Position numbers and translations under genes: made by a program
Shown: one piece after another, positions 1-64,000 of the stretch
How the letters are laid out: the number at the start of each line of letters is the position of its first letter
Numbering within the stretch: position 1 is the stretch's first letter
The notes under the pieces: generated by a model
Database searches by the model: none
What the model was told of the DNA's origin: nothing
What the model saw: the letters and a program-made list of their open reading frames with translations, nothing else
Source of the DNA: a virus
Taxonomy: Duplodnaviria > Heunggongvirae > Uroviricota > Caudoviricetes
DNA: 64,000 bases
IMG/VR virus record: IMGVR_UViG_2925939204_000001
Reading direction: 5' to 3' (one strand)

Positions 1-18
1 ATCCGTGGAGGAAGGACA

Positions 19-672
19 ATGGAAAAGATCGCAATATTCAGCCTGACCACCAGCAAGCCTCAAATGCTCACTGCAATACTGAAAGACGGTGCTCTCATTA
101 TTAACGAAGTAAAACCCCTTCCCGCGTCAGCATTGGAGCAAAAGCAAAAAATTCCTCCAGCCATAGCAGCCCTGCGGAAAAGCAAATTTAAGGTACTGGT
201 AGACGAAATTACGCCAACGATCTCCGCTGGCACCGGAGCAAGCCAGGTGACTCTCAAGACCCGTCATGCCGATGGCAGAGCAGCAATCATCGTCGGGATG
301 GAAAGATACAGAGAGTTAAAACTCCAGAAGCTATTATCCCTGCCGCAAAATAACAAAGGTGCTTTCGAAATCCCCGACTCTATCGTTGATACCGAATACA
401 ACGGTAACGGAGAAGAAGTCTACAGGGTGAACTGGCAGGATATCAGGCCGGAGCATATTCTGATGATCCTGTGTTGCTACGCGACCGTATACCACAACGT
501 TGCCAGTGCGGATTACGTAGAGCAGATGACCGGTACAGTCGATAAAGAGCAAAAAACAGGCATACTCGCTTCGTTCCTTTCCATTATTGGGCATGAAAAA
601 GTTAAAGCAGGCACCTCCCAGCCAAAGTCACTGGCTGGGAAAGAAGTTGATGAAGATACCGTGATACTTTGA
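19..672 (+). CDS. hypothetical protein (217 aa)
   Basis: Long ORF with GGAGG Shine-Dalgarno 5 nt upstream of ATG; no motif recognised. Confidence 0.55.
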   Translation: MEKIAIFSLTTSKPQMLTAILKDGALIINEVKPLPASALEQKQKIPPAIAALRKSKFKVLVDEITPTISAGTGASQVTLKTRHADGRAAIIVGMERYRELKLQKLLSLPQNNKGAFEIPDSIVDTEYNGNGEEVYRVNWQDIRPEHILMILCCYATVYHNVASADYVEQMTGTVDKEQKTGILASFLSIIGHEKVKAGTSQPKSLAGKEVDEDTVIL

Positions 673-905
673 TCACATTAGTAGCTTTGTTAACTCCCTC
701 AATACCAGGTAGAAGAGTAACAAAAATATTGACGCGAGTATTTGAGTGGTCAATGAAGCGTTCATAAACAGATCAATTAGCATTAATAATTCGAAGATAA
801 CATCCATGTCATTCACTCCGTTTAATTTTTAATCTAATGCCAGCAAATGAAGCTGGCCCCCGCATAAAGATTAATGAAAGTCACTTGTCACCAGTGAGGG
901 GATTT

Positions 906-989
906 ATGAACCACATCCCCCTGAACTGGTGGCCTGTCTGTTTCTCGCATTTCACACCCTGCATACAGTTTCCCCCAGGTTATGACTGA
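906..989 (+). CDS. small upstream ORF (27 aa, MNHIPLNWWPVCFSHFTPCIQFPPGYD), possible leader peptide
   Basis: GAGGGG SD 4-5 nt before ATG; not in ORF track (below 60 aa); speculative. Confidence 0.2.
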   Translation: MNHIPLNWWPVCFSHFTPCIQFPPGYD

Positions 990-1000
990 GAGGCTTTGTT

Positions 1001-1330
1001 ATGGGCTATAGCAGACTCGACGATAGGTACATTGAAGACGATATTTTTCGTGCGCTGTTTCACCAGGAAATGATTAAGCGGGTATCGGAGTATCACTCTG
1101 ATAATTTCCAGTACACGATAAAGATTGATGAAGTATATCGTTCAGACCTTGCAGCCTACAGGGCGTATGGCAATGCAGATTTGCGCTGGGTATTCCGGGT
1201 GCTGGTGGGCCATGAGTCAGAAATGGAAGAAATGCCCGCCGGGACCACGTTAACTCTTCCTGATGTGGCATGGCTGAGGAACAAGATCCGTGATTACGCG
1301 AGCGCGGAACCGGAGATAGAAAATGCCTGA
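1001..1330 (+). CDS. LysM-like phage tail protein X family candidate (109 aa)
   Basis: Motif Y..DL..YRAYGN...WVFRVL...MPAGTTLTLPDV resembles P2 gpX-type LysM-like tail proteins; overlaps next gene by 8 nt. Confidence 0.5.
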   Translation: MGYSRLDDRYIEDDIFRALFHQEMIKRVSEYHSDNFQYTIKIDEVYRSDLAAYRAYGNADLRWVFRVLVGHESEMEEMPAGTTLTLPDVAWLRNKIRDYASAEPEIENA

Positions 1331-2516
1331 TTTCCTGAAAAACCAGGACGGGCGCTATATCACTGACGGCCTGTCCTCTAAGGACTTCACGCGTTTATTC
1401 GAGCTTATCAGGAAAGAACAAACCCGTAAGCGCCGACAAGCTCACCGGACGCTGACGCCAGGTAGACTGAGGAACAAATCCGCCGAAGATATTCTCAAGT
1501 TAGGGAAGAAAAAAGGCGGCACGTTCTTCACGCGAGACGACCTGAAAGGTTTCGAAAAGCTACGGAGTAAAACGCGCGAAAAATATGACAGCAAGACGGC
1601 TGGCATCACATACGCCCAGCTGGTGGCATCCAGCCAGGCAATCGATATTAAGCGTGCAAATAACGCCGTGGATGACGGATCTGGTATCAAAAGAGCTACA
1701 CCCGTATCTCTTCGCCACAACGTGATTAATATCCGCGTAGAAGCATCGGATATATCCGTCCACCAGCACCATATCGTCCGGATACGCTTTGAAGAATGGG
1801 ATCAGATGGTCGATAACATCGCAGAAGACGATAAATCAGCTCTGAAAATCACTAAATCACTGTGCGCCGGGCGGGTGTCTTTCGATTGTGACTGTGGTCG
1901 TCATCAATACTGGTATCGTTACATCGCTACTGCGGGTAACTTTGCCCTGGCCCCGCCAAAAGAATACGCCTATCCAAAAGTTCGCAACCCGAAGCTGCAA
2001 GGCGTCGCCTGTAAACACGTGATCCACTCAATGACGCGGTTACAGTCCGCCAGTTGGCAAATGAGTATTGCTCGTGCGCTACAAAAGGCTGCAACGCAAA
2101 TTGCATTTGGTGACGATCGCCGCCGTACAACCAAACACTTCTCAAAAGAAGACGAGAAGGAGTTTAATCGCAATCGTAGCAGTAAAACGAACGTTGAAGC
2201 CGCCAAACGCGAATGGAGGCTCTATCAGAAGCGCCAGGCAGCTTTAAGTACAAAACTGGCAAAGGACAACGGCAAGATCGACAAACTACGTGACCAATTG
2301 ACCAAGGCCAGAAAGTTGTCAGATGCACAGAAAAAACGGGCGGCAGCAAAAGAAGCGGCCTTGCAACGTGAGAAACAGAAAAACAAGGAGCTTCAGCAAC
2401 GCCTTGCCGATCAGTTCGCACTGAAGAAGCAGGCGTTCATTGATGCGCTTGTCATGGCTGGAACACCACCAGCACAAGCTGAAAAAATGTTCATGGAGTA
2501 TGTAAAAAAAGCATAA
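1323..2516 (+). CDS. hypothetical protein with CxC...CxH zinc-finger-like motif and basic coiled-coil C-terminus (397 aa)
   Basis: FDCDCGRHQYWYRY...CKHVIH resembles a SWIM-type zinc finger; C-terminal K/R/Q-rich coiled coil. Confidence 0.55.
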   Translation: MPDFLKNQDGRYITDGLSSKDFTRLFELIRKEQTRKRRQAHRTLTPGRLRNKSAEDILKLGKKKGGTFFTRDDLKGFEKLRSKTREKYDSKTAGITYAQLVASSQAIDIKRANNAVDDGSGIKRATPVSLRHNVINIRVEASDISVHQHHIVRIRFEEWDQMVDNIAEDDKSALKITKSLCAGRVSFDCDCGRHQYWYRYIATAGNFALAPPKEYAYPKVRNPKLQGVACKHVIHSMTRLQSASWQMSIARALQKAATQIAFGDDRRRTTKHFSKEDEKEFNRNRSSKTNVEAAKREWRLYQKRQAALSTKLAKDNGKIDKLRDQLTKARKLSDAQKKRAAAKEAALQREKQKNKELQQRLADQFALKKQAFIDALVMAGTPPAQAEKMFMEYVKKA

Positions 2517-2523
2517 ACCACAC

Positions 2524-2560
2524 ATAGCCTAGCTGCCTAGGCTAGGCTTTCATCTTTTTG
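2524..2560 (+). terminator. stem-loop (AGCCTAG/CTAGGCT) followed by T-rich tract
   Basis: Inverted repeat 2526-2543 then ...TTTCATCTTTTTG after stop at 2516. Confidence 0.5.
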
Positions 2561-3278
2561 AAAAATCAATTTCCGTTTTATCAAATAAATTTGAAATATC
2601 AGCAACCAATTTATTAAAATCATGATCGCCATTATAAAGCGAAGTCTTCTTTATTGCCATTACAAAATCATATAACTTTTCTGGGGAGTCAATACCAACC
2701 CCTCTACTTTTAAAAAGCTCAATGATAACTCCAACATCATCATATAATAACTTTATTGCCGCCATAATCTCTTTTTGCTGCCTAAGCAATCTCTCAAGTT
2801 CATTTTTATTTTCATCCATAATTCTTTTGTTGAATTGTGTATCATTAATACTTTTTATTATTTCAGCCTCTTTTATTTGCAACGCCTTTCTTTTATTTTG
2901 ATCCATGTCAGCATCCAAATACCTTATCTCTGTGTATATTTTACTTGTTAGCTTTGATACGCAAAGAGTGACAATCGGAGCTGCAATTGATGCAATAATT
3001 CCAAAAATAAATGGCAAGAAAAAATGATAAAACCAAGGAGACAAAACGCCTTCATAAACTAGAGGAATCTTACCTCCAACAAATGTTACAGATAAAGTAT
3101 ATAGGATATCATCCTTTGACTTCATCAATATTAGTATATCTTTCCAATTAATAATTAGAAAAGAAATTAATATATATGCAAACACTTTATTAAAAAGCTT
3201 GTCTTTTATGGCATCTCCAAAAGATACTTTGATTAGATCATTTTCAGTCAATTTTTCTGTTGATGAATCTGTATTCAT
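2550..3278 (-). CDS. AT-rich two-TM membrane protein with long helical cytoplasmic domain (242 aa); candidate exclusion/abortive-infection effector
   Basis: Two hydrophobic segments (VFAYILISFLIINW, WFYHFFLPFIFGIIASIAAPIVTLCV); gene visibly far more AT-rich than flanking DNA. Confidence 0.6.
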   Translation of the reverse strand: MNTDSSTEKLTENDLIKVSFGDAIKDKLFNKVFAYILISFLIINWKDILILMKSKDDILYTLSVTFVGGKIPLVYEGVLSPWFYHFFLPFIFGIIASIAAPIVTLCVSKLTSKIYTEIRYLDADMDQNKRKALQIKEAEIIKSINDTQFNKRIMDENKNELERLLRQQKEIMAAIKLLYDDVGVIIELFKSRGVGIDSPEKLYDFVMAIKKTSLYNGDHDFNKLVADISNLFDKTEIDFSKR

Positions 3279-3340
3279 ATAAACTACCGTGATTTCTAAT
3301 ATCTATTTTATGAAAATAGCTGTCATCCAGACCGCCAAAC

Positions 3341-3700
3341 TCAAATACCAACCAAGCTTTCAAGAGGAATGCCAAACTGGGAATGTAAACGGCGAATCAT
3401 AGGTAACGTCAAATTTCGTGTCCCATTTAGCACTTCGTAAACACGATTTGACTTACCAATCGCCGGCTCCAGATCCTTCACGGTCAGCCCTTGCTGTTCC
3501 ATACGGAATTTAATGGCCTCAATAGGTGATGGTGGCTCAATTGGGTAATGTTTTTTCTCGTACTCCTCAATGAGAAGACTCATAACCTCAAAGAAATCAC
3601 CTTCCGGAGTATTCATTTCCGGTTCGTTATCGAACATCGGTTCGACCGCACGCAGTGCGGCCTCATAATCTTGTTCTGTACGGATAGGTTTAATGTTCAT
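3341..3700 (-). CDS. HigA-family (E. coli K-12 type) HTH antitoxin-like regulator (119 aa)
   Basis: N-terminal EQDYEAALRAVE...LIEEYE plus C-terminal HTH LTVKDLEPAIGKSNRVYEVLNGTRNLTLPMIRRLHSQFGIP typical of K-12 HigA-type antitoxins; no cognate toxin adjacent. Confidence 0.65.
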   Translation of the reverse strand: MNIKPIRTEQDYEAALRAVEPMFDNEPEMNTPEGDFFEVMSLLIEEYEKKHYPIEPPSPIEAIKFRMEQQGLTVKDLEPAIGKSNRVYEVLNGTRNLTLPMIRRLHSQFGIPLESLVGI

Positions 3701-3712
3701 TAATTACAAAGG

Positions 3713-3741
3713 AAAGCCCACTTGCTAAGTGGGCTTTTTGT
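3713..3741. terminator. stem-loop AAAGCCCACT-TGCTA-AGTGGGCTTT with flanking T/A tracts (possibly bidirectional)
   Basis: Perfect 10-bp inverted repeat followed by TTTTTG on plus strand; lies between higA and the second HTH gene. Confidence 0.45.
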
Positions 3742-3756
3742 ATGTGTTTTACTATA

Positions 3757-4095
3757 TCAGGCTGCTTTTTTATTCAGGTTCCGCTGAGAAATAAATTTTT
3801 CAGCAGTATTGATACGACTTAACTCTTCCTGGACGCGCATATCATTTTCGACTTCCCACAGATCTACTGCGGTCTGAAGATTAATCCAAAAATCTACAGA
3901 AGTATCGAATGCTTTTGCCAGGCGATATGCCATATCCATCGTTAGCTTACGATTGTTATTAACAAGAGCGCTTACGGTGTTACGATGAACATGAAGTATT
4001 TCTGCTAACTCGTTGATCTTCAGCTCTAACGGCTCCAGGTATTCGTACAGCAGGATATCACCTACGGTCGTCGGTTTTCTGGTTGCCTGTTTCAT
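3757..4095 (-). CDS. higA: HigA antitoxin (XRE-type HTH, VapI-like)
   Basis: GDILLYEYLEPLELKINELAEILHVHRNTVSALVNNNRKLTMDMAYRLAKAF...FWINLQ matches VapI/HigA antidote HTH pattern; immediately downstream of higB. Confidence 0.8.
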   Translation of the reverse strand: MKQATRKPTTVGDILLYEYLEPLELKINELAEILHVHRNTVSALVNNNRKLTMDMAYRLAKAFDTSVDFWINLQTAVDLWEVENDMRVQEELSRINTAEKFISQRNLNKKAA

Positions 4096-4165
4096 TTTTT
4101 GCCCTTACTAGCGTGCGTATTAAGTGGACTCTGGTCAGAACCCGGTCCGTAACCGGGTATCTGTT

Positions 4166-4468
4166 TTAGTATTTGTGAGGGTCGAGATACAAGTCCTCGG
4201 CCTTTCCGTTAACCCACTTAAAAATTAACCTATATTGCTTATTCACCCTTACTGATGAATAGCCATTTAGCTTCCCTGACAGTTCCTCATACCGATTACC
4301 TGGTGGTGATCTTAAATCCTTACAGGTAGTTGCGGCATTGATAATGTCCAACTTCCGTGACAATGTCATATGAATATCAGGAGGTATCTTTCTATGTGGT
4401 GTTGAAAATTCAAAAAAATCATCAAGCCACGCATCCCTGAAATCCTTTATGTTAATTTTTTTGGTCAT
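4166..4468 (-). CDS. higB: HigB toxin (RelE/ParE superfamily killer protein)
   Basis: C-terminal YSSVRVNKQYRLIFKWVNGKAEDLYLDPHKY typical of HigB-type mRNA interferases; toxin-first gene order. Confidence 0.8.
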   Translation of the reverse strand: MTKKINIKDFRDAWLDDFFEFSTPHRKIPPDIHMTLSRKLDIINAATTCKDLRSPPGNRYEELSGKLNGYSSVRVNKQYRLIFKWVNGKAEDLYLDPHKY

Positions 4469-4567
4469 TAGTCATTTGATCCTCCGTGATGATTACCGAA
4501 TGCCATAACTATAGCGCACCGTTGCACTGTGCGCAAGTGCATTTTATGAATTCCCCCTCCTTCATCC

Positions 4568-4589
4568 AAAATCACAATCTCCCGAAAAT
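4568..4589 (+). promoter_or_regulatory. late-promoter-like element AAAATCACA-N7-GAAAAT
   Basis: One of about eight intergenic copies of AAATCACA followed 7 nt later by a -10-like hexamer; upstream of 4619 operon. Confidence 0.35.
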
Positions 4590-4618
4590 CTTCCTTTCGA
4601 TACCTGACAGATCGACCT

Positions 4619-5422
4619 TTGAGGATGCTTATGGGCCGTTTTGACGAATGGTTTGCTGACGATGCAAACCTGGCAAGTAAGGAGTCAGAACATGACAGCA
4701 CGCAGAGAGAAACGCCAGCGCCGATTGAAGCGAATGCAGGAGGCGCGCCGGAACATGGCAATACCGGTTCGGATTCATTCAGCATTCTGGAAGAGCAACC
4801 CGCCGCCAAAGCTGATAGCCATGATAATTTTGCTGATAGCAACGGTGGCCTTACTCCGGATGCTGGCGAATCAGATATAGCCATACTTCCATCTTCCCTG
4901 GCTGGCAGAGAACCGACTCCACAGTTAAAAGCACGCTATAACGGGCATAAAGCCTTTAACGACCAAATCCGCGCAGACTGGATGCTGATTATTGAATCCA
5001 GCCCAGACGCGTTTCAGGCTCTCTTATATCGACCAGATGTTGGCACATATGGGGTAGTCAGCGACGAAACAGGAGAAGAGTCATTCACTGAACTGGATAA
5101 CAACCAACGCGAACTGACTTACCAGGAACCTGAAATCGTTTATGTGCTGGATAACCCTGACGGGCGTGACTCTTTCCATGCGATTGACGCAGACGGTGAG
5201 CAGGATGGCTTAACCGATGATGTTCTGATTCTGCGTATTGCAGCAAATAACGTCCCCGTCGGCTCAATTCTTGAATGGAATGAAGAGATGGTAAACGGCG
5301 TAGCGCGCCGCTGGTGGTACGTGCACCGTATTTTTAGCTACGGCACACAGCATGTTGGTTCGCTTTACTACTGCATACCTGCCAGGAATTTTGATACGAC
5401 TCAAAACGGAGTGATCGAATGA
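4619..5422 (+). CDS. acidic protein, probable virion/baseplate-module component (267 aa)
   Basis: GAGGA SD before ATG; D/E-rich N-terminus; first gene of a four-gene overlapping plus-strand operon. Confidence 0.5.
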   Translation: MRMLMGRFDEWFADDANLASKESEHDSTQRETPAPIEANAGGAPEHGNTGSDSFSILEEQPAAKADSHDNFADSNGGLTPDAGESDIAILPSSLAGREPTPQLKARYNGHKAFNDQIRADWMLIIESSPDAFQALLYRPDVGTYGVVSDETGEESFTELDNNQRELTYQEPEIVYVLDNPDGRDSFHAIDADGEQDGLTDDVLILRIAANNVPVGSILEWNEEMVNGVARRWWYVHRIFSYGTQHVGSLYYCIPARNFDTTQNGVIE

Positions 5423-6186
5423 CTTCAAATAAAACCCTCCTGGCGCGAACAGGTGAATGGCAAACCTCACGTACAGGAAAATTCCAGACCACGGGCTTTG
5501 AAAACGTGGATAACGCGTTTGCGACGCTAATCAGCAACATTTTTTCTGATATCTTACTGGTGGCCCCCGCGCCGGAAGAAAAACGCTTTGCGTCATTCCT
5601 GAATCGTCCACCAGCAGAGCGTGTCTATGTGGCCCGTTTCGACAATGCGATCGAGTTTCTTAAAGCAGTTCGTCGCGCAAATGCCGGGCAAGGGAGAAAA
5701 CCTGAAAACCAGAACATTAACCGGGATGCTCTCCCCCTGGTCAATATCTCACGCACTATGGATATCAATTATATCAACGATGATCAGCAGATTGACCGCA
5801 AAAAAGTAGCCAGTTTTTGCGAACCGGATACCGGAATGCCTTTAGCAGAACTGGAATACACCCAGGCCATTCTGACGTATGACGTTACGTTAATGGCAAC
5901 TGATAAAGCGACCATGAGTCTGATGTGTAATTCGCTGGGCGCACGGCTTCGCCTGATGACAGGTACACAATTTGAAGCAACCACTCACCTTGTTCGTGTC
6001 CCGGTCCCGCTGATTTGCTCGATACAGGATGCCAAAGAAGTCGGCTTTACGGATGTTTCAGCACCAATTGGAGAAGAGCGTATTTATGCCACACAAGCGC
6101 CGATAAGTGTGATTGCAGACGTGATCACAGCATGGGAGTTGGACGCAAAACGTATTATTACCGAAACCTCGATATCTATGGGGTGA
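5419..6186 (+). CDS. hypothetical protein, tail/baseplate module (255 aa)
   Basis: 4-nt start/stop overlap with upstream gene (translational coupling). Confidence 0.5.
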   Translation: MTSNKTLLARTGEWQTSRTGKFQTTGFENVDNAFATLISNIFSDILLVAPAPEEKRFASFLNRPPAERVYVARFDNAIEFLKAVRRANAGQGRKPENQNINRDALPLVNISRTMDINYINDDQQIDRKKVASFCEPDTGMPLAELEYTQAILTYDVTLMATDKATMSLMCNSLGARLRLMTGTQFEATTHLVRVPVPLICSIQDAKEVGFTDVSAPIGEERIYATQAPISVIADVITAWELDAKRIITETSISMG

Positions 6187-6189
6187 TAA

Positions 6190-7170
6190 GTGGCCCAGGA
6201 GTTACAACAATATTTTCTACAGTCAGTGCTCATTAACGATAACAAAGTGCCACGAGACTGGATTTTTACCGCAGTATATGTAGAAAAAACCAGCCTCAAA
6301 GCCCCTTTGCTAAAACTGGAAATTCATGACGCTACCGGCACCGTAATTGATGACTGGAAAGCCAAATACGGTGCATCGCTGGTGGCTGAAATGGGCGATC
6401 CAAACGGTAATGCAGGCACTTTTAAAACAGATTTCTTTGTTACGTCTGCAATGCTGGCTGGTGATGTTGTTACCGTTATTGCTGTCAGTGAAGACGTGCG
6501 CAGGTTTAAGATCCCCTCCCCGCGCACAAATTTACATACCAACAAAACACCAGACGCTATATTCAAGGCATATTCCGGCAAACTTAAAATTACCAGCAGC
6601 GTGCTAAAACGCGCAGTTACATATCATCTGAATGCCGGTGACAAACCGTCAAAAATGCTTTCGGAGATAGCGCGAGACAAAGGTGCATTGTGTTGGGTAT
6701 GTCGGGGGGAATTTAACTTTTACACCCTGGCTGATCTGATGAAGCAAACGCCATCATTTACCTACGAGGGGAATAACCCTAAAGCAGAATACACTTTGTC
6801 CAAAATGCGCCTACTCCAACAGGAACATGCGACAACAGCAAAGAATCAATATCGTTTTGTTGGGTATTCCATGACCGATGGCTACGTCGAATATGGCGAT
6901 AGCTCACTCCCAGTGCGTTATATATCCGACTCTGATATGGAAACTCTTCGCAATATGCAGCTGTCTCTCGTCCCCAAAATGGATATAGAAGTCGCAGGCA
7001 ATCCTGATATAAAACCGGGGATGGTAATAGAGATTATCGTATACCGCTATGACCAGGAAAACCGCATTGATGAATCAATGCCCCGTAAGCTGATAGTAAA
7101 AAATGTTGCGCACTTTGAGGACCGCGTAGGCTACACAACACGAATGATATTGGGAGTGCCTAACAAATGA
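6190..7170 (+). CDS. hypothetical protein, tail/baseplate module (326 aa)
   Basis: Operon context; no motif recognised. Confidence 0.5.
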   Translation: MAQELQQYFLQSVLINDNKVPRDWIFTAVYVEKTSLKAPLLKLEIHDATGTVIDDWKAKYGASLVAEMGDPNGNAGTFKTDFFVTSAMLAGDVVTVIAVSEDVRRFKIPSPRTNLHTNKTPDAIFKAYSGKLKITSSVLKRAVTYHLNAGDKPSKMLSEIARDKGALCWVCRGEFNFYTLADLMKQTPSFTYEGNNPKAEYTLSKMRLLQQEHATTAKNQYRFVGYSMTDGYVEYGDSSLPVRYISDSDMETLRNMQLSLVPKMDIEVAGNPDIKPGMVIEIIVYRYDQENRIDESMPRKLIVKNVAHFEDRVGYTTRMILGVPNK

Positions 7171-7820
7171 AGCGTAGAGCGCAAATTGTTGGAACTGTGC
7201 ACCCGGCAGGGCTTATGCGTGCTCAAGTCCGTGTTTTACCTGACTGGAATGGCGTTCCTGATGACGATCTACCCTGGGCGGAATACCAGTTACCCATCGG
7301 GAACGCTTTTGTACCTACAGTCAAAGGTGACCTGGTCTGGGTAGAGTTTCCTTATTTAGATGTTAACGGTCGAATAGACACCAGACGCCCAATGATAGTT
7401 GGTGCCGCTCAGGATGCACCGGGAGGAATTCCAAACGTTGCACCAGAAGCATCTGGTAAAGGCAACGGCTGGACGCCGCCGGAAGTAGATGGAGCACCTC
7501 CCCGCCCCCAAATCTCAGCAACGAAAGACTTCGTTATTCACCGCAACAATATTCTTGAAGTACGAACTGCTGGTGGCGGCTATGAAATTGCCAATACGGC
7601 AGCAGGCTCAAGGATTGGCATGAATGAGTCCGGGCAGATATATATCATTGGTCCGGCTGATGTAATCGTGAATGCAGGAGGGAGTGTTAACGTCAAATCA
7701 GCCAACAACATCAATGTTAATGGGGAAAATATAGCTGTCACCGCTAACGGAGACATAGCTTTCAAGGCAGGAGGAACCTTTCAGGCCACTGCTGGCAACT
7801 TCGATTTCAAGAAAGGATAG
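7167..7820 (+). CDS. baseplate spike-like protein candidate (217 aa)
   Basis: 4-nt overlap with upstream gene; Gly/Asn-rich repeats (NAGGSVNVKSANNINVNGENIAVTANGDIAF) suggest a beta-helical spike. Confidence 0.45.
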   Translation: MKRRAQIVGTVHPAGLMRAQVRVLPDWNGVPDDDLPWAEYQLPIGNAFVPTVKGDLVWVEFPYLDVNGRIDTRRPMIVGAAQDAPGGIPNVAPEASGKGNGWTPPEVDGAPPRPQISATKDFVIHRNNILEVRTAGGGYEIANTAAGSRIGMNESGQIYIIGPADVIVNAGGSVNVKSANNINVNGENIAVTANGDIAFKAGGTFQATAGNFDFKKG

Positions 7821-7830
7821 AAAATGCACC

Positions 7831-7872
7831 CATTTGTGTTAGATAATTAATATGTATTTTCTAACACAAATG
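7831..7872. promoter_or_regulatory. operator-like 13-bp perfect inverted repeat CATTTGTGTTAGA-N16-TCTAACACAAATG
   Basis: Arms 7831-7843 and 7860-7872; AT-rich spacer TAATTAATATGTATTT; 8 nt upstream of rdgC start. Confidence 0.6.
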
Positions 7873-7879
7873 GTGAGAC

Positions 7880-8785
7880 ATGAGATCAGTCGCTTTCAAA
7901 AATATCTTCATCTATCGTCTTTCACGCGAAGTTAGCTGGGATACTGCAGAAGTAAATGCAGCCCTTAGCAAGTTTGTGTTTACCCCATGCGGTTCTCAGG
8001 ATATGGCTAAAGCTGGTTGGACCTCCGTTCTTGGTGACAACCTCACCCATGAATACCAGGGTTTTCTTCTGATACAGCATAAACGAGAGGAAAAAATCCT
8101 ACCTTCTCAAGTGCTCAAAGAAGAGTTACAGAAAAAAATCCTGACACTTGAAGAAGAGCAAGACAGAAAGCTGAAGAAGACCGAAAAAGATTCGCTGAAG
8201 GATGAAGTGCTTCACTCTCTTCTTCCTCGTGCTTTCACGAGAAAATCACTCGCCAAAATCCTGATCGACCGCAGCAACCATCTGGTATTCGTTGAGGCAA
8301 GCAGCGCCAAAAAGGCAGAGGACCAGCTGGCTTTATTGCGAAAATCGCTCGGCAGCCTGCCTGTCATTCCATTCACACCACGCGAACCGCTGGAAATTAC
8401 AATGACCGAGTGGTTTAAAAACGGCTTCCCTGCCGGATTTACAGCAGGTGAAGACGCCACATTAAAGGGTCTGCTCGATAATGGTGGTGCCGTTCGCTGC
8501 AACAAAGTTGATCTACAGTCCGACGAGATTATGTCTCACATTGAGGCGGGGAAAGTAGCTACGACCGTTGCAATTAACTGGATGGACCGCGCGTCGTTCA
8601 GAGTCAACGATGATATGAGTATCAAAGCCCTGACATTCTGTGATGATCTCTATGACCAGAACGACGATATCGACCGGGAGGATGTAGCACAACGATTTGA
8701 TGCTGATTTCGTGCTCTTTACGGGCGAATTATCTGCACTGTTTAACGCGCTGGTGGAGGCCATTGGCGGTGAAGCAGAACGTTAA
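7880..8785 (+). CDS. rdgC: recombination-associated protein RdgC
   Basis: Near-colinear match to E. coli RdgC ([51 protein letters not shown]-terminal [16 protein letters not shown]...GGEA). Confidence 0.9.
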
Positions 8786-10925
8786 CCTTCGATATGGTTC
8801 AGTTTGCAGTGGAATTGAAGCCGCGAGCATTGCCTGGGAACCGTTGGGTATGCGTCCGGCGTGGTTTGCTGAAATTGAGCCTTTTCCATCTGCCGTTCTT
8901 GCGCACCGCTGGCCTCATATCGCCAACCTTGGCGATATGACAAAACTTGCCAAAAAAGTCCTGGCTGGGGAAATCGAATCCCCTGATGTGCTCGTCGGGG
9001 GAACACCTTGTCAGGCATTCAGTATCGCGGGATTACGTGGTGGGCTTGATGATGAGCGCGGCGCGCTAACTTTGAAGTATGTGGAGCTTGCAAATGCAAT
9101 TGACGACAAACGGTCTGAGTCCTTCCTCAAACCGACAGTTATCGTCTGGGAAAATGTCCCAGGAGTCCTGTCATCGGCAGATAACGCCTTCGGATGTTTC
9201 CTTGCCGGATTGGCTGGAGAAGATGCACCATTTGAACCAGGTGATCGACCTGAATCAGGAAAAAGTAACGCGTTCTGGCGGTGGGATGGCAAAACCGGTT
9301 GCCATGCTCCAAAGTGGCCGCAGTGTGGTTGTATTTATGGACCGCAGCGAAAGGTGGCCTGGAGAATACTTGATGCCCAATACTTCGGAGTGGCACAACG
9401 ACGCCGACGCGTGTTTGTTGTCGCAAGTGCTCGAACAGACCTCGATCCCGCAACGGTACTTTTTGAGTTCGAAGGCGTGCGCCGGGATATTGCGCCGAGC
9501 AGAGGCGAGGGGAAGGAAGTTGCCGGAAATGTTGGAAATGGCATTAAAAGCGGGAGCCATTGGGATAACCCTGTAAATCCTCACCCGACACTTGCCCGAT
9601 CGCACAATACCGGCGGGACGGGTGCAAGCAACCAGGAGATTTTTTCACAGCGCGGAAGTGGGCTTGTCGGTGCTTACCGGATGGTAGCATTTGGTGAGTA
9701 TGCGGATGATGAGGCGGCTTCCACGGTCAAGGCCAGAGATTTTAAGGATGCAACCGACCTGGCTGTTTTTGACAGTGCGAACGTCGGAGTGGCAGTACGT
9801 CGCTTAACGCCTGTCGAGTGCGAACGCCTGCAGGGCTTTCCTGACGGGCACACGTTGATCCCTACGGAAAAGCGTAAAAAAGTTTCTTCAGATGAACTGG
9901 CATACCTTCGCAATCACTATCCAGATTTAAGCGAAGAAGAGGCCGCGATGCTTGCAGCTGACGGACCGCGTTACAAAGCGATCGGCAACAGCATGGCAGT
10001 TCCTGTTATGCAATGGATAGGGTGTCGCATTCTTGCGACCGTAGCGGATAAACAGCAAAAAACAATAAATACCATTACCTACACAAGAAAACTCCGGACT
10101 CCGGATGAATATGAACGCCCAATATTCAAATGGGTAGGCGGTAAATTCTCAGAGTTGCCTACAGTGCTTGAGCATCTACCACACGGCAAGCGGTTAATAG
10201 AACCATTCGTTGGTGGCGGTTCCGTATTTACGAATGCAGGATTTCGCCACAACCTGCTTAATGATATTAACGGTGACCTGATTAACTTCTATCAGACATT
10301 GCAGCGAGAGGGACATTCGCTCGTCACGCTGGCATATAGTTTTTTCAAAAATTACAACAACGCTGACGCTTACCTCGAAGTGCGCGAGGCATTTAACAGA
10401 GGAAAGTATGACCAGCTACATCATGCTGCCGCCTTTTTGTACCTTAATCGGCACTGTTTTAATGGCGTAACGCGGTACAACCAAAATGGCGAGTTCAACG
10501 TGGGGTATGGCAAATACAAAGCGCCCTACTTCCCACATGCAGAGATGGAGGCATTTTTGGCTGATGACGTACTCAAAAACACGTCCTTTGTATCAGGTGA
10601 CTTTGCTGGCGTCATCGAGGCGGCTGGTGAAGGCGATGTGATTTTTTGCGATCCGCCGTATGAACCGCTGCCGGATACAGAAGGGTTTACCAGTTATTCA
10701 GGAAATAGCTTCCGTTTCGACGAACAGAAACGGCTGGTATCTCTATTGGTGGAAGCCCACCAGCGCGGCGCTAAGGTAGTGATAACAAATAGTGGTGCGC
10801 CAAACATCCGTGAACTATATGAACGAAACGGGTTTAAAGTACATCATATGGCAGCCAGACGGTCGGTGTCCTGCAAGGCGTCAACACGTGTAGTTGCTAA
10901 CGATATAATTGCAATAATGAAGTAA
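8697..10925 (+). CDS. dmt: bifunctional DNA methyltransferase: N-terminal C5-cytosine MTase fused to C-terminal Dam-like N6-adenine MTase (P1 Dmt-like)
   Basis: C5 motifs [23 protein letters not shown] (PCQ), VWENVPG (ENV); Dam-like KWVGGK and FCDPPYEP (DPPY). Start uncertain: in-frame GTG at 8769 or TTG 8763 more likely than 8697/8700, which overlap rdgC by ~86 nt. Confidence 0.85.
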
Positions 10926-10957
10926 AAAACGCCGCAGTAGCGGCGTTTACTTTTTTA
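10926..10957. terminator. bidirectional rho-independent terminator (AACGCCGC-AGTA-GCGGCGTT flanked by A- and T-runs)
   Basis: Perfect 8-bp stem with TTTTTT after and AAAAA before; sits between convergent dmt and glnS. Confidence 0.7.
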
Positions 10958-10973
10958 TGTGGCGAAATACCTA

Positions 10974-12635
10974 TTAACCTAACTTCGCCCAGGTATCACG
11001 CAGCCCAACGGTGCGGTTAAATACCGGTTTTTCCGCCGTAGAATGGCGGCTGTCGAGGCAGAAATAACCTTCACGCTCAAACTGGAATGCTTTACCCGCT
11101 ACCGCTTCTTTCAGCGACGGTTCAGCAAAACCCTGTTTGATCACCAGCGATTCCGGGTTAATCACCGACAGGAAATCATCCGCAGCACCTGGGTTCGGCA
11201 CGCTGAACAGACGATCGTACAGGCGGATTTCAACCGGCAGCGCATGTGCCGCGCTCACCCAGTGAATAACGCCTTTCACTTTACGACCATCTGCCGGATC
11301 TTTGCTTAAGGTGTCGGCGTCATAAGTACAGAAGATGGTGGTGATATTGCCTTCGGCATCTTTCTCCACGCGTTCAGCCTTAATGACGTAAGCATTACGC
11401 AGACGCACTTCTTTACCCAGCACCAGACGTTTGTACTGCTTGTTAGCTTCTTCGCGGAAATCGGCGCGGTCGATCCAAATCTCACCGCTAAACGGCACCT
11501 GACGGCTACCCATTTCCGGTTTGTTTGGATGGTTCGGCATGGTGACCATTTCGCCTTCGCCCTGGTAGTTTTCGATAACCAGTTTCACCGGATCGATAAC
11601 CGCCATTGCGCGCGGCGCATTTTCGTTGAGATCTTCACGGATGCAGGATTCCAGCGACGCCATCTCAATGGTGTTGTCCTGCTTGGTCACGCCGATGCGT
11701 TTGCAGAACTCACGAATAGAAGCCGCAGTGTAACCACGACGACGCAGACCGGAAATGGTCGGCATACGCGGGTCATCCCAGCCTTCAACGTGCTTGTCGG
11801 TCACCAGCAGGTTCAGCTTACGCTTGGACATCACAGTGTATTCCAGATTCAGGCGCGAAAATTCGTACTGGCGCGGGTGAACAGGAATGGTGATGTTGTC
11901 CAGTACCCAGTCATACAGACGACGGTTGTCCTGGAACTCAAGCGTACACAGAGAGTGCGTAATACCTTCCAGCGCATCGCTGATGCAGTGGGTGAAGTCG
12001 TACATCGGGTAGATGCACCACTTGTTGCCAGTCTGGTGATGTTCAGCAAACTTAATGCGGTACAGCACCGGGTCGCGCATCACGATAAACGGCGAAGCCA
12101 TGTCGATTTTCGCACGCAGGCAGGCTTTACCTTCTTCAAAACCACCGGCACGCATTTTTTCGAACAGCGCCAGGTTCTCTTCAACGCTGCGGTCGCGGTA
12201 CGGGCTGTTTTTACCCGGCTGCGTCAGGGTGCCGCGGTATTCGCGGATCTGTTCCGGCGTCAGTTCGTCAACATACGCCAGGCCTTTGTTGATCAGTTCA
12301 ACAGCATAGGCATGGAGTTTGTCAAAATAATCGGAGGAGTAACGGATGTTGCCAGACCAGTGAAAACCTAACCATTCAACGTCGTTTTTAATCGACTCGA
12401 CGTACTCGATATCTTCTTTTACCGGGTTAGTGTCGTCGAAACGCAGGTTGCACTGGCCTTTATAGTCCTGGGCGATCCCGAAGTTCAGGCAGATAGATTT
12501 CGCATGACCAATATGCAGATAGCCATTCGGTTCCGGCGGGAAACGGGTATGTACTGTGGTGTGCTTACCACTGGCCAGATCTTCATCGATGATCTGACGA
12601 ATAAAGTTAGTCGGGCGGGCTTCTGCCTCACTCAT
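10974..12635 (-). CDS. glnS: glutaminyl-tRNA synthetase (host-like, full length 553 aa)
   Basis: Essentially colinear with E. coli GlnRS from [20 protein letters not shown], incl. class I HIGH motif (PNGYLHIGH) and VMSKR (KMSKS-type) motif. Confidence 0.95.
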
Positions 12636-12802
12636 TGTGGATTCCTCAAAGCGTAAACAACGTATAACAGCGTATGATCTTATAAGCCGAATAGGCTGAC
12701 AACCACTAGTTGATTAGAAATTACTTTCTATCGTTATTTCAATAATGAGCTTTTTCATGAAGCCCACTTTTGCGCATAAGTAAATTAATGACAAATGGTA
12801 CA

Positions 12803-12868
12803 CAATTGGAACCAAAAAGGATGTAAAGGTGCACCAAATTAGTGGTGTATTGGTGCACCTTTGGTTCA
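12803..12868. repeat. palindromic element AAAGGTGCACCAA-N12-TTGGTGCACCTTT with flanking TTGGAACC/GGTTCAA arms
   Basis: Perfect 13-bp inverted repeat (12825-12837 / 12850-12862) just downstream of the parA/RHH operon; candidate centromere or operator. Confidence 0.4.
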
Positions 12869-12903
12869 AGACTTTTTAAGTTCTAAAACCAACCTGAAAG
12901 ACT

Positions 12904-13191
12904 TTATTTTGCTTCCTCAGACTCCGCTAACATGAGGATAGCATGGCGGATCATATTCAATTTGCTGCGATTATGCTTTTTGCTCAACGCATCAAGTACC
13001 TGGTACTCGTATTCATTGAAACCAACACGAATAGATTTAAAATCACGTGGAGCGTCCTTATCGAGCACTTTGTTGTCTTCTGGTTGCTCACCCGGCACCA
13101 AATCAGCCTTACTTGCAAAATCCTCAATTCGGCGTTCAAGATCGGGGTCTTTTACTTCGGGGGCTTTTACCGATTTACGAGGCTTAATCAC
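12904..13191 (-). CDS. ParG/ParB-like ribbon-helix-helix centromere-binding protein (95 aa)
   Basis: Small basic protein with C-terminal RHH-like segment (SIRVGFNEYEYQVLDALSKKHNRSKLNMIRHAILML); overlaps parA stop by 8 nt. Confidence 0.65.
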   Translation of the reverse strand: MIKPRKSVKAPEVKDPDLERRIEDFASKADLVPGEQPEDNKVLDKDAPRDFKSIRVGFNEYEYQVLDALSKKHNRSKLNMIRHAILMLAESEEAK

Positions 13192-13825
13192 TTAATAACT
13201 CCTTAACCAACATCTGGATTTCACCTTTAGCTTTCCCGTTGTCCATCTCAACAACGCCCTTCCCTTCAGCCATGCAATCGCGGTAAACCTTACGATCACG
13301 AATGATGGTTTTCAGCAACTTCAGTTGCGGATATTCAGCCAGGTACTCTTTGGCCTCATTGGTTTCATTCACAACCGGATTGGATGGGGCCATTGTTAAG
13401 ACTGCGAACGCCTTAATGCTAGGATTAGGCATCAGGTCCAAAGCCTCTTCAAACACTTCAACAAAGTGTGCCAGCGTGTCTAAATCTGGTTGAGATGGTC
13501 TGAATGGGACCAACACAATATCTGCAGCGGTTATGCCTGTACGCATCTCTTTGCTATCGCGCCCGGCTGTATCAACAACAACAAATTCATAACGCTTATC
13601 CAGATCGAGAAGTGTTTCTCGAATATTACCAAACTTCTGGACACAATGAATTACAGGAGAAACCTCTGCCGTGTTACGGTCAGCTGCCCAGCGGGCAGCT
13701 GTTCCTTGCTTGTCTGCATCTAGTAACACTACATCCTTATTTGCGCGGGCAAGCTCCGCACAGATGTTTACGCTTGTGGTTGATTTTCCACAGCCACCTT
13801 TTTGGCTGACTACCAATATAATCAT
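13184..13825 (-). CDS. parA: ParA-type partition ATPase (small, type Ib)
   Basis: Deviant Walker A VVSQKGGCGKSTTS; likely start is the ATG giving MIILVVSQKGG with GAGGAA SD (track start 13855 is an upstream TTG). Confidence 0.85.
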   Translation of the reverse strand: MIILVVSQKGGCGKSTTSVNICAELARANKDVVLLDADKQGTAARWAADRNTAEVSPVIHCVQKFGNIRETLLDLDKRYEFVVVDTAGRDSKEMRTGITAADIVLVPFRPSQPDLDTLAHFVEVFEEALDLMPNPSIKAFAVLTMAPSNPVVNETNEAKEYLAEYPQLKLLKTIIRDRKVYRDCMAEGKGVVEMDNGKAKGEIQMLVKELLSD

Positions 13826-14112
13826 ATCCGTTCCTCGGTGTGATTTTGGTATCAAAACGGTTCCAGATAAGAGCCTTTTTGATGCGGGACAGGCTCTATA
13901 ATGGAGTCATGAATGTTTGGCAAAGTATAACATCAATCAGACCAAATACACCTTATATTGCATCCTATTTAACACGAAATCAGCCCTAAATTGGAACCAG
14001 ATACAAAATTGCACCATAACAGCACCTAAATGGTGCCAGTTCAACACTAATTAGACACCATTAAGGCACAAAAAGGGCTGCAATTTGCAGCCTTAAACCA
14101 GCACATCTTCTG

Positions 14113-14457
14113 TCAATCAGGTAGAGAGTCAGCCAGATTGCGCGCCGACGCGCTTTTGGCAACAACTTGCTCCTTCACTGGCTCAATGGAGGCAGGGCGC
14201 TCCTCAACCGCAGCTGGTAGTTCCAGGAAGGATGCCAGCATTTTTCGGATCAGCTCCGGGTTATTGTCTTCGGTCAGCAGGGAAGCCAGTAATCCTGGAA
14301 GCCTGCTATCGACTTCTCCCAGCGCAAGCCCTGCCAACAATGCAGTTCTTGCCATATCGCTATGTTTTTTTATCTTCTCGCTCGCCGCCTTTTCATTGGC
14401 ATAAGCCTCTGGGCGAAGATAAATCATCACTTTCTTACGTTCCTGAGACATGGACAT
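14113..14457 (-). CDS. parR: ParR/StbB-like centromere-binding protein
   Basis: RTALLAGLALGEVDSRLPGLLASLLTED resembles R1 ParR (RAALTAGLALYRQDPRTPFLLCELLTKE); directly downstream of parM. Confidence 0.7.
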   Translation of the reverse strand: MSMSQERKKVMIYLRPEAYANEKAASEKIKKHSDMARTALLAGLALGEVDSRLPGLLASLLTEDNNPELIRKMLASFLELPAAVEERPASIEPVKEQVVAKSASARNLADSLPD

Positions 14458-14463
14458 ACCTCG

Positions 14464-15420
14464 TTAACCGATTGCTTTCAGGCCATGAACAAGAGCAAGT
14501 TGCGGGTCATCCGCCACGAAGAAACGGTCATCACGAATATTAACTTGCTCGCGAATTGCATCTGCCACCAGCGGTGCGCCACCACCGATCACCATGACAT
14601 GCGTATATCCTTTAAAGTCGCCAATCACATCAAGAACGCGGGTACGCAGACGGTCAATGCTTGCGGCAATGGCCTTTTTCACATCACCAATCGCTGATGG
14701 GTCATTGATATTGTCGTTCAGATAATCTTCATCGTGGCGGTTAATAATGAGCTGATCAACATTGTAATTTGACGTTTCGGTATTGGCTCTGGCAAGTGCT
14801 TGCCTTACTTCCCTGGTAACCAGAGAGACGCCAAGATTCGAATCGCCAAAAACACGGGAAACTGCCGTCATTTGCCCGGCGACCATTGAAACATCAAGGG
14901 TAGTTCCACCCAAATCGACGATAAGAATAGAATGGGCAGGGTTCAGATTGTCGCACAGGCCAATTCCTGCCGGAATAGACTCCGGTCGTACCGTAACTTT
15001 CTTAATCGTGAACACATTGCCTTTATTCAGCGTGACGGGGCGCATAAGGCTGGCTTTCTTGCGCTCGATGTTATCGAGATTGTATTGCGCGTCGTCGTCG
15101 TAAAACTCCGCCAGAGGCAGCGTGACCACAATTTCTACTTCCTGCGGCTCAATGCCACTTGTCAGCAGGGCATGGTGAACAGCCAGGACGTTAAGCGGGC
15201 TGTATTGCCATTCCACGTTATTCGTCGGCAGAACATCTGGCGAGATCAAATCATACGAATACTTTTCGTCGTCAATGACATAGTTAAACGGCTTGCCAGC
15301 ACCAAATGTTGCTGACCATCCGCGCTTAAAGCTGTTAGGGCTGATGTGAGTGCGAGTTTCCCCGTCGTGCTCCCACAGCATTTTGATATTGGTTGAACCA
15401 TCATCGATAAAAATGCGCAT
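14464..15420 (-). CDS. parM: ParM/StbA actin-like segregation ATPase
   Basis: N-terminal MRIFIDDGSTNIK and IVDLGGTTLD actin-fold phosphate motifs; start taken at internal ATG with GGAG SD. Confidence 0.85.
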   Translation of the reverse strand: MRIFIDDGSTNIKMLWEHDGETRTHISPNSFKRGWSATFGAGKPFNYVIDDEKYSYDLISPDVLPTNNVEWQYSPLNVLAVHHALLTSGIEPQEVEIVVTLPLAEFYDDDAQYNLDNIERKKASLMRPVTLNKGNVFTIKKVTVRPESIPAGIGLCDNLNPAHSILIVDLGGTTLDVSMVAGQMTAVSRVFGDSNLGVSLVTREVRQALARANTETSNYNVDQLIINRHDEDYLNDNINDPSAIGDVKKAIAASIDRLRTRVLDVIGDFKGYTHVMVIGGGAPLVADAIREQVNIRDDRFFVADDPQLALVHGLKAIG

Positions 15421-15445
15421 CTTCTTGCTCCACTTCTGAGACACA

Positions 15446-15601
15446 TTTGAGAATCAAAATGTAATTTTAAAAGAGAAGCACCCAAAAATCCACACCAAAC
15501 GAGATAAAGAAGAGCGATTGTTGAGTTTATTTTGAGAATATCTTGATCACCCACCGAATGATGGTCTGACAGTGAGATTTATTTGAGAACGAATTGAGAA
15601 T
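15446..15601. repeat. parC-like centromere: six TTGAGAA(T/C)-type repeats, paired 10-11 bp apart
   Basis: Copies at 15447, 15522, 15532, 15573, 15583, 15594 immediately upstream of parM. Confidence 0.5.
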
Positions 15602-15686
15602 GCAAAAATATTCCGAAATTTAACTCTCCGTTTGAATGACGAAATAACAAAGTGATGACAATAGGAGGATAACCAGGAGGTGAAGA

Positions 15687-15971
15687 ATGAGCGCAATAGC
15701 CACCAGCGACACCCTTTGTTCTGGTCACGGAGGATTTCCGCCGCGACTGGTAGCTGAAACCGTTCCCTGGTTCACCGTTAACGGTAAGCCAGTTGTTGTA
15801 GATGGTGCCATGTTTCCCAGTCACACTGACGGTAACAGTGCACATCCAGGGGCAGCTGTATCGACGCGAGTATGGTTTTCGATAGGTGGAAAGGGAGTTG
15901 TCTGTGTAGGCGATCCGCTTTCTTGTGGTTCTGTTATCGCCAACGGCGAGGATATTTTTCAGGTTGCATAA
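15687..15971 (+). CDS. PAAR-like (spike-tip-like) small protein (94 aa)
   Basis: Repeated NGKPVVVDGA / GGKGVVCVGDPLSCG pattern typical of PAAR folds; very strong SD (AGGAGG); stop overlaps next start (TAATG). Confidence 0.45.
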   Translation: MSAIATSDTLCSGHGGFPPRLVAETVPWFTVNGKPVVVDGAMFPSHTDGNSAHPGAAVSTRVWFSIGGKGVVCVGDPLSCGSVIANGEDIFQVA

Positions 15972-16777
15972 TGCTTGATTCAATAGGTGAAGTTAAAGCC
16001 TTCAAAATTCTGTCAGATGCCGGTATCTCTACACCAGAATCTATAACCATAAGCCGGGCAGCTTCTGTAAAAGCCTCATCGCTCGCCAGCGCCATACAGG
16101 GAATAGTTCACGCCGATAAAACCTATCCTGATTCTGTTTCGGCCTGGACTACTCAATTGCTTGGCTTTTCTGAACAGCTCAATGAGGCCAGCAAAGCGTC
16201 TTCATCACTGGCTGATTCTCTTTCCCCATACACCAAGCCATCAGAGCTGTTACAGATGAAGATTGGCTGGGAATGCTACGCAAAAGGTAACGAGCTGACC
16301 CCCATACCTGCTTTCGCCCTTGTTGAGGGAATGGGGAATGTTTCCATTCCGCAATCTCTAACGGACGCATTGACGGCGCTAAAACTTGATGCTCTGAAAA
16401 CCGCCATGAACGCCATTAACGCAAAAATTGAAGCTGCCGGAAGTGCTGGTGGTGGTGATAGCAATGGTGGACAGGGTGGTGCTGGGGGCGCTCAGGCTCC
16501 AGTCATTACTCAGGATGAAATTGATGCTTTACGGGAAGCAGTGACAGCCGCCGAAGCTTTACTCTCCGAAATTAACTCAGCAAGTGAGAGTGTCGTAGCC
16601 CTTACAGGTCGCATTAAAACGTCAACCACTCAGGCAACCAAAGGTTTAGAGAACGCTGTCGCCATCACGTTAACTGGTTCTCTACTGGATGATGCAGTAA
16701 TGAGTCCGGCACTCAGTTTAATCATGCCACAAGGCGTTATCGATGCGCTCCAAAAGAACACCAAAAAGGAACCATAG
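15971..16777 (+). CDS. hypothetical protein with Gly-rich linker (268 aa)
   Basis: Translationally coupled to PAAR-like gene; no motif recognised. Confidence 0.5.
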   Translation: MLDSIGEVKAFKILSDAGISTPESITISRAASVKASSLASAIQGIVHADKTYPDSVSAWTTQLLGFSEQLNEASKASSSLADSLSPYTKPSELLQMKIGWECYAKGNELTPIPAFALVEGMGNVSIPQSLTDALTALKLDALKTAMNAINAKIEAAGSAGGGDSNGGQGGAGGAQAPVITQDEIDALREAVTAAEALLSEINSASESVVALTGRIKTSTTQATKGLENAVAITLTGSLLDDAVMSPALSLIMPQGVIDALQKNTKKEP

Positions 16778-16832
16778 CAACACCACTTAGGCACACAAAA
16801 GGATGTAAATTGGCACATGTTTAACACCAAAA

Positions 16833-17306
16833 ATGAACCTGAAGAGGATGGTTTTGAAAAAGATAATTTTGATTGTAATTGCGCTTTTAGCCATTTCTGG
16901 AATTTACCGAACAACGACGGCAGTTATCGAACACATCAGGTATGTCCGATCGCTTGAAGACTCAAAATCACAACTGGAAAGCACGAACAACACGCTTTCT
17001 GCCGCATTACAGTTAAGTGAGAACGCTCGCTCAGCCATGCTGACCGAAAACGAAAGAATTAAAGCACTGGAAAAGGAGTACCAGCGCAAAACAGCAGAAC
17101 TGAATGCCAACCTAATCAAACAACGAGAGGAAAGCCAGAATGAAATCACTCGCCTTGAAAATGCGTTACGCCGTGCTGGGATTAACGATGTGCGTGTGCC
17201 TGATGACGTTATCAGGATGCAGCGGGAACGGGCAAAAGCCATCAACCAGCGTGCCAGTGAAAATTACCGTAGAAGCCACCAGCAAGCCGCAGGCAAATCT
17301 GATTGA
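16833..17306 (+). CDS. i-spanin-like (Rz-like) protein
   Basis: N-terminal TM anchor (ILIVIALLAISGIY) followed by long coiled-coil periplasmic domain. Confidence 0.5.
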   Translation: MNLKRMVLKKIILIVIALLAISGIYRTTTAVIEHIRYVRSLEDSKSQLESTNNTLSAALQLSENARSAMLTENERIKALEKEYQRKTAELNANLIKQREESQNEITRLENALRRAGINDVRVPDDVIRMQRERAKAINQRASENYRRSHQQAAGKSD

Positions 17307-17466
17307 TTACTCCCCTTGTTTAGTGCCAGAGGACACGCCAGTGCTGTTAAACAAGTATCCGACATACGCTGAACAGTTATTCAGCACGATCGACGAATGC
17401 AACCAACGAAACGCACTGAATAACCAAAGAAACAGGGAGATTTGGGAAGGGAAGGGGCGGCAGTGA
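17140..17466 (+). CDS. o-spanin-like (Rz1-like) lipoprotein, overlapping i-spanin in +1 frame
   Basis: Signal peptide with lipobox LSGC; gene starts inside and extends beyond the i-spanin gene. Confidence 0.5.
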   Translation: MKSLALKMRYAVLGLTMCVCLMTLSGCSGNGQKPSTSVPVKITVEATSKPQANLIDYSPCLVPEDTPVLLNKYPTYAEQLFSTIDECNQRNALNNQRNREIWEGKGRQ

Positions 17467-17493
17467 GCTTCACAAAATCTATATAGCTATTTT

Positions 17494-17505
17494 ATGTTAG
17501 AAAAA
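17494..17505 (+). promoter_or_regulatory. operator-like motif ATGTTAGAAAAA
   Basis: Member of dispersed TGTGTTAGAAAA family; ~55 bp upstream of the locus-A promoter. Confidence 0.4.
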
Positions 17506-17557
17506 TAATTTGAATTTTCGAACATAAACAATAAAATAAATCATCAAAAATTTGATG

Positions 17558-17586
17558 TTGATCTTCCATGTTTTCAGGCTTATATT
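17558..17586 (+). promoter_or_regulatory. sigma70-type promoter TTGATC-N17-TATATT of immunity locus A
   Basis: Near-consensus -35/-10 with 17-nt spacer; identical promoter at 51207-51235. Confidence 0.6.
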
Positions 17587-17592
17587 CACGCC

Positions 17593-17833
17593 GTTGCAGC
17601 AAATTCTGCGACCGGGTTTAGCAGCCTGAATGTACATGCGGACAACCGCAGATATCCGATATTGCGGTATTTTTGTGTCCGTAAAACCATGTTACGCCCG
17701 AATTATGGTGGGGCGTGATGGGGAGGCTTCGGCCTGCTGGTTTCATGTACGCCAGTCTGCTAACCCCGTCACGTCCTGCCACCCGTTTAGCAGCGGGTAG
17801 CAGGTTGTTAAACCTGTACATGAGGCCGTAACT
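17593..17833 (+). ncRNA. c4-like antisense RNA / leader region of immI-like locus A
   Basis: Sites a1/b1 (17617-17638), complementary b'/a' (17744-17763) and a2/b2 (17786-17822) overlapping the SD of the next ORF; all six sites co-vary in paralogue B. Confidence 0.5.
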
Positions 17834-18049
17834 ATGGTTAATGCCAATCCTTGCGCACGCCCGGAATTTATCTGGCGCTTTTATTCCTGCACAAAACACA
17901 CCTACATCAGCGTAATGGCAGCTACTGAGGCTGAAGCGCGTTCATTTCTTCCTACAGATCCATGCATTTTTGCCGCTCGCTTTAAACTCGATGCTCTGGA
18001 CGTTTTGACCTACTGGAACCGCCCAATGAACTGCGTGGAGGTGCATTAA
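17834..18049 (+). CDS. Icd-like small protein (71 aa)
   Basis: SD overlapped by b2 site; N-terminus MVNANPCARPEFIWRF conserved with paralogue at 51483; stop overlaps ant start. Confidence 0.5.
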   Translation: MVNANPCARPEFIWRFYSCTKHTYISVMAATEAEARSFLPTDPCIFAARFKLDALDVLTYWNRPMNCVEVH

Positions 18050-19047
18050 TGGACGCAGTAACTATCAATAACAAACCATTCCCGACTCTCGAATATAAAA
18101 ATCAGCGTGTAGTGACCTTTGAGATGATTGATGAGGTGCACGAACGTGTTGATGGGGCAGCCAGGGGAACATTTAAGCGAAACAGAAGTCGTTTCATTGA
18201 AGGGGTGGATACTTATGTTATTGATTATTCTGAAAAGGGCTTTTTAAGCCCATTTGGAATTGATGTCCCCCCGCGCGGTTTGCGCGTGTTCACTGAGTCC
18301 GGCTATCTGATGATTGTTAAGTCATTCAATGACGATCTGGCCTGGCAAGTGCAACGTGAGCTGGTAAACAGCTATTTTCGTATTAAGCAATTAATACCGG
18401 AGCACTCACCGCTAAAATCAAAAGCCGAAATCCTGGCCGAAATGGCGCAAATGCATCTTGAGCATGAACGCCGGATCAACGCCGTAAATGCCCAGGTAGC
18501 CGAGGTATCAGCACAAGTATCGATGGTCGCTGAAACACTCGAGCAAATCAAGAAAGGCAATATTCCGGAAGGCTACATTGGCTACCGCCAGCTGGCGGCG
18601 AAATGTGGCCTGACTGAAGCAAAATGTCGCAACCTGGTCAACGCTTACCGGATTCCCACCGATACGCATGAGTTTTTAACTCCCGATGGTTTGCTTGCGC
18701 GACGCTCCATTGTGGCCCTGGCCCCCTTCCGGAAAGCCTTTAAGCAGGTGATGTCGGAGGCAGAACCACGCAATAAACGCTGGTATCATCCAAAGATGGG
18801 GATGTTTCAGGCAATCCACCATCCTGTGCCTGAAAGCCCAAAGGATAATCTGTCACTACATACCGTCAGAGAGAAGATCAGGACTGGATACGCAACAGTG
18901 TGTCGTCGTTCTTCCTGGCCTGAAGGTATATGGGTGTGGCCCGAAGGTGGATCACGAAAGCACTGGCGCACTATCCGGGACGGGAAAATCCATGCTATTG
19001 ATTTAGCGCCAGAGGATATTGTTGCTACGGACTGGATTGTTAGTTAA
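18049..19047 (+). CDS. antirepressor (Ant)-like protein with C-terminal DUF2829-like segment (332 aa)
   Basis: N-terminal Bro-N/ORF6N-like region; central block KKGNIPEGYIGYRQLAAKCGLTEAKCRNLVNAYRIPTDTHEFLTP shared with 51707 paralogue; C-terminus ATVCRRSSW...LAPEDIVATDWIVS. Confidence 0.6.
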   Translation: MDAVTINNKPFPTLEYKNQRVVTFEMIDEVHERVDGAARGTFKRNRSRFIEGVDTYVIDYSEKGFLSPFGIDVPPRGLRVFTESGYLMIVKSFNDDLAWQVQRELVNSYFRIKQLIPEHSPLKSKAEILAEMAQMHLEHERRINAVNAQVAEVSAQVSMVAETLEQIKKGNIPEGYIGYRQLAAKCGLTEAKCRNLVNAYRIPTDTHEFLTPDGLLARRSIVALAPFRKAFKQVMSEAEPRNKRWYHPKMGMFQAIHHPVPESPKDNLSLHTVREKIRTGYATVCRRSSWPEGIWVWPEGGSRKHWRTIRDGKIHAIDLAPEDIVATDWIVS

Positions 19048-19053
19048 TTACTG

Positions 19054-19082
19054 TTGCCCCGGCCTGTCCGGGGCTTTCGTGA
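19054..19082 (+). terminator. rho-independent terminator (GCCCCGG-CCTGT-CCGGGGC + TTTCGT)
   Basis: GC-rich 7-bp stem followed by T-rich tract right after ant stop. Confidence 0.6.
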
Positions 19083-19487
19083 CTAAAAATCTGTTCGCTG
19101 TCGCCATGCGTTTTTTAACTCAGGAATATCCGCCATTTCAATTAACTTGCGAAGTCCAGCACTGACTTTCCCATTGCCAACCATAGCAAGCCAATCTCTT
19201 ACTGCTTTCGGCATGTAGAGCGTTGCAGTTACCGGCTCTTCAACCCTGGCAGGACATCCGCATACAGGCCATTTAACTGATTCCATAACTTCGGATGCCG
19301 GGGTGAGGGCGGGGACATTGAGTATATCTCTACCAGAAAACTGGATAACGATCCGTTCAGCGAGCGAGAGTATCTCACTTTCGGCAAGAATTGATGCCAA
19401 CTGCGCCTCAACAAGAAAGCGACTTGTTGTGTTCAGAGAGTGGCTCTTAGCGCCATTTTTATACGAAACAAAGATTCGATACGCCAT
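19083..19487 (-). CDS. hypothetical small regulator candidate (134 aa)
   Basis: Operator-like motif lies 12-25 nt upstream of its start; contains KWPVCGCP cysteine pair. Confidence 0.5.
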   Translation of the reverse strand: MAYRIFVSYKNGAKSHSLNTTSRFLVEAQLASILAESEILSLAERIVIQFSGRDILNVPALTPASEVMESVKWPVCGCPARVEEPVTATLYMPKAVRDWLAMVGNGKVSAGLRKLIEMADIPELKNAWRQRTDF

Positions 19488-19500
19488 AACTCTAATGATT

Positions 19501-19512
19501 TGTGTTAGAAAA
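19501..19512 (+). promoter_or_regulatory. operator-like motif TGTGTTAGAAAA
   Basis: In divergent intergenic region between 19487 gene and capsid gene; adjacent to AAATCACA element at 19521. Confidence 0.4.
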
Positions 19513-19575
19513 CTAAAATTAAATCACATAACAACATGCGTGTTAATAGATTTTATTTTACTAAACCTATTGACT

Positions 19576-19596
19576 AAATCACAAAGTAGGTATTGT
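19576..19596 (+). promoter_or_regulatory. late-promoter-like element AAATCACA-N7-TATTGT
   Basis: ~50 nt upstream of capsid gene start. Confidence 0.4.
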
Positions 19597-19645
19597 TAGC
19601 CCGTCAAAAGAACCTTCACGCCGCGCCCGAATTTAGGGCTTAACC

Positions 19646-21343
19646 GTGAATAAAAACATTCAGCCAGCTCGTGATCGCGAGCGCGAGATTATGAATCGGG
19701 CGGCAAGCGTCATGGCTATGACCGTCGATCCGACCACCGATGCAGCAGGCAACATGATTGCTGACCAGGCAGTAATGATGGAAAACCTGGATAAAGCAAT
19801 CCAGAAAGTGCCTATGTTTGAAGGCGTAAATCCAGAGGTCGCTCGTCAGATCACTGGTGGGTGGGCTATGTCTCTGCATGAGTATAAACGTCAACATGGT
19901 CATTACCCGGCAAGTGACATCCTGGCGAACGCACACATGGCTCTTGAGCGCCTGATGACTGAATGTGCCAGTGATACCCATGAAGGCACGGGTAAGGCAA
20001 TGTTTGAGTCTGTCGCGCAATCAATGCGTAGCTCTGACGGCGTAATGAAAGTTGCTCAATATGCTGCTCTAATTCTGCCTGCCTCTCTGGGCGCTGCTAC
20101 CAGTGATGCCTGTACTTTTGTTCCTTGTGATCGTGACGAGTCAAATATTTATGAACTGGTCAACGTAGCAGGCACAAAATTCGGCACCTTCAAACAAGGT
20201 GACGAACTGAATATGCAGTCAGCTGGTGTTTATTCTCAAATGAAGCGCCTGTATACCCTTTCCACTAAAGGGGATGGCAGCACCAAAACCTTCCAGTTCG
20301 ACATCCAAAATTTTGAGGGACAATCCTGCCCGCTTCGCGCTGGTTATAACAAACTGCTGATCAACCGCAAACCGTCCAAAGTTGACGACGGCGATGGCAA
20401 CCTTTATTTCAATGCTAAAGACAGCAAAGGTAATGCTTTCTCAGCGACTGCCAAAGTTGCCTATGACACTGGTGTCATTGACATTACATTTACCCAGGCT
20501 CCGCCAGTAGGTACTGAAATTGCTGTTCAGGTCGAAATTAACATCGAGCGCAATCCAAGCCTGATTCCGGTGATCAACCAGGCTATGCGTAAGTACGAAG
20601 TTCGTCCGTCCCAGTACGTACTTGCTTCCGAACACACGGTAATGTCCGCATCCGATTTAAGCCGTGAGCACGGCCTTGAATTAGCGGCACTTCAGTTCTC
20701 CGCGATGCGTAACTGGATCTCCCATGAAACCGACATCATGCGTCTGCGCACCCTGGTATTCCATACCGTTTATGGTCGTGAATTTGATGTGGCTCTGCCG
20801 GAAGCTCAAAACTATGAGTCCTGGGTCGGCCTCCTGCGTCACGCAGTAAACGCTCTGTCTCAAGAAATGGCAAATCGTACCCTGACAACGGGTATTCGTG
20901 GCGGCTTTGCTGGTAGTGACGCCGCGAACTTCCTGCGCTCTCTGCCTCCACAGCACTTCCAGATCGCACCAGGTTACGTTCAGTCGCCGTATGTACAGTA
21001 CATCGGCACCCTGTTTGGCACGATTCGTATTTACGAAGTGCCGCAACCTGTCTGTGAGCAATTCCTGGCACAGGGATATGACTTCGGGCTGGATGACATC
21101 TTCTTCTATGGGCGTGGCGAAGGCATCGGTAAAGCCGGTCTGATTGCTGGTGATGCAGTCCCAGCAATCCCTTACGTTCACGAAACCAATCCGTCTCTCG
21201 TTAACCGTACCACTCTCTGGGGCAGTGCCATCAACGAAGTACATCCTCGCAACGGTGAAAACTACTTCACCCGCCTGCGTCTGACTCGTGCCAAAGAAGG
21301 TGCTATCGACATGCTGACAGGCAAGGTTAACGAAAAAAAGTGA
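19646..21343 (+). CDS. major head (capsid) protein candidate (565 aa, GTG start)
   Basis: Size and position (followed by Ig-like ORF, terminator, sheath gene) fit a P1-like head-sheath-tube block; ends with slippery A_AAA_AAG before the stop. Confidence 0.5.
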   Translation: MNKNIQPARDREREIMNRAASVMAMTVDPTTDAAGNMIADQAVMMENLDKAIQKVPMFEGVNPEVARQITGGWAMSLHEYKRQHGHYPASDILANAHMALERLMTECASDTHEGTGKAMFESVAQSMRSSDGVMKVAQYAALILPASLGAATSDACTFVPCDRDESNIYELVNVAGTKFGTFKQGDELNMQSAGVYSQMKRLYTLSTKGDGSTKTFQFDIQNFEGQSCPLRAGYNKLLINRKPSKVDDGDGNLYFNAKDSKGNAFSATAKVAYDTGVIDITFTQAPPVGTEIAVQVEINIERNPSLIPVINQAMRKYEVRPSQYVLASEHTVMSASDLSREHGLELAALQFSAMRNWISHETDIMRLRTLVFHTVYGREFDVALPEAQNYESWVGLLRHAVNALSQEMANRTLTTGIRGGFAGSDAANFLRSLPPQHFQIAPGYVQSPYVQYIGTLFGTIRIYEVPQPVCEQFLAQGYDFGLDDIFFYGRGEGIGKAGLIAGDAVPAIPYVHETNPSLVNRTTLWGSAINEVHPRNGENYFTRLRLTRAKEGAIDMLTGKVNEKK

Positions 21344-21490
21344 TGGTGGCGAACGTGTCGGTATCACCAACGTCACTTGACGTAGATGAAGGTGAAACTA
21401 TCGCCGCGAACACTTCAAAGGCACAGAAAAAAACAAAGCAGAAGTAAGGCAAAAACACGCCCCTGATTAAGGGGCGGTAAGGAGAAAAAA

Positions 21491-21769
21491 ATGGCAAACA
21501 TTCAAGTAACTATCACGCCACCTGACGCAACAGACAAATCTTTCACTGTTGAGTCAGATCACCCTGATATTGTCCAGGTTGATGGCACTACATGTACCGC
21601 TCTTAAGGCCGGGCAGGCAGTGCTGACAATCAAAACAAATGACGGCAATAAAACCGCACAGTGCACAGTCACTGTTAGGGAGGCACATAAAAGCGTAAGC
21701 ACCGTCAGTGTTGAACCAACTACGAAAGAAGTAACTGTAGGCGATAACTTCACGGTAAGCGAATCCTGA
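21491..21769 (+). CDS. Big_2-type Ig-like domain protein (92 aa)
   Basis: VESDHPDIVQVDGTTCTALKAGQAVLTIKTNDGNKTAQCTVTV matches bacterial Ig-like domain pattern; strong SD AAGGAG. Confidence 0.55.
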   Translation: MANIQVTITPPDATDKSFTVESDHPDIVQVDGTTCTALKAGQAVLTIKTNDGNKTAQCTVTVREAHKSVSTVSVEPTTKEVTVGDNFTVSES

Positions 21770-21774
21770 TCAGA

Positions 21775-21815
21775 GGCTGCCCATTAACCGTGGGCAGCCT
21801 TGCCTCGTTCTCTCG
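21775..21815 (+). terminator. rho-independent terminator (AGGCTGCCCA-TTAACCG-TGGGCAGCCT + T-rich)
   Basis: Perfect 10-bp stem after Ig-like ORF stop. Confidence 0.55.
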
Positions 21816-21836
21816 CTTTAGAGGATAAGAACCAGC

Positions 21837-23495
21837 ATGAATAAGATTAGTTTTTCGGTAGGGCAGGCAGCTGGCGTTGCTGTAATGTCAGTAAATGCTG
21901 ACGCTAACCTCACCAATACCAGCGGTGGCGCATCCGTCTTTGCTGGGCTTGTAATATCGCGTCGTGGCGCACCGGGTAAGGTACTGAAAGTTGACGATAC
22001 GACTTATCAAAGCGTATTAGGTTCACCGATTCACCCTCGCCTGGGCGCGGCATTTGAACCATATCGCCACGTGGAGCGTGCAGTAAAAGGCGGCTCTGGA
22101 TATGTCGTTCGAGTTTGCGCTAAAGACATGAAGGTGCCGGGTATTTCTGTTTCCGTTGTGGGCAAAGCAAAAGCGGCAAAGGCGAGCAAAGAACTTTCCG
22201 TTGAACCTACTGAAACCACAGCAAATCTAGGTGACACATTAAGCGTTGGTGTTGCTCCAACTGCAACGACTCAATCAGTGACCTTCACACCCAAAGAGAC
22301 GCCCCAGATTAAAGGTGGAGAGAAGGCATTATTCTTCATCAAAGATGGTGATGCATCTCAAAATCGCACGTTATCACTAACTCGCGATGATGAAGAAAGC
22401 AAACTCTTTACGCTGACGCTGAAAGAAAAACAAACCGATGGGTCCATTGAGGTGCTGGAAAGCCACCAAGTGTCTTTCAATCCAGAAGGCACCAACGACA
22501 TGGGCCAACCAGCATGGATTCCGACACTGCTTGAAAGCCAGTCCGCTCGCATTGGTGCCGTACTGGCAGATAATGCAGAAGCATCCGCTGCTCAACTCAT
22601 TTTTGAGGATGTGGCTTTTGAAGGTGGTACTGATGGAAATCTGTCCGAAATTGCCGCTGCAGACTATCTGGAAGCATTAAAGGTTCTCGAAGCTTCAGAG
22701 GTTAATTACACCGCATTGCTGTCATTGGGTTGTTATGACGCATCCGCCTTAGCCGCAATCAAAAAGCTGGCTGAAGATGTTCGCGTAGACATGTTCTATG
22801 ACCTGAAGGGCAACCAGACACCTGAAAACGCTATTTCAGAAGCGAAAAGCCATAGTTTTGGCGGCTCACATCAACCAAGCCGTTACTACTTCCCGCTCTC
22901 CTGCCGAGATACTTTCACTGGAATGAATGTCGTCTATGGCATTAGCTGCGACGCATTCGTAGCGAAGGCAAAAGGAGTGGCGCTGGTACCGGATGTTGGT
23001 GGTTGGCATTACGCACCGGCAGGTATATCACGCGCGATTATTGATCGACAGAACATTGCCCGAATTCCAAATATCGGTGCAGTTGATCGTGAAGCGTTCG
23101 TTCTTGCGCGCATTAATCCAGTTTCAGTTGCTGCTGACGGGTCCGTTTACATTGACGACTCTTTAACAACTTACAGCAAAAACAACTATCTGCGATTCCA
23201 GCATGTGTCTTCCTTGATGAACGCCATCGCCAGAGATTTCTATGAAGTAGCTCAGGCGATTAAGCACGAACCGGATGGCATTACCAAAGAAGCGCTAATG
23301 AAAGCAATGACTGAATTGCTTGACCGTTACGTTGCAGCCGGTGCGCTGGTTACTCCACGTGACAAGTCCCAGGGTGAAGATCCATATGTTGTTCAGGTTG
23401 TCCAAAAGGACATCGATCTGTGGGAAGTGCCCTGGTCTGTTTGTCCGACCGGTACAGCTCGCCGAATCGCCGGTAAGCCAATTCTGATGCGCTGA
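21837..23495 (+). CDS. tail sheath protein candidate (552 aa)
   Basis: N-terminal SGGASVFAGLVISRRGAPGKVLKV resembles sheath N-termini; size ~60 kDa. Confidence 0.5.
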   Translation: MNKISFSVGQAAGVAVMSVNADANLTNTSGGASVFAGLVISRRGAPGKVLKVDDTTYQSVLGSPIHPRLGAAFEPYRHVERAVKGGSGYVVRVCAKDMKVPGISVSVVGKAKAAKASKELSVEPTETTANLGDTLSVGVAPTATTQSVTFTPKETPQIKGGEKALFFIKDGDASQNRTLSLTRDDEESKLFTLTLKEKQTDGSIEVLESHQVSFNPEGTNDMGQPAWIPTLLESQSARIGAVLADNAEASAAQLIFEDVAFEGGTDGNLSEIAAADYLEALKVLEASEVNYTALLSLGCYDASALAAIKKLAEDVRVDMFYDLKGNQTPENAISEAKSHSFGGSHQPSRYYFPLSCRDTFTGMNVVYGISCDAFVAKAKGVALVPDVGGWHYAPAGISRAIIDRQNIARIPNIGAVDREAFVLARINPVSVAADGSVYIDDSLTTYSKNNYLRFQHVSSLMNAIARDFYEVAQAIKHEPDGITKEALMKAMTELLDRYVAAGALVTPRDKSQGEDPYVVQVVQKDIDLWEVPWSVCPTGTARRIAGKPILMR

Positions 23496-23532
23496 TTTAT
23501 AACCCCCGCTAAATGATGCGGGGGAGAGAGGT

Positions 23533-24273
23533 TTGAATATGAAAAATTATACTGCTGATCCGTTTATGCGTGCGATTTTCGGTTCTGGCTGCTTTGAAAG
23601 CGGTGATAAATCCACTCAGGACAATAATGATAACGCCATGCTGGAAAGCGCAGGACAGAAAGGAAAGGACACTCAACCAAAGCCCAAAGACGACATTGAA
23701 ACCGCGATGATGGAAGCGGTTGAATCCCGTGCACAAGGTGATATGCGCAGCCTGGCAGCGTCCATGCTTGCTGGTTGGGTTGAAGATGGTGATCCGGAGG
23801 CTGACTCATTTGATGCATTAGCAATCACTATGGCTGGCCTGGCTGATATCGATGAAGGCACCGATTTCACCGATGAACAAATCGATGCTTATAACGATGC
23901 TCTCGCAGCTCTTGCTGATGCAGCTGTTGCGCTTGGCGCTGATCAGGACGATGTAACCGAAATGATCGACGATGAAGATGACTCAGCTGCCGAACGTGTT
24001 TATGACGCTCTTTCCGAAAGCGACACCGACATGATGGAAACAGCTATTGCCATTTACACCGTTGCTGGTGGTGATAGCGCAATGCTGGAAGCGGTACGTA
24101 AAAAAGTGGTTCGTGATGGCAAGGTTACCATCATCCGTAAACGCCCGCGTCCTCGCCGCATGACGTCATTGCAAAAACAGGCGCTGAAAAAAGCACGCCG
24201 CAAAGCACATACATCCGTAGCGAATATCAACCGCAAAAAATCAATGCGCATTCGCAAAAAACGCGGTTTGTAA
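23533..24273 (+). CDS. acidic protein with strongly basic C-terminal tail (246 aa)
   Basis: D/E-rich body; C-terminus RKRPRPRRMTSLQKQALKKARRKAH...RIRKKRGL. Confidence 0.5.
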   Translation: MNMKNYTADPFMRAIFGSGCFESGDKSTQDNNDNAMLESAGQKGKDTQPKPKDDIETAMMEAVESRAQGDMRSLAASMLAGWVEDGDPEADSFDALAITMAGLADIDEGTDFTDEQIDAYNDALAALADAAVALGADQDDVTEMIDDEDDSAAERVYDALSESDTDMMETAIAIYTVAGGDSAMLEAVRKKVVRDGKVTIIRKRPRPRRMTSLQKQALKKARRKAHTSVANINRKKSMRIRKKRGL

Positions 24274-24321
24274 GTGACATAGGCCGCCTGCAAAGGTGGC
24301 CTCTACCTGGGAGAAATAGCT

Positions 24322-24918
24322 GTGTATTGCGGAGCAAGTTTAGCTGATGGCATAAGCCCTTTTTTAAAGGTTTATATTATAAACGAGTCCAATACAGATA
24401 TGGTGGTCGGCTATATTGGAGAAGGTTCGTCGGCGGAATTAGCATCACTATGGCAATCCCCATTTGAAGATAAAGCTATGGGAAGTTTGTTAGGCTCAAT
24501 TAGTGAAGCAGCGTCATCATTTGCCAGCATAGTTCAAAATTTAAGTGGACTGACAAGCAAAAGCCGATTCAATTCCACGTTAATCTGGGAAGGACAACAG
24601 CCACCAGAGTTCAATCTTGTGCTGGATTTCTTAGCAACATCCAATGCAAAAATTGAAGTTAATGACGCAATTACAACCTTATTGAAAATGGCCTCTCCAG
24701 AGTTAAATGACGTTGCGCCAATGGGAAGGATTCCTGAAACAGTCACAATTAATATTGGCAGAAACGTCCTGCTAACTGGCGTTGTTATCAAAAGCGTGAG
24801 TTACCAACTGGACGCCCCGCGCACACCAGAAGGCTATTTCACTCATAACACGGTAACCCTGCAATGCAGCGGTAATACATCGATCAACCGTAGCAATATC
24901 TCATCTGTTTTTGTGTAG
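24322..24918 (+). CDS. hypothetical structural protein (198 aa, GTG start)
   Basis: GGGAGAAA SD before GTG; tail-module context. Confidence 0.45.
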   Translation: MYCGASLADGISPFLKVYIINESNTDMVVGYIGEGSSAELASLWQSPFEDKAMGSLLGSISEAASSFASIVQNLSGLTSKSRFNSTLIWEGQQPPEFNLVLDFLATSNAKIEVNDAITTLLKMASPELNDVAPMGRIPETVTINIGRNVLLTGVVIKSVSYQLDAPRTPEGYFTHNTVTLQCSGNTSINRSNISSVFV

Positions 24919-24926
24919 GAGTATTT

Positions 24927-25418
24927 ATGTCCGGTTTTGCAAATACAAAAGCCGATATGGCCTTTCTAAAATCCCGGTTTAATAAAAACCTGGCTGCAGG
25001 CGAAAAACTTATTGGTTCTGAATATTGGATGACCATTAAGGGTTACGAACATCTGTCTGTACTTGTTCGTTCCACTCAGTTACCAGAAATGACACGCGAA
25101 GATGTGGAGGATTACGCCCCTGGCGGCATGAAATTCAACCAGCACGGACCATTACGCAACTCTGGTGAATTTCAGGTCACATGCGCGGAAACTATCGAAG
25201 GCGCAGTTCTCGCCGCTGTAAAACAGATGGTATACGGAAAAGAATATCTGGAAATTACCTTACAGGCGGCGGCTGAATCGAATAGCGGTAACCATAAAGG
25301 TCTGATCCGCACATATTCTCATTGCAAAGTGTATTCCGACGCCGTGGACTTCTCATCCGAAGACGTAACGGCGGTCGTTAAACCTTCCCTGCGCATTGTT
25401 TACAACTGGGCGGAATAA
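24927..25418 (+). CDS. tail tube protein candidate (163 aa)
   Basis: Size and position downstream of sheath gene; no direct motif. Confidence 0.4.
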   Translation: MSGFANTKADMAFLKSRFNKNLAAGEKLIGSEYWMTIKGYEHLSVLVRSTQLPEMTREDVEDYAPGGMKFNQHGPLRNSGEFQVTCAETIEGAVLAAVKQMVYGKEYLEITLQAAAESNSGNHKGLIRTYSHCKVYSDAVDFSSEDVTAVVKPSLRIVYNWAE

Positions 25419-25472
25419 TCCCTATCCCGCCCTTGTGGCGGGAACATCCTTGTTATTGAGTTGTAGGCAACA

Positions 25473-26024
25473 ATGACACCAATTGAATTATTAGAAAGCG
25501 TTAAAGAGCGATTTAATCCGCTGCTTGTGCGTGAAGAAGAAACGTTGAAAGCATTCCTGATCAAAGCTCTGACCACGTATCAGGACAGGGCAGGGGTAGT
25601 GAAAACGTTAAAACTTGAAAAAGCTGGTGGTACTGCAATCCCGTTGCCAGAAGATTATCTCTCTTTGGTTCATGTTACCGACAACAACGGCTTGTTGGTC
25701 TATTCGGATGAATTATCCGGATTTATTGAATTAGAACTAACAGGTTCAGAACGCTGGCCTTTTCGAATGCTGTATCTGGTTAATCTACGCGACAGAGAGC
25801 TGGATGAATGGCAAGTGCCTCCTGCAATCATTGGAATGCTGGAGGAATATCTGGAGGCGCTTATCAATGTAAGAAATGTCGCCCGGCAGCGTAGAGCGTC
25901 CATCGACGGGAAATTTGACTACTCCGATCTGCCCGATGAAGCCACGCTATATGCCCGCGTGCAGGAGATTGAGGAAAAAATGTCCTCAAACCGGGCCATT
26001 ATTCCGGGGGCTACCATTTTTTAA
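25473..26024 (+). CDS. hypothetical protein (183 aa)
   Basis: ORF with upstream intercistronic hairpin TCCCGCC-CTTGT-GGCGGGA. Confidence 0.5.
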   Translation: MTPIELLESVKERFNPLLVREEETLKAFLIKALTTYQDRAGVVKTLKLEKAGGTAIPLPEDYLSLVHVTDNNGLLVYSDELSGFIELELTGSERWPFRMLYLVNLRDRELDEWQVPPAIIGMLEEYLEALINVRNVARQRRASIDGKFDYSDLPDEATLYARVQEIEEKMSSNRAIIPGATIF

Positions 26025-26039
26025 CGCTGGAGGCGCAGA

Positions 26040-26747
26040 GTGAGTATTTTCAGCAGCGTTGGTAGAACGTTGACCACCGCATTGTCATTTAACACGAAAT
26101 CATTCACCAGCAACCTCATTAGCGACATTCTTGATAAAGCCATATCAGGCGGCGGGGTAAGCGGGAATTACAGTAGCGATATTGCCTACGGGAAAAATAT
26201 TGTTGCTGCCGCTATGCGTATCCGTTACGCCCAGGGGTGGCAGTGGACCGTTGAAGTGGATGGTCTGAACGGCTTCGATATGTTCGTGAAGGATATCACC
26301 TACAGCAGTGGGAACATCGAGACAGAAAGCAAGGTGATCGGCAGCGTAGAATTCAGCAAGCCAACCTATGTTAGCGCCGGACCGGTCACTATGACCGTGA
26401 GGGATACCGAAGATGGCAAGATCATGGACTGGTTCAAAGAGCGTCGTTCTCGTGTAACAAATCCTGATGGAACAATAAACCTTCCTCCGGAATATCTGAT
26501 GAAAATCCGTGTCTACCGGGTAACTCAGGACGGCGGAAAAGAACTGGAAGAAGAAATGCGCGTATTTCCTACTCAACTTGGGGAAATCACCCGCTCACGT
26601 GATCAGGTGTCAGAGTTCTTGTCATACCCAATCACTTTCCAGAAATACACATCCGCAGGCTCAGGTGTTTCTGCTTTGGTCAACGGTGCCGCTGGCATGG
26701 CTACAAGTGCGTTAAAGGGGGCTGTGAGTGGAGTGATCAAATTCTGA
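26040..26747 (+). CDS. hypothetical protein (235 aa)
   Basis: ORF in structural block. Confidence 0.5.
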   Translation: MSIFSSVGRTLTTALSFNTKSFTSNLISDILDKAISGGGVSGNYSSDIAYGKNIVAAAMRIRYAQGWQWTVEVDGLNGFDMFVKDITYSSGNIETESKVIGSVEFSKPTYVSAGPVTMTVRDTEDGKIMDWFKERRSRVTNPDGTINLPPEYLMKIRVYRVTQDGGKELEEEMRVFPTQLGEITRSRDQVSEFLSYPITFQKYTSAGSGVSALVNGAAGMATSALKGAVSGVIKF

Positions 26748-26836
26748 ATAGCTTTAATTATGTGTGCTGGAGGGTTGCTCATTTCCCGTCAGCACCCACG
26801 ACCTCAACGATAGCGGGTAGGGAAGGTAGCGCAATG

Positions 26837-27132
26837 TTGAGGGCATTTTTTACATCATCAATCCATCAGCAATGAAGGCATTCTTTACATATTTCAATAA
26901 TATCAATCAGTTAACACAGTGAATGATAATAAAAAAGCGCAATAAGAATGCACGATACGCACGATATTGGTTGAGGGCGATTTTTACATAATCCTTACAT
27001 ATCAATATGTTATATAAAAACACAACTTGCTAATAACGAGATACATGCAATTAAGATGTAAAAATTGCCCTCAATTGCCGATCGTTAAGGGCAAATTCTA
27101 CACCTTGAGAGGGGTGTAAAAATTGCCCTTAA
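26837..27132. repeat. incA-like iteron cluster downstream of repA (mixed orientation)
   Basis: TTGAGGGCATTTTTTACATC (26837), TTGAGGGCGATTTTTACATAATCC (26971), inverted copies at 27055 and 27112, partial at 27085. Confidence 0.7.
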
Positions 27133-27884
27133 GACTGCTGATAGGTAAATTTTATCCTGGTAACTTTGCCGCCTTCCGTCACCTCTGAGAAGACTATTTT
27201 CATTTTTGTATTTTTTTCAATCTCTGCTACAGCCTTCGTTAAAAAACTTCTCTTAAATTCGGCATACCGCTGATAGCTTTTTGGTAACCCATAACGCTCC
27301 CGCATCCATTCGACGCCAAGTATGGCAAAGCCGCTTCCATCATCCTTCCTGTACTGGCATAAGGACTCATAAAGCCGCATAGAATAAGGATTTGTAAGGC
27401 GAGATACTTCGGTAAAATTCAGCCTTGTGAATCTCTTATCAAGCAGAGTAAAAAACGGCATGAGATATGGATTAAGATGAATAATGTAAGTCCCGCGCCG
27501 TGGTGAATAGGCATCCTTAATCATCCAGGGATAAGACTCATAACTGTCTTCTGATTCGGTCGATTCATCAGGGTTATATATCGTAACTTTCTTCTCGCTA
27601 AGACCTGAAATGGCCTTACGAATATCCTTGCTGGCTTCAGCAGAGGGCAAATTATACATCTCTGCATATTCGTTGACCGTCAACTCACAGGCACCTGAAC
27701 CAAGAACGCCATCCTTAGAAGCATAGCGAAGTCTTCCCACCACAATAAACAACAGTCGCTTTTGGTCGCGAGTCAGGTGATAAGCAGCCTCCGTGATCTC
27801 ATTGGCTTGTGCCAGACTACGACTAATAGGTGTCGCTGACTCAATCAGGCTGACGGCTTTTGCTGTTAATTCCGCTCTGTTCAT
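27129..27884 (-). CDS. repA: iteron-binding plasmid replication initiator RepA
   Basis: Flanked on both sides by iteron arrays; start set at internal ATG (MNRAELTAK...) because the track start at 27917 would overlap the first origin iteron. Confidence 0.8.
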   Translation of the reverse strand: MNRAELTAKAVSLIESATPISRSLAQANEITEAAYHLTRDQKRLLFIVVGRLRYASKDGVLGSGACELTVNEYAEMYNLPSAEASKDIRKAISGLSEKKVTIYNPDESTESEDSYESYPWMIKDAYSPRRGTYIIHLNPYLMPFFTLLDKRFTRLNFTEVSRLTNPYSMRLYESLCQYRKDDGSGFAILGVEWMRERYGLPKSYQRYAEFKRSFLTKAVAEIEKNTKMKIVFSEVTEGGKVTRIKFTYQQS

Positions 27885-27906
27885 AACCCTGTGTGATCCT
27901 TCAAAT

Positions 27907-28026
27907 GGTGAGGGCAATTTTTACACCACTTTGAGGGCAATTACTACACCTTTTGAGGGCAAATCTTACACCTTCTGAGGGCAAATCTTACACCGATCGT
28001 ATTTAATTGAGGGCAAATCTTACACC
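27907..28026. repeat. origin iterons: five direct repeats of TGAGGGCAA(A/T)TCTTACACC at 22-23 bp spacing
   Basis: Copies start 27909, 27932, 27954, 27976, 28008; followed by A-tract repeats, DnaA-box-like CTGTGGATATG and inverted iteron at 28149-28167. Confidence 0.8.
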
Positions 28027-28213
28027 AGCCTCCTCTACAGCCCGCGCCACTACTGGCCCCAGCGACGCCTAAAAAGGATCTAAAAAGGATTAAAAATGGA
28101 AAAAGGTTTATAAAAATACTCTGTGGATATGTGAGTAGCGTCACTTAAGGTGTAAAAATCACCCTCAATAATCGCTTCTCGACCGGCAAAGATCTTCATT
28201 CAATCCCCATCGC

Positions 28214-28234
28214 AAATCACACACTCCCTATCCT
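28214..28234 (+). promoter_or_regulatory. late-promoter-like element AAATCACA-N7-TATCCT
   Basis: ~40 nt upstream of 28273 gene. Confidence 0.4.
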
Positions 28235-28272
28235 CTGGAAAATGAACAGATACCTGCTTTTCGGAGGAATAA

Positions 28273-29094
28273 TTGAACATTCCAAAATTCCCATTGCCTT
28301 CCCGTCCTGAGACAGAAATTCAGTTCCACGCCCCTACCGTGAAGGATGCGCTGAAATATTCTGACCTGAACCCGGCAGAAGATGAGGCAACGACTACAGA
28401 GTACCTTAACTCTATGCAGGATGGTGAAATTAACGACAGTGCTAACTGGACAGTTCAGGACCGCAGAACTGCTCTTTGGTGGATATTTGTTAATTCGCGC
28501 CCCGATGCAGTAATGACCTACTCCTATGAGTGCAGTCACTGCGGTAATACGCATCATGCAGATATTAACCTGAGCGACCTGGCCCAAACAGTAGAAATAC
28601 TCACTGTACCTCCTTACGTGAAAACCAACGTACCAGTAAATGGAGTACCAACTGACTGGATACTTAAACCATTAACCGGGAAAGGCGCGGAACTCCTTGA
28701 ACGAATGCGAGCGTCACTTCCTGATATGAAAACTCCCGAATACAGTGCTGGCGTAGCACGGATGCGAATTGCTGAACTCGCTTTATGCACGGCGCTTGAA
28801 GACGATCCGGAGGACTTCACGCAGGCCGCTAACCGACGCTTTGACATCATTGAAAGCATGGCGCTTGAAACCGAATTTACCCCGCTTGTGGCTCGCATAC
28901 AGCTTATGCAAAAAGACCTACGCCACGGCCTGAAAATGTCTATTGAGAGAGGCTCAAGCCGACTGATCCTGCCTCCGCAACATTGCAAAAACGCTAAGGA
29001 GGGTGCAGATGTGACAACCACACTGTACGTCCCCTTTCTCAATAGAGAGTTTATCCCATCAATTAGATCTGAATGGATGGCTAACCATTATTAA
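28273..29094 (+). CDS. hypothetical tail-module protein with CxHC zinc-ribbon-like motif (273 aa, TTG start)
   Basis: GGAGG SD; YECSHCGNTHH motif. Confidence 0.5.
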   Translation: MNIPKFPLPSRPETEIQFHAPTVKDALKYSDLNPAEDEATTTEYLNSMQDGEINDSANWTVQDRRTALWWIFVNSRPDAVMTYSYECSHCGNTHHADINLSDLAQTVEILTVPPYVKTNVPVNGVPTDWILKPLTGKGAELLERMRASLPDMKTPEYSAGVARMRIAELALCTALEDDPEDFTQAANRRFDIIESMALETEFTPLVARIQLMQKDLRHGLKMSIERGSSRLILPPQHCKNAKEGADVTTTLYVPFLNREFIPSIRSEWMANHY

Positions 29095-29148
29095 CAACCT
29101 GACTCTGTATGGATATCAGCCCGTTAGTGACGTTGAACAATTGCCACA

Positions 29149-32100
29149 ATGGCGAGCACTCCATATGTCAAAAGCCCTGGAAGAAAAATACAAAGCTCAA
29201 GCCGGGAAACGTTGATCGCCGCTGGCAAAAGAGAGGTTATTTTGAAAGAGAATAAAGACCGTATCGCAATAATTGACGCTATTCAGGGGGCGAGCACAAA
29301 CGAACTTAACGCTCTTGCTGAGATCAAAGACGCCATTCTCTCTGGTAGAGGGTCTATAACTCAACTTGGTGAAAATCAAGGTAATGTAAGTCAAAGACTA
29401 TCCCGTAGACTCATAGCAAGCGAACCCTATGTCTCTGATGATGCCAAGAATACCCAAGCTAACCCATATATAAAACGCCTTCCGATGAAAAAAGGGAGGA
29501 CGCAGATCAACAACGGAGAAGAACGTCTCATTGTTGCAACCAACACATCAGAGCGCGTTCATTTTGCGTCATCACGCCAGTCAGCCCAAAAGTTGAAAGG
29601 TTCTGTGCCAGTAGCCGCTAATTCTGCTCCTCTTGAACCACAATCCCCCCAAAGCCAAAAAGGACCGCTTCGGGATAGTAACGGACGCTTTGTATCCCAG
29701 AAAAACAACGAAGATATAGCCAGAAAAAAAGAATGGCAGAAAGCACGTAAGGCTGACGCCAAACTACAAGAAGGCTTCCTCCGAAAATTAGGCTCCATTA
29801 TAGGGGTAGATGGCAATCAGTCTTCCAGTGAAGAGTCTTTAACAGATGCCGCAGGTGTTGGCGCTGGTGGTCCGTTGTGGATGGCTGCTCGCGGCATGTA
29901 CGACATTACTAAAGAGATCACAGGTAAAGCAGAATCTCTTAAAGAATGGGTAGAAAAGGGGAAAGGTGAGGCTTCACCTTCGAAAGCGACATCTCCAGCT
30001 ATCACTTATCCGGCGGTGGTGAACACTCAAAAAGCAACCTCTGCAACAGCATTTAATACTGCTGTTGAGACAAAATCAGCACAAGCAGTAGAAGAGCAAA
30101 CAAAAATTCTTCAGACCAATGACAACAAAATCATTGATGGTCTGGAAAATGTCTCCGACGAAGTAGTTAAGCTACGCAAATCAGTATCTTCTGGGGATAA
30201 GTTCGGCTTAAGTGATCTCTGGAAAAATCGAGCAAGCAGAAGAAATAAAATCAATATTGGCGATCAGGCTGGTAAAAATAAACGGAACAAACCGAAAAGG
30301 AAAGGTCGCAATCTGGGGAAAAAAGCCCTTTCTGTTGGTGAAAAAGCCGCTGCCGGAACCGCTGCTGCTGGAGCTGGTGCCGGAGCTGCAAAGGCTGTTA
30401 AAACAAAGGTTAGTAAAGCCAAAGACATCAGCACCACAAGCGACGCATCTAAGGGTATTGCTAAAGAAACAAAAAACACAACAAAGGCAGTTAAGCCAGC
30501 AGGTGTTGTTGCCGAAGAGGCCACAATTAAAACAGGTGAAACTGTTGCAAAGAAAAAAACCGAATCCTTAGCCCTCAAAAGTGCTGCAAAAATAGGTGTT
30601 AAATCAGCTGCTTCTACAGCTGCAAGAGCTATCCCGATCATCGGCTCGGTGGCTATGGCGGGATATGACGCTATAGATGGTTACACTGATACAGATGCGC
30701 AAAAGGCAGCCTTTGGATTAAGTGACGATGATGCTGTATCCGAACAGCAAAAAACGGCTTACGCAACAGCTAATGTGCTCGATATGGGGGGCTTGGTGTC
30801 GGGCGCAACTAACTTGATAGGGAAAGGAATTTCTGCGCTAGGATTTGAAAGAGCAGGTGAAAAACTTCAGGATTTTGATACCGGAGATATTGCTCGTGGT
30901 GTTAACGGCGCGGTAGATATCACCAAATCTGTTTTTGGTAGCCTTAAGGATACATTTTTATCCACTGACGAAAACACGAAACAAGTAAAAAAAGCTGTTG
31001 AAGACGGCACCAAAAAAACTGTCGATGCGATTCATTCTCTAGGTGAACAATTACAAGGTGGGCGTAATGGCGAGGATGGAGTTGGTGAGCACGGGTATAC
31101 TTCTCCAACTGAATTTAGTGCACCTGCCAACAACACCATTGCAGCGGATCTGAATATTGGTGGCAGCAACGCTAAAAACCGCAATTACCGAAATAATAAT
31201 CTCGGCAATCTTGTTTTTGCCAACCAGGAAGGGGCGATACTGGAATCGCCAAATGCAAAAGGTGAACAACGTTTTGCGCGATTTAACACACCTGAAGAAG
31301 GGATCAGGGCACTGGCAAACCAGGTTTCCAGCTATTACAACGGCACCAGTGCCGCAGCGGGATATCAGAAGTTGCAGACGGTATCCAGCATCATTTCAAA
31401 ATGGGCACCGCCAAATGAGAACAATACTAACCAATACATTGATAACGTCAGTAAATATCTTGGTGTATCGCCTAATGAAAAAATAGATGTCAGCAAACCA
31501 GAGGTTATGACGCAATTAGTTCGTGCAATTGCGACGAAAGAAGGCGGAAATCCGGCAGTTAATAATGAGTTCATTAAGAACGCACTTGGAGCATTTAACA
31601 CAAACACTGGTCGATGGGAGGGACAATTCTCTGACGAAACATTGGCGCGGATTAATAAAATTCAGAAAGAAAATGGTGGTCAGCTAATTGCCCGCGATTC
31701 GCAATATAGTGTTGGTCGTAAGGTAAAATATGCTAATGGAAAATCTCCAGCTCAACCAGTTTTGAATGCCGTTCCGACAGCAACACAACAGCCAATTGAG
31801 GTTGCACAACATGCCCAGGCAGTCAAAAAGCCACAAAAAACAGGCAACCAACCACAACCGATTAATCCAGAGAGCGCTGATGTTAATACCGGCTCTCCAT
31901 CGAGTTTGCTTGAGCGGTTAATCGCAATAAATGAAAGCGGAATCAGTGGTGCAAGTAATTTATTTGGCGGCGCGGCTACCAGCCTTGCTGGAACAAGTCT
32001 GGACCTGGTAAAGGATTTTGCGTTGGCTACTTCGTTTGGTTCTATATCTTCGCTTTCCGAAAAAGCGAAAGGAATGGATCAGGCTCTTACTGAAAAGATA

Positions 32101-33354
32101 TCCGGCTTAACCGGTAAATCTTTTGGATTTAAAAAAGCTTCTCAAGTGGCTGATATCGCAACAGCCATACAACAAAAACGCACTGTTAATCACGATACAG
32201 AAATCATTGATCTACTTCCGGGAGATCAAGTATCCCCTTTTACTCCGAAAACCCCACAGCAGGAGCAGGCTCTAGCAATCAGCCAGGCTATGGAGGGCTT
32301 TTCGTCTGCAGCGCCAGCACCGAAAACCCCACAGCAGGAGCAGGCTCTAGCAATCAGCCAGGCTATGGAGGGCTTTTCATCTGCAGCGCCAGCACCGAAA
32401 ACCCCACAGCAGGAGCAGGCTCTAGCAATCAGCCAGGCTATGGCGGGCTTTTCATCTGCAGCACCAGCACCGAAAACCCCACAGCAGGAGCAGGCTCTAG
32501 CAATCAACCAGGCTATGGCGGGCTTTTCGTCTGCAGCGCCAGCACCGAAAACCCCACAGCAGGAGCAGGCTCTAGCAATCAGCCAGGCTATGGCGGGCTT
32601 TTCATCTGCAGCACCAGCACCGAAAACCCCACAGCAGGAGCAGGCTCTAGCAATCAACCAGGCTATGGCGGGAGCTGCGCCAGTAGTTACCTCTGGAAAA
32701 CGAACTGTCACGGCACCAAGTGATGTGCAGATTTATGACAACGGCTACAAGGTGGTTACAGGTGAGGATAAGAGCTTCTTTGGTTCGCTATTTGATTCCA
32801 CGGTGTCAGGGCTTAAACAGGCAGGGACCGCAGTAATTCCTGCCGTTGGCGATAACCTTTCACGACTTGTTGGGGGGATTGATAGTACAGGGATATTGAA
32901 CGATCTTGTAATGCAGTCTACTGGGCAGAATAGTGCGATTGCGCGAGCTATTAGCCCATTAACAAGAAATGTTGGAGACTGGCTGAATGGAGGGATTCAA
33001 CAAACCGCTAATAGCATTAGGGGAATAGCAACTGGTGCCAATAACGCCATATTTGGCTCTGCTTCAGCTGTGCAAGAACCTTTTCTTGCTATGCCGCCAC
33101 AACTCCCTACTGTAACCGATCTCGCACGAAGCGGAATAAGACAACCATTAACTACTGACACTATAAATAACGATCCTGCTATGTTGAAGGCGCTGGATAA
33201 CATCTGCTCTATCCTGAACGATCTGCTGAATGTGAACAAGAACAATACAAAAGGCGATCCGGATAATGTTGTCAAAACATCGCAGCCGCAGCCGCGACCA
33301 CGTGCGAGCACAACTATTAATGACCAGTCGCTGGATGCTCTGCTTGAGGATTAA
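29149..33354 (+). CDS. tape-measure-like / injection protein with putative cell-wall-hydrolase domain (1401 aa; P1 Sit-like)
   Basis: Very long Ala/Lys-rich helical protein; central domain (NLGNLVFANQEG...EEGIRALANQV...KWAPPNENNT) looks glycosidase/transglycosylase-like; six tandem 25-aa repeats. Confidence 0.6.
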   Translation: MASTPYVKSPGRKIQSSSRETLIAAGKREVILKENKDRIAIIDAIQGASTNELNALAEIKDAILSGRGSITQLGENQGNVSQRLSRRLIASEPYVSDDAKNTQANPYIKRLPMKKGRTQINNGEERLIVATNTSERVHFASSRQSAQKLKGSVPVAANSAPLEPQSPQSQKGPLRDSNGRFVSQKNNEDIARKKEWQKARKADAKLQEGFLRKLGSIIGVDGNQSSSEESLTDAAGVGAGGPLWMAARGMYDITKEITGKAESLKEWVEKGKGEASPSKATSPAITYPAVVNTQKATSATAFNTAVETKSAQAVEEQTKILQTNDNKIIDGLENVSDEVVKLRKSVSSGDKFGLSDLWKNRASRRNKINIGDQAGKNKRNKPKRKGRNLGKKALSVGEKAAAGTAAAGAGAGAAKAVKTKVSKAKDISTTSDASKGIAKETKNTTKAVKPAGVVAEEATIKTGETVAKKKTESLALKSAAKIGVKSAASTAARAIPIIGSVAMAGYDAIDGYTDTDAQKAAFGLSDDDAVSEQQKTAYATANVLDMGGLVSGATNLIGKGISALGFERAGEKLQDFDTGDIARGVNGAVDITKSVFGSLKDTFLSTDENTKQVKKAVEDGTKKTVDAIHSLGEQLQGGRNGEDGVGEHGYTSPTEFSAPANNTIAADLNIGGSNAKNRNYRNNNLGNLVFANQEGAILESPNAKGEQRFARFNTPEEGIRALANQVSSYYNGTSAAAGYQKLQTVSSIISKWAPPNENNTNQYIDNVSKYLGVSPNEKIDVSKPEVMTQLVRAIATKEGGNPAVNNEFIKNALGAFNTNTGRWEGQFSDETLARINKIQKENGGQLIARDSQYSVGRKVKYANGKSPAQPVLNAVPTATQQPIEVAQHAQAVKKPQKTGNQPQPINPESADVNTGSPSSLLERLIAINESGISGASNLFGGAATSLAGTSLDLVKDFALATSFGSISSLSEKAKGMDQALTEKISGLTGKSFGFKKASQVADIATAIQQKRTVNHDTEIIDLLPGDQVSPFTPKTPQQEQALAISQAMEGFSSAAPAPKTPQQEQALAISQAMEGFSSAAPAPKTPQQEQALAISQAMAGFSSAAPAPKTPQQEQALAINQAMAGFSSAAPAPKTPQQEQALAISQAMAGFSSAAPAPKTPQQEQALAINQAMAGAAPVVTSGKRTVTAPSDVQIYDNGYKVVTGEDKSFFGSLFDSTVSGLKQAGTAVIPAVGDNLSRLVGGIDSTGILNDLVMQSTGQNSAIARAISPLTRNVGDWLNGGIQQTANSIRGIATGANNAIFGSASAVQEPFLAMPPQLPTVTDLARSGIRQPLTTDTINNDPAMLKALDNICSILNDLLNVNKNNTKGDPDNVVKTSQPQPRPRASTTINDQSLDALLED
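32245..32690 (+). repeat. six tandem 75-bp in-frame repeats (PKTPQQEQALAISQAMEGFSSAAPA)
   Basis: Units start 32245, 32320, 32395, 32470, 32545, 32620; minor variants ME/MA and IS/IN. Confidence 0.85.
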
Positions 33355-33359
33355 TACTG

Positions 33360-33734
33360 ATGCTTTACGAAATAGACGCAAGACTTCAAACGAATGAGAG
33401 CGGTGTCATTATTGCAGAAGGAAGTACCGCAGCATGGATGGCCCGACTTGACGAGTGGCTACGAACCCCTGAAGGGAGTGTTTATGGTTTACCCTCTTGG
33501 GGGAGTCCAATGGAAGAATTTAAGCACGAACCATTCGGTTCTGAAACTTCGCATATAGTTGAAGTGGCTATCGAAGGGAGAATGATGACAAAACTACGAC
33601 AAGACCTACCCGGTTTAGATGTTCAGGGGATTCGCTGTACATCCATTTCTGAAGATTCTTTATTAATCAGTTTTTATGCGAAAGGTGGGAGCATGGATAT
33701 TGTTATGCAGAAATCAAGCGAGGTGGGTGCGTGA
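33360..33734 (+). CDS. hypothetical tail/baseplate protein (124 aa)
   Basis: Immediately after tape-measure gene; 4-nt overlap with next gene. Confidence 0.5.
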   Translation: MLYEIDARLQTNESGVIIAEGSTAAWMARLDEWLRTPEGSVYGLPSWGSPMEEFKHEPFGSETSHIVEVAIEGRMMTKLRQDLPGLDVQGIRCTSISEDSLLISFYAKGGSMDIVMQKSSEVGA

Positions 33735-35161
33735 CGATTACCGAATTACTCGACAAATTTAATACCAAGCTGAATGAAAATCCCTGGTGGTCACGGTTTG
33801 TAAACAGTCAGTTTGTACAGATGCAGGCGGTGTTCGGTGCGCAGGTGATTTATATTGCACGCACATTTGCAAGTCGTGCTCTGACCGAGGGATTTATTTC
33901 AACTGCCACACGGAGAGCAAGCATTTTAGCGGGAGCTGAAGACCGCAGTTACGTCGGGAGATTTGTGAGTGCTTCATACGGCACAACTTCGATAACGAAT
34001 AAAACAGATCGGGATATAACGTTGCCTGCGGGAGCTGAGTTGCTTGCCAGCGACCAAACGCCACTTGCAATTATTAACAGTGTTGTTGTTCCAGCCGGGG
34101 GGGCTGTACACGGTGTCGAAACCAAACAGCATGAAGCTGTGAGCGTGACATTTGATGTTGAAAAAGAAACCCCCTTTCTTACGCTGTTGCTTTCCAGGGA
34201 ACTGACAAAAGAAGTGTCCAGCCTCGATGTTACTGTGATTATTAATGGTGCAGAAGAGAAATGGACCTACAACCCATTATTTCGAATGTCAAGGGACAAG
34301 AGCAAACACTATGTATTGGCATATAAGCCAACGGAACAACTTGGCGTTAAATTTGGCGATGGTTCTATGGGTATGATGCCGCCAGCTGGGTGCCAGGTGC
34401 GAATTGATGTAATGGCAAGCCTCGGTGACTACACTTTGGCTGAAGGTCAAAAGTTAGAACCTGCTGGAAATATTGCGCAATATGTGGAGTCACTGGAATT
34501 TAAAACCGATTCGATTATTACCGGAGGCGGTGGAATGGAAACCACAGAAGAAACCCGAAACCGTGCACAGTATTATGTTGCCTACGATGAACAAGTCGTA
34601 TGGGGAGGTGATTATCGTCAATTCATTCAGAACGCGGTACACGGTACGTCATGGCTTAACGTTTGGGGTGAAGCGTTACAAGAAAAAATAACCGGATTTG
34701 ATGTGCGCAACATCAATAAGATTTTCTTTTGTGGGCATAAGCCGGGCGTAAGCCAGGAACAATTAAAGTCAGAAATACTTAAATCCCTGGAGAATGTGCC
34801 AAATGAATTGAACAAGCGGTTCGAATATGTGGACACAAATGAACAGCCATTTACTATAAATTTCACAGGTATTGCACGTAAAAACGTTCTGATAGATGAC
34901 GCCAAAAACGCCATTAAAAAGGCGTTAGAGGATAATTTTGGTCGTGATTCATCTTCATTTAGTTTGTTGTTACAGAGTGATGATGATTCCCAGCAATGCT
35001 ATGCGCAGGTAAAAGTTAAAGATATTTGGCGTGTTATAGAATCACTGGATATGTTTCTCTCTTACGATATTACAACACAGAATATGAAGGATGCTGTTTA
35101 CTTCAATGACTTTATTTATCTTGACGTAAATTCATCTGCATTCAATATTTCCTATCCGTAA
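33731..35161 (+). CDS. hypothetical baseplate protein candidate (476 aa)
   Basis: Operon position between tape measure and fibre. Confidence 0.5.
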   Translation: MTITELLDKFNTKLNENPWWSRFVNSQFVQMQAVFGAQVIYIARTFASRALTEGFISTATRRASILAGAEDRSYVGRFVSASYGTTSITNKTDRDITLPAGAELLASDQTPLAIINSVVVPAGGAVHGVETKQHEAVSVTFDVEKETPFLTLLLSRELTKEVSSLDVTVIINGAEEKWTYNPLFRMSRDKSKHYVLAYKPTEQLGVKFGDGSMGMMPPAGCQVRIDVMASLGDYTLAEGQKLEPAGNIAQYVESLEFKTDSIITGGGGMETTEETRNRAQYYVAYDEQVVWGGDYRQFIQNAVHGTSWLNVWGEALQEKITGFDVRNINKIFFCGHKPGVSQEQLKSEILKSLENVPNELNKRFEYVDTNEQPFTINFTGIARKNVLIDDAKNAIKKALEDNFGRDSSSFSLLLQSDDDSQQCYAQVKVKDIWRVIESLDMFLSYDITTQNMKDAVYFNDFIYLDVNSSAFNISYP

Positions 35162-35171
35162 TGAGGCTGAA

Positions 35172-36017
35172 ATGAAAGAGAATTGGTTTAAGGAGCGGTT
35201 AACTAAAGCAAAACAGGATTCTAAGCTCTGGAGCGCCTTTATAGGCGCTTTACATGAAGTCTGGGATGAAGCTGTAGAACCAATATTAACAAGAATAAGT
35301 AACAGAAAATCCTTCTTCACTATGGACAGTGAGGATATGGATGCCCGCATTGCTGAATACGGGCGTTTTTTCGTTATCACTGAAAAAGATAAGGCCCGTA
35401 GGCCAATGCTTCTGGCACAACGTTTAGATGAAGTGCACTTTAAAGGCACTATCCTGCCTATTGAGCAGACATTCTGGCGTGAATTCGGTTGTATTCCTGT
35501 AAGTTGGGAACCGCTGTATGCTCCTGTAAATATAGAAAAACACCCCTATGGTTCATATTTTGCGACCGAAATAGAGATACCAACTGCACAGTCTCAATTC
35601 GGTGAGTTCTTCCTGACATCAAGGGGGCTGGTCGTTGTTGATCAGAACAAGCTATATCGCTCATATGGAGAGCAGGATCGAGAAGCTGCTGTGCAGAAAT
35701 TGTTATCTGACTTCGAAACAGTAATAGCCCCATTGTTGCCATTGCATATTATTTTTGATGGCGTCTCGTTTCGGCTTAGTGCAGTATTCCCTGAAGTGGC
35801 AGAAATACTAAATTGCTTGTCTACGGATATTTCGGTAATTGAAGGTGTTTATGTTACTGAGAGTATGGCTGATATGCTATCCCATAGTGATACCTCCTGC
35901 CAGGCAGACAATATTTCTCTTAACGCCATACCGAACCGAACGGCAGAAAAGCAATTACATCTTGATGTAACCCCACTCGATGCGTGGCCTTTGGATTACC
36001 ACCTTCAACCTGTTTAA
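35172..36017 (+). CDS. hypothetical baseplate protein candidate (281 aa)
   Basis: Operon position. Confidence 0.5.
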   Translation: MKENWFKERLTKAKQDSKLWSAFIGALHEVWDEAVEPILTRISNRKSFFTMDSEDMDARIAEYGRFFVITEKDKARRPMLLAQRLDEVHFKGTILPIEQTFWREFGCIPVSWEPLYAPVNIEKHPYGSYFATEIEIPTAQSQFGEFFLTSRGLVVVDQNKLYRSYGEQDREAAVQKLLSDFETVIAPLLPLHIIFDGVSFRLSAVFPEVAEILNCLSTDISVIEGVYVTESMADMLSHSDTSCQADNISLNAIPNRTAEKQLHLDVTPLDAWPLDYHLQPV

Positions 36018-36049
36018 TAATTCTTCCCCCGCATTTGGGGGAACAACGG

Positions 36050-36070
36050 AAATCACAAACTGAGCATACT
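36050..36070 (+). promoter_or_regulatory. late-promoter-like element AAATCACA-N7-CATACT
   Basis: Preceded by hairpin TTCCCCC-GCATTT-GGGGGAA; upstream of 36109. Confidence 0.4.
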
Positions 36071-36108
36071 CTCCTTTGGTTCATTGCTTATGAAGGGGCT
36101 ATGTTCGT

Positions 36109-36555
36109 ATGGCTGAAAATTTAAAGGCAAGAGATGGTAACCGCCTGTATAAGGCGCAATTGCTTTCCTACTATTATTCACGCCGCGCTGAGTCGGCGAT
36201 CGGCAAAGGTGCGCGTTTTGTTATCTCTAAGGCGTATTGGTGCAAATCTAGTCTGGTAACTGCTAATGGTGCAGGAGGCTGGAATATAGCGGACATTCCA
36301 CTCGATTTTAAATTGAGTAAAGCTCAACAGTTTGCTGTGTCCGATCTGATATTGTCCAGTGTGGATGGGATTATCACTATCAATGCAGCCTTCCCTCAAG
36401 AAAGAATGCCGGATAACACGCCTTACGACTTTAACACGCTTGTGCTTGTTGATGCTGAGGAACAGGCTTTTGCTGTGCTTTGCACCCAGCAAGACACCCT
36501 CTATAAAGGTAAACGTTACAGTATTCTCATGACAATCGAGCAAGTTGAGGGTTGA
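36109..36555 (+). CDS. hypothetical protein preceding tail fibre (148 aa)
   Basis: 4-nt overlap with fibre gene start. Confidence 0.5.
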   Translation: MAENLKARDGNRLYKAQLLSYYYSRRAESAIGKGARFVISKAYWCKSSLVTANGAGGWNIADIPLDFKLSKAQQFAVSDLILSSVDGIITINAAFPQERMPDNTPYDFNTLVLVDAEEQAFAVLCTQQDTLYKGKRYSILMTIEQVEG

Positions 36556-39542
36556 TTATGAATGCTGATAAAACGAACAACATAATGACACTATCCTCTG
36601 GTGTCTCACAGCCGTTGCTTGCTGATGTTCAATATTTCGAACTCTATAGTAGTCTGGCTCTTAACAGAAAACTAAAAAATATTGTTTTGCCTGGCTTTTA
36701 CTGTGGATTTGAACCGGTTCCCGGCACAGGGTTGAGTGTCCGTATAACTTCTGAAAACTCAGAAGGTAAAGGGGCTGCTTCAGTAGATGTAAATAATGTT
36801 CAGATATCCGTTCAGCAAATAGAAGATGTGACTGTCTCGGTAAAGGCAGGGGCTACCAACATTATTGTGCTGGAAGCCAATTTTGAACATGGTGTAAAAA
36901 CGACACAGGTAGATAGCGCATCTTTTGTCAGTGCTGCAAGAATTTACGCGCGTACGGACAATACTATTGGGCAGAATCAAATTGAATTATGTCGAGTTAT
37001 CGTGCCTAGCGGCGCAACGGCTGTGACTAAAGAAATGATTGTGCTTAAATACCGGGTTAACCGTGCTGTTGGTGTCGAATTCTCTAATGAAATAAGCAGT
37101 ACAGAAGAAAGAAAAGCGGCTACACCTCTGGCTGTCAAAACTCTCCATGATTTGGTTGATACAAAAGCCCCGATCAACAGCCCGAATCTGACAGGAACGC
37201 CAACAACACCAACAGCGACACAGGGGACTAATAATACCCAGATCGCAAGCACGGCTTTCGTTATGGCCGCGATTGCCGCACTTGTAGATTCGTCACCTGA
37301 TGCACTTAACACTCTGAACGAACTGGCCGCCGCGCTTGGTAATGATCCGAACTTTTCCGCGACAGTGACTCGCCTGATTGGGGAAAAAGTTGCCAAAGAT
37401 GGCGACACCATGGAAGGTAAACTTAATCTGCCGCAGACCTCTGCATTCGGCATCAATACCGACAACAGACTGGGGGGGAACTCTCTGACGCTGGGCGATC
37501 ACGATACCGGAATTAAACAGGAAGGAGACGGCGTATTGTCCGTGTTCGCCAACGGCCAGCGTGTGTTCCTTTTCACGGAAAGAAGTATTACCTCATTAAA
37601 AGAGCTTCTGATAGGTGATGCACGTTATAGCACCGGTGGTGATGTGTATGGCAGTCAGTGGGGAGACGGTTGGTTGAGTTCCTGGTTAAGTGCCCGCTTT
37701 GCAGAGTGTGCCAACGCCAGCCATAACCACCCTTGGAGCCAGATTACCGACGTACCAGCAGCCAGCCTCACTCAGAGCGGCATTGTACAACTTAGTAGTG
37801 CCACCAACAGCACTTCTGAAACATTAGCTGCAACGCCAAAAGCGGTTAAAGCTGCATACGATCTAGCAGCCGGAAAGGCACCATCCAGTCATACACATCC
37901 CTGGAATCAGATCACCGGTGTGCCAACAGCTTCATTGACAGCGAAAGGCATCACTCAGCTCAGTAGTGCCACTAACAGCACGTCCGAAGTGCTGGCCGCC
38001 ACACCGAAAGCTGTCAAGGCCGCATATGACCTGGCTAACGGGAAGTATACGGCCCAGGATGCAACCACGACACAAAAAGGGATAGTTCAGCTCAGTAGCG
38101 ACACCAACAGCACTTCTGAAACATTAGCTGCAACGCCAAAAGCGGTTAAAGCTGCATACGATCTAGCAGCCGGAAAGGCACCATCCAGTCATACACATCC
38201 CTGGAATCAGATCACCGGTGTGCCAACAGCTTCATTGACAGCGAAAGGCATCACTCAGCTCAGTAGTGCCACTAACAGCACGTCCGAAGTGCTGGCCGCC
38301 ACACCGAAAGCTGTCAAGGCCGCATATGACCTGGCTAACGGGAAGTATACGGCCCAGGATGCAACCACGACACAAAAAGGGATAGTTCAGCTCAGTAGCG
38401 ACACCAACAGCACTTCTGAAACATTAGCTGCAACGCCAAAAGCGGTTAAAGCTGCATACGATCTAGCAGCCGGAAAGGCACCATCCAGTCATACACATCC
38501 CTGGAATCAGATCACTAGTGTGCCAACAGCTTCATTGACAGCGAAAGGCATCACTCAGCTCAGTAGCGACACCAACAGCACGTCCGAAGTGCTGGCCGCC
38601 ACACCGAAAGCTGTCAAGGCCGCATATGACCTGGCTAACGGGAAGTATACGGCCCAGGATGCAACCACGACACAAAAAGGGATAGTTCAGCTCAGTAGCG
38701 ACACCAACAGCACTTCTGAAACATTAGCTGCAACGCCAAAAGCGGTTAAAGCTGCATACGATCTAGCAGCCGGAAAGGCACCATCCAGTCATACACATCC
38801 CTGGAATCAGATCACTAGTGTGCCAACAGCTTCATTGACAGCGAAAGGCATCACTCAGCTCAGTAGCGACACCAACAGCACGTCCGAAGTGCTGGCCGCC
38901 ACACCGAAAGCTGTCAAGGCTGCATATGATTTGGCTAATGGAAAGCAAGCGGCAGACACTACGCTCACTGCTCTAGCGGCACTAGCTACAGCAGCAGATA
39001 AACTCCCTTATTTCACAGGGGTTGATCGTGCCGCGTTAACTGCATTGACAAGTGTTGGACGCGCCATTCTTGGTAAGACCAGTATTCAGAGCGTTCTTGA
39101 TTACCTTCAATTGGGAGAAGCGGCAAAAAGGGGCGTGGGCACCGGTAGCAATCAACTCCCTGACATGTCCGCATTTGGTATGTCGCGAAACGGACAAACT
39201 GCCTGGGATATTCTCCCAAATGGTATGATTCGACAGGCTGGCACTGTGACACTGACACCAGTTGGTAACTTCAACGCGCAGGTGCTTGGTGGGGTGACGT
39301 ACTACACCCATTACTACAGGATTAATTTCCCCAGACAATTCCCAAATGCACAAATAGCAACGCTGGCTACACTAGCGAGTTACGCCTATTCGAACCAGGC
39401 AACAATGGCTGGAAAATCACTGGCAACGCATCGCGATACTGATTCTGGCACTGACGTATCAAGAACGCGATTCACTGTGGCGTATACGACACCCAATCTC
39501 GGCGAAATACCGACAGTGCATTTTGAATCAATAGGGTACTAA
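36552..39542 (+). CDS. tail fibre protein (996 aa)
   Basis: Eight copies of the ~50-aa phage tail-fibre repeat (QLSS.TNSTSE.LAATPKAVKAAYDLA.GK) flanked by HTHPWNQIT segments. Confidence 0.8.
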   Translation: MIMNADKTNNIMTLSSGVSQPLLADVQYFELYSSLALNRKLKNIVLPGFYCGFEPVPGTGLSVRITSENSEGKGAASVDVNNVQISVQQIEDVTVSVKAGATNIIVLEANFEHGVKTTQVDSASFVSAARIYARTDNTIGQNQIELCRVIVPSGATAVTKEMIVLKYRVNRAVGVEFSNEISSTEERKAATPLAVKTLHDLVDTKAPINSPNLTGTPTTPTATQGTNNTQIASTAFVMAAIAALVDSSPDALNTLNELAAALGNDPNFSATVTRLIGEKVAKDGDTMEGKLNLPQTSAFGINTDNRLGGNSLTLGDHDTGIKQEGDGVLSVFANGQRVFLFTERSITSLKELLIGDARYSTGGDVYGSQWGDGWLSSWLSARFAECANASHNHPWSQITDVPAASLTQSGIVQLSSATNSTSETLAATPKAVKAAYDLAAGKAPSSHTHPWNQITGVPTASLTAKGITQLSSATNSTSEVLAATPKAVKAAYDLANGKYTAQDATTTQKGIVQLSSDTNSTSETLAATPKAVKAAYDLAAGKAPSSHTHPWNQITGVPTASLTAKGITQLSSATNSTSEVLAATPKAVKAAYDLANGKYTAQDATTTQKGIVQLSSDTNSTSETLAATPKAVKAAYDLAAGKAPSSHTHPWNQITSVPTASLTAKGITQLSSDTNSTSEVLAATPKAVKAAYDLANGKYTAQDATTTQKGIVQLSSDTNSTSETLAATPKAVKAAYDLAAGKAPSSHTHPWNQITSVPTASLTAKGITQLSSDTNSTSEVLAATPKAVKAAYDLANGKQAADTTLTALAALATAADKLPYFTGVDRAALTALTSVGRAILGKTSIQSVLDYLQLGEAAKRGVGTGSNQLPDMSAFGMSRNGQTAWDILPNGMIRQAGTVTLTPVGNFNAQVLGGVTYYTHYYRINFPRQFPNAQIATLATLASYAYSNQATMAGKSLATHRDTDSGTDVSRTRFTVAYTTPNLGEIPTVHFESIGY
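37725..38945 (+). repeat. tandem 300-bp (100-aa) repeats, about four near-identical units
   Basis: Lines at 37801, 38101, 38401, 38701 are near-identical; each unit has two related ~150-bp half-units. Confidence 0.85.
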
Positions 39543-39544
39543 AT

Positions 39545-39778
39545 ATGGAGAATATCTATTTCAGCCCAACGACCGTTGGTTTTTATGTTTCTGAACAAGA
39601 GCGACCTGATGATGCGGTTGAAGTCTCGCCAGAGGTGGAGGCATTTTTGAGGGAGTGTGTTATCTGGGGAGCGGATACATTTAACGTAGAGCGAGATGCA
39701 GCAACGGTGACATATCCAACAGAACTGCTTGAATATGTCACCACCTACAACGCCCCCGTTAAATATCCTGCGGATTGA
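39545..39778 (+). CDS. tail fibre assembly (Tfa)-like N-terminal domain protein (77 aa)
   Basis: N-terminus [18 protein letters not shown] matches Tfa pattern; lacks conserved Tfa C-terminus. Confidence 0.45.
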
Positions 39779-40169
39779 CAGGCCATACGGGTTTTGCTGT
39801 ATCAACGCGCATCAGCAAGACCCGGTATTTTTTCCATTCAGATAACGCGGCGGTTTCTTCTGCCGTCGCGATTTCCGCATCAAAAGCATCCTGTCTCTAG
39901 GCTATTTCCTTATCAGCCATAGAACGCAATACCGTTCTTTTCTGTTCAGCCTGAATAATCTGTTGTTCAGCGGAGAGTGGCGGGATATCAATCCACGCAG
40001 GATTACCATTTTTATCAGCCCCCAGCGTTTTGCCTTGTGGCGCTACGCCTGTGTAAATTGCCATTGTTTCATCATCAACATCAACGCCATTTTCAGGCCA
40101 TGAACCGGCGCTGATATATACCTCTTTTAGTGCTTTCGGATAGAAAGAGCCTTTATAAAATTTATTCAT
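39744..40169 (-). pseudogene. tail fibre assembly (Tfa/U-like) gene interrupted by in-frame amber codon
   Basis: MNKFYKGSFYP...AWIDIPP...RSMADKEIA, then TAG at 39897-39899, then in-frame [39 protein letters not shown] (conserved Tfa C-terminus). Confidence 0.5.
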
Positions 40170-40643
40170 TCTTAATACCCCAGCGCGATAAAACAACAAT
40201 CTTTGGTGCCCTCTCCGGATGGCGACCAGTTCTGAATACTGATATGCGTTCTGCTGGCAATACGCACATTCATCGCGGCATTGTAGCCAGATGTTCCACG
40301 GTTTCCGGTCGCAAATAAGCCTGCATAGGGAAAAGCAAATGGTAAGCCGCTCTAACTGCTATACGACCAAGGCTTCATCTCTGGAAAACATACGCAGAAC
40401 CTTTTTTAACCCTTGGCGTTTAGCCTTTTTGCCACTCGCTTTGCCCTCAAAAATTAGCTCACATCCTGCGCTTTCAAGGGGGCGTTGCAAAGCGGTGTTT
40501 TGGTCATTTGTTGATATGCGAATGTATCTAATAAGCATATGTCTCCCCTTGTATGTTAAGGAAGGAGATTTTAGAAGATGTCCTGTAAGGAAATAACAAA
40601 CTGACTAAGGTAGTGGCGCATTAGATGTTATTTCTGGAGGGGT

Positions 40644-40970
40644 ATGTTTGCAGATTATGAAAATCTGGCTGTAGTAGTCATAACATCCCTACTAAGTGGA
40701 ACCGGCGTATTCCTTCTCGGAGTTAGAGACGGGCGCATTTCTGCGTCCCTGCTCAATCTTGCGAGTGAATTGTTTACTGCGGTAACAGCCGGGCTTGCGG
40801 GGTATGGGGTGGCGGTTAGCCAAGAATGGCCTGAAGGTATCATTTTCTGCGTTGTTCTGATTGCCAGTAACAACGGTAGTGAAATTTTACAGGGCTTGAA
40901 GTCCAGAGCTAGTAACGTCTTGAATCTCTTAAGCGTAATAGCGAATGGGGGAAAAGGTGGAGAGAAATAA
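40644..40970 (+). CDS. small three-TM membrane protein, holin-like (P1 LydA-like?)
   Basis: 108 aa with three hydrophobic segments; first gene of operon. Confidence 0.4.
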   Translation: MFADYENLAVVVITSLLSGTGVFLLGVRDGRISASLLNLASELFTAVTAGLAGYGVAVSQEWPEGIIFCVVLIASNNGSEILQGLKSRASNVLNLLSVIANGGKGGEK

Positions 40971-41416
40971 TGGGTAACTTTGGAAATTATTTCATTTTTA
41001 TCATGGCATTTGTTGCCATCATTGACCGTTTCATTTTTCGTCGCAAGAGTGTTGAGATTTTGAGTATTGGTGACGCTGTAGTGAAAGAATCCGCTATAGC
41101 ATTTCCTGTTTCGCTACGTGTTAAGCGAAGCTGGTTCAGCAATGCTCAAATCGAATATTGGTTGCAAGACCTGAAAAATCCATCTGTGGTTATTTCAGGG
41201 AAAACGCGACCAGTTGACGCTTCAAAACGCGGTGAGAGAGAAGAGTATTTGCTCATCGATACGAAATATCTTGAGCCAACGAAGTGGGATCTGAAAGTCA
41301 CATTGACTAACGGTAACTGCCGACTGAATCCGCTTTATCGCATTTTCCCTATCAATGACTGCATAGAGCGCCAGTTTACGATCGAAAAGCGTGAAGGAGA
41401 CTGGGATGTCAAATAA
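40970..41416 (+). CDS. N-terminally anchored membrane protein (148 aa; LydB-like?)
   Basis: Single N-terminal TM (YFIFIMAFVAIIDRFIF); start overlaps upstream stop. Confidence 0.4.
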   Translation: MGNFGNYFIFIMAFVAIIDRFIFRRKSVEILSIGDAVVKESAIAFPVSLRVKRSWFSNAQIEYWLQDLKNPSVVISGKTRPVDASKRGEREEYLLIDTKYLEPTKWDLKVTLTNGNCRLNPLYRIFPINDCIERQFTIEKREGDWDVK

Positions 41417-42026
41417 GAATAATTATGTTCTTCTTAATTATGATGAGTTAAACGAAAAGGGGCTGGCAAAACTCGTCAAAGAAATCAGCAAAGGTGGTTA
41501 CAAGATAGCGAGGGTGATCCCTGCAAGTAATGGCAGGAAGAAAGATGGGATCATGACGCGCACGTTTACCCTTATTGGTATTGATGAACAGACAATGGAA
41601 GTTCAGGTTAACGATACCGGTGATATATCTGGGATCAAACTGAATGGTAAAACAGTACCGTTCAAGCCAGTAAAAACAATGTCGTCTTTGGGGCAATCTC
41701 TTGCGGCTTTATTTAATCGTGGAGCAACTTCTTTCCAGAAGTCATTAGCTCGAAAACTTGCTCGTGCAGCAAAAAATATTGACGACGGAAATAAGAAGCG
41801 GCAGGGAGTTAAATCTAGCGCTCAGAAATTAGCTGAAGCGAAAGAATCACGTGATGCACTCCGTGAAGATATCGCTAATGCTAACGACAAACTGTCTAAA
41901 CTCCAGAGCAAGTCAGACAAAGTAATGCAAGATACGGGTAATGTTAAAGCTGCCTTGTCTCAGGAAGTAGCTAAGACACGTGCTCTTAAAGAAGAAATCG
42001 CGCGCCTGGAGGATGAGCATGATTAA
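41406..42026 (+). CDS. hypothetical protein with C-terminal coiled coil (207 aa)
   Basis: Start taken at MSNKNNYVLL; operon member. Confidence 0.5.
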   Translation: MSNKNNYVLLNYDELNEKGLAKLVKEISKGGYKIARVIPASNGRKKDGIMTRTFTLIGIDEQTMEVQVNDTGDISGIKLNGKTVPFKPVKTMSSLGQSLAALFNRGATSFQKSLARKLARAAKNIDDGNKKRQGVKSSAQKLAEAKESRDALREDIANANDKLSKLQSKSDKVMQDTGNVKAALSQEVAKTRALKEEIARLEDEHD

Positions 42027-43956
42027 CAATCCTTTACGAATTAATATTCAGTCTACTTTTGCTGATACGATCCCCGGCTATATGCCAAGTCGCTGGTCTT
42101 CAGAAGAATTAAGCGAAGATGACCTGATTTTTGAGGCGGCGACCTTAGAAGATATTGAGCTTGCCTATATGGGCAATGAAATTCTGGTTGTGTCTGACGA
42201 AGCTATGTTTGAGTCCATAACTACAACCAGAATTCGGTTAGCTCAAACAATGCGAGCTTTCGTCCGTGCGCTGAATCGTGGCCTGAATGGTACGAATATT
42301 ATGGCAGGGACTGATGAAGCTGGGACCGATGAAAATGGACGTAATTGTATTGGTGGTGCGATTATCGGTCGTGTACGTCGGGTAGCTAATATCCCTGTTT
42401 TGACCGCGCAGATACCGCTTACTGACGGGCAGAGTACAAGCATAATTTTCCACTCTCCAACAGCTGACGGGGCAAAAATAAAGAGTAACGACGAGCTTGT
42501 TGCATTTCAGTTTTTACTTAATAAGCGTAACGTAACTCACGTTGTCGCCCCGATTGGTGGGAGAGATGTTTCTTTAAGCCAGGTATGCCAGGCGCTATCT
42601 AATTTGATTGAGCGTAACAGCGAAAAATTTAAGAAAGCAAAAGAGCGCCAGGATAAAATGAAGGCAGATATTGAGAGTTATCTCAATGAAGCAGATAAAC
42701 TGGCAGAAGAACGGTCAATAATGATTGATCAGGTGGACGTTGCGCAACGTGGGCTGACTGAAAAGCGTGCTGCTCTTACGGAGATGCAAAAAAAACTTGA
42801 TGCCCAGAAAGCCATCAACGAGGAATTACAAGAAAAACGCGATAAATTGTTGTCTGCTAAAGGTGAAAAAACGAAGGAACGAGCGTTTAGTGACCAGCTG
42901 CGACATGTAAAACATAATCTTGCCATTGACGGAAAAACAGTGCTGGATAATGGCGCTGAAGTTAATTATATCACGTCCGGCAGTGACAATTTCGTTACGA
43001 TAATAGCACCTGAAGGTAAATTCAGTATTGATGCCAGTGCTGTCAAAGGAGGCAGTTTGGCAGATGCTGCAACCAAATTACTTAAAGCCTACCGAGAGCA
43101 TAACGCAGATAAATATAAAGTTGATGTGTTACCAGGCCAGCAGGAAGACCCCGAACCACCACAGACAGACCCCGAGACGAACCCAGTATCACAACCAGAG
43201 AGCCAGGATGTAGGTAAATACCACTATGCACTTCAATCTCGCCCGGCTGGTGTTGGTGCTGTGCCGGATGGAAATAAAGCCGTGCTTGATCGTCCTGACC
43301 AGGCTGATCAGTATTACGAATATGCTCGTCACGGTATCATTACGTATGACCGTAAACTGACAGATGAAGAAGTCAGCCAGTACGAGTTGCTCTATCTTCC
43401 TGATGAAGATGAGCTGAAAGATTTTGCAGACCAATTGGTTGCGTCCAGCATGTCGAAACATATTGATGGCTATGTGGACCTGTTTGGCAGTGACCTGAAA
43501 ACATTCAAGGCGCAAGTGAAAATTCTTTTCCGCAAAGAGTTTCCGAACGTGGCTTATCCGCTTGGTGATGGGGAGAACCTTTTCATTATGGACGTATATA
43601 ACGCCCTTCAAAATCATTCAAACGAAGCAACGCCAGAGCCTGAATTAGCACCTGTAGTTGAGCCAGAATCCCACCCACAAACAGAACCAGAGCAACAGCC
43701 AACGCCGGAAGACGCTGGAGAAGCGGCAACTGAAGCAGATCAGGAAGCAGATAAAGCGTTGGAGTACCTTAAATCCGTCCCGGTGCAGTTTACATCCCGC
43801 GATCTGACGGTAATCAGTGCCGAACTTGACCATGTGCAGGAAGCTGCAAACGCTCTTATCAGTGCTGGTCGATACGACGAGAACGAATCAACGGTTGGCG
43901 CAGCAGTTGACTACCTGATCAACATCCTGGCTGAAATTCAGCAGGGAGGTGCTTAA
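42019..43956 (+). CDS. large virion-associated protein candidate (645 aa; DarA-like by size and context)
   Basis: GGAGG SD 6 nt before ATGATT; overlapping stop/start with neighbours; coiled-coil and acidic Pro/Glu-rich segments. Confidence 0.5.
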   Translation: MINNPLRINIQSTFADTIPGYMPSRWSSEELSEDDLIFEAATLEDIELAYMGNEILVVSDEAMFESITTTRIRLAQTMRAFVRALNRGLNGTNIMAGTDEAGTDENGRNCIGGAIIGRVRRVANIPVLTAQIPLTDGQSTSIIFHSPTADGAKIKSNDELVAFQFLLNKRNVTHVVAPIGGRDVSLSQVCQALSNLIERNSEKFKKAKERQDKMKADIESYLNEADKLAEERSIMIDQVDVAQRGLTEKRAALTEMQKKLDAQKAINEELQEKRDKLLSAKGEKTKERAFSDQLRHVKHNLAIDGKTVLDNGAEVNYITSGSDNFVTIIAPEGKFSIDASAVKGGSLADAATKLLKAYREHNADKYKVDVLPGQQEDPEPPQTDPETNPVSQPESQDVGKYHYALQSRPAGVGAVPDGNKAVLDRPDQADQYYEYARHGIITYDRKLTDEEVSQYELLYLPDEDELKDFADQLVASSMSKHIDGYVDLFGSDLKTFKAQVKILFRKEFPNVAYPLGDGENLFIMDVYNALQNHSNEATPEPELAPVVEPESHPQTEPEQQPTPEDAGEAATEADQEADKALEYLKSVPVQFTSRDLTVISAELDHVQEAANALISAGRYDENESTVGAAVDYLINILAEIQQGGA

Positions 43957-44330
43957 TGACTATCTCTGTTTTAGACCGTCTGAAATTGGGTAAAGAGCTA
44001 TCAGATTTAATGCAGGCGCAGAAAACCGCGCCAGTATTACAACGCGTCGCAATTGGTAAGCAGATTGTTGATCTGATGCTTAAGCTGGGGCTGGGTGCTG
44101 CCGCTCAACCGATATCGGAACCGCAACCGCACCCACAGTCTGATCCTGTTGCAGATGAAGTTCCTAAGATAGTGACTGACTTCCTGGGCGGTGTGTTCAC
44201 AAAGTCCACACAAATGGAATTTATTGATGCGCTGCGTGGGATCTCAAACTATGTTGGCGAGTTCCTTACGTTGGAGCAGGCTAAAGAGCAGACCATCGGT
44301 TGGGTTAAAGCCAACGGATATGCCGGATAA
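43956..44330 (+). CDS. hypothetical protein (124 aa)
   Basis: Start overlaps upstream stop (TAATG). Confidence 0.5.
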   Translation: MTISVLDRLKLGKELSDLMQAQKTAPVLQRVAIGKQIVDLMLKLGLGAAAQPISEPQPHPQSDPVADEVPKIVTDFLGGVFTKSTQMEFIDALRGISNYVGEFLTLEQAKEQTIGWVKANGYAG

Positions 44331-44375
44331 TCCAAAGGGGCTGAAATACCCCTTTCACTTATCCAGTGCGCCATA

Positions 44376-45730
44376 AAACCCCGTCCTTCAGGGCGGGGAT
44401 ATAAGGCGCGGTTTTCCACCTAAATTTTTTTGTTTAAAATAGCGGGATGAAACGACTACAGGCATTTAAATTCCGGTTAAGACCAGATGGTCAACAGGAG
44501 CGAGAAATGAGGCGCTTCGCGGGAGCTTGTCGTTTCGTTTTCAATCGTGCTCTGGCGCTTCAGAATGAGAATCATGAAGCCGGGAACAAATATATTCCTT
44601 ACACAAAAATGGCTTCCTGGCTGATTGAGTGGAAAAATGCCTCTGAAACGCAATGGCTTAAAGATTCTCCCTCACAGCCATTGCAGCAATCACTGAAAGA
44701 CCTTGAGCGGGCCTACAAAAATTTCTTCCAGAAGCGTGCGGCTTTCCCCCGATTCAAAAAGCGGGGACAGAATGATGCATTCCGCTACCCGCAGGGCGTT
44801 AAGCTCGATCAGGAAAACAGCCGTATTTTTCTGCCGAAACTGGGCTGGATGCGCTACCGGAACAGCCGTCAGGTCACGGGTGTTGTGAAAAATGTCACTG
44901 TCAGCCAGTCCTGCGGTAAGTGGTACATCAGTATTCAGACAGAAAGTGAAGTATCAACTCCGGTTCACCCTTCAGCATCAATGGTCGGGCTGGATGCTGG
45001 CGTGGCTAAACTCGCCACGCTGTCAGATGGCACAGTCTTTGAGCCTGTAAACAGTTTTCAGAAAAACCAGAAGAAGCTGGCGAGACTTCAGCGACAGTTA
45101 AGCCGCAAGGTCAAATTCAGCAACAACTGGCAGAAGCAGAAACGCAAAATACAGCGACTGCATTCCTGTATCGCAAATATCCGCAGGGACTACCTTCACA
45201 AAGTCACAACGACCGTCAGCAAAAACCACGCAATGATAGTCATTGAGGATTTGAAGGTCAGCAACATGTCAAAGTCAGCAGCGGGTACGGTCAGCCAGCC
45301 GGGGCGCAATGTCCGGGCAAAATCAGGTTTAAACCGTTCGATACTGGATCAGGGCTGGTATGAAATGCGCCGCCAGCTTGAGTACAAGCAGCTCTGGCGT
45401 GGCGGTCAGGTGCTTGCTGTTCCGCCAGCGTACACAAGCCAGCGTTGCGCGTACTGTGGTCATACAGCGAAAGAAAATCGCCTGTCACAAAGTAAATTCG
45501 AGTGCCGGGCATGTGGATATACAGCGAACGCCGATATAAACGGCGCTCGTAACATTTTAGCGGCGGGACACGCCGTTCTTGCCTGTGGAGGGATGGTGCA
45601 GTCAGGCCGCCCGTTGAAGCAGGAACCCACCGAAATGATTCAGGCAACAGCCTGAGCGTAGCAGGAATCCATGTTCTTGAGGGCGTGGAGGATGTCAACT
45701 GTTCTCACATAAATCACACACTTTTTACAC
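44376..45730 (+). mobile_element. IS200/IS605-family element carrying only tnpB (IS609-like); boundaries approximate
   Basis: Subterminal hairpin CCCCGTCC-TTCA-GGGCGGGG at 44379-44398 before tnpB; no tnpA ORF. Confidence 0.6.
44447..45655 (+). CDS. tnpB: IS605-family TnpB (OrfB) RNA-guided nuclease-type protein
   Basis: Near-identical to E. coli K-12 InsQ/YdcM as recalled; C-terminal zinc-finger [25 protein letters not shown]. Confidence 0.9.
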
Positions 45731-45731
45731 T
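45711..45731 (+). promoter_or_regulatory. late-promoter-like element AAATCACA-N7-TACACT
   Basis: ~30 nt upstream of 45762 gene, near IS right end. Confidence 0.35.
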
Positions 45732-45761
45732 TCCAGCTTTCTCTATAGGGGGGAGTGTATT

Positions 45762-47147
45762 TTGAACAAGTCAGTTACTTCTGCGCTTTCCGAGGCCGCA
45801 GATATTAACAGCGTCATTGCTCTGGTTTCTTCATTAGAGAGGAAAGAAACACGCCTTGGGCGAAGTAGCTACGTAGTCACCAGCAAAGGTGCAGAGGTAA
45901 AGACGGCTTTTAAGGTCGTTGATGCCAGCAGTCTGATCATTTCGAACAACCTTGACGGTACGATTAACCTGGCCTTCCCGGAAGAACTCCAACCACGAGA
46001 TCGTACCCGGCTATCCAGCAAACTCCAGGTTAACCGTATTGCCTCCAATTTACGCCCGGCACAATTAACGGATTCCGGTATGAGCAGCCACGGAGCGCCG
46101 ATAGTTGGTCCGGACAACGTTGTAGAATCCGGCAACGGAAGGAGTATGGGTATCTGGCGTGCCTATGAGCAAGGACAGGCGGATGAGTATCGCCAGTACC
46201 TGATCGACCATGCGAAAGAGTTTGGTCTGAATCCTGACGAAATTTCGCAAATGTCTATGCCCGTACTGGTGCGAGAAAGACTCACAGATGTAGACCGCGC
46301 TCAATTTGCCCGCGATTCAAACATTAGCGATCTGCAAGAGATGGCAGCAAGTGAAAAAGCGTATGCGGATGCGCAATTTCTCACTGAGAGCGTCATGGCG
46401 CTATTTAATCCTTCAGATGATGGAAATCTGCTGGCGCGGTCCAATGATGCGTTTATTCGTGCGTTTTTGCGCGAAATTGGCGATACAGCGACGGCAGGCT
46501 TGCTTACTGCCGATGGGCGTCCCACGAAACAGCTTATCGATCGCATCCAGAATGCAATTTTTGCCAAAGCGTACAAGGATGAAAGGCTTGTTCGGCTGGT
46601 GTCGGAAGAGCCAGATCCGGAAATGCGTAATATCCTGACCGCATTAAATACGGCAGCCAGCGATTTTGCGCAAATGCAGTCGCTGTCTGGCGACGCTCAC
46701 CATGACGCAGTAACAGGCTTAGTGGACGGTATAGAGCAGGTTAATGGCCTGGATACACAGGCGATAGCAGCACTCCAGGAAGCAATTAATCTTGTACGTG
46801 AAGCCAAAGACAACGGTCAGGCCGTTGAAGAAGTGATCGCCCAAAGGGGGTTATTCGGCGACAGTACACCGGAAGCTGAGGCATTGGCGCTATTCATCGT
46901 AGCAAATAATCGCAGTGCGAAGCGTATGGGGGCCGCATTCAAAAAAATGGCGCAAAAAATCAACGACGAGCTGACTCATAAACAACAGGCATTGGGCGAT
47001 ATGTTCGGCGGTGGCGATGTTGATCTGCGTCGTATTTTGTCTGCTGTATCTGATGAAATTGAGGGTGAATTTGGCGAAGGGAAAGGTCTGAACTTTGCTA
47101 TGCTTGAAAATTCTACAGATCTAAATAATTGCAGTATGGAAAACTAA
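45762..47147 (+). CDS. hypothetical protein, head-module candidate (461 aa, TTG start)
   Basis: GGGGGGAG SD 8 nt upstream of TTG. Confidence 0.55.
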   Translation: MNKSVTSALSEAADINSVIALVSSLERKETRLGRSSYVVTSKGAEVKTAFKVVDASSLIISNNLDGTINLAFPEELQPRDRTRLSSKLQVNRIASNLRPAQLTDSGMSSHGAPIVGPDNVVESGNGRSMGIWRAYEQGQADEYRQYLIDHAKEFGLNPDEISQMSMPVLVRERLTDVDRAQFARDSNISDLQEMAASEKAYADAQFLTESVMALFNPSDDGNLLARSNDAFIRAFLREIGDTATAGLLTADGRPTKQLIDRIQNAIFAKAYKDERLVRLVSEEPDPEMRNILTALNTAASDFAQMQSLSGDAHHDAVTGLVDGIEQVNGLDTQAIAALQEAINLVREAKDNGQAVEEVIAQRGLFGDSTPEAEALALFIVANNRSAKRMGAAFKKMAQKINDELTHKQQALGDMFGGGDVDLRRILSAVSDEIEGEFGEGKGLNFAMLENSTDLNNCSMEN

Positions 47148-47158
47148 ACCAACCGCTG

Positions 47159-47179
47159 AAATCACATACTGATTATGCT
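47159..47179 (+). promoter_or_regulatory. late-promoter-like element AAATCACA-N7-TATGCT
   Basis: ~35 nt upstream of 47212 gene. Confidence 0.4.
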
Positions 47180-47211
47180 GCCGCAAAACTGGAAACAATT
47201 TGCGGTGATTC

Positions 47212-48894
47212 ATGGCAACGAAAGACAAAAACAAAGGCTTTCTGTCAGCATTGAAGAAAGCCTTCAACGGTGGTGATGTTACGCCCGCCGATCCGGTCGT
47301 TTTTACGAGCGGGCATAGTGTCGTTGCTCGTTCCGGCCTGTCTGCTTTACGTCCAGGTATACTGGGGAGCAACAGCGATGGCATGACGAGTGCAGCAGAT
47401 TCAATTTCTTTATCCGCTGAACTGCCCGGCGAGCGCCTGCAAAAGTACAACATCCTGGAAACGATGGCTAAAAGCCCGACTATCTCGACGGCTTTAAACA
47501 TTCACATTGCACATGCGCTTGCGCCTTCAAAAAAAACCGGACAAGCATTCATCCTTTCGCCAAAGGATGGTTCCGATGCCGAGGCAGTAAGTAGATGTGA
47601 AGAGTTAACCGCTGATTTGGGGGCGATGATTAATGACGGACTTCCTTCATGGGCCATGATTATGGCTATCTTTGGGGTGTCTTATGTCCGACCTTATGCT
47701 GAACAGGGCAGGGGGATAACAGGCATTGAGTCCAGTTATTACACTCTGCCACACTTCGTCCAGGAGTTTTATCGTGGTAGCCAGCTGGTAGGTTTCAGTG
47801 GTGATTACATTCTGGATACGCATAGTTTGCGCAGAGTAATAACCGAACCGTGGAATCTGGTTTCCATGAAAAATCCCTATTGGACGCCACAGCATAAAGT
47901 TATTCCGGTTAGCTACGGCACAAAAGGGTACTCACTGTTAAGTGATCAGGCTGATAAGCCGTTAATGGAGACGCAGAATTACGGAACTTCATTCCTGGAA
48001 TACAGCTATGAACCTTACCTTAATTTATGTGCTTCGCTCGCCGCGCTGAAATCAACGCGAAATAATGCAGCCAAAATTGACCGCCTGATTGCTCTTACGA
48101 CGAACACACTGGACCCGGTTAATGCGGCGAACTATACGCGTGGCGTCAGCCAGGCATTGAAGCGTCATAGTGACCTGGTGGCGCAAAGGTCGATTAATGC
48201 CAACGCTATTCCGACTGTGCTTAACCATCTGATACCTGTTATGGGAGACGGGAAGAACGGCATCACCATTGATACGCAATCCATACCCGCAGATATCAGT
48301 GGTATCGAAGACGTTATGTTTCACCTCCGGCAGCTTGCTGCAAGCCTCGGCATTGACGCAACAATGCTTGGCTGGGCTGATCAGATGAGCGGAGGGCTTG
48401 GAGAAGGCGGCTGGCAGCAAACTGCTATCCAGGCTGCATTGCGTGCGAACTGGATCAGACAGGCCGCCCAGCGAACTATTTATCGGCTTCTGGACATTCA
48501 CCTCGCTTATAAATACGGCAAGGTTTACACCGAAACAAACCGCCCTTATGACGTGCAATTCAACTCAATGAACACTGCTATCCAGGAAGAGGAAAACCGA
48601 GAACTGGATGCACGCGCCAACTTTGTTGCTGTCATCTCCCAAATTATGGACCAGATCCAGAACAACCCGAAACTGGCTGGTAGTGACGCGTTTATGCGTT
48701 ATCTGTTCACCGAGCAGTTGCACATCGACGATGACACTCTCAACACCATGATCAAAGAGTTTAAGGCGAATGAATCAGAGCAAAACAGCGAGCATGGTAT
48801 GTACGAATCCGCGCCGTTGTCGTCCGGTGACGATCCGGAAAACTGGACGCCAGAACAGTTAATAAACTTTGCAAAATTTGTGATGAGCAATTAA
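47212..48894 (+). CDS. portal protein candidate (560 aa)
   Basis: Size and position before a protease/scaffold-like gene; no motif confirmed. Confidence 0.4.
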   Translation: MATKDKNKGFLSALKKAFNGGDVTPADPVVFTSGHSVVARSGLSALRPGILGSNSDGMTSAADSISLSAELPGERLQKYNILETMAKSPTISTALNIHIAHALAPSKKTGQAFILSPKDGSDAEAVSRCEELTADLGAMINDGLPSWAMIMAIFGVSYVRPYAEQGRGITGIESSYYTLPHFVQEFYRGSQLVGFSGDYILDTHSLRRVITEPWNLVSMKNPYWTPQHKVIPVSYGTKGYSLLSDQADKPLMETQNYGTSFLEYSYEPYLNLCASLAALKSTRNNAAKIDRLIALTTNTLDPVNAANYTRGVSQALKRHSDLVAQRSINANAIPTVLNHLIPVMGDGKNGITIDTQSIPADISGIEDVMFHLRQLAASLGIDATMLGWADQMSGGLGEGGWQQTAIQAALRANWIRQAAQRTIYRLLDIHLAYKYGKVYTETNRPYDVQFNSMNTAIQEEENRELDARANFVAVISQIMDQIQNNPKLAGSDAFMRYLFTEQLHIDDDTLNTMIKEFKANESEQNSEHGMYESAPLSSGDDPENWTPEQLINFAKFVMSN

Positions 48895-48907
48895 CCGGAG
48901 GGAAATA

Positions 48908-49906
48908 ATGCAATCACTGAATACTGTTACGGATCGCTTCTCCCTGGTAGAGAAAATCCGCAAACACACACCGCAGAACAACCGAAATTACGTCATTCAG
49001 TCGGTACGAGACACATTCAACTCGCCAGAAACAAAAGAGCGTATCGCGCTGGGTGAGATGTATGGTTATTACGGTCATGGTCGCCGGGCGATGCACTATA
49101 ACAAAACGAAAAGCCTGAACTTGCCGGAAGTCTCTGTTGTGATGGTAGATGGGAAGCCTGTTGTATTGGAGAACGTGCCGTCAAACAGGACTATCAACAT
49201 TTCGATTGACGACAACGGCATTGTTACTCATACGCAGGAAATACTGGATACAGACACCGGGCGTATTGTTCAGGGCATGATTAATTCTGGTGCTGGTGGT
49301 TGGTCGTGGGCTACATCTGGCCCAGATTCATCGGTATCCCTGGTAAAGTCTTTCCACGGCTTTGATTACGTAACTGTGCCTAACTATATCAGCCTCGACA
49401 AGAAAAGCCTGATGCTTGAATCAGCAGAAGAGCGCGATGCGGCTATTCATGCAGCACTTATCGAACAAGGTTTTACCGATAACGCTGCTACGGATCTGGT
49501 TCACCACTTTTCAGCAATGAAAAATCAGCAAGCCATGCTCGAATCTGCACATCGTGAAGCCCTGGAATCAGAATTGATGCTCCTTGAAGTGGAAAACATA
49601 CAGCTTCGAGATAAGCTGCGCGCTCAAACAGCGATGATGGAAAGCCAGGGGGAAAATGCAAAGCAATGCCGCCGGATTTTGCGTGACGCTATCCAGGAAA
49701 TGCCTGTTTTTATCAGCGCAGAACAGCGCCGGGCGCTCTGCCGTATGCAGTCTGAAGATGATGCCCGCATAGTGGCTGCGATGCTTGAATCTCTTGGGGC
49801 AAATGCTACTTATGGCTTACCGGTATCAGGCAAGAAAGAACCAGAGTTATCACCGAAGGAGAACAAAAACACCACCCCGTTACTCTTCGTTTCCAGAAGG
49901 GGGTGA
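48908..49906 (+). CDS. head maturation protease/scaffold-like protein candidate (332 aa)
   Basis: Globular N-terminal domain followed by long coiled coil; inference from context. Confidence 0.35.
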   Translation: MQSLNTVTDRFSLVEKIRKHTPQNNRNYVIQSVRDTFNSPETKERIALGEMYGYYGHGRRAMHYNKTKSLNLPEVSVVMVDGKPVVLENVPSNRTINISIDDNGIVTHTQEILDTDTGRIVQGMINSGAGGWSWATSGPDSSVSLVKSFHGFDYVTVPNYISLDKKSLMLESAEERDAAIHAALIEQGFTDNAATDLVHHFSAMKNQQAMLESAHREALESELMLLEVENIQLRDKLRAQTAMMESQGENAKQCRRILRDAIQEMPVFISAEQRRALCRMQSEDDARIVAAMLESLGANATYGLPVSGKKEPELSPKENKNTTPLLFVSRRG

Positions 49907-49924
49907 TCGCCTCGTTAAGTTAAA

Positions 49925-49934
49925 TTTCTAACAT
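49925..49934 (-). promoter_or_regulatory. operator-like motif (ATGTTAGAAA on minus strand)
   Basis: TTTCTAACAT next to near-palindrome AGTGTAT-TTAT-ATACACT. Confidence 0.35.
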
Positions 49935-50019
49935 AGTGTATTTATATACACTGTTGATCCTGGTGGATGGGATCGAGTAGGATCGCGGTCACTGCTCCGG
50001 TAGCGACTGCCAAAAAAGC

Positions 50020-50046
50020 AAAAGCCGCTGAGAAGCGGCTTTTTGG
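50020..50046 (+). terminator. rho-independent terminator (AAGCCGCT-GAGA-AGCGGCTT + TTTT)
   Basis: 8-bp stem then TTTTGGG; followed by inverted repeat GTATAAATC-N10-GATTTATAC. Confidence 0.6.
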
Positions 50047-50106
50047 GTGTATAAATCCACTGCCATAGATTTATACGGTAGATAGATTTTTTCACGGAAC
50101 TATCTG

Positions 50107-51069
50107 GTGAGTATTTTAAATTCAGTTTCAGTAACTTTCAACACTTCTGAGTATAAAAACAACACTGAATACCACAAAAAAATCAAAGGTCATCAGTTGA
50201 GTTTTTTTGCTCGTCATAGCGGTCTTCTTTCCCCTTCACATAGCGCCATTATTGCCGAGTTCGCCAACCTGGCAGGGGCTACCGATGAATACATGATCCG
50301 TCGCTCATATGCTGATATGTCCGAGATTACAGGACGCAGTATTTCTACTGTGCGCCGGGCATTTGCTGAAGCGACGAAGTGCGGAATGCTTGTTAAGCAA
50401 CATCAGGTAGCGAATAACAATGCCCAGGTGTGTAACGTATATCGGTTTACGACACAATTTCTCCACTTCATTCATGTAGCAATGGAGATAGGGGGTAAGC
50501 AGGGCATCAAATTTGCCAACGCCACAAAACTGGTTAAGCAGTTGATTTCAAAGGTTCGTTATTTTTTTGAAACTGGGAACCCCCTGTTCAAATTGAACAA
50601 GTCCCCCCATGTTCAAAATGAACAGCCAATAGAAAATAAGAGTCACTCTATAGCCAAAAGAAGAGAAAGATCATGCGCGGTTCAGCCAAAGGCTTCACCA
50701 GCAGATAGTTCTCAAGCGGATAATGGGGGACTGGATAAAAAACCAGTAATCAGGGAAGAACATACCAACCACTGCCTGGCGGCGGCAAAAGCGAGAGCTG
50801 CAAAGCGTCGTTCAGACGAGGGTCACGCAAAACGGCAGGCTCTGTATCGTACCGCTGAAAAGCTGGCAAAAAAATTTGCATGGATACGTAGTGCAGCTAC
50901 CGCAGTGAATAAGCCTAAACAATCCAGTGCCCTGGATTTCTCAATGGATTATTCTGGCTCCCAGGGGTGTGCAACCATTGGTGAAGCCTTTGACCTGATG
51001 AAACAGCGTGGCTATCGGTCTGAATTTGACCGTGAGGATTGGTCAATCCCGGCTGGCTTTAGGGGATGA
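50107..51069 (+). CDS. DNA-binding protein candidate, possibly lytic-replicon initiator-like (320 aa, GTG start)
   Basis: Predicted HTH-like segment (MSEITGRSISTVRRAFAEATKCGMLV); Lys/Arg-rich C-terminus; RepL-like assignment is inference. Confidence 0.45.
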   Translation: MSILNSVSVTFNTSEYKNNTEYHKKIKGHQLSFFARHSGLLSPSHSAIIAEFANLAGATDEYMIRRSYADMSEITGRSISTVRRAFAEATKCGMLVKQHQVANNNAQVCNVYRFTTQFLHFIHVAMEIGGKQGIKFANATKLVKQLISKVRYFFETGNPLFKLNKSPHVQNEQPIENKSHSIAKRRERSCAVQPKASPADSSQADNGGLDKKPVIREEHTNHCLAAAKARAAKRRSDEGHAKRQALYRTAEKLAKKFAWIRSAATAVNKPKQSSALDFSMDYSGSQGCATIGEAFDLMKQRGYRSEFDREDWSIPAGFRG

Positions 51070-51122
51070 CCTGTGCGTCTACAAAACATCCCAATGATCG
51101 GAAAATGCTCGCTCGATAATTT

Positions 51123-51134
51123 GTGTTAGAAAAT
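51123..51134 (+). promoter_or_regulatory. operator-like motif TGTGTTAGAAAA with partial inverted partner TTTCTAA
   Basis: ~70 bp upstream of locus-B promoter. Confidence 0.4.
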
Positions 51135-51206
51135 TAATTTGCTGTTTCTAAATCGGAATGTATGATCTGCATCATCGACTGAAGTCATCCATTGCTGAAA
51201 TTTTTA

Positions 51207-51235
51207 GTTGATCTTCCATGTTTTCAGGCTTATAT
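51207..51235 (+). promoter_or_regulatory. sigma70-type promoter TTGATC-N17-TATATT of immunity locus B
   Basis: Identical to locus A promoter. Confidence 0.6.
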
Positions 51236-51241
51236 TCATGC

Positions 51242-51482
51242 CGTCGTAGCAAATTCTGCGACCAGGTTTGACAGCCTGAATGTTAGTGCGGACAACCGCA
51301 GATTTCCGATATTGCGGTATTTTTGTGTCCGTAAACCGCGTTACGCCCGAATTATGGTGGGGCGTGATGGGGAGGCTTCGGCCTGCTGGTTTCACTAACG
51401 CCAGTCTGTCAACCCTGTCACGTCCTGCCACCTGTTTGACAGCGGGTAGCAGGTTGTTAAACCTGTTAGTGAGGCCGTAACT
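51242..51482 (+). ncRNA. c4-like antisense RNA / leader region of immI-like locus B
   Basis: Sites a1/b1 (51266-51287), b'/a' (51393-51411), a2/b2 (51434-51470) with compensatory differences from locus A. Confidence 0.5.
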
Positions 51483-51707
51483 ATGGTTAATGCCAATCCT
51501 TGCTCACGTCCAGAATTCATCTGGCGTTTCCACTCCCTGCAAAAACACTGCGATCACTTCGCAATTGCCGCAACCGAAAAAGAAGCCCGTTCTCTGATCC
51601 CTGATCAGTATGGTGTTCTTACTGGTCGTTTCTCTACTTCCCCACAACCAAACACTAATCCCTGGTATCGCAATATTACCAATCCCGGAATTGCGGAGGC
51701 ACACTGA
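51483..51707 (+). CDS. Icd-like small protein (74 aa)
   Basis: N-terminus MVNANPCSRPEFIWRF paralogous to 17834 ORF; stop overlaps next start. Confidence 0.5.
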   Translation: MVNANPCSRPEFIWRFHSLQKHCDHFAIAATEKEARSLIPDQYGVLTGRFSTSPQPNTNPWYRNITNPGIAEAH

Positions 51708-52414
51708 TGGAAATCTGCATTCTTGAAAAGCCATCAATGACCAGCATTGAGATCGCTGAGCTGGTGGGAAGTCGCCCTGATAACGTTAAACGCACTATTG
51801 AACGCTTGAGTAAATCAGGTGTTATTCCACTTCCTCCAATGGAGGTTTCCGAAAATATCAATAACTTAGGATTTAAAGTTAAAAATTCACACTACGTCTT
51901 CGAAGGCGAGCAAGGCAAGCGTGACAGTATCATTGTCGTTGCGCAGCTTTCTCCCGAATTTACCGCCCGGCTGGTGGACCGCTGGCGCGAACTGGAAGAA
52001 CAAGCACGCCAGCCGTTGACCGAAATAGAGATGATCGCCGCAATGGCTGCAAATGCAGTTCAGCAGCAAAAGCGGCTTCATGTTGTTGAGTCAAAGGTTA
52101 GCCAGGTGGTAGAAACCGTTGAGCAAATCAAGAAAGGCAATATGCCGGAAGGCTACATTGGCTACCGCCAGCTGGCGGCGAAATGTGGCCTGACTGAAGC
52201 CAAATGCCGTAACCTTGTCAACGCTTACCGGATTCCCACCGATACGCATGAGTTTTTAACTCCAGAGGGGGTATTGTCGCGTCGTTCCATCGTGGCCTTA
52301 TCTCCCTTCATGAATGCTTTTAACCGGATGATGTCGGAGGCTGAACACCGAGGAAAACGCTGGTATCACCCCAAAATGGGGCAATTCCAGGTGATCGGTT
52401 GGGGAGGTGAGTGA
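51707..52414 (+). CDS. antirepressor-like protein (235 aa)
   Basis: N-terminal HTH-like SIEIAELVGSRPDNVKRTIERL; shares KKGNMPEGYIGYRQLAAKCGLTEAKCRNLVNAYRIPTDTHEFLTP block with 18049 gene. Confidence 0.55.
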   Translation: MEICILEKPSMTSIEIAELVGSRPDNVKRTIERLSKSGVIPLPPMEVSENINNLGFKVKNSHYVFEGEQGKRDSIIVVAQLSPEFTARLVDRWRELEEQARQPLTEIEMIAAMAANAVQQQKRLHVVESKVSQVVETVEQIKKGNMPEGYIGYRQLAAKCGLTEAKCRNLVNAYRIPTDTHEFLTPEGVLSRRSIVALSPFMNAFNRMMSEAEHRGKRWYHPKMGQFQVIGWGGE

Positions 52415-52611
52415 TGGACATCATGCAGGCGGTAAAAAAAATCAGGGAAGGACAGGCTGAAGTGTGCCGCCGTAAAGCATGGAGTATTGATGTATGGGCC
52501 TGGCCTGATAATTACTCTACTACCGGATGGTTTTGTATTAATGGACTCAAGATCCGGGAAGTTTATTTATCGACGGCTGATATAGTCGGTAATGATTGGA
52601 TCGTGACTTGA
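52411..52611 (+). CDS. DUF2829-like small protein (66 aa; Tad2-like candidate)
   Basis: Pattern ...QAEVCRRKAW...LSTADIVGNDWIVT (R..W near N-terminus, DxxxxDW(I/E)V C-terminus). Confidence 0.45.
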   Translation: MMDIMQAVKKIREGQAEVCRRKAWSIDVWAWPDNYSTTGWFCINGLKIREVYLSTADIVGNDWIVT

Positions 52612-52617
52612 AGCGTG

Positions 52618-52646
52618 ATGCCCCGGCCTGGCCGGGGCTTTTTTCA
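52618..52646. terminator. bidirectional terminator (GCCCCGGCC-TG-GCCGGGGC + TTTTTT)
   Basis: 9-bp GC stem with T-run; between convergent genes. Confidence 0.7.
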
Positions 52647-53129
52647 TGCCTCATTAGTTGAGGTTGCTGCGTCTCCGACTGGTAACAGAGCGGTATTGCG
52701 TGGTTCGCCAGCAGGCCAGCGATAGCCAGACACTCTTGATGTTGGGAATGCGCGAATATTAACCGCATCCCCCTGGTTCCCACCCAGGACAAGCAGATCG
52801 CCATTGGCGCGGCGTCCGACAACGAAGCCTACGTGCCCACCGCCTACGCGGGTAAATACAACGATACATCCGTATGCCGGTGTATCTAATTTCTCGCCCC
52901 AATCCAGATAGGATTTTGCCGACTCAAATCTTGTTGAGCGGATGCCTACACGTTCCAGCATTGCACCGACAAATGCTGCGCACCACGGCGTTTCATCGTC
53001 TTTAATTCCGCCGCGCTTGATGTCGCGCCAGAACTGAACGATTTCAGGGTTGTGTTTAGCGCCTTTTATTTCAGTCAGGCCAATGTGCTTACGGGCTTCA
53101 ATTAGCCAGCGAGGTTCAATGTTTGCCAT
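52644..53129 (-). CDS. NlpC/P60-CHAP-like putative cell-wall hydrolase (161 aa)
   Basis: WCAAFVGAML (Cys) ... GCIVVFTRVGGGHVGFVVG (His) ... LGGNQGDAV arrangement typical of Cys-His peptidoglycan peptidases. Confidence 0.55.
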   Translation of the reverse strand: MANIEPRWLIEARKHIGLTEIKGAKHNPEIVQFWRDIKRGGIKDDETPWCAAFVGAMLERVGIRSTRFESAKSYLDWGEKLDTPAYGCIVVFTRVGGGHVGFVVGRRANGDLLVLGGNQGDAVNIRAFPTSRVSGYRWPAGEPRNTALLPVGDAATSTNEA

Positions 53130-53204
53130 ATTTTTCTCCCGGTCATGGGTTAATAAGTAGGCAAACTATGGGGAGTATGTGATTTTGACGGTAGTATCGT
53201 CCCC

Positions 53205-56200
53205 GTGAAAATAACATTCTCCATACCCTCTCAACCGTACCGCATAGCGGAATTTTTACGGTTTAGAGGGGGAAATCCTTTGGACAAACTACTTCATTCA
53301 ATCAGTGAAGCCTCCAGCTTAGGCGAACTGATTGAAATTGTTAGTCGGTTGCATAAATTACGAGCTGTTGCGACCTTTGGCGTCAGGAAAGCCGATGGCG
53401 TCAGTATTCAGAAAACACGCCGGGCAGCAAACAATGCCGCAGTAAATCTTCTTAATTCCCTTCCGCCCGGCTTCGATGGGGCGAAATTAACTGACGAACA
53501 ACGTCAGATTCTTGCCGGGTATACCGGTGAAGGCGGCCTGACAGATGGTGAGGGCAGCCAATACGAATACTACACGCCACAGTTTATGGCTGAAGGTATA
53601 TGGGATCTGTTTGCTGACTACGGTATTGATGGCGGGCACGTACTGGAACCATCAGCGGGCACAGGTATTTTCCAGGAGACAAAACGACAGGGCATGATAA
53701 TGACCAGCGCCGAACTGTCTCCGATTTCCGGTCGAATAAACCAGCTTTTGCACCCGGAAGACGATGTGAATATCGGGGCGTTTGAGGCGCTGGCGGCGAA
53801 AGACGCAATGTATGATCACGCTGTTGGTAACGTACCGTTTGGTGAAGGGCGTTCCGGTGTCGCCGGGCTTGATCCGGCATATGCAAACGAGAAGAACGTT
53901 GGCAATTACTTTGTGCTGCGCACGATCGACAAGGTTAAGCCTGGTGGGCTTATCGTATTGGTGGTGCCGAATGGCATGACCGATGGTGCGAAATATAAAA
54001 AATTGCGCGATAAAGTCAGCCGTAAAGCGGAATTTTTGGGCGCGCATCGTATGCCTTCCGGTACGTTCAGTGAATCAGGTACAGATACCGTGGTGGACGT
54101 ATGGGTATTGCGTAAACACCCGGAAGCCTTCCTGGAGATGATCCCCGATACGGATGATTCGACGCTCAAATCGGCAAACGTCCTTTGGGATACCTTCCTC
54201 AAAGGAAAATGGTTTACAACCGAAGGGAAGCGATTTGTTTACGGCGACATGGAACGTACCAGCTTCCGCAATACCCTGGTGGTGAAAAAAGACGGTCGTG
54301 TATCCAATGAGTCGATGAAAACCGCGCTATCTCGTCGCTTTGATAGTCGCATCAATTGGGATTTGCTCGGCGTAACTACTCAGGCATGGCAGGGCGCGAA
54401 AGTGGGCGATAAACGCCTTGTAGGCGGTATCTGGCATGAGTTTGATGGTCTGAAATGGGTTAAGGACACGACAACCAAATCCTCCGCGCTTGATGTAAGT
54501 CGATATGGTGTTTCGACGTTTGGCGATCTGCAGATCGCGTTTCAGTCAACAAATGGCATTCTGGCTTTGTCATGGGACCAGATATCGGCGATCGCGTCTG
54601 ACTACCCATCGGTTGTCAGTGATGAAGTGGCAGCAATGATTCGCTTTGCTGGCAAGCAGCGAGAAAAAGACAGGGAGCGCGTTATGCGCGGTGCACTGAT
54701 AGGTCAGTTGATCAACAAGGCACTTGATTTGCGTAACCTGGGGGTGAACGTTGATGACAAACTGGCAGATGCATCCCGCCTGGCGGCAGCAGAAGTTGCG
54801 AAGTATGGACCACCGCACGCGATTAAGCTGAATGGGCTTGCTGAAGCTGGCGCTAAAAACTGGATGACGTTCACTGGCAATGTGAAACAGGATGGTTCCA
54901 CTTCTGACCTTCTGGCAGGGCGACTTGATGTAACGGATGGTGCTGCCGGTATTGACTTTACGCGTCCTGAACAAGTGATAGCACATCTTTTTAGTGATGT
55001 AGCCCTTAATCCTATAACGCTTGGCGACTTTCGTGAGGCGTTTGCTGGTGAACTGCCAGAGGACGACGACGCGGCCCTTGAATACCTGGCGAAATTTGAT
55101 GATATCGCTATTGATGGGTATGGCTGTCTGCTGCCGATGGACCGCGCCACCAGCGGCGATGTTGCAACCAAAACAGCACTGCTGGTGGGCTGGCGTGATG
55201 CGTCAACAGGTGAGCAGAAAGCGAACTTTGAGCGTCAGTTGGCGAAAATCGAAGAGAAACGCATTTTCACGCCACTAAATAAAGTCACCGTTAATCTGAA
55301 TGCCCGCTGGCTGGATCGCCGCTTGATAAAAGAGTTCCTGGCAGAGCAGGGCTATGACGAGTTTAAGTACACTGAACCTGATCTGAAGGTCGTCGATGGC
55401 ATTCTGGTATCTCCGGACGATTACGAAGGTAAGGACGGTGTATTTACCGGCTACCAGCTACGAACCGTAAACGGCAAAAACGGGAATGAGTTCAAGAAGG
55501 CCAACAATAAAGACGGCTTCCTGAACCAGTTAGAAAACTACCTGAACGGTGTTAAACCGCGTGGGCAGAATGCTAACGAGTACCTGGATAAAATTGCTCA
55601 ACTGGAAGTTAGCTTTAACGACTGGTTACGCACCCACCCGCAGGCGGATCAGATAGCCCGTGACTATAACGACGCATTCAATGGTTTCATTCCGTTCACA
55701 CATTCTGACGCACCGCTAGGCCTGGAAGGGATTAGTGGAAAGCGCATTCCTCTGACTTATCAGAATGAAGAAGTTCGCCGCTTGTCAGAAGATGGGCGTG
55801 GCATCATGGGATTTGGTACCGGGCTGGGTAAAACCACGACCGCGCTTGCGCTTGAGGCGTATAACTTCGAAACAGGTCGCACTAAACGCACGTGTATTGT
55901 TGTTCCGAAGGCGGTTTATCAGAACTGGTATCACGAGGCACAGAGTTTCTACAGTGCTGATGCCTTCGCCAATATGATGTTTATCGGTTTGGATGAAGTT
56001 CGTGATGACGGCGGAAATATTCTTACCGCGCCAGTGCTTGATGAAAATGGCGAACCACGCCTCGACAGTAACGGGCAGCCTCTTACCAGAAATGTTGTGA
56101 AAGAGTCCGCCAGCGCCGTTATCGTTCAGCGCATGAACATGATCCCGTCGTCAAATTGGCGAACGGTCATCATGACAAAAGAACAATTCGCGTCTATCCC

Positions 56201-59200
56201 GCTACGAGAAAAAACCATCGAGGAGAACTCACAGCAAGCTGTCTTTAATGCTGTGGAAATGGGGCGTCTTGACCTGGCCTCCGGTAAACACCGTGATGCG
56301 CAGAAGAAGAACAAGATTAAGGATCAGGCCGCGAATACCGGTACAACGAAGAAGCAGAATATCCCGTACTTTGAGGATATGAACTTCGATAGCGTGATTG
56401 CCGACGAGGGGCATAACTACCGCAACTCCTTTAATGCCGGGCGTGAAGCGGGACAACTGGCATATTTGCCTAACCCGGCAGTATCCAAGATGGCCCGCGA
56501 CATGGCTGTAAAAGCTGCGTACATGATGAAACGCAACAACGGGCGTGGTGTAGTCATGCTGACGGCAACTCCGCTGGTGAACAGTCCGATTGATGCCTTC
56601 AACATGCTGTCTACTGTCATTCCGCAGGAAGAGTGGATGCGCATGGGTATTGTTACGCCGGATGATTTCGTTCGCGTGTTCGGCAAAACAGCCACAGTTC
56701 AGGTTCAGAAAATTTCCGGTGAGGTGGAAGAGAAGCAGGGGCTGGTGGGCTTCCAGAACCTTGATGGTCTGCGTGGTATTTTCCACCGTTGGACCACTCT
56801 GAAGACTGCCGCAGATGTCGGAGCGACGGTTAAAATTCCCGATATCATCGAGAACACCTTGCAGATCCCGATGACAGGGGAGCAGGAGGCTGCTTATGAA
56901 GAGCTTCGTAAGCGTGCTCAGGAGTTAAGTCGCAATGATGAGCTGACAGTCGATGAAAACGGGCATATCACTAACGACAAACCGGATGATTTCATCTTCT
57001 CCATCATCCGCGACATGGATAAGGTTGCTATAGATCCGGATCTGTATGCCAGTGCGATTACATTCCAGTTCCCCGTTGAGCTTGCAGACAAGGTAAAAGC
57101 TATTGCTGATGCCCTGCCAAAAGTCGCAGGCGGTAAAGTGGCAGATGATGCAGACGAGGCCGAAGAAGACGGCGCTGGTGGACTGGTCAGTACGCGTACC
57201 AGCAAGGTAGTGAAGACCACCTTTAGTGCACATCCGGCGCATGTTGAAATACGCGCCAGCATTGAACTGGAAGCTGAAATACTGAAGGCCATTGCTGCCG
57301 CCGGGATTGATCTGCAGCAGGTATCACACCCCATCCCACCGAAGTATGCCGCGCTGATCGAAAACCTTCGTGAAGGTCTGAAGAACGGTAAACAAATTGT
57401 CTTCATTGATGAAAAAGCCCAGCACCAGAAGCTGCGCCGTATTATCGCCAGTGCACTGCAAATGCCGGAGCAGGAGATAGGCATTATCAATGCGACGACC
57501 GTTAGCCAAGCTGGCGGCATCAAGCTGAAGAAGGTGAATAAACCGACTGAACCTACTCCGAATAAAAACGGTGAATACAAAGAAGGGGCATGGGAAACCT
57601 ACTACAGCAAACTTGCCCAATATGAGGATTATCTCTCAGCTAAAAATGATGCTGGCCTTGAGGGCATGGAAGGTATTGCCGCCGACTATAACGAAGGTCG
57701 CACGCGCATCATAATCTGTAACAAGAAGGCTGAAGTAGGTATTAACCTGCACATCGGGACAACCGATATCCACCACCTGACACTACCCTGGACACCAGCC
57801 AGTATCGACCAACGAAATGGTCGCGGTGCGCGCGTAGGGTCACCGCAAGAGAAGGTCAATGTTCACTACTATTGTGGCAAAGGCACATTCGATGACTTCC
57901 GTCTGGATACGCTTAAACGTAAGAAAGACTGGATCAAGATGGTGATGACCTCCGACATGTCAGAGATCGCCAATGGTGATGCGGATGATGCTGATGAACG
58001 CGCCATTATGCTGGCGGCAAACCCGGAAGAACGCCGCGCAATCATGGCTCGCCAGGCGCAAGAGCGTGAAGAACGTCTGAAACTGAAAGCACAGCGCGAG
58101 GCCAACAATGCTCTCGATATCTACCTGAAAGCGGCAAACGCCGCCGGAAAAGATATCGGCATGATGGAGACAGAACTGAAAAGCGCGATGGAACAGATAG
58201 AGTATTACCAGCGAAATCTTGACGACCTGATAAAAGCGGGTACGAACAGGAATGGGCAAAAATACGCACTTGAGCAGTTGAGTAGCTACAGAAAACGTGC
58301 GCGGGTGCTGCGGTTTGCGATCACCAGGGCAAAAGACGCGGATACCATAATGAAACGCTCTCGTGGTGATGTGGAGCGCGCTATTAAGTCTGGTGTGCTG
58401 GATATCAGTATCGATGTTATTCAGAACCCACAGGAGTATATGCGCACTGACAAGAATATCCTGTTGCATAAAGGTAGTTATTACCGTGCAGTCATTGATG
58501 ATCGCGAAACAACAGCGATTGTCCGGGTGGAAAAAATTGACGGTGAAAAAGCACAATACCTCTGCCGTATCGCCTGGCTGGATAGAGCAAGTCGTTACGC
58601 TCGAGCACCGGGGTCAATCGTTACATTGCCGTTTGACTCTGTGATTGAAGCGGTAACTTTTGAAGAGGGGGTAGCTGAATCGCGCGCAACGGCTGCGCGA
58701 GGTGTTCAGTGCCACCAGCTATCAACAATACTTACTCGCGATCAGTTCTATGATGCTATTCGCAATGGGGTAATGAATGTTATTGCTGGTAAACCTGGTA
58801 ATGCATGGGGCGGTGGGTCAGCTATTAAATACTGGGCATATCGCACAGATGATGGTCAGATCGCGCTGTCATCGGCCTATGATGGCGTGATAGGCCAAAA
58901 AATCGGGCGAGCATCGGATATAGCACCTGAGCGATGGATATATCCTGATGGCAACGACGAGGCGCTGAAGCGTGAAGTAGCAAAAATACAAGCCAGTGAT
59001 AACCCGCTGAATATCGTGGACGGCGAGGGATTCCTCCAGGCATTGTATGGGTATGATTACATCCAGGGAATGCAGGCATGGGGCGCACAGGCAACGATGG
59101 ATGATGTTGCCCAGGAGTTCGAAAACTGGATGGCTGGGCGTGGTCTGTCAGGTCGTTCGCTTAATAAAGTCACTTCTGAAGATATTCTTAGCTTGTTCCG

Positions 59201-60116
59201 CAAACCGTCCGGAGAAGGTCTGGAATCATTCTGGAGGACCGTGCTGGCATACCGTTTATTCCAGGGCAGGATGAAAGCCTTTAGCAATATCGATGATATT
59301 GAACGGATGTTTAATCAGGTCAAGATCGCGAAAATTAAGGCGAAGATCGAAAAAACACGTTCTGCGCTGGTGGCCTGGCGCGATGCATTGTTTGAGCAAT
59401 ATAAATCACTCAGTGATGCAGATGGATGGGCGGCATTGGAACAGCTGGCGAATAATGGGGTAGATGGAGCTAAACTCGCCATTGTTCAGGCTGATAACCC
59501 CCTGGAATCACCGGCAGCACAGTGGATTAAGGTGGGGGCTGTCATCAATGCATTTGATGAAAAACACATTAGTAAGGACGATTTTGCTGATGCTGTTTCT
59601 GTTAATCGCCTGGTAGAAATGGCTACCCGCCGCGCCCGTGAGTTGAAAGACGGCGACTATGTGAATGAGTTGCCGGATACGCTCAAATCGGCAACGTGGC
59701 AGGACTATGTATCGCTGAAAAACGGCGGGGCCACTGAATCAGAGATCGCGGAAAGGCTTGAGCAGGCTGAAAGCAAAAGAGAAGAGCAGGCGGCAGTGGC
59801 TGAAGCCAGAGCTGATGAAGCGGCGAATGATGACTATATCATTGTGGTTAATGATAAGCCGATTCGCGCTAAGGCGCGTGTTCGCGGGCGCTGGTGGAGC
59901 GTCAGCGAGGACGTTGGCGCGGTTTATCTCATTGCCGACCAACCAGGTTCCTCGACAATACGGAACGCCAAAGACGCGATTAAGAAGATTGGCGGGCGTT
60001 TCTGGAATTTTGAAGCAAACCCGGTTGCTGATGTGAACTTTGACCGTCCTGCATGGATGGTATCTACGCGTTACTCGGTAGATGAACTGCGTAAAATAAT
60101 CGCCGATGCGGCCTAA
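53205..60116 (+). CDS. darB: giant methyltransferase-helicase, DarB-like virion antirestriction protein (2303 aa, GTG start)
   Basis: N-terminal N6-adenine MTase motifs (LEPSAGTGIF, GNVPFG); central SF2 helicase motifs (GFGTGLGKTT, ADEGHNYRN, LTATPLVNSP, QRNGRGARVG); architecture matches P1 DarB as recalled. Confidence 0.8.
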   Translation: MKITFSIPSQPYRIAEFLRFRGGNPLDKLLHSISEASSLGELIEIVSRLHKLRAVATFGVRKADGVSIQKTRRAANNAAVNLLNSLPPGFDGAKLTDEQRQILAGYTGEGGLTDGEGSQYEYYTPQFMAEGIWDLFADYGIDGGHVLEPSAGTGIFQETKRQGMIMTSAELSPISGRINQLLHPEDDVNIGAFEALAAKDAMYDHAVGNVPFGEGRSGVAGLDPAYANEKNVGNYFVLRTIDKVKPGGLIVLVVPNGMTDGAKYKKLRDKVSRKAEFLGAHRMPSGTFSESGTDTVVDVWVLRKHPEAFLEMIPDTDDSTLKSANVLWDTFLKGKWFTTEGKRFVYGDMERTSFRNTLVVKKDGRVSNESMKTALSRRFDSRINWDLLGVTTQAWQGAKVGDKRLVGGIWHEFDGLKWVKDTTTKSSALDVSRYGVSTFGDLQIAFQSTNGILALSWDQISAIASDYPSVVSDEVAAMIRFAGKQREKDRERVMRGALIGQLINKALDLRNLGVNVDDKLADASRLAAAEVAKYGPPHAIKLNGLAEAGAKNWMTFTGNVKQDGSTSDLLAGRLDVTDGAAGIDFTRPEQVIAHLFSDVALNPITLGDFREAFAGELPEDDDAALEYLAKFDDIAIDGYGCLLPMDRATSGDVATKTALLVGWRDASTGEQKANFERQLAKIEEKRIFTPLNKVTVNLNARWLDRRLIKEFLAEQGYDEFKYTEPDLKVVDGILVSPDDYEGKDGVFTGYQLRTVNGKNGNEFKKANNKDGFLNQLENYLNGVKPRGQNANEYLDKIAQLEVSFNDWLRTHPQADQIARDYNDAFNGFIPFTHSDAPLGLEGISGKRIPLTYQNEEVRRLSEDGRGIMGFGTGLGKTTTALALEAYNFETGRTKRTCIVVPKAVYQNWYHEAQSFYSADAFANMMFIGLDEVRDDGGNILTAPVLDENGEPRLDSNGQPLTRNVVKESASAVIVQRMNMIPSSNWRTVIMTKEQFASIPLREKTIEENSQQAVFNAVEMGRLDLASGKHRDAQKKNKIKDQAANTGTTKKQNIPYFEDMNFDSVIADEGHNYRNSFNAGREAGQLAYLPNPAVSKMARDMAVKAAYMMKRNNGRGVVMLTATPLVNSPIDAFNMLSTVIPQEEWMRMGIVTPDDFVRVFGKTATVQVQKISGEVEEKQGLVGFQNLDGLRGIFHRWTTLKTAADVGATVKIPDIIENTLQIPMTGEQEAAYEELRKRAQELSRNDELTVDENGHITNDKPDDFIFSIIRDMDKVAIDPDLYASAITFQFPVELADKVKAIADALPKVAGGKVADDADEAEEDGAGGLVSTRTSKVVKTTFSAHPAHVEIRASIELEAEILKAIAAAGIDLQQVSHPIPPKYAALIENLREGLKNGKQIVFIDEKAQHQKLRRIIASALQMPEQEIGIINATTVSQAGGIKLKKVNKPTEPTPNKNGEYKEGAWETYYSKLAQYEDYLSAKNDAGLEGMEGIAADYNEGRTRIIICNKKAEVGINLHIGTTDIHHLTLPWTPASIDQRNGRGARVGSPQEKVNVHYYCGKGTFDDFRLDTLKRKKDWIKMVMTSDMSEIANGDADDADERAIMLAANPEERRAIMARQAQEREERLKLKAQREANNALDIYLKAANAAGKDIGMMETELKSAMEQIEYYQRNLDDLIKAGTNRNGQKYALEQLSSYRKRARVLRFAITRAKDADTIMKRSRGDVERAIKSGVLDISIDVIQNPQEYMRTDKNILLHKGSYYRAVIDDRETTAIVRVEKIDGEKAQYLCRIAWLDRASRYARAPGSIVTLPFDSVIEAVTFEEGVAESRATAARGVQCHQLSTILTRDQFYDAIRNGVMNVIAGKPGNAWGGGSAIKYWAYRTDDGQIALSSAYDGVIGQKIGRASDIAPERWIYPDGNDEALKREVAKIQASDNPLNIVDGEGFLQALYGYDYIQGMQAWGAQATMDDVAQEFENWMAGRGLSGRSLNKVTSEDILSLFRKPSGEGLESFWRTVLAYRLFQGRMKAFSNIDDIERMFNQVKIAKIKAKIEKTRSALVAWRDALFEQYKSLSDADGWAALEQLANNGVDGAKLAIVQADNPLESPAAQWIKVGAVINAFDEKHISKDDFADAVSVNRLVEMATRRARELKDGDYVNELPDTLKSATWQDYVSLKNGGATESEIAERLEQAESKREEQAAVAEARADEAANDDYIIVVNDKPIRAKARVRGRWWSVSEDVGAVYLIADQPGSSTIRNAKDAIKKIGGRFWNFEANPVADVNFDRPAWMVSTRYSVDELRKIIADAA

Positions 60117-60152
60117 CAGATAAGGAGCGGCCCCAACTGGGGCCGAATTTGA

Positions 60153-60587
60153 ATGACGACATTAATTGACACTGTAAAACAGACGGAATCCTACCTTGAG
60201 GACATTTTGCCGCAGGCGCTCAATGGCAGGAGTGAAGAGGCGTTTCTGGATGCATATCTGAAAGGCATGGTGGAAAGGCTGAAACGAGATCCACAGCTTT
60301 ATCACCTTTATGGGCCGTGGTGGCCTGCGCTTAAAACGTTATTGCTGGAGCGCGGCGACATATCATTTGGACAAGTTGTAGATAGTGATGTGGCAGAGAT
60401 CTACAAAATGAGTCGCCCGGCGCTTACGGTTTTGGCTGGGCATCTGTATTCGAGCGATCGCCTGGAAAATGACGCGGTATACAATCCTGTTCATGCTCTG
60501 GAAGTCGCACCTTATGCCGATGATACAGAGCCATACGTGTACACAAGTTACGACGAGTCTATAGAGAAATATCGAATTATGGGGTAG
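60153..60587 (+). CDS. acidic hypothetical protein (144 aa)
   Basis: ORF directly after darB; D/E-rich. Confidence 0.5.
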   Translation: MTTLIDTVKQTESYLEDILPQALNGRSEEAFLDAYLKGMVERLKRDPQLYHLYGPWWPALKTLLLERGDISFGQVVDSDVAEIYKMSRPALTVLAGHLYSSDRLENDAVYNPVHALEVAPYADDTEPYVYTSYDESIEKYRIMG

Positions 60588-60589
60588 CC

Positions 60590-60850
60590 ATGCGAAAGAA
60601 TCGTAGGTTTACGGTCGAAGACCTAAAGGAATATTCCATATCGAAGGGGTATATCCTTGAGTTCCACCGATACAAGAAGGTTTTTACGCTGCGAAAAGCA
60701 GAAAACCCTGCGAACTGGAGCTGGATATACTTTCCTCACACCGATGATAAGTTGGTAGAACTTGTTGATGATTTAACCTATGAAGGTTGGTTGATCGCAA
60801 TCGACAAGACAATCAAAGAATTATCCGAACAGGATAAAATAACCCTTTAA
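60590..60850 (+). CDS. hypothetical protein (86 aa)
   Basis: 3-nt spacing after upstream gene. Confidence 0.5.
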   Translation: MRKNRRFTVEDLKEYSISKGYILEFHRYKKVFTLRKAENPANWSWIYFPHTDDKLVELVDDLTYEGWLIAIDKTIKELSEQDKITL

Positions 60851-60854
60851 AAAT

Positions 60855-60894
60855 AACAGGTTGGGTAAATGCCATGCGATTTACCCAACCTGTT
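60855..60894. other. perfect 16-bp stem hairpin AACAGGTTGGGTAAAT-N8-ATTTACCCAACCTGTT
   Basis: Directly after stop of 60590 gene; no T-run on plus strand, T-rich on minus. Confidence 0.5.
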
Positions 60895-60986
60895 GATTAA
60901 GGTCACTCTTTACTCTAAAAGCAAATCCGACCTGTTGCATATAGACCATCCTTGAGTAGTATCTCTCTTGTTTTACAAATCTAACG

Positions 60987-61481
60987 TTGTTGTTATTATT
61001 TCGCATATTTACTATCAATGTGTGTGTTAGAAAAATAGCGCGAAAGAGAAGGCGTCGCAGTGAATATTCTGAAACATCCCCACATGCCGCAGCTCTTAGA
61101 GAACTGGAGAAAAACCCAGATCTAATCAAAAGGAACCATGAGCATTACGAGCAGGTTCGCGTCCTGGACTGGATGTATCGCAATATGCGTTATGTGTATG
61201 AGCATACTCACGCCACTCCAAACGGTGGCCTGCGAGGCATAAGGACGGCAATAAAAATGGTGGCAGAGGGCCAAAAGAAGGGATATCCCGATCTTTCTAT
61301 AGACCTTGCTTGTGGGGGATACCACGGAATGCGCATTGAGATGAAACATGGGAGAAATCGCCTGACTCCCGAACAACTCGTCTGGATGACTCGCCTCACA
61401 GAAGCCGGTTACTACTGCTTTGAGGCGCGCAGTGCCGCTGAAGCCATAAAAGCTATCACGGAGTATGTTTGTCTTGATTAA
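60987..61481 (+). CDS. VRR-NUC domain nuclease (start uncertain)
   Basis: EQVRVLDWMYRN...HATPNGGLRG...GYPDLSIDLACGGYHGMRIEMKHGRNRLTPEQLVWM fits VRR-NUC (PD-(D/E)xK) pattern; only TTG 60987 or GTG 61020 in frame upstream, no SD, operator-like motif overlaps the 5' end. Confidence 0.55.
   Translation: MLLLFRIFTINVCVRKIARKRRRRSEYSETSPHAAALRELEKNPDLIKRNHEHYEQVRVLDWMYRNMRYVYEHTHATPNGGLRGIRTAIKMVAEGQKKGYPDLSIDLACGGYHGMRIEMKHGRNRLTPEQLVWMTRLTEAGYYCFEARSAAEAIKAITEYVCLD
61023..61035 (+). promoter_or_regulatory. operator-like motif TGTGTTAGAAAAA
   Basis: With partial inverted partner TCTAAC at 60981. Confidence 0.4.
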
Positions 61482-61495
61482 ACGGAGAAATCGTT

Positions 61496-61696
61496 TTGCG
61501 TTTACTTAACGTGGCAGAACTTATCCCTGCAGGAACTAATGCTATCGCTCGTCGTCGCTCATGGCAGCAGGCTCTATGTATTGAGATCTCGAAACGTATC
61601 AATGGAAGTTTTGAAGCTCGCAATATTGTTACTGGCGATAAGGTTCACATAACCCCGGAAAGTGCAAGCGCTGATGATTGGGAGTTTGTACATTGA
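61496..61696 (+). CDS. DUF2829-like small protein (66 aa; Tad2-like candidate)
   Basis: ...AIARRRSWQQ...ITPESASADDWEFVH. Confidence 0.45.
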   Translation: MRLLNVAELIPAGTNAIARRRSWQQALCIEISKRINGSFEARNIVTGDKVHITPESASADDWEFVH

Positions 61697-61992
61697 GCAA
61701 AAAATATTATGTGAGTCTGGCGTTCGCTGACGATGCGGGGAGGACGCGGAGTATCACGTTGAGCACACCGGTTAAGGCTGTGACAGCACCGTTAATCCGT
61801 GAAGCTCTCAGAGAGCTGGAATTGGGGGAAAACTCGGCACTGTTGTCGGTTAGTTGGTTCGGGAAAATGTCAGAGAAACAATACGTGGATGGAGTTACCC
61901 CAATAACAGTAATGAGGCTACTTTCATTGCTGCAATGGGCCATCGTACCTGTATTTATCGCGTATCTTATTTATCAGGCTGCAACACAGTAA
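61678..61992 (+). CDS. small tail-anchored membrane protein (start possibly TTG 61693)
   Basis: C-terminal TM helix VMRLLSLLQWAIVPVFIAYLIYQ; GGGAG SD before TTG at 61693. Confidence 0.5.
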   Translation: MGVCTLSKKYYVSLAFADDAGRTRSITLSTPVKAVTAPLIREALRELELGENSALLSVSWFGKMSEKQYVDGVTPITVMRLLSLLQWAIVPVFIAYLIYQAATQ

Positions 61993-61999
61993 TTGCATA

Positions 62000-62030
62000 A
62001 AAACCCGCCAATTAGCGGGTTTTTTGTTTA
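62000..62030 (+). terminator. rho-independent terminator (AAACCCGC-CAATTA-GCGGGTTT + TTTTGTTT)
   Basis: Perfect 8-bp stem with T-run right after stop. Confidence 0.7.
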
Positions 62031-62066
62031 TTGCATCTTCCGATACTGTCATCAAACTAATAAAAT

Positions 62067-62077
62067 ATGTTAGAAAA
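62067..62077 (+). promoter_or_regulatory. operator-like motif ATGTTAGAAAA
   Basis: ~30 nt upstream of 62106 gene. Confidence 0.4.
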
Positions 62078-62105
62078 CTAATTTAACAAAGTAACGGGAA
62101 TAGCA

Positions 62106-63314
62106 ATGAGTCAACACACTGATACTTCTAATCTGGAAATTATCTCGACAGCAATTGAAACGCTGCGCACACAAATCGCTCTTATACAGAAACGGAATCC
62201 GGGTGATGACCTGTCAAAGCGACTGCACGAGAGTGTCATTGCCACTACAGATAACCTGGTGGCGGAAATCAACAAGCTGCTTGATGATGGGGCAGTTGAT
62301 TACAATAAGCTGGTGGATCAGTTTGAGGAATACCAACAAGCCGTTAATGATGGCTTGATCCGTTTTTCACAAGTCACAGGCGTATCAGCGACAGTTGAAA
62401 GCCTGGGTGATGCAGTTAATCAATTTGCCGCGAATATGCGTAATGAGATCGGCAATCTGGAAGCGCGTCTTGAACAGGCAAATACACTGCGTAAATCTGC
62501 CGAAGCCGATTTGAACCGTTACAAAAAAGACTATCCGCCCAGCCTGACAAAGCGGCTGGATGTTGCGGAGAAGGATAACCGCACGCTGAAAAGAGAGCGC
62601 CGGGAACTAAAAGAGCGTTTAACCAAGCTCAATCAGAAATGCATTGATTATCAAGGCGAAGGCGTCACACTGCGTAAAAAGTTGGCTACAGCGCAGAGCA
62701 TTATCGAAACATTAAAGCGAGAGTGCTCACAGCTTGGTCACGATCTGAACCGTGCTTGTGGCATGGGACAAAGACCAGAGACATTTCCACTTATGTATGA
62801 TGGAAGGGATGCCATTGCCTACATCCATGAGTATCCACACGGCCTGGTTGCGGAAACTGGGCAGCGTGGCGAAGCACTGCTGACGGCTAATTACCATCAA
62901 CAAATCAGAACCAATCGCCTGTTAACGATGGATGTGATCCCATCGGTATGGGGAACGCCGCTTTACTATCGCCTGCCGGGCTTCGAAAAGGACTGGAATA
63001 CCGACATAGACGAATGTCTCGCAGATAAAATTATGGCGTACCTGGAGACGGATTTTCCGCGCTTATATCGCCGGATTATGGACTCTAAGGATGCGCCAAT
63101 CGATGAATTAAAAATGCGTCCGGAGACGCTGGAGGCAATCAAGCAGACGGAGTTTGATACTGTATTCAGTGTGGCCTGCATTCCAAGCTGTTTCCATGAA
63201 AGCATCCCGTTCATGCAAGGAGATCGTCGTCAGGAAATCATTGACGCTTGCCGGGTATGGGCGAACGAATGGGATAAGAAGAATGGGGGTGTAGAAGATC
63301 TTTACGGGAAATAA
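62106..63314 (+). CDS. hypothetical protein with N-terminal coiled coil and C-terminal globular domain (402 aa)
   Basis: Operator-like motif in its upstream region; no motif recognised. Confidence 0.55.
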   Translation: MSQHTDTSNLEIISTAIETLRTQIALIQKRNPGDDLSKRLHESVIATTDNLVAEINKLLDDGAVDYNKLVDQFEEYQQAVNDGLIRFSQVTGVSATVESLGDAVNQFAANMRNEIGNLEARLEQANTLRKSAEADLNRYKKDYPPSLTKRLDVAEKDNRTLKRERRELKERLTKLNQKCIDYQGEGVTLRKKLATAQSIIETLKRECSQLGHDLNRACGMGQRPETFPLMYDGRDAIAYIHEYPHGLVAETGQRGEALLTANYHQQIRTNRLLTMDVIPSVWGTPLYYRLPGFEKDWNTDIDECLADKIMAYLETDFPRLYRRIMDSKDAPIDELKMRPETLEAIKQTEFDTVFSVACIPSCFHESIPFMQGDRRQEIIDACRVWANEWDKKNGGVEDLYGK

Positions 63315-63315
63315 T

Positions 63316-63350
63316 ATGTTAGAAATCTAAAATCACAATTCGAATGTATT
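63316..63350 (+). promoter_or_regulatory. operator-like motif ATGTTAGAAA adjacent to late-promoter-like AAATCACA-N7-TGTATT
   Basis: Same juxtaposition as at 19501-19528. Confidence 0.4.
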
Positions 63351-63386
63351 GATTGTGAAGGTGACTTAACATAGAATTTTCCTTGC

Positions 63387-63458
63387 TGGTGGGCGGTACC
63401 CACGTTTCGCTTGCTGGGCTTGATAGTCACTTATTGGTTATTGTTCGCCCACCAGCAT
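63387..63458. other. 12-bp inverted repeat TGCTGGTGGGCG-N48-CGCCCACCAGCA
   Basis: Perfect arms enclosing a 48-nt segment. Confidence 0.5.
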
Positions 63459-63471
63459 TTAACAAATTAAA

Positions 63472-63482
63472 GTGTTAGAAAA
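63472..63482 (+). promoter_or_regulatory. operator-like motif GTGTTAGAAAA
   Basis: Second motif copy ~155 bp after the one at 63316. Confidence 0.4.
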
Positions 63483-64000
63483 GTATAGTAACGCAAGAGC
63501 ACGCTTTGGCACCGTGCAGGCCAAAGTTCAGCAGGTTTAGTGCGGAAAGTGGTTTCAGAGAGAGCACTTTGCGGAGTAAACGACAATACATGTTGAGCCA
63601 CGGAAGGTCTTTTTAAGGTGTTCATTGATGATGGTCCGGCAGAGAGTAACGGTACATGCTGCATCTAATCATCAATGCACATCTTCAACATTAAGGAGGC
63701 ATAGGGATTTTTGTGGCGGTTACCTTTTGCCCTGAGTCTCCTTAATGTTGCGGTAATGCACCTATGCGGATGTGGCCTTGCATTGTGTCTTGAAAGAATG
63801 GGGTAAGGCCGGGGATATCCCCAGGGGGAGGCACCCCCGCTGCAACGAACAGCCACAGACGGCAGTCGAGTGATGGGAACGTGCAAAGACTTTAAACCTC
63901 GTTATGGCTGGCGTGGCAAACGCGACAACCGAGACAGAGCGGTGACGGGCGGAGAGAGTGCCGCATCAAGAAAGAAGCCGACTTGTGATCCCTTTCAGCG

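Follow-up and report, generated by a model that had tools for sequence, protein, structure and literature searches.

[quoted passage not shown] The existence of a plasmid glnS is in itself not new, having already been described: orf62 of phage D6 carries the annotation GlnRS, and authors writing in 2019 reported glnS from all D6-like genomes, viewed it as a moron and likewise speculated upon its roles (PMC6799933). The D6 orf62 and pYU39_89 genes (Gilcrease and Casjens 2018; PMC6799933) are the same gene at the same position and with the same junctions as in the window. New in the present analysis are the limits of the cassette, its native promoter and terminator, the evidence of selection, a plasmid-specific haplotype, the mosaicism of the alleles and the retention of the host copy. 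We consider it probable, from these in silico results, that the locus is a functional second GlnRS gene, carried as an autonomous moron, kept by selection for a presumed benefit and exchanging sequence with the host gene. The features of the locus are as follows.

8697–10925, plus strand: dmt, a 742-aa Dcm-type and Dam-type methyltransferase (NCBIfam TIGR00571 dam and TIGR00675 dcm)
about 10926–12905, minus strand: the glnS cassette, present here and replaced by other sequence in syntenic glnS-less D6-like plasmids
10927–10948, both strands: predicted bidirectional rho-independent terminator hairpin, AAACGCCGC-loop-GCGGCGTTT, ending dmt (plus) and glnS (minus)
10974–12635, minus strand: glnS coding sequence, an ATG-start ORF of 553 aa, class I glutaminyl-tRNA synthetase
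12642–12647, minus strand: putative Shine-Dalgarno sequence GAGGAA, 6 nt 5′ of the ATG, read from the sequence
12702 to 12674, minus strand: predicted sigma-70 promoter TTGTCA-17-GATCAT, from an in silico promoter scan and homology
12703–12722, minus strand: upstream limit of BLAST-detectable chromosomal DNA, with homology to the nagE–glnS intergenic region
12723–12905, minus strand: 183-bp spacer from the orf61 stop to the glnS promoter, holding a hairpin at 12826–12863
12904–13855, minus strand: partition cassette of parA (13184–13855) and the small orf61 (12904–13191), from NF041546 ParA_partition and the D6 annotation

The product of the cassette gene appears to be essentially E. coli GlnRS. 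Its score with the NCBIfam equivalog model TIGR00440 glnS is 1067 bits (cutoff 425.8), over profile positions 1–524 of 524, and it is identical to the crystallised E. coli enzyme (PDB) at 548 of 553 residues. Residues 1–553 are colinear with residues 1–553 of structure 1o0b, the C-terminal anticodon-binding domains included, and 1gtr likewise aligns end to end. The class I motifs HIGH (residues 41–44) and VMSKR, the GlnRS form of KMSKS, are unaltered. The five substitutions relative to the E. coli structures are V97I, Q106K, I112V, D510E and V552L, and the protein ends in WAKLG* where the E. coli enzyme ends in WAKVGE*, the terminal Glu being absent. The plasmid-borne glnS is apparently a complete, working copy; the earlier note on this DNA had called it full length and host-like.

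By its sequence relationships the window can be assigned to a phage D6-like, P1-related phage-plasmid. It is 100% identical to the E. coli plasmid NZ_CP117014.1 and 98.7–98.8% identical to phage D6 over 10095–13900, and around this match the D6 annotation lists P1 gene homologues, in a P1-like synteny. The dmt gene, convergent with glnS and annotated in D6 as ‘similar to P1 gene dmt’, is a single Dcm and Dam fusion in the window but two ORFs in D6. On the other side the parA–orf61 cassette lies upstream of glnS in the same orientation, with ParM beyond it, so that the gene is bracketed, as had been claimed, by non-chromosomal genes, with two partition cassettes on one side. A 3-kb region comprising both junctions was found in the D6 genome at 98.8% identity and in 97 PLSDB plasmids at a coverage of at least 80%; these plasmids are circular, 75–97 kb in size, and their hosts include E. 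coli, Salmonella and Shigella. The 11 D6-like plasmid records for which replicon typing was retrieved are all rep_cluster_1704. Among 5,426 complete E. coli genomes the par region is on plasmids in 100 and on the chromosome in none, the D6-like group thus being present in about 1.8% of them, mostly with glnS. Set against the 100 genomes with the par region, the roughly 74–80 with a plasmid glnS indicate that the gene is missing from about one in four of the D6-group plasmids that complete E. coli genomes contain, and the occurrence of such plasmids implies that glnS is dispensable for the element. The possibility that the locus is an assembly chimera or the junction of a chromosomal prophage has next to no chance of being right, nothing having been found in its favour: identical junctions recur in the D6 virion genome and in 97 complete plasmid records, hence in about 100 independent plasmid assemblies, and the par flank is never chromosomal in the 5,426 genomes, which refutes both versions. 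For the same reason, 0 chromosomal occurrences of the par flank in these genomes, chromosomal integration of the element through glnS homology was rejected. The description of glnS as cargo on a phage-plasmid is borne out.

The limits of the cassette could be drawn by comparison with glnS-less relatives and with chromosomes. In two D6-like plasmids devoid of glnS (NZ_AP027678.1 and NZ_CP099353.1), 113–137 bp of unrelated sequence stand in place of the cassette; BLAST homology with the window ends at 10933/10949 and restarts at 12906. The segment absent from these relatives, 10934–12905, nearly coincides with the interval 10926–12900 that had been singled out beforehand. Against MG1655, BLAST detects homology over 10978–12722 (95.9% identity), and in alignments the chromosomal homology carries on at lower identity through the 3′ UTR into the terminator. 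The promoter, leader, coding sequence and terminator stem of the cassette are all homologous to those of chromosomal glnS in E. coli (b0680) and other Escherichia, the coding sequence being 96.1–97.4% identical at the nucleotide level. The plasmid gene differs from the chromosomal one in its residence on a phage-plasmid, in its setting from dmt to parA and in its last codons, and also in that the REP elements found between stop codon and terminator on E. coli and E. ruysiae chromosomes are missing from the plasmid cassette. The cassette is a compositional island, with a GC content of 52.6% against 47.5% for the window.

The hairpin at 10927–10948 has a 9-bp G+C-rich stem flanked by an A-run and a T-run, begins 1 nt past the dmt stop and 25 nt past that of glnS, and was predicted as a terminator on both strands (RNA fold z = −3.8 and −4.6), in agreement with the idea of a terminator common to the two genes. 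The same stem is found 3′ of chromosomal glnS in Salmonella, Citrobacter, Enterobacter, Pseudescherichia and Kluyvera, and in near-identical form in Klebsiella, which marks the hairpin as the native chromosomal glnS terminator, captured along with the gene. In glnS-less D6-like plasmids dmt ends in different terminators, AAAAGCCCCGCCTGGGGCTTTTT and AAAAGCCCCATATGGGGCTTTT, and the native glnS terminator appears to have taken the place of the dmt terminator type found in these rarer plasmids. At the other end, the spacer resembles neither E. coli chromosomes nor the two spacers of the plasmids devoid of glnS, and these two are also unlike one another. Its hairpin (13-bp stem followed by a T-run, fold z = −3.4) is retained with an altered stem sequence in a divergent E. 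fergusonii plasmid (z = −4.3), and is likely the terminator of the parA–orf61 operon, which would insulate glnS. The locus thus combines what one would look for in a moron, as predicted in silico: a promoter and a terminator of its own, an upstream hairpin, absence from syntenic relatives and a distinct GC content.

As to expression, homology and consensus identify the element at 12702 to 12674 as the predicted native glnS promoter, which came along with the gene, and the 5′ UTR around GAGGAA nearly matches that of the chromosome in an alignment of nine chromosomal glnS leaders. A Dam site (GATC) sits within the −10 element, and the −10 region, Dam site included, is kept in every chromosomal glnS upstream region compared and in the E. 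fergusonii plasmid allele. According to the summary given in PMC11741368, Dam represses the E. coli glnS promoter (Plumbridge and Soll 1987), and that article reports a log2 fold change of +1.08 for glnS in a dam deletion, reproducing the repression. Control of glnS by the phage repressor was also considered; the 20-nt sequence just 5′ of the −35 element has no second copy in the window even when as many as 3 mismatches are allowed, giving no sign of a repeated operator, and this candidate was rejected.

The history of the gene appears to be that of a single old capture by these elements. Derived states common to the plasmid alleles are I112V, an A for G just 5′ of the start codon and, ahead of the −35 element, AACTAGTGG. 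On the E. fergusonii plasmid the cassette occupies the same junctions as in the window, at an identity of 86.9% across a 3.8-kb region and 94.9% in glnS. Values of dN/dS between the window gene and chromosomal or other plasmid alleles are 0.01–0.04, and the window and E. fergusonii plasmid alleles differ by 75 synonymous and 5 nonsynonymous changes (dN/dS 0.017). Ten of the 12 plasmid alleles examined are intact; the other two have 1-bp frameshifts, which may be sequencing errors, since one of them interrupts a run of five A (A5) and the record with the second is poorly annotated. One further plasmid, pSa1423-160k, whose sequence is full of indels, was left out of the comparison.

The alleles are mosaic. 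The window coding sequence is 98.3% identical to that of D6 and 98.4% to that of pYU39_89, with which it shares the WAKLG* end, but its identity to K-12 runs from 95.7% over nt 1–820 through 100% over 821–1070 to 95.5% over 1071–1580, whereas D6 and pYU39_89 carry a tract, at about nt 1071–1580, that is 99.2% K-12-like (runs test, 0/10,000 permutations) and that the window allele lacks. Such mosaicism with E. coli chromosomal alleles is indicative of gene conversion, and part of the purifying-selection signal could be mimicked by conversion from a selected chromosomal copy. The promoter and first 420 nt, however, form a plasmid-specific haplotype that is found on none of about 5,420 E. coli chromosomes, so that this segment is not being overwritten; it is at most 95% identical to essentially all of them, while the 3′ segment reaches 98.3%. 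Its dS relative to E. coli chromosomes is 0.24, close to the 0.28 between E. coli and E. ruysiae, the non-coli Escherichia species among the matches listed. In this unconverted 5′ part the window and E. fergusonii plasmid alleles, two old plasmid lineages, still differ by 20 synonymous and 2 nonsynonymous changes.

A neutral hitch-hiker, bringing no benefit and apparently conserved only by recurrent repair through gene conversion from the chromosome, would account for the clear mosaicism, for the relatives without glnS and for the two frameshifted alleles. It seems unlikely all the same, since the synonymous excess persists in the very segment that escapes conversion, and since the cassette is kept in Salmonella, where the host gene shares only about 85% identity with it and has left no conversion tracts in the two Salmonella-borne alleles examined. 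Strong purifying selection in plasmid lineages of long standing thus speaks against simple hitch-hiking, one of the roles suggested in the earlier note. Another suggested role, host dependence on the plasmid copy, finds no support in the sequence. Plasmid addiction, in which the chromosomal glnS would be lost or silenced and loss of the plasmid lethal, has an analogue in the cysS gene of pBT1 in Salmonella Typhimurium ST313 D23580, likewise an essential synthetase gene duplicated on a plasmid, which PMC6799933 cites as a precedent for a plasmid-maintenance role; as summarised there, chromosomal cysS is strongly down-regulated and the pBT1 copy is the expressed one. The position of glnS beside partition and maintenance genes would also fit. 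Unlike in D23580, though, the two carriers examined by hand have, at the sequence level, an intact glnS and glnS promoter on the chromosome: in 1EC213 and Survcare253 chromosomal GlnRS equals that of K-12 over residues 1–550 and the 150-nt promoter region equals that of MG1655. A direct count of intact nagE–glnS loci was confounded by a variable intergenic region and by many matches split in two, and retention was judged from these two carriers together with counts of records and places: with 76–80 plasmid places against 5,498 records and 5,424 genomes, at most 2–6 carriers could lack a chromosomal glnS. Essentially all carriers thus appear to retain the host copy, and addiction through its loss is unsupported. 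As D6-like elements moreover already have toxin–antitoxin systems and some persist without glnS, we regard addiction as highly improbable.

Second synthetase copies on plasmids often serve in resistance to inhibitors, which speaks for a resistant variant comparable to mupA or to self-immunity synthetase paralogues. A resistant paralogue would be expected to show substantial divergence and changes in the pocket; the plasmid protein is 99% identical to a sensitive housekeeping enzyme, and its 4–5 substitutions, few and conservative, lie outside the unchanged HIGH and VMSKR motifs. They also vary by allele, the E. fergusonii one being without V97I, Q106K and D510E, and only I112V is common to all plasmid alleles. 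This explanation is therefore unsupported and in our view extremely improbable. The extra GlnRS could instead, as the earlier note also proposed, be an insurance, buffering against toxins, effectors or defences that hit GlnRS or Gln-tRNA(Gln). Long-term selection on a seemingly redundant enzyme, the presence of tRNA genes in the D6 group and the great rarity of GlnRS genes in phages are circumstantial points in favour of such a counter-defence role, which we nevertheless hold to be very improbable: we know of no toxin or defence system directed at GlnRS, and with so few substitutions the plasmid enzyme would remain a target for any inhibitor or modifier able to recognise host GlnRS. An ARAGORN search of the 64-kb window gave no tRNA gene, the tRNA genes of the group (Asn, Thr, Ser and Met; PMC6799933) lying outside it, and a link of glnS to a partner tRNA was accordingly rejected for the window.

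The reading we favour, that of a selected, autonomous second GlnRS gene, could have come about as follows. A D6-like ancestor would have acquired a chromosomal piece of about 1.8 kb from a bacterium of the Escherichia lineage, comprising the Dam-sensitive sigma-70 promoter, leader, coding sequence and native terminator, and the piece would have entered the gap between dmt and the parA operon, replacing the dmt terminator. Transcription would start from the gene's own promoter, insulated from the par operon by the upstream hairpin and closed by the bidirectional terminator, so that expression would be expected in the lysogen, with a dosage rising with lytic copy number; lagging methylation of the −10 GATC by Dam or Dmt might add a partial derepression during lytic replication. 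We infer that the gene is expressed and the enzyme active; plasmid GlnRS would then add to the host pool, and the extra dosage presumably gives a modest benefit to element or host. On plasmids the gene has long been kept under purifying selection while recombining repeatedly with chromosomal glnS. Extra demand for glutamine was rejected as the reason for carrying it: Gln makes up 4.25% of residues across 44 large ORFs of the window, no enrichment, and the phage proteins create no obvious need for more Gln-tRNA.

A more specific variant would make plasmid glnS a translation booster, or a counter-defence gene, that senses replication or methylation. Given the Dam site in the −10 element and the adjacent phage gene for a Dam-type methylase, expression could jump when replication outpaces methylation. 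If true, methylation sensing would supply extra GlnRS during lytic growth or establishment, for example offsetting an attack on Gln-tRNA(Gln) charging; we think this quite improbable. As a further idea, the 1.7-kb stretch nearly identical to the chromosome might itself be used as a portal for recombination between phage-plasmid and host.

At this locus a phage-plasmid that is widespread in E. coli, Salmonella and Shigella carries, under selection, the gene for a near-identical copy of an essential translation enzyme. With a compact, self-contained cassette and natural relatives devoid of glnS, the question of its role is open to deletion and complementation. The mosaic alleles show that core-gene sequence can pass between plasmid and chromosome by way of a housekeeping gene carried on a mobile element, and such plasmid–chromosome gene conversion bears on the use of glnS in typing and phylogeny.

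The earlier note had called a synthetase gene on a phage-plasmid unusual. Within the D6 group this does not hold, the gene being a typical, published feature there, but among phages it does: in 50,697 phage records GlnRS was found only in D6, huge phages and metagenomic fragments. Huge (jumbo) phages carry aminoacyl-tRNA synthetase genes (see also PMC7162821), and GlnRS homologues were found in two uncultured phage genomes of 635–642 kb. Their enzymes are 50–54% identical to that of the window and belong to large translation-gene sets of lytic megaphages, not being recent host copies, in contrast to the window gene, a near-identical host gene on a temperate phage-plasmid of 90–96 kb.

The earlier note had described a full-length gene for a glutaminyl-tRNA synthetase (GlnRS) nearly identical to that of E. 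coli, and this description holds. The gene is one long minus-strand ORF in the six-frame list, its product scores 1067 bits (cutoff 425.8) against the full profile of the NCBIfam equivalog TIGR00440, 'glutamine--tRNA ligase', and the protein matches the crystallised E. coli enzyme (1o0b, 1gtr and others) position by position apart from five substitutions (V97I, Q106K, I112V, D510E and V552L) and the loss of the terminal Glu, which leaves a C-terminus of WAKLG* instead of WAKVGE*. The HIGH and VMSKR motifs are the same as in E. coli. The cassette made up of glnS, its promoter and its terminator is a compositional island, the GC content of glnS being 52.6% against 47.5% for the window. It is flanked, as had also been claimed, by non-chromosomal genes, a methyltransferase on one side and par genes on the other:

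8697-10925, plus strand: dmt-type methyltransferase gene (742 aa, Dcm-type and Dam-type domains), upstream of glnS and convergent with it
10927-10948, both strands: bidirectional terminator hairpin, A-run on one side and T-run on the other, predicted to end transcription in both directions
10974-12635, minus strand: glnS, ATG start, 553 aa
12702 to 12674, minus strand: predicted glnS promoter, TTGTCA-17-GATCAT, from promoter scan and homology
12723-12905: 183-bp spacer from the end of the chromosomal homology to the orf61 stop, dissimilar to E. coli chromosomes and to the spacers of glnS-less relatives
12904-13855, minus strand: ParA-type partition system (small ParA ATPase and 95-aa partner), downstream of glnS
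14113-15444, minus strand: ParM partition system (ParM and 114-aa partner), following the ParA-type system

Along its whole length, the 3-kb segment 10400-13400 matches Escherichia phage D6 (P1-related) at 98.8% identity; in D6 the gene is annotated as orf62, 'glutaminyl-tRNA synthetase, similar to E. coli GlnS'. With plasmid NZ_CP117014.1 of E. coli the identity is 100%. PLSDB holds 97 plasmids with at least 80% of this segment, from hosts including E. coli, Salmonella and Shigella. Most of them measure about 75-97 kb and a few exceed this; almost all are non-mobilizable. All 11 D6-like records for which typing was retrieved belong to rep_cluster_1704. The par region next to glnS is plasmid-borne in 100 of the 5,426 complete E. 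coli genomes and chromosomal in none. Because the same junction region occurs in D6 and in plasmids and par is never chromosomal, both a chimeric contig and a chromosomal prophage junction, which the earlier note had considered, are excluded; nor did the par region in these 5,426 genomes reveal any stable chromosomal integration via glnS homology. One plasmid with the D6-like region, NZ_CP021720.1 of E. coli AR_0128, is more than twice the usual size (216,378 bp) and has a par flank 100% identical to that of the window; perhaps a D6-like phage-plasmid has co-integrated here with another replicon.

The capture junctions were sought by BLAST against MG1655 (K-12), to which chromosomal homology spans 10978 to 12722 at 95.9% identity. 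Upstream, it takes in the leader, the Shine-Dalgarno sequence GAGGAA and the promoter, so that the question of whether the native promoter came along is answered in the affirmative. The -10 region, with a GATC inside the -10 element, is kept in all chromosomal glnS genes compared (E. coli, E. ruysiae, Salmonella, Citrobacter, Enterobacter, Pseudescherichia, Kluyvera and Klebsiella). Dam methylation represses the E. coli glnS promoter, according to the work of Plumbridge and Soll (1987) as relayed in PMC11741368, and dam deletion raised glnS 2-fold, reproducing the repression (PMC11741368). At its 3′ end the gene departs from E. coli in the final three codons, but the likeness still runs into the 3′ UTR (ATTTCGCCA versus GTTTCGCTA). 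The hairpin at 10927-10948 folds far better than shuffled controls in either orientation, which, with the calls on both strands, confirms the suspected bidirectional terminator common to dmt and glnS. It is the native glnS terminator, imported with the gene, since the same stem (AAACGCCGC/GCGGCGTTT) and T-run follow chromosomal glnS in five other enterobacterial genera; in Klebsiella the stem is near-identical. REP-type palindromic elements lie between the glnS stop and the ancestral terminator in MG1655 (5760-6230 of the locus compared) and in E. ruysiae, and the short ancestral arrangement is retained in the phage-plasmid and the other enterobacterial genera compared. Past the orf61 stop, an inverted repeat (AAAGGTGCACCAA...TTGGTGCACCTTT; 12826-12863) forms a 13-bp stem with a T-run, and it is kept with an altered stem in a divergent E. 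fergusonii plasmid (about 3900-3950 of its locus). It is probably the terminator of the parA-orf61 operon, insulating glnS, although it may instead bind a protein or act as a centromere.

Two plasmids with this gene order and the same replicon type, NZ_AP027678.1 and the E. marmotae plasmid NZ_CP099353.1, are without glnS. Homology of the window to them ends at 10933/10949 and restarts at 12906; in the gap they carry another dmt terminator followed by an unrelated spacer of 113-137 bp. The E. fergusonii plasmid, on the other hand, has the cassette at both same junctions as the window; identity is 94.9% within glnS, against 86.9% across the 3.8-kb region as a whole. Moreover, plasmid alleles have in common derived states found on no chromosome compared (the substitution I112V, an A directly preceding the ATG, and AACTAGTGG lying upstream of the -35 element). 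The identical junctions and these derived states support one old capture of the cassette.

The window's 5′ haplotype is common to D6 and the Salmonella plasmid pYU39_89. Across all complete E. coli genomes, identity over the promoter and first 420 nt is 93-95% to virtually all chromosomes and 95-100% to plasmid copies; over the last 580 nt, chromosomes reach 98.3%. On our reading, the 5′ end retains the originally captured lineage. Its dS to E. coli is 0.24, close to the 0.28 separating E. coli from E. ruysiae, which points to a donor that was not E. coli or is an Escherichia yet to be sampled, or else to a long period of separate divergence. Through gene conversion, chromosomal alleles of E. 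coli have overwritten the remainder in patches. Identity of the window gene to K-12 is 95.7% over nt 1-820, 100% over nt 821-1070 and 95.5% over nt 1071-1580; the middle segment is not mutationally cold, because E. ruysiae is just 94% identical to K-12 there. D6 and pYU39_89 are 99.2% K-12-like over nt 1071-1580, and runs of parental sites fall far below expectation (runs test, 0/10,000 permutations). Salmonella chromosomal glnS is about 85% identical, and the two Salmonella-borne plasmid alleles examined contain no Salmonella-type tracts. The apparent 90% identity of NZ_MK356558.1 (pSa1423-160k) reflects poor sequence quality and not divergence, its D6-like region being full of small indels when set against every other allele.

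What a second GlnRS would do for the element can be approached from the host side. The earlier note had proposed host dependence on the plasmid copy; this is not supported, since 5,424 of 5,426 complete E. coli genomes have glnS and, from record and place counts, at most 2-6 carriers could lack a chromosomal copy. In two carriers, 1EC213 and Survcare253, the chromosomal GlnRS is the K-12 protein (compared over residues 1-550) and the 150-nt promoter region is that of MG1655. Simple hitch-hiking, in which glnS is carried without benefit, is a less likely reading: it would fit the absence of the gene from about a quarter of the D6 group in complete E. coli genomes, but is weakened by its persistence across old lineages and in Salmonella and by selection on the plasmid-specific, unconverted 5′ segment, where the first 420 nt differ from the E. 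fergusonii plasmid allele by 20 synonymous and 2 nonsynonymous changes. Values of dN/dS for the window gene are 0.00-0.03 against other plasmid alleles and 0.02-0.04 against chromosomal alleles, compared with about 0.01 between chromosomes; by this measure purifying selection on the plasmid gene equals that on chromosomal copies. The gene is intact in 10 of the 12 plasmid alleles examined. CP042632.1 and CP088384.1 each have a frame-breaking single-base insertion, in one case a G added behind GCCC (nt 167) and in the other a sixth A in an A5 run (about nt 1604). The former allele comes from a very sparsely annotated record, and both insertions may be long-read sequencing errors, or else mark real pseudogenes. 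That the plasmid enzyme guards against attack on translation by defences or toxins is possible but improbable. An inhibitor-resistant variant is not supported, as the enzyme is 99% identical with substitutions inconsistent between lineages, nor is extra glutamine demand, Gln making up 4.25% of the window ORFs. No link to phage tRNAs and no sign of repressor control of glnS were found in the 64-kb window. We would rather propose that a single event brought in glnS together with its Dam-sensitive promoter and its terminator, and that the gene presumably works as an autonomous, probably constitutive second GlnRS gene, is probably kept by selection as auxiliary dosage and recombines with the host copy.

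The gene had been called unusual on a phage-plasmid. GlnRS is indeed nearly absent from phage records otherwise, as only 13 of 50,697 match; two of these are D6, two are uncultured phages of 635-642 kb (50-54% identity), and the remainder are short metagenomic or fragmentary records. Among the short unannotated contigs, MT835705.1, MT836034.1, MT836433.1 and other human faecal 'Bacteriophage sp.' records have GlnRS homologues of 50-58% identity, which may represent genuine phage genes or else bacterial sequence contaminating the viral bins. However, D6 orf62 and glnS of pYU39_89-type plasmids are the same gene as that of the window, and since it is already in the D6 annotation and the literature, the present finding is a correct re-discovery. 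What is added here is incremental: promoter and terminator were captured along with the gene, sister plasmids without glnS exist, and plasmid and chromosomal sequence form a mosaic in the gene. PMC6799933 reports glnS from all D6-like genomes and, by analogy with the cysS gene of plasmid pBT1, raises a gain in host fitness or a part in plasmid maintenance; we found no later functional work on it in the literature. The pBT1 cysS is the closest conceptual precedent, with the difference that its hallmark, a silenced chromosomal copy, is not seen here at the sequence level.

The modules around glnS are variable as well. The window dmt is one fused ORF, of Dcm type (C5) at the N-terminus and of Dam type (N6A) at the C-terminus, whereas D6 has two separate methyltransferase ORFs. 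Its N-terminal part (about 8786-10094) is unmatched in D6 and matched at 90% by the E. marmotae plasmid, and the methylase module is thus mosaic across the D6 group. At 12904-15444 (minus strand), two unlike partition systems stand back to back, and because in some relatives just one half has a match, these cassettes are exchanged independently. In the 97,453-bp E. coli plasmid NZ_CP066033.1, glnS is 100% identical to that of the window and the par region just 89.2%; cassette and flanks thus differ in history, which indicates modular exchange among D6-like plasmids. The E. coli plasmid NZ_CP077480.1 has the same size and the same par identity.

Follow-up and report, generated by a model that had tools for sequence, protein, structure and literature searches.

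Background

Plasmid pB171's double par locus has been the textbook case of two different partition systems on one plasmid since 2001. In this locus a type II system (par1, ordered parC-parM-parR) lies directly beside a type Ib system (par2, ordered parC1-parA-parB-parC2), and Ebersbach and Gerdes reportedly found in 2001 that both halves stabilise plasmids. In another type II system, that of plasmid R1, parC consists of ten 11-bp units, with the promoter in the middle and five units to either side of it. For the type Ib ParF-ParG-parH system of TP228, the centromere has been described as short, degenerate boxes in an array that also serves as operator (PMC3130281).

A 2026 survey found that approximately 19% of the PLSDB plasmids with a recognisable partition system have more than one, and 971 PLSDB accessions have exactly the combination of type I-RHH and type II (PMC13245405). 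The original prediction for the locus described here considered two systems uncommon for an element of approximately 100 kb, a view that neither this count nor the classic pB171 case supports. Double loci of types Ib and II are already established and frequent, and no concept is changed by another example. What is new is the assignment of a ribbon-helix-helix (RHH) protein, the maps of candidate centromeres, the tandem layout, and the evidence for modular swapping of the ParA cassette. The same locus is present in phage D6 as orf58-orf61 (MF356679 / NC_050154), where the record names StbA, StbB and a 'possible ParA partitioning function', and these D6 records contain no annotated centromere features. 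In a D6-like Salmonella plasmid, parA, stbB and parM were given as partition functions (PMC6799933).

Results and discussion

A tandem double partition locus

The window, which is the whole 64,000-nt stretch of DNA that was analysed, is a D6-like phage-plasmid, 100% identical to the E. coli plasmid NZ_CP020051.1 and 98.2% identical to phage D6. Its minus strand encodes, in order, parM, parR, a terminator, parA (213 aa) and orf61 (95 aa). All four genes are intact, and the two cassettes are co-oriented in tandem. The original prediction had placed parA plus an RHH gene adjacent to, and in the same orientation as, parM plus parR; these gene coordinates were correct, and the type Ib ParA/RHH and type II ParM/ParR identities were supported by domain, structure and homology searches. 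Sequence comparisons confirmed that the pairing is real, with two intact and different predicted plasmid-segregation machines, each with its own candidate repeat centromere.

For gene comparisons with pB171, plasmid 55989p was used as a stand-in; its ParR is 100% identical to the 77 pB171 ParR residues in the 2JD3 alignment. In this pB171-type locus par1 and par2 are divergent and share a 228-bp region with parC1 control, whereas the cassettes of the window are in tandem with a terminator between them. The window did not contain the divergent par1/par2 pair around one shared central region that characterises a pB171-type double par locus. The element separating the cassettes is an intrinsic-terminator-like hairpin on the minus strand (14076..14092; GGCTGCAAATTGCAGCC then CTTTTTGTG), located 21 nt past the parR stop and kept in six of six D6-like loci amid diverged DNA. 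The cassettes are in tandem with a terminator between them, so the layout provides no inbuilt shared region by which ParB could cross-regulate the parM promoter. Candidate ParB-type boxes near the parM -35 (11 consensus matches in 15361-15480), which would resemble the cross-talk of pB171, were rejected because the TGGTG/GGGTGC elements were not conserved in two divergent D6-like loci (L005 and L006) and were not 11 bp apart.

The type II cassette

The parM gene (14464..15420, minus strand) encodes a 318-aa actin-like segregation ATPase. The protein matched the Pfam families StbA_N (1.8e-69) and ParM C-terminal domain (3.7e-55), and aligned with R1 ParM structures in the PDB over 318 of 320 residues (E=1e-111). 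It was 54% identical to an IncF R1-type ParM over the full length and 43% identical to the pB171-type ParM. The parR (stbB) gene begins 7-13 nt past the parM stop and extends over 14113..14457 on the minus strand, or over 14113-14451 if translation starts at the second ATG, which is more likely because the Shine-Dalgarno spacing is better. Its 112-114 aa product was assigned by homology as a type II centromere-binding protein: it matched Plasmid_stab_B (PF10784; 3.5e-11, 43 bits against a 25-bit cutoff), the same Pfam family as the ParR of the R1/R100 parMRC (stbAB) system, and its alignment with the structure of pB171 ParR (2JD3) covered residues 4-80 of the latter (E=1e-6). Its identities were 32% to pB171 ParR and 31% to R1-type ParR.

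Seven 11-bp units with the gene-strand core TTCTCAA, found 5' of parM at 15436..15601 on the minus strand, form a candidate type II centromere and operator resembling parC. The original prediction described TTGAGAA-type repeats here; the repeats are real, but they do not form one continuous array. Four exact copies (starting at 15447, 15532, 15583 and 15594) and three degenerate copies (15436 CTGAGAC, 15521 TTGAGTT and 15572 GTGAGAT) are arranged in clusters of three (cores 15594-15600, 15583-15589 and 15572-15578), two (15532-15538 and 15521-15527) and two (15447-15453 and 15436-15442), with a spacing of 11 bp within clusters and gaps of 40 and 74 bp between them. Exact TTGAGAA occurs only 12 times on both strands of the entire 64 kb, and four of these copies are within this 154-bp stretch in a single orientation. 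The TTCTCAA cores were invariant in L005 and L006, with diverged spacers.

A putative parM promoter (15464..15492, minus strand) is located between the second and third clusters and was placed by conservation: the hexamers TGGATT (15487-15492) and TAAAAT (15464-15469), separated by a 17-nt spacer, were both invariant in six of six aligned loci. The third cluster lies between this promoter and the ribosome-binding site. A simple sigma-70 promoter scan picked up neither this promoter nor that of parA, both of which were inferred from conservation.

The repeats could instead be operators at which a phage regulator controls the divergent PAAR/upfC-upfB genes, as would fit their position in the 266 bp that separate parM from a divergent PAAR-domain gene. 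Several observations make this very unlikely. The same three-cluster layout of 11-bp units with a CTCA core was found 5' of parM in a Klebsiella locus (ParR 55% identical) and on a conjugative Providencia plasmid (ParR 41% identical), neither of which has a PAAR neighbour. The conserved parM promoter has units on both sides, like the promoter in R1 parC, and L005 has exactly one extra 11-bp unit, which adjoins the parM start.

Judged from its genes and repeats, the cassette combines what is expected of a type II system: an actin-like ParM, a small ParR adaptor with an N-terminal RHH, encoded directly 3' of parM, and phased parC-like repeats. Direct repeats of 11 bp surround the parM promoter in both R1 and the window, but the unit sequences are unrelated (AAACCC-type in an IncF locus, TTCTCAA in the window) and the seven units in a 3+2+2 layout differ from the 5+5 of R1.

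The type Ib cassette

The parA gene (13184..13825, minus strand; ATG at 13825) encodes a small type Ib Walker ATPase of 213 aa, in which a deviant Walker A motif, KGGCGKST, could be read at residues 9-16 and which has no N-terminal HTH domain. Pfam matches were to AAA_31, CbiA and MipZ. The NCBIfam model ParA_partition was matched over all of its positions (1-203 of 203; 8.5e-48) with 162.6 bits, which is under the 180-bit equivalog cutoff. The protein aligned end-to-end with the 206-aa ParF/TP228 ParA in the PDB (E=1e-18) and was 43% identical to the pB171-type par2 ParA (E=8e-59); TP228 ParF is the more distant of the two.

The gene that follows, orf61 (12904..13191, minus strand), overlaps parA by 8 bp and encodes a 95-aa ParB-like protein that is a 'hypothetical protein' in the D6 and RefSeq annotations. 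On its own it had no Pfam match and no PDB sequence match, and no significant sequence match was found to any solved or characterised centromere-binding protein (BLASTP against pB171 ParB, E=0.14). It did match an Arc-like repressor in PHROG (1.8e-4), and members of its family matched the RHH-clan Pfam families RHH_1, NikA-like, DUF6290, RHH_7 and TraY. The relatives were collected by exhaustive profile search, since a word-index search reached only those at least 76% identical. A PDB profile search with 49 family sequences returned CopG only, at a non-significant level (E ~0.6; all PDB profile matches >0.2). AlphaFold2 gave a poor model with just nine close sequences (mean pLDDT 57). With the 49-sequence alignment the mean pLDDT was 83, and a strand region followed by two helices was predicted at residues 53-92. 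The top PDB matches to this model in Foldseek were overwhelmingly RHH proteins, including ParG (1P94), with an rmsd of 1.2-2.0 A over 40-43 residues; owing to the shortness of the domain (about 40 residues), the E-values were weak, none being better than 0.18. The protein has a conserved N-terminal M-x-K-x-R, a helix at 16-29, a flexible linker, and the C-terminal ribbon-helix-helix at approximately 53-92, and so resembles the ParG of TP228, in which a flexible N-terminal region likewise precedes an RHH domain at the C-terminus. Fold modelling and family matches show that orf61 encodes an RHH protein, predicted to be a centromere-binding partner of ParA.

Both flanks of this cassette contain 11-bp units with the core TGGTRC(C). 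Upstream, a parC1-like distal array for the type Ib system (13966..14060, minus strand) contains approximately nine units, including TGGTGTCTAAT, TAGTGTTGAAC, TGGCACCATTT, AGGTGCTGTTA and TGGTGCAATTT. Three putative operator-proximal units (TGGAACCGTTT, TGATACCAAAA and TCACACCGAGG; 13834..13866, minus strand) abut the parA ribosome-binding site, and a 10/11 match to the family consensus was found at 13844/13847. These two sets are what the degenerate copies originally noted at 13980-14070 resolve to. Downstream, 3' of orf61, a parC2-like array (12784..12870, minus strand) contains approximately seven units in register (CTTGAACCAAA, GGTGCACCAAT, ACACCACTAAT and TTGGTGCACCT, then, further on, TTGGTTCCAAT and TGTGTACCATT). 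By three scoring schemes it is the 120-bp segment with the most TGGTRC motif in the 64 kb. It belongs to the par cassette rather than to glnS, because L005 and L006 lack glnS and the array is still directly after the orf61 stop. Inside it, the perfect 13-bp palindrome that had been predicted is present as an inverted repeat (AAAGGTGCACCAA at 12825-12837 and TTGGTGCACCTTT at 12850-12862), although a better reading of the GGTGCACC palindrome is that it comprises two of the approximately seven 11-bp units, rather than being an element apart. This inverted repeat may double as a terminator hairpin (RNA fold z-score -4.0). Rfam gave nothing credible over 12000-16500, the sole match being a microRNA family on the palindrome (E=0.16).

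A putative extended -10 promoter element for parA (TGtTATACT; 13924..13932, minus strand) was inferred from conservation; of the conserved blocks in the alignment of the DNA between parR and parA, TTG(A/C)TGTTATACT was the longest.

The flanking repeats were scored with an 11-mer consensus derived from distant relatives, with the window itself left out. The two parA flanks ranked first (12 matches) and third (10 matches) among all 120-bp segments (mean 2.1, sd 1.6). The upstream array is more degenerate here than in relatives and alone ranked third to tenth; strict counting of GGTRC under-detects it, with three matches. In the relatives, motif density was 14.0 per kb in the flanks of the parA cassette versus 4.5 per kb elsewhere (Poisson p = 3.5e-28), and clean 11-bp arrays were present on both flanks in Hahella, Zhongshania and Kangiella. 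The main array of the distant relatives is at the position equivalent to 13834..13866, beside the parA ribosome-binding site. Arrays homologous to 13966..14060 were found in L003, L005 and L006, with the motif kept and the sequence diverged. The candidate centromeres originally proposed beside both cassettes have survived these comparative tests.

A small ParA, an RHH partner directly after parA, and iterated repeats beside the operon point to a type Ib system. As in pB171 par2, the ParA partner is small (91 aa in pB171, 95 aa here) and repeat arrays flank the parA operon on two sides (parC1 and parC2). The motif is TCA(C/T)A-type in the pB171-type locus and TGGTRC in the window, and the parM-side units differ too. 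Since ParB gave E=0.14, the motifs differ, and ParA is homologous at 43%, the cassette is regarded as a par2-like sister lineage rather than as a member of pB171 par2. It also differs from TP228, whose parH has tetramer boxes in one upstream array instead of 11-bp units on both flanks.

It was also considered whether ParA and the RHH protein have no part in partition and instead form a module of the ParA family, VirC1/VirC2-like or other, that targets the flanking repeats for positioning or DNA processing. ParA did match VirC1 in Pfam (3.7e-12) and NCBIfam (6.7e-14), and VirC2, too, is of the RHH type. At 51.8 bits, however, the VirC1 score is far under the 313-bit cutoff, and the matches to ParA_partition, ParF and pB171 ParA given above are much stronger. 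The element lacks a relaxase and is non-mobilizable in 131 of the 133 PLSDB records that matched the locus, and the small ParA with an overlapping small RHH gene and repeats on both flanks is the layout of pB171 par2. Such a module is extremely improbable, and assignment to partition is preferred.

Conservation and exchange of the cassettes

At least 80% of the double par locus was covered in 105 of the 133 matching PLSDB records. Where records listed with the parMR half only were opened, a diverged ParA cassette was present in each. Both cassettes were kept by every D6-like plasmid in which the locus was inspected, by annotation or gene calls. All four genes are under purifying selection, with dN/dS values of 0.02-0.10 for parM, 0.07-0.13 for parR, approximately 0.03 for parA and 0.06-0.13 for orf61 (0.02-0.13 overall).

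These observations bear on whether a single cassette partitions the plasmid while the other is a redundant passenger, or mainly a transcription regulator or an incompatibility determinant that, for example, excludes related D6-like plasmids. There is precedent in SCP1, which has two functional partition systems, one of which alone matters under laboratory conditions (PMC13245405). In the D6-like plasmid NZ_CP115379.1, parM is split into ORFs of 261 and 85 aa and the ParA cassette is intact, although this single broken parM may be a sequencing error. The ParA cassette has been swapped between near-identical backbones, as expected of an incompatibility or specificity determinant. On the other side are the strong purifying selection on all four genes, the presence of both cassettes in every inspected D6-like locus, and the reported stabilisation of plasmids by each half of the pB171 double locus. 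On balance, a role in partition for only one cassette is unlikely, and a locus in which both cassettes partition is favored.

A related-locus search for the orf61 family, seeded with 10 sequences, found ParA directly upstream of the orf61 relative in 27 of 28 distant loci across the Gammaproteobacteria. In 27 of 28 unrelated genomes the ParA-RHH pair was a free-standing two-gene module, with ParM/ParR absent within 2.5 kb. Within the D6 lineage, the ParA cassette has been exchanged beside a nearly unchanged parMR. The cointegrate history originally suggested is not needed for a cassette that stands alone elsewhere and is swapped as a unit within the lineage. One tentative reading is that the ParA-RHH cassette belongs to a type Ib family, widespread in the Gammaproteobacteria and not previously characterised, in which each flank has an 11-bp TGGTACCAAA-type centromere. 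Its exchange in the D6 lineage, with the upstream array, parA and the greater part of the RHH gene moving together, would then fit selection that diversifies the specificity of partition, and the invariant type II system would serve as a fallback.

Proposed function of the locus

The identified genes, the class of fold, the layout of the repeats, the conservation, the purifying selection and the modular distribution described above indicate that this region is very probably a double partition locus of two tandem cassettes, through which both daughter cells retain the low-copy D6-like prophage-plasmid. Comparison with the known systems predicts DNA binding and autoregulation, as well as stimulation of the ATPase and a contribution of each cassette to stability. 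In the type II cassette, ParR dimers would occupy the 11-bp TTCTCAA units to either side of the parM promoter, forming the partition complex and repressing the operon simultaneously. ParM-ATP filaments captured by these ParR-DNA complexes would then drive the sister plasmids away from each other, as they do in R1 and pB171 par1. The type Ib cassette would be expressed from its own promoter behind the parR terminator. Its 95-aa RHH protein would bind the TGGTRC(C)AAA-type 11-bp units on both flanks of the operon and autoregulate at the promoter-proximal units, and its conserved basic N-terminal tail and helix may stimulate nucleoid-bound ParA-ATP. As with pB171 par2 and TP228 ParFG, the outcome would be an even spacing of plasmids over the nucleoid.

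Conclusions

The 133 PLSDB records matching this locus indicate that D6-like phage-plasmids occur commonly in E. coli, Salmonella and Shigella. They persist at low copy number, and therefore the segregation machinery decides how stably they are carried. The assignment of orf61 and the three mapped candidate arrays are concrete targets for stability, incompatibility and plasmid-curing experiments, and the tandem layout is a natural contrast to the divergent, cross-regulated double locus of pB171. If partition specificity is indeed diversifying in this lineage, it would let related phage-plasmids co-reside or displace each other.

The D6-like element and its par genes

The 3.1-kb par region was identical (100%) to a region of the 91-kb E. 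coli plasmid NZ_CP020051.1 and 98.2% identical to Escherichia phage D6. It matched 133 PLSDB plasmids from Escherichia, Salmonella and Shigella hosts, nearly all of them non-mobilizable and about 90 kb in size. The D6 record annotates orf58 as StbA type, orf59 as StbB type, orf60 as a possible ParA partitioning function, and orf61 as a hypothetical protein, and the partition functions of a D6-like Salmonella plasmid have been given as parA, stbB and parM (PMC6799933). The element and every par gene except orf61 are therefore already known. All four genes are on the minus strand: parM (14464-15420, from the ATG giving MRIFIDDGSTNIK), parR (14113-14457, or 14113-14451 from the second ATG), parA (13184-13825, 213 aa), and orf61 (12904-13191, 95 aa), the last two overlapping by 8 bp. 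The coordinates in the original prediction for both gene pairs all held on re-examination.

The par locus lies between a glutaminyl-tRNA synthetase gene and a PAAR/upfC gene. The full-length synthetase gene is directly downstream (10974-12635, minus strand). It looks like a captured host gene that is variably present in the D6-like lineage, because identity to E. coli chromosomal glnS is 91-95% over the 5' end and leader (12601-12722) and because it is entirely absent from two divergent D6-like contigs, L005 and L006 (5286-5428), where orf61 is followed directly by the methyltransferase gene. On the other side, a PAAR-motif protein (94 aa, similar to P1 upfC; 15687-15971, plus strand) is encoded divergently from parM. 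An upfB-like ORF without a Pfam match follows it (15872-16777, plus strand); two 120-bp windows in this ORF (16446 and 16671) are unusually rich in TGGTGC-like hexamers, probably owing to its Gly/Ala-rich coding sequence.

The type II cassette

ParM matched both Pfam ParM domains and the R1 ParM structures (E=1e-111), and was 54% identical to the IncF R1-type ParM and 43% identical to the pB171-type ParM. ParR contained PF10784 and aligned with the pB171 ParR structure 2JD3. Its identity to the R1-type and pB171 reference proteins was only 31-32%, so a DNA specificity different from that of both would be expected.

The TTGAGAA repeats predicted upstream of parM are real, with four exact and three degenerate copies spaced 11 bp apart within clusters. 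They do not form one unbroken phased run; gaps of 40 and 74 bp separate three clusters (3+2+2). The 64 kb contains just 12 exact TTGAGAA/TTCTCAA heptamers, four of them in a single orientation within 154 bp upstream of parM. Alignment of this region with four divergent D6-like contigs (L003-L006) showed that the TTCTCAA cores and a putative TGGATT-N17-TAAAAT promoter were invariant while the spacers diverged. In L005, exactly one extra 11-bp unit, TCTCAAATGTG, adjoined the parM start (2760-2780, aligning to about 15447-15457 in the window).

The repeats could alternatively serve the divergent phage gene as its operator. However, in two distant parMR loci, from Klebsiella (ParM 77% and ParR 55% identical) and from a Providencia conjugative plasmid (ParM 70% and ParR 41% identical), 11-bp units with a (T)CTCA core likewise surround the promoter in three clusters, and there is no PAAR gene nearby in either locus. 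Because the layout is kept without that gene, the phage-operator reading was rejected, and the TTCTCAA repeats are a candidate parC-type centromere and operator. They are unrelated to the AAACCC-type units of the R1-type locus.

Two elements resembling the motif of the ParA cassette, TGGTGT and TGGGTGC (15478-15497), overlap the parM -35 region, and the second-best score for the family 11-mer fell to the 120-bp window at 15361. These elements could hint at cross-regulation like that of pB171, but their spacing is not 11 bp and they are not kept in L005 and L006.

ParA and its predicted partner, orf61

The type Ib cassette follows a conserved, putative terminator hairpin after parR (14076-14092). 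ParA has a deviant Walker A motif (KGGCGKST) and aligned over the full length with both TP228 ParF (E=1e-18) and the NCBIfam ParA_partition model (162.6 bits, just below the 180-bit cutoff). It was 43% identical to the par2 ParA of a pB171-type double locus (E=8e-59).

Searched alone, orf61 had no Pfam match and no PDB sequence match. An exhaustive profile search recovered 124 family representatives of about 65-100 aa, whose C-terminal halves matched families of the ribbon-helix-helix (RHH) clan (RHH_1/CopG, NikA-like, DUF6290, RHH_7, and TraY); a PHROG Arc-like profile matched orf61 residues 53-94. An AlphaFold2 model from a 49-sequence alignment (mean pLDDT 83) consisted of a helix at 16-29, a linker, and then an extended segment and two helices at 53-92. 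Foldseek matches to this model in the PDB were overwhelmingly RHH proteins, including CopA, ParG (1P94), CopG, Arc, and TacA, with rmsd 1.2-2.0 Å over 40-43 residues and, for so small a domain, weak E-values. Nearly invariant family residues were M1, R5, F25, and A29 in the N-terminal part and K52, N59, E62, L66, R75, R82, and A84 in the RHH part.

Linkage was surveyed at 28 loci with orf61 relatives on one-genome-per-species contigs, among them Sodalis, Serratia, Rahnella, Chimaeribacter, Aeromonas, Hahella, Kangiella, and Methylococcales. In 27 of the 28, a 57-70% identical ParA ended directly before the orf61 relative, and none of these 27 had ParM or ParR within 2.5 kb. Because of the RHH evidence and this adjacency, orf61 is predicted to bind the centromere as the partner of ParA, the two genes forming a free-standing module.

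Candidate centromeres flanking the ParA cassette

Written with 11 nt per row, the intergenic regions showed about nine units upstream of the putative parA promoter (13966-14060; TGGTGTCTAAT, TAGTGTTGAAC, TGGCACCATTT, AGGTGCTGTTA, TGGTGCAATTT and others), three units adjoining the ribosome-binding site (13834-13866), and about seven after the orf61 stop (12784-12870). The perfect 13-bp inverted repeat noticed earlier is present (12825-12837 and 12850-12862) and is two units of the downstream array in opposite orientation. Among 120-bp windows of the 64 kb, the downstream array was the densest by three different scorings, and the upstream array ranked 3rd to 10th.

The comparative evidence for these arrays is stronger than the within-window ranking. 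Both flanks of the parA cassette were the top two windows of the 10-kb loci from L003 and L005; in that of L006 the downstream flank was first and the upstream flank was among four windows tied for second. In L005 and L006, which lack glnS, the array still directly followed orf61 and preceded a canonical terminator. Across 21 non-D6 loci, the GGTRC core occurred at 14.0 per kb in the flanks and 4.5 per kb elsewhere (Poisson p = 3.5e-28). Clean arrays of 11-bp units (type TGGTACCAAAA CGGTGCCGATT) bordered the operon on either side in Hahella, Zhongshania, and Kangiella, and a consensus from these distant relatives alone picked out both flanks in the window.

Selection and cassette replacement

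All four par genes were intact in the D6-like loci inspected, except parM of NZ_CP115379.1, and their pairwise dN/dS was 0.02-0.13. In NZ_CP115379.1, the gene table lacks parM, which is split into ORFs of 261 and 85 aa (4914-5979 of the locus), whereas nothing is broken in parR or the ParA cassette. Either a natural knock-out of the type II system or an error in the sequence could explain the split gene. Records matching only the parMR half by megablast still contained ParA and a 94-aa ORF, both more diverged.

Between the window and L003, dS was 0.01-0.04 for parM and parR and saturated for parA and orf61 (85% and 77% protein identity, respectively). The parR-parA spacer was also highly diverged (mosaic span 12904-14112 in the window, 4083-5285 in L003), and the DNA 3' of the orf61 stop was nearly identical again, which places one breakpoint immediately past the parR stop and the other close to the 3' end of orf61. 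By this uneven divergence, the array upstream of parA, parA itself, and the greater part of orf61 have been replaced as one cassette.

Comparison with known double partition loci

The closest system is the double par locus of pB171, in which the same two machine types are adjacent and ParA, ParM, and ParR are homologous. The parC1-parA-parB-parC2 logic of par2 is matched by the arrays on both flanks in the window. In contrast to the tandem cassettes of the window, those of pB171 are divergent around a shared control region, with another RHH protein and other repeats: the pB171-type ParB had no detectable similarity to orf61 (E=0.14), and its locus carries TCA(C/T)A-type repeats rather than TGGTRC. 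Double partition had been called uncommon, a view that fails given a 2026 survey reporting more than one system in approximately 19% of PLSDB plasmids with recognisable systems, and type I-RHH plus type II in 971 PLSDB plasmids (PMC13245405).

For both cassettes, we infer the steps of binding, regulation, and stabilisation. Only four points are new: orf61 and its family have been assigned a predicted role, 11-bp TGGTRC units occur family-wide on either side of the ParA cassette, this lineage of ParR has a candidate parC with a CTCA core, and the two cassettes have a layout that is tandem and modular.

What the first reader, a model, noticed from the sequence alone, without database searches (positions are those of the whole stretch)
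15687..17466. PAAR-like protein operon next to an overlapping spanin pair, away from the tail genes
A strongly expressed-looking (AGGAGG SD) 94-aa PAAR-like ORF is translationally coupled to a 268-aa protein with a Gly-rich linker. It is followed by an i-spanin-like gene with an embedded, out-of-frame lipoprotein o-spanin-like gene (lipobox LSGC). PAAR proteins normally cap baseplate or T6SS spikes; here the gene is far from the baseplate block and next to lysis-type genes, so its role is unclear.
Basis: partly seen in the sequence, partly recalled or inferred. Interest (0 to 1): 0.45.

Follow-up and report, generated by a model that had tools for sequence, protein, structure and literature searches.

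The report
P1-type tail-tip genes plus spanins
These four genes are the counterpart, in a D6-like phage-plasmid, of phage P1's upfC-upfB-ppfA-mlp cassette (tail spike tip, a "tripod" protein attached to it, and a two-part outer-membrane lysis pair), so the finding is real but already explained.

Summary
A 94-aa PAAR ORF (15687-15971, AGGAGG 7 nt upstream) overlaps by one base (TAATG) a 268-aa ORF with a Gly-rich linker. An inner-membrane spanin (16833-17306) and a lipoprotein spanin (17140-17466, lipobox LSGC) follow. The pair is overlapped, not embedded.

The window is a D6-like P1-family phage-plasmid. P1 has the same cassette in the same order: upfC-upfB-ppfA-mlp. The PAAR protein is 57% identical to P1 UpfC (PDB 9vyi). 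The 268-aa protein is a full-length homologue of UpfB. A 2026 cryo-EM study places UpfC on the gp5 spike and assigns UpfB to a "tripod" on it. ppfA/mlp are P1's predicted, untested spanins.

The apparent isolation from tail genes comes from a 7.9-kb accessory block. It lies between the spike gene (7167-7820) and the PAAR gene. In a Vibrio relative, hub, spike, PAAR and UpfB genes are contiguous.

A late-promoter-like motif lies 24 nt before the PAAR start. It recurs before capsid, tail, holin and endolysin genes.

Verdict: already known; low interest.

The parts
15642..15662 (+). Late-promoter-like element AAATAACAAAG-TGAT-GACAAT: an 11-bp box, a 4-nt spacer and a -10-like hexamer. It ends 24 nt before the PAAR ATG.
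   Evidence: The pattern AAATMACAMAS-N5-ANNNT has 6 exact hits in the window against 0.04 expected. All are on the + strand, 24-49 nt before an ORF: PAAR, major capsid, pmgB/sit, R, lydA and ddrB. One-mismatch copies lie before gene 7, the portal gene and the peptidoglycan hydrolase gene. The same box lies before the PAAR gene in D6, L007 and L006. Its function is inferred, not shown.
15674..15679 (+). Shine-Dalgarno sequence AGGAGG, 7 nt before the PAAR start codon.
   Evidence: Read directly from the sequence. CAGGAGG is conserved at the same place in L006 and L007.
15687..15971 (+). PAAR / gp5.4-type spike-tip protein, 94 aa; orthologue of P1 UpfC and D6 orf57.
   Evidence: 57% identical to P1 UpfC over all 94 residues. 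PDB 9vyi_A 'UpfC' E=1.4e-35 and T4 gp5.4 (5iv5) E=1.4e-5. PF05488 27.2 bits and phrog_281 8.4e-29. His14, His46, His53 and Cys80 are invariant in six homologues.
15971..16777 (+). UpfB-family protein, 268 aa, all-helical with two domains joined by a Gly-rich linker; orthologue of the P1 'tripod' protein UpfB and D6 orf56.
   Evidence: phrog_1559 5.6e-110 over its full length. 27% identity to P1 UpfB, E=1e-22, collinear from end to end. AlphaFold2 pLDDT 80.8, all alpha, residues 160-173 disordered. No Pfam family and no PDB fold match.
16833..17306 (+). i-spanin, Rz-like; positional counterpart of P1 PpfA and D6 orf55. Alternative starts at 16848 and 16854.
   Evidence: phrog_214 6.6e-16 and phrog_89 2.6e-7; P1 PpfA hits the same two families. 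Membrane segment at residues 6-24. AlphaFold2 model: helix 2-114, a break, then helix 124-154, pLDDT 87.8.
17140..17466 (+). o-spanin, an Rz1-like outer-membrane lipoprotein; homologue of P1 Mlp and D6 orf54. It lies in the +1 frame with a 167-nt overlap (overlapped architecture).
   Evidence: Lipobox LSGC with Cys27, Ser at +2, an 82-aa mature part with 7 Pro and 2 further Cys. phrog_456 1.4e-5 and phrog_30284 6.3e-4. 31% identity to P1 Mlp, E=1e-8. Pfam O_Spanin_T7 scores only 16.3 bits against a cut-off of 25.
6190..7170 (+). Baseplate hub gene, homologue of P1 gene 6; part of the same puncturing device.
   Evidence: PDB 9vzk 'Gp6' E=7.6e-72.
7167..7820 (+). Central spike gene, homologue of P1 gene 5; the predicted partner that the PAAR protein caps.
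   Evidence: PDB 9vzk 'Gp5' E=1.1e-54.
7880..15444 (.). Accessory and plasmid-maintenance block that separates the spike gene from the PAAR gene. It holds rdgC, a 742-aa methylase ORF, glnS, a parA-like gene, stbB and stbA/parM.
   Evidence: ORFs and annotation of identical or near-identical records. In Vibrio alginolyticus plasmid NZ_CP119337 the hub, spike, PAAR and UpfB genes are contiguous.

Best explanation
The region is the D6-lineage version of phage P1's upfC-upfB-ppfA-mlp cassette. It encodes two virion tail-tip proteins followed by a lysis pair.

Inferred by homology to P1:
- One copy of the 94-aa PAAR protein caps the blunt end of the trimeric beta-helical spike. The spike is the gp5 homologue encoded at 7167-7820.
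- The helical 268-aa UpfB homologue assembles into a tripod on the faces of that tip. Together they form the distal end of the contractile tail's membrane-puncturing device.

Inferred for the two downstream genes:
- They encode a two-component spanin: an inner-membrane protein with a long helical periplasmic domain, and an outer-membrane lipoprotein.
- They would bridge the periplasm and disrupt the outer membrane at the last step of lysis.

Inferred for expression:
- The four genes probably form one late transcription unit. It would be driven by a late-promoter-like element at 15642-15662.
- That element is shared with the capsid, tail, holin and endolysin operons.

The PAAR gene looks stranded only because a 7.9-kb block was inserted between the spike gene and the PAAR gene. 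The block carries recombination, methylase, glnS and partition genes. The ancestral order is hub, spike, tip, tripod, then lysis genes.
For: Identity of the element:
- 100% identical to E. coli plasmid NZ_CP020051 and 99% to phage D6.
- The D6 GenBank record already notes 'similar to P1 gene upfC' and 'similar to P1 gene upfB' for these genes.

Same cassette in P1:
- P1 has the same four genes in the same order and orientation.
- PAAR protein against UpfC: 57% identity, E=1e-42.
- 268-aa protein against UpfB: 27% identity over the full length, E=1e-22.
- o-spanin against Mlp: 31% identity, E=1e-8.
- The i-spanin and PpfA hit the same Rz-like PHROG families.

Structures and published work:
- Solved UpfC (9vyi) and T4 gp5.4 match the PAAR protein.
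- P1 gp5 and gp6 (9vzk) match the window's spike and hub proteins.
- P1 cryo-EM describes a trimeric gp5 plus monomeric UpfC spike complex, with a UpfB tripod anchored on it (PMC12810830; also PMC13611949).
- ppfA and mlp are listed as P1's spanin genes (PMC9025707).

Conservation of the cassette:
- It is kept in distant relatives whose UpfB homologues are 38-42% identical to the window protein (L006, L007).
- In a Vibrio plasmid the hub, spike, PAAR and UpfB genes are contiguous, followed by endolysin and holin genes.

Promoter motif.
Against: - No experiment exists on D6 or this plasmid.
- The P1 tripod assignment rests on an AlphaFold3 model fitted into medium-resolution density. The two 2026 papers also differ on the copy number: three trimers in one, three copies in the other.
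- UpfB identity to the window protein is only 27%.
- The window i-spanin shows no significant pairwise similarity to PpfA (E=0.24).
- P1's spanins have never been tested.
- CRISPRi knock-down of upfC, upfB, ppfA or mlp in P1 gave no plating defect. The parts are therefore dispensable in the laboratory and their contribution is unknown.
- The late-promoter motif was derived partly from the sites it then recovers.
- No terminator was found after the o-spanin gene, and no transcript data exist.
Confidence: 0.85

Rival explanations
1. The PAAR and 268-aa gene pair is a non-virion cargo module, that is, a T6SS-style PAAR with an effector or adaptor, or a 'moron' as the PHROG category suggests. It would sit beside lysis genes because it acts on the host envelope, not on the tail.
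For: phrog_281 is filed under 'moron, auxiliary metabolic gene and host takeover'. NCBIfam's T6SS PAAR model gives a weak hit at E=2e-8. The pair lies next to plasmid-partition genes, not baseplate genes.
Against: - The T6SS PAAR model scores 34 bits against a cut-off of 124.
- The closest solved relatives are phage spike tips.
- The orthologue was seen on the P1 spike by cryo-EM.
- The genes follow the hub and spike genes directly in a Vibrio relative.
- A late-promoter-like box precedes the PAAR gene.
- No T6SS genes are annotated in the D6 genome or appeared in the parts of the window examined.
Confidence: 0.03
2. The membrane protein and lipoprotein pair is not a spanin. It would be an envelope module with another role, for example superinfection exclusion or lysis timing, as the original P1 annotation of mlp hinted.
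For: - P1 mlp was first annotated as 'membrane lipoprotein precursor, possibly involved in regulation of lysis'.
- No function has been verified.
- The pair is not next to the holin gene (40644) or the peptidoglycan hydrolase gene (52647-53129).
- The Pfam and NCBIfam spanin models fall below their cut-offs.
- Knock-down in P1 gave no plating defect.
Against: - Both proteins match Rz-like spanin PHROG families.
- All topological requirements are met: an N-terminal membrane segment, long periplasmic helices, a lipobox with a non-Asp residue at +2, a small Pro-containing mature lipoprotein, and +1-frame overlapped genes.
- Spanins are dispensable in shaken laboratory cultures (PMC9025707).
Confidence: 0.1
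3. The conserved adjacency of tail-tip genes and lysis genes reflects a functional partnership. For example, the tripod and the spanins would both act on the outer membrane and need co-regulation. It would not be inherited gene order alone.
For: Lysis genes follow the PAAR-UpfB pair in three lineages. They are spanins in P1 and in D6-like elements, and endolysin plus holin in a Vibrio plasmid.
Against: - The neighbouring lysis genes differ in kind between lineages. That fits a general 'structural genes then lysis genes' late layout better than a specific partnership.
- In Photobacterium plasmid L009 the UpfB gene is followed by a 552-aa ORF that was not characterised, in the position where the capsid gene lies in the window; no lysis gene is annotated there.
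- No physical or genetic interaction is known.
Confidence: 0.04

Closest known systems
Phage P1 UpfC (PDB 9vyi and 9vzk) and T4 gp5.4: PAAR-type tips of the central spike
   Same: Same length (94 aa). 57% identity to UpfC, with a full-length alignment. His14, His46, His53 and Cys80 are invariant. A gp5-type spike partner is encoded in the same genome.
   Different: The D6-lineage sequence has not been examined experimentally. The gene is separated from the spike gene by 7.9 kb, as it also is in P1 (8.6 kb, with different inserted genes).
Phage P1 UpfB, the 'tripod' on the spike tip (PMC12810830)
   Same: Full-length collinear homology in the same PHROG family (phrog_1559). It is all-helical, with two domains and a variable Gly/Ala/Pro-rich linker. 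The gene lies immediately after the PAAR gene.
   Different: Only 27% identity. The start is coupled by a TAATG overlap here, against an 8-nt gap in P1 if P1's conserved Met20 is the true start. Even in P1 the function and copy number are unsettled.
P1 PpfA/Mlp and the two-component spanins lambda Rz/Rz1 and P2 LysB/LysC
   Same: A type II inner-membrane protein with helical periplasmic domains, plus a small outer-membrane lipoprotein encoded in the +1 frame. The architecture is overlapped, as in P2 and P1. As in P1, the pair is unlinked from the holin and endolysin genes.
   Different: The i-spanin has diverged beyond pairwise detection from PpfA. The o-spanin is annotated with a late start in the D6 record and is absent from the gene table held here for the RefSeq plasmid, which PLSDB distributes and which is incomplete. 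The last codons of the o-spanin gene come from a different neighbouring module than in D6.

Membership tests
PAAR / gp5.4-type spike tip | Matches the Pfam PAAR_motif model at its gathering score | tested here: met
   PF05488 scores 27.2 bits against a cut-off of 27.0, so it only just passes. phrog_281 gives 8.4e-29.
PAAR / gp5.4-type spike tip | Sequence homology to a structurally solved spike-tip protein | tested here: met
   9vyi_A UpfC E=1.4e-35; T4 gp5.4 (5iv5, 4ku0) E about 1e-5.
PAAR / gp5.4-type spike tip | Conserved His/Cys set near the apex. That this is the three-His, one-Cys metal site of PAAR proteins is from my own recollection of the PAAR structures, not from a tool. | tested here: met
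   His14, His46, His53 and Cys80 are invariant in six homologues sharing 33-77% identity. Metal binding itself was not tested.
PAAR / gp5.4-type spike tip | A beta-helical spike partner encoded by the same element | tested here: met
   Window 7167-7820 matches P1 Gp5 in 9vzk at E=1.1e-54.
PAAR / gp5.4-type spike tip | Physically located on the spike in the virion | not testable with these tools
   Shown only for the P1 orthologue (PMC12810830).
T6SS PAAR protein | Reaches the NCBIfam equivalog score and sits in a T6SS context | tested here: not met
   NF033420 scores 34.2 bits against a cut-off of 124. The window is a phage-plasmid.
UpfB / phrog_1559 tail-tip tripod | Full-length homology to P1 UpfB | tested here: met
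   phrog_1559 5.6e-110 over residues 1-265. BLASTP 27% identity, E=1e-22, covering residues 1-262.
UpfB / phrog_1559 tail-tip tripod | Encoded directly downstream of the PAAR gene | tested here: met
   True in the window, D6, P1, L006, L007 and L010. In L009 two ORFs intervene.
UpfB / phrog_1559 tail-tip tripod | Forms oligomers that bind the PAAR tip | not testable with these tools
   Only monomer prediction is available here. Even the P1 assignment rests on an AlphaFold3 fit.
Two-component spanin | i-spanin: a single N-terminal membrane segment and a helical periplasmic domain | tested here: met
   Hydrophobic segment at residues 6-24. AlphaFold2 helices 2-114 and 124-154. phrog_214 6.6e-16.
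Two-component spanin | o-spanin: a lipobox with Cys, no Asp at +2, and a short mature periplasmic part | tested here: met
   LSGC with Cys27, Ser28, 82-aa mature part, 7 Pro, 2 further Cys. phrog_456 1.4e-5.
Two-component spanin | Curated spanin models (Pfam, NCBIfam) at their cut-offs | tested here: not met
   O_Spanin_T7 scores 16.3 bits against 25, and LysC 11.8 against 27. P2_Rz1 scores 12.9 against 27. These models cover other spanin families.
Two-component spanin | Embedded, overlapped or separated gene pair | tested here: met
   Overlapped: 167-nt overlap in the +1 frame, with the o-spanin gene ending 160 nt after the i-spanin stop. The definition is taken from PMC6139136.
Two-component spanin | Located in a lysis cassette with holin and endolysin genes | tested here: not met
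   The holin lydA homologue is at 40644-40967 and the peptidoglycan hydrolase at 52647-53129. P1 shows the same scattering.
Two-component spanin | Disrupts the outer membrane at lysis | not testable with these tools
   Untested even for P1 PpfA/Mlp.

The most novel reading that the evidence does not exclude
The UpfB tripod could be one example of a wider, unrecognised class of helical proteins that decorate PAAR tips of contractile tails and help them cross the envelope. Three observations point that way.
- UpfB is a small family confined so far to P1/D6-type phage-plasmids of enterobacteria and Vibrionaceae.
- Its predicted fold resembles DUF7217 proteins of several phages: Pectobacterium phage Wc4, Serratia phage vB_SmaA_3M and Escherichia phage FEC14. 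Foldseek gives probability 1.0, but E is only about 2e-3 and TM-score 0.4-0.55.
- T4 gp5.1 has been modelled on gp5.4 (PMC13611949).

The conserved placement next to lysis genes might then reflect shared late control of envelope-active proteins.
Probability: 0.12. Interest if true: 0.45.

Novelty: already known. Interest (0 to 1): 0.12.

Why it matters
It matters little beyond annotation.

- In D6-like phage-plasmids, which are common in E. coli and Salmonella (111 plasmid records carry at least 80% of the queried stretch 15400-17700), these genes can be labelled more precisely. Suitable labels are spike tip, tip-associated tripod protein, i-spanin and o-spanin, in place of 'hypothetical protein'.
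- The collinear order hub, spike, tip, tripod, and the late-promoter motif, give a cleaner map of the D6-type late regulon.
- The biological role of the tripod is still open, but that question belongs to P1 research and is not raised by this window.

Tried and rejected
- P1-type late promoter. I searched RTGACT-N5-TANNNT, derived from P1's LP23 and LP26. It gave 3 hits against 0.67 expected, none near the PAAR gene. I replaced it with the D6-type box found upstream of late genes.
- Generic sigma-70 and terminator scan of 15300-17800. The counts were at chance level. The only terminator-like hits lie inside the PAAR ORF and are probably spurious.
- Fold search of the UpfB-like model against PDB. 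No match reached E<=0.001; only generic long-helix proteins (BAR domains, PilJ) appeared.
- Pfam scan of 23 family members and 10 distant representatives. No family matched, and none hit DUF7217.
- DUF7217 lead. I fetched the first 50 kb of Salmonella phage 38 (a Kuttervirus) and scanned ten ORFs in and near its baseplate region. No DUF7217 gene turned up, so I abandoned the lead.
- Papers not held in the library. The D6 genome paper (Gilcrease and Casjens 2018) and the P1 genome paper could not be read. What they say about these genes is known to me only through the GenBank notes.
- T6SS-effector reading. Rejected on the NCBIfam score and the phage context.
Full report
**What is there**

- The 94-aa ORF at 15687-15971 has AGGAGG at 15674-15679, 7 nt before its ATG.
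- Its TAA stop shares one base with the ATG of a 268-aa ORF (15971-16777, TAATG). That protein has a Gly-rich stretch at about residues 156-175.
- After a 55-nt gap comes a 157-aa ORF (16833-17306). It has a single strongly hydrophobic segment at residues 6-24.
- In its +1 frame lies a 108-aa ORF (17140-17466) with the lipobox LSGC (Cys27).
- The lipoprotein gene overlaps the first by 167 nt and continues 160 nt past its stop. The pair is therefore 'overlapped', not 'embedded', in the sense of Kongari et al. (PMC6139136).

**Profile evidence**

- The 94-aa protein passes Pfam PAAR_motif, though only just (27.2 against 27.0 bits). It hits phrog_281 at 8.4e-29.
- The 268-aa protein hits only phrog_1559 (unknown function) at 5.6e-110.
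- The third protein hits Rz-like spanin families phrog_214 (6.6e-16) and phrog_89.
- The fourth hits Rz-like spanin families phrog_456 (1.4e-5) and phrog_30284.
- Curated Pfam and NCBIfam spanin models stay below their cut-offs.
- A single-sequence AlphaFold2 model of the third protein is one long helix (residues 2-114), a break, and a second helix (124-154), with pLDDT 87.8. That is the expected i-spanin shape.

**What the element is**

- The stretch 15400-17700 is 100% identical to E. coli plasmid NZ_CP020051 (91 kb).
- 89% of that stretch (15400-17457) is 99% identical to phage D6. 111 plasmid records carry at least 80% of it.
- D6 is a P1-family plasmid prophage. Its GenBank record already says orf57 is 'similar to P1 gene upfC' and orf56 'similar to P1 gene upfB'. 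The two spanin ORFs are 'hypothetical' there.

**The P1 counterpart**

P1 carries upfC (94 aa), upfB, ppfA and mlp in the same order and orientation, with ppfA and mlp overlapping. Pairwise comparisons give:
- PAAR protein against UpfC: 57% identity over all 94 residues, E=1e-42.
- 268-aa protein against UpfB: 27% identity, collinear, E=1e-22.
- o-spanin against Mlp: 31% identity, E=1e-8.
- i-spanin against PpfA: not significant. Both nevertheless hit phrog_89 and phrog_214.

The PDB holds UpfC itself (9vyi_A, E=1.4e-35) and T4 gp5.4 (E=1.4e-5). His14, His46, His53 and Cys80 are invariant across six homologues.

**What is published**

- A 2026 cryo-EM study of P1 (PMC12810830) built UpfC as the monomeric tip on the trimeric gp5 spike and called it strikingly similar to T4 gp5/gp5.4.
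- The same study assigned a medium-resolution density on that tip to a UpfB 'tripod', using an AlphaFold3 model.
- A second 2026 paper repeats this and notes that the tripod's role is unclear (PMC13611949). The two papers differ on copy number: three trimers in one, three copies in the other.
- ppfA and mlp are cited as P1's spanin genes. They were predicted from sequence features, never tested, and lie in an operon unlinked to the other lysis genes (PMC9025707).
- Genome-wide CRISPRi scored upfC, upfB, ppfA and mlp as non-essential for plating (PMC10695390).

**Why the PAAR gene looks stranded**

- In the window, the hub (6190-7170; PDB 9vzk Gp6, 7.6e-72) and the spike (7167-7820; Gp5, 1.1e-54) lie on the same strand 7.9 kb upstream.
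- Between them and the PAAR gene lie rdgC, a 742-aa methylase ORF, glnS, a parA-like gene, stbB and stbA/parM.
- P1 has an 8.6-kb gap at the same place, filled with different genes.
- In Vibrio alginolyticus plasmid NZ_CP119337, the hub, spike, PAAR and UpfB homologues are contiguous. An endolysin and a holin gene follow.
- The simplest reading is an ancestral order of hub, spike, tip, tripod, then lysis genes, split in the enterobacterial lineages by accessory and plasmid-maintenance insertions.
- The window's other tail and lysis genes were placed by tblastn with D6 proteins. Capsid is at 19646, sheath at 21837, tube and baseplate genes at 23.5-26.7 kb, and the tape-measure, wedge and fibre genes at 28-40 kb. 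The holin is at 40644 and the peptidoglycan hydrolase at 52647-53129.

**Conservation of the cassette**

- The UpfB family is small. There are 39 clusters in the 5.8-billion-sequence set.
- There are 75 representatives among 1.84 billion. Of those, the ten distant ones tested all fell in phrog_1559 and hit no Pfam family.
- In a JGI metagenome contig (UpfB 38% identical) and an Enterobacter hormaechei contig (42%), the order PAAR, UpfB, i-spanin, o-spanin is kept (identities). The PAAR and UpfB genes again share a base at their junction.
- Distant members sit on 80-140-kb non-mobilizable Vibrio and Photobacterium plasmids.

**Expression**

- Upstream of the PAAR gene is AAATAACAAAG-TGAT-GACAAT (15642-15662).
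- The pattern AAATMACAMAS-N5-ANNNT has six exact matches in 64 kb against 0.04 expected. All are on the + strand, 24-49 nt before an ORF: PAAR, major capsid, pmgB (then sit), R (then the fibre genes), lydA and ddrB.
- One-mismatch copies with a -10-like hexamer precede gene 7, the portal gene and the peptidoglycan hydrolase gene.
- The geometry (box, 4 nt, -10 hexamer) matches that of annotated P1 late promoters.
- I derived the pattern partly from four of these sites, so only the remaining sites are independent support. Activity is inferred. It fits late, virion-and-lysis timing for the cassette.

**The 268-aa protein itself**

- AlphaFold2 with 23 homologues gives an all-helical model (pLDDT 80.8, pTM 0.72). 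It has an N-domain (about residues 4-158), a disordered linker (160-173) and a C-domain with a 59-residue helix.
- The linker varies in length and composition between homologues. The motif LLQMKIGWECxxKGN is nearly invariant.
- No PDB fold match was found.
- BFVD gives weak matches to DUF7217 proteins of several phages. I could not follow these up.

**Verdict**

- The puzzle (a PAAR gene away from the baseplate and next to spanins) is explained by homology to the P1 cassette and by genome mosaicism.
- The finding is already known in kind and in this lineage.
- The modest additions are annotation-level spanin calls for D6-like elements, the collinearity argument and the late-promoter motif.

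Noticed in passing
window 4569, 15642, 19576, 28214, 36050, 40591, 45711, 47159 (+ strand) and 53175 (- strand): A recurring box AAAT(C/A)ACA..., then 4 nt, then a -10-like hexamer. It lies 24-49 nt before the ORF at the six exact sites, and a short distance before the gene at the three one-mismatch sites. The nine units are gene 7, PAAR, capsid, pmgB/sit, R/fibres, lydA, ddrB, portal and peptidoglycan hydrolase. It is probably the D6-lineage late (Lpa-type) promoter. The exact pattern has 6 hits against 0.04 expected.
   Followed up: partly
window 17580-17786 and 51230-51435: There are two complete immI-type modules, each with the c4 antisense RNA and its a1/b1 targets by Rfam (RF01695, RF03163). 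The first is followed by icd and an ORF6N antirepressor-like gene (17834-19047). It lies directly after the o-spanin gene. D6 has orf53 at that place, followed by orf52; orf52 is retained in the window at 19098-19487.
   Followed up: partly
window 17457/17458: Identity to D6 stops abruptly 9 nt before the o-spanin stop codon. The last residues therefore differ (...EGKGRQ* here, ...EGKGDQGS* in D6). A mosaic junction sits inside the end of the gene.
   Followed up: yes
L003 (P1 NC_005856) 8769-8828, minus strand: P1 upfB is annotated from an ATG 19 codons upstream of the family's invariant N-terminus (MLD/MLE). That conserved Met has a GGAG that overlaps the upfC stop codon and lies 6 nt before the ATG. 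The annotated 281-aa UpfB is probably 262 aa.
   Followed up: partly
window 15437-15606: Three copies of a 23-nt unit (two of them 11 nt apart), each carrying TGAGA/TTGAGAA motifs, lie in the intergenic region upstream of the divergent stbA/parM gene. They may be the partition (parC-type) site. They share the 242-bp intergenic region with the PAAR promoter.
   Followed up: no
L006 6762-7392: In a metagenomic relative the i-spanin ORF is only 99 aa and the o-spanin gene is separated from it by 28 nt. Sequence resembling the C-terminal i-spanin motif (PDDVIRMQRERA) appears in another frame. This suggests a frameshift, or a shift from overlapped to separated architecture.
   Followed up: no
window 10974-12635 (- strand) and 8697-10925 (+ strand): The phage-plasmid carries a full-length glutaminyl-tRNA synthetase gene (glnS), as D6 does. 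It also has a single 742-aa methylase ORF where the D6 record annotates two separate methylase genes. No tRNA genes were found in the window.
   Followed up: no
model of window 15971-16777: Foldseek against BFVD gives probability 1.0 (E=2e-3 to 2e-2, TM-score 0.4-0.55) to DUF7217 proteins of Pectobacterium phage Wc4 and Serratia phage vB_SmaA_3M; Escherichia phage FEC14 matches more weakly (probability 0.95, E=0.29). No link was seen at sequence level. This could be real remote homology or generic helical similarity.
   Followed up: partly
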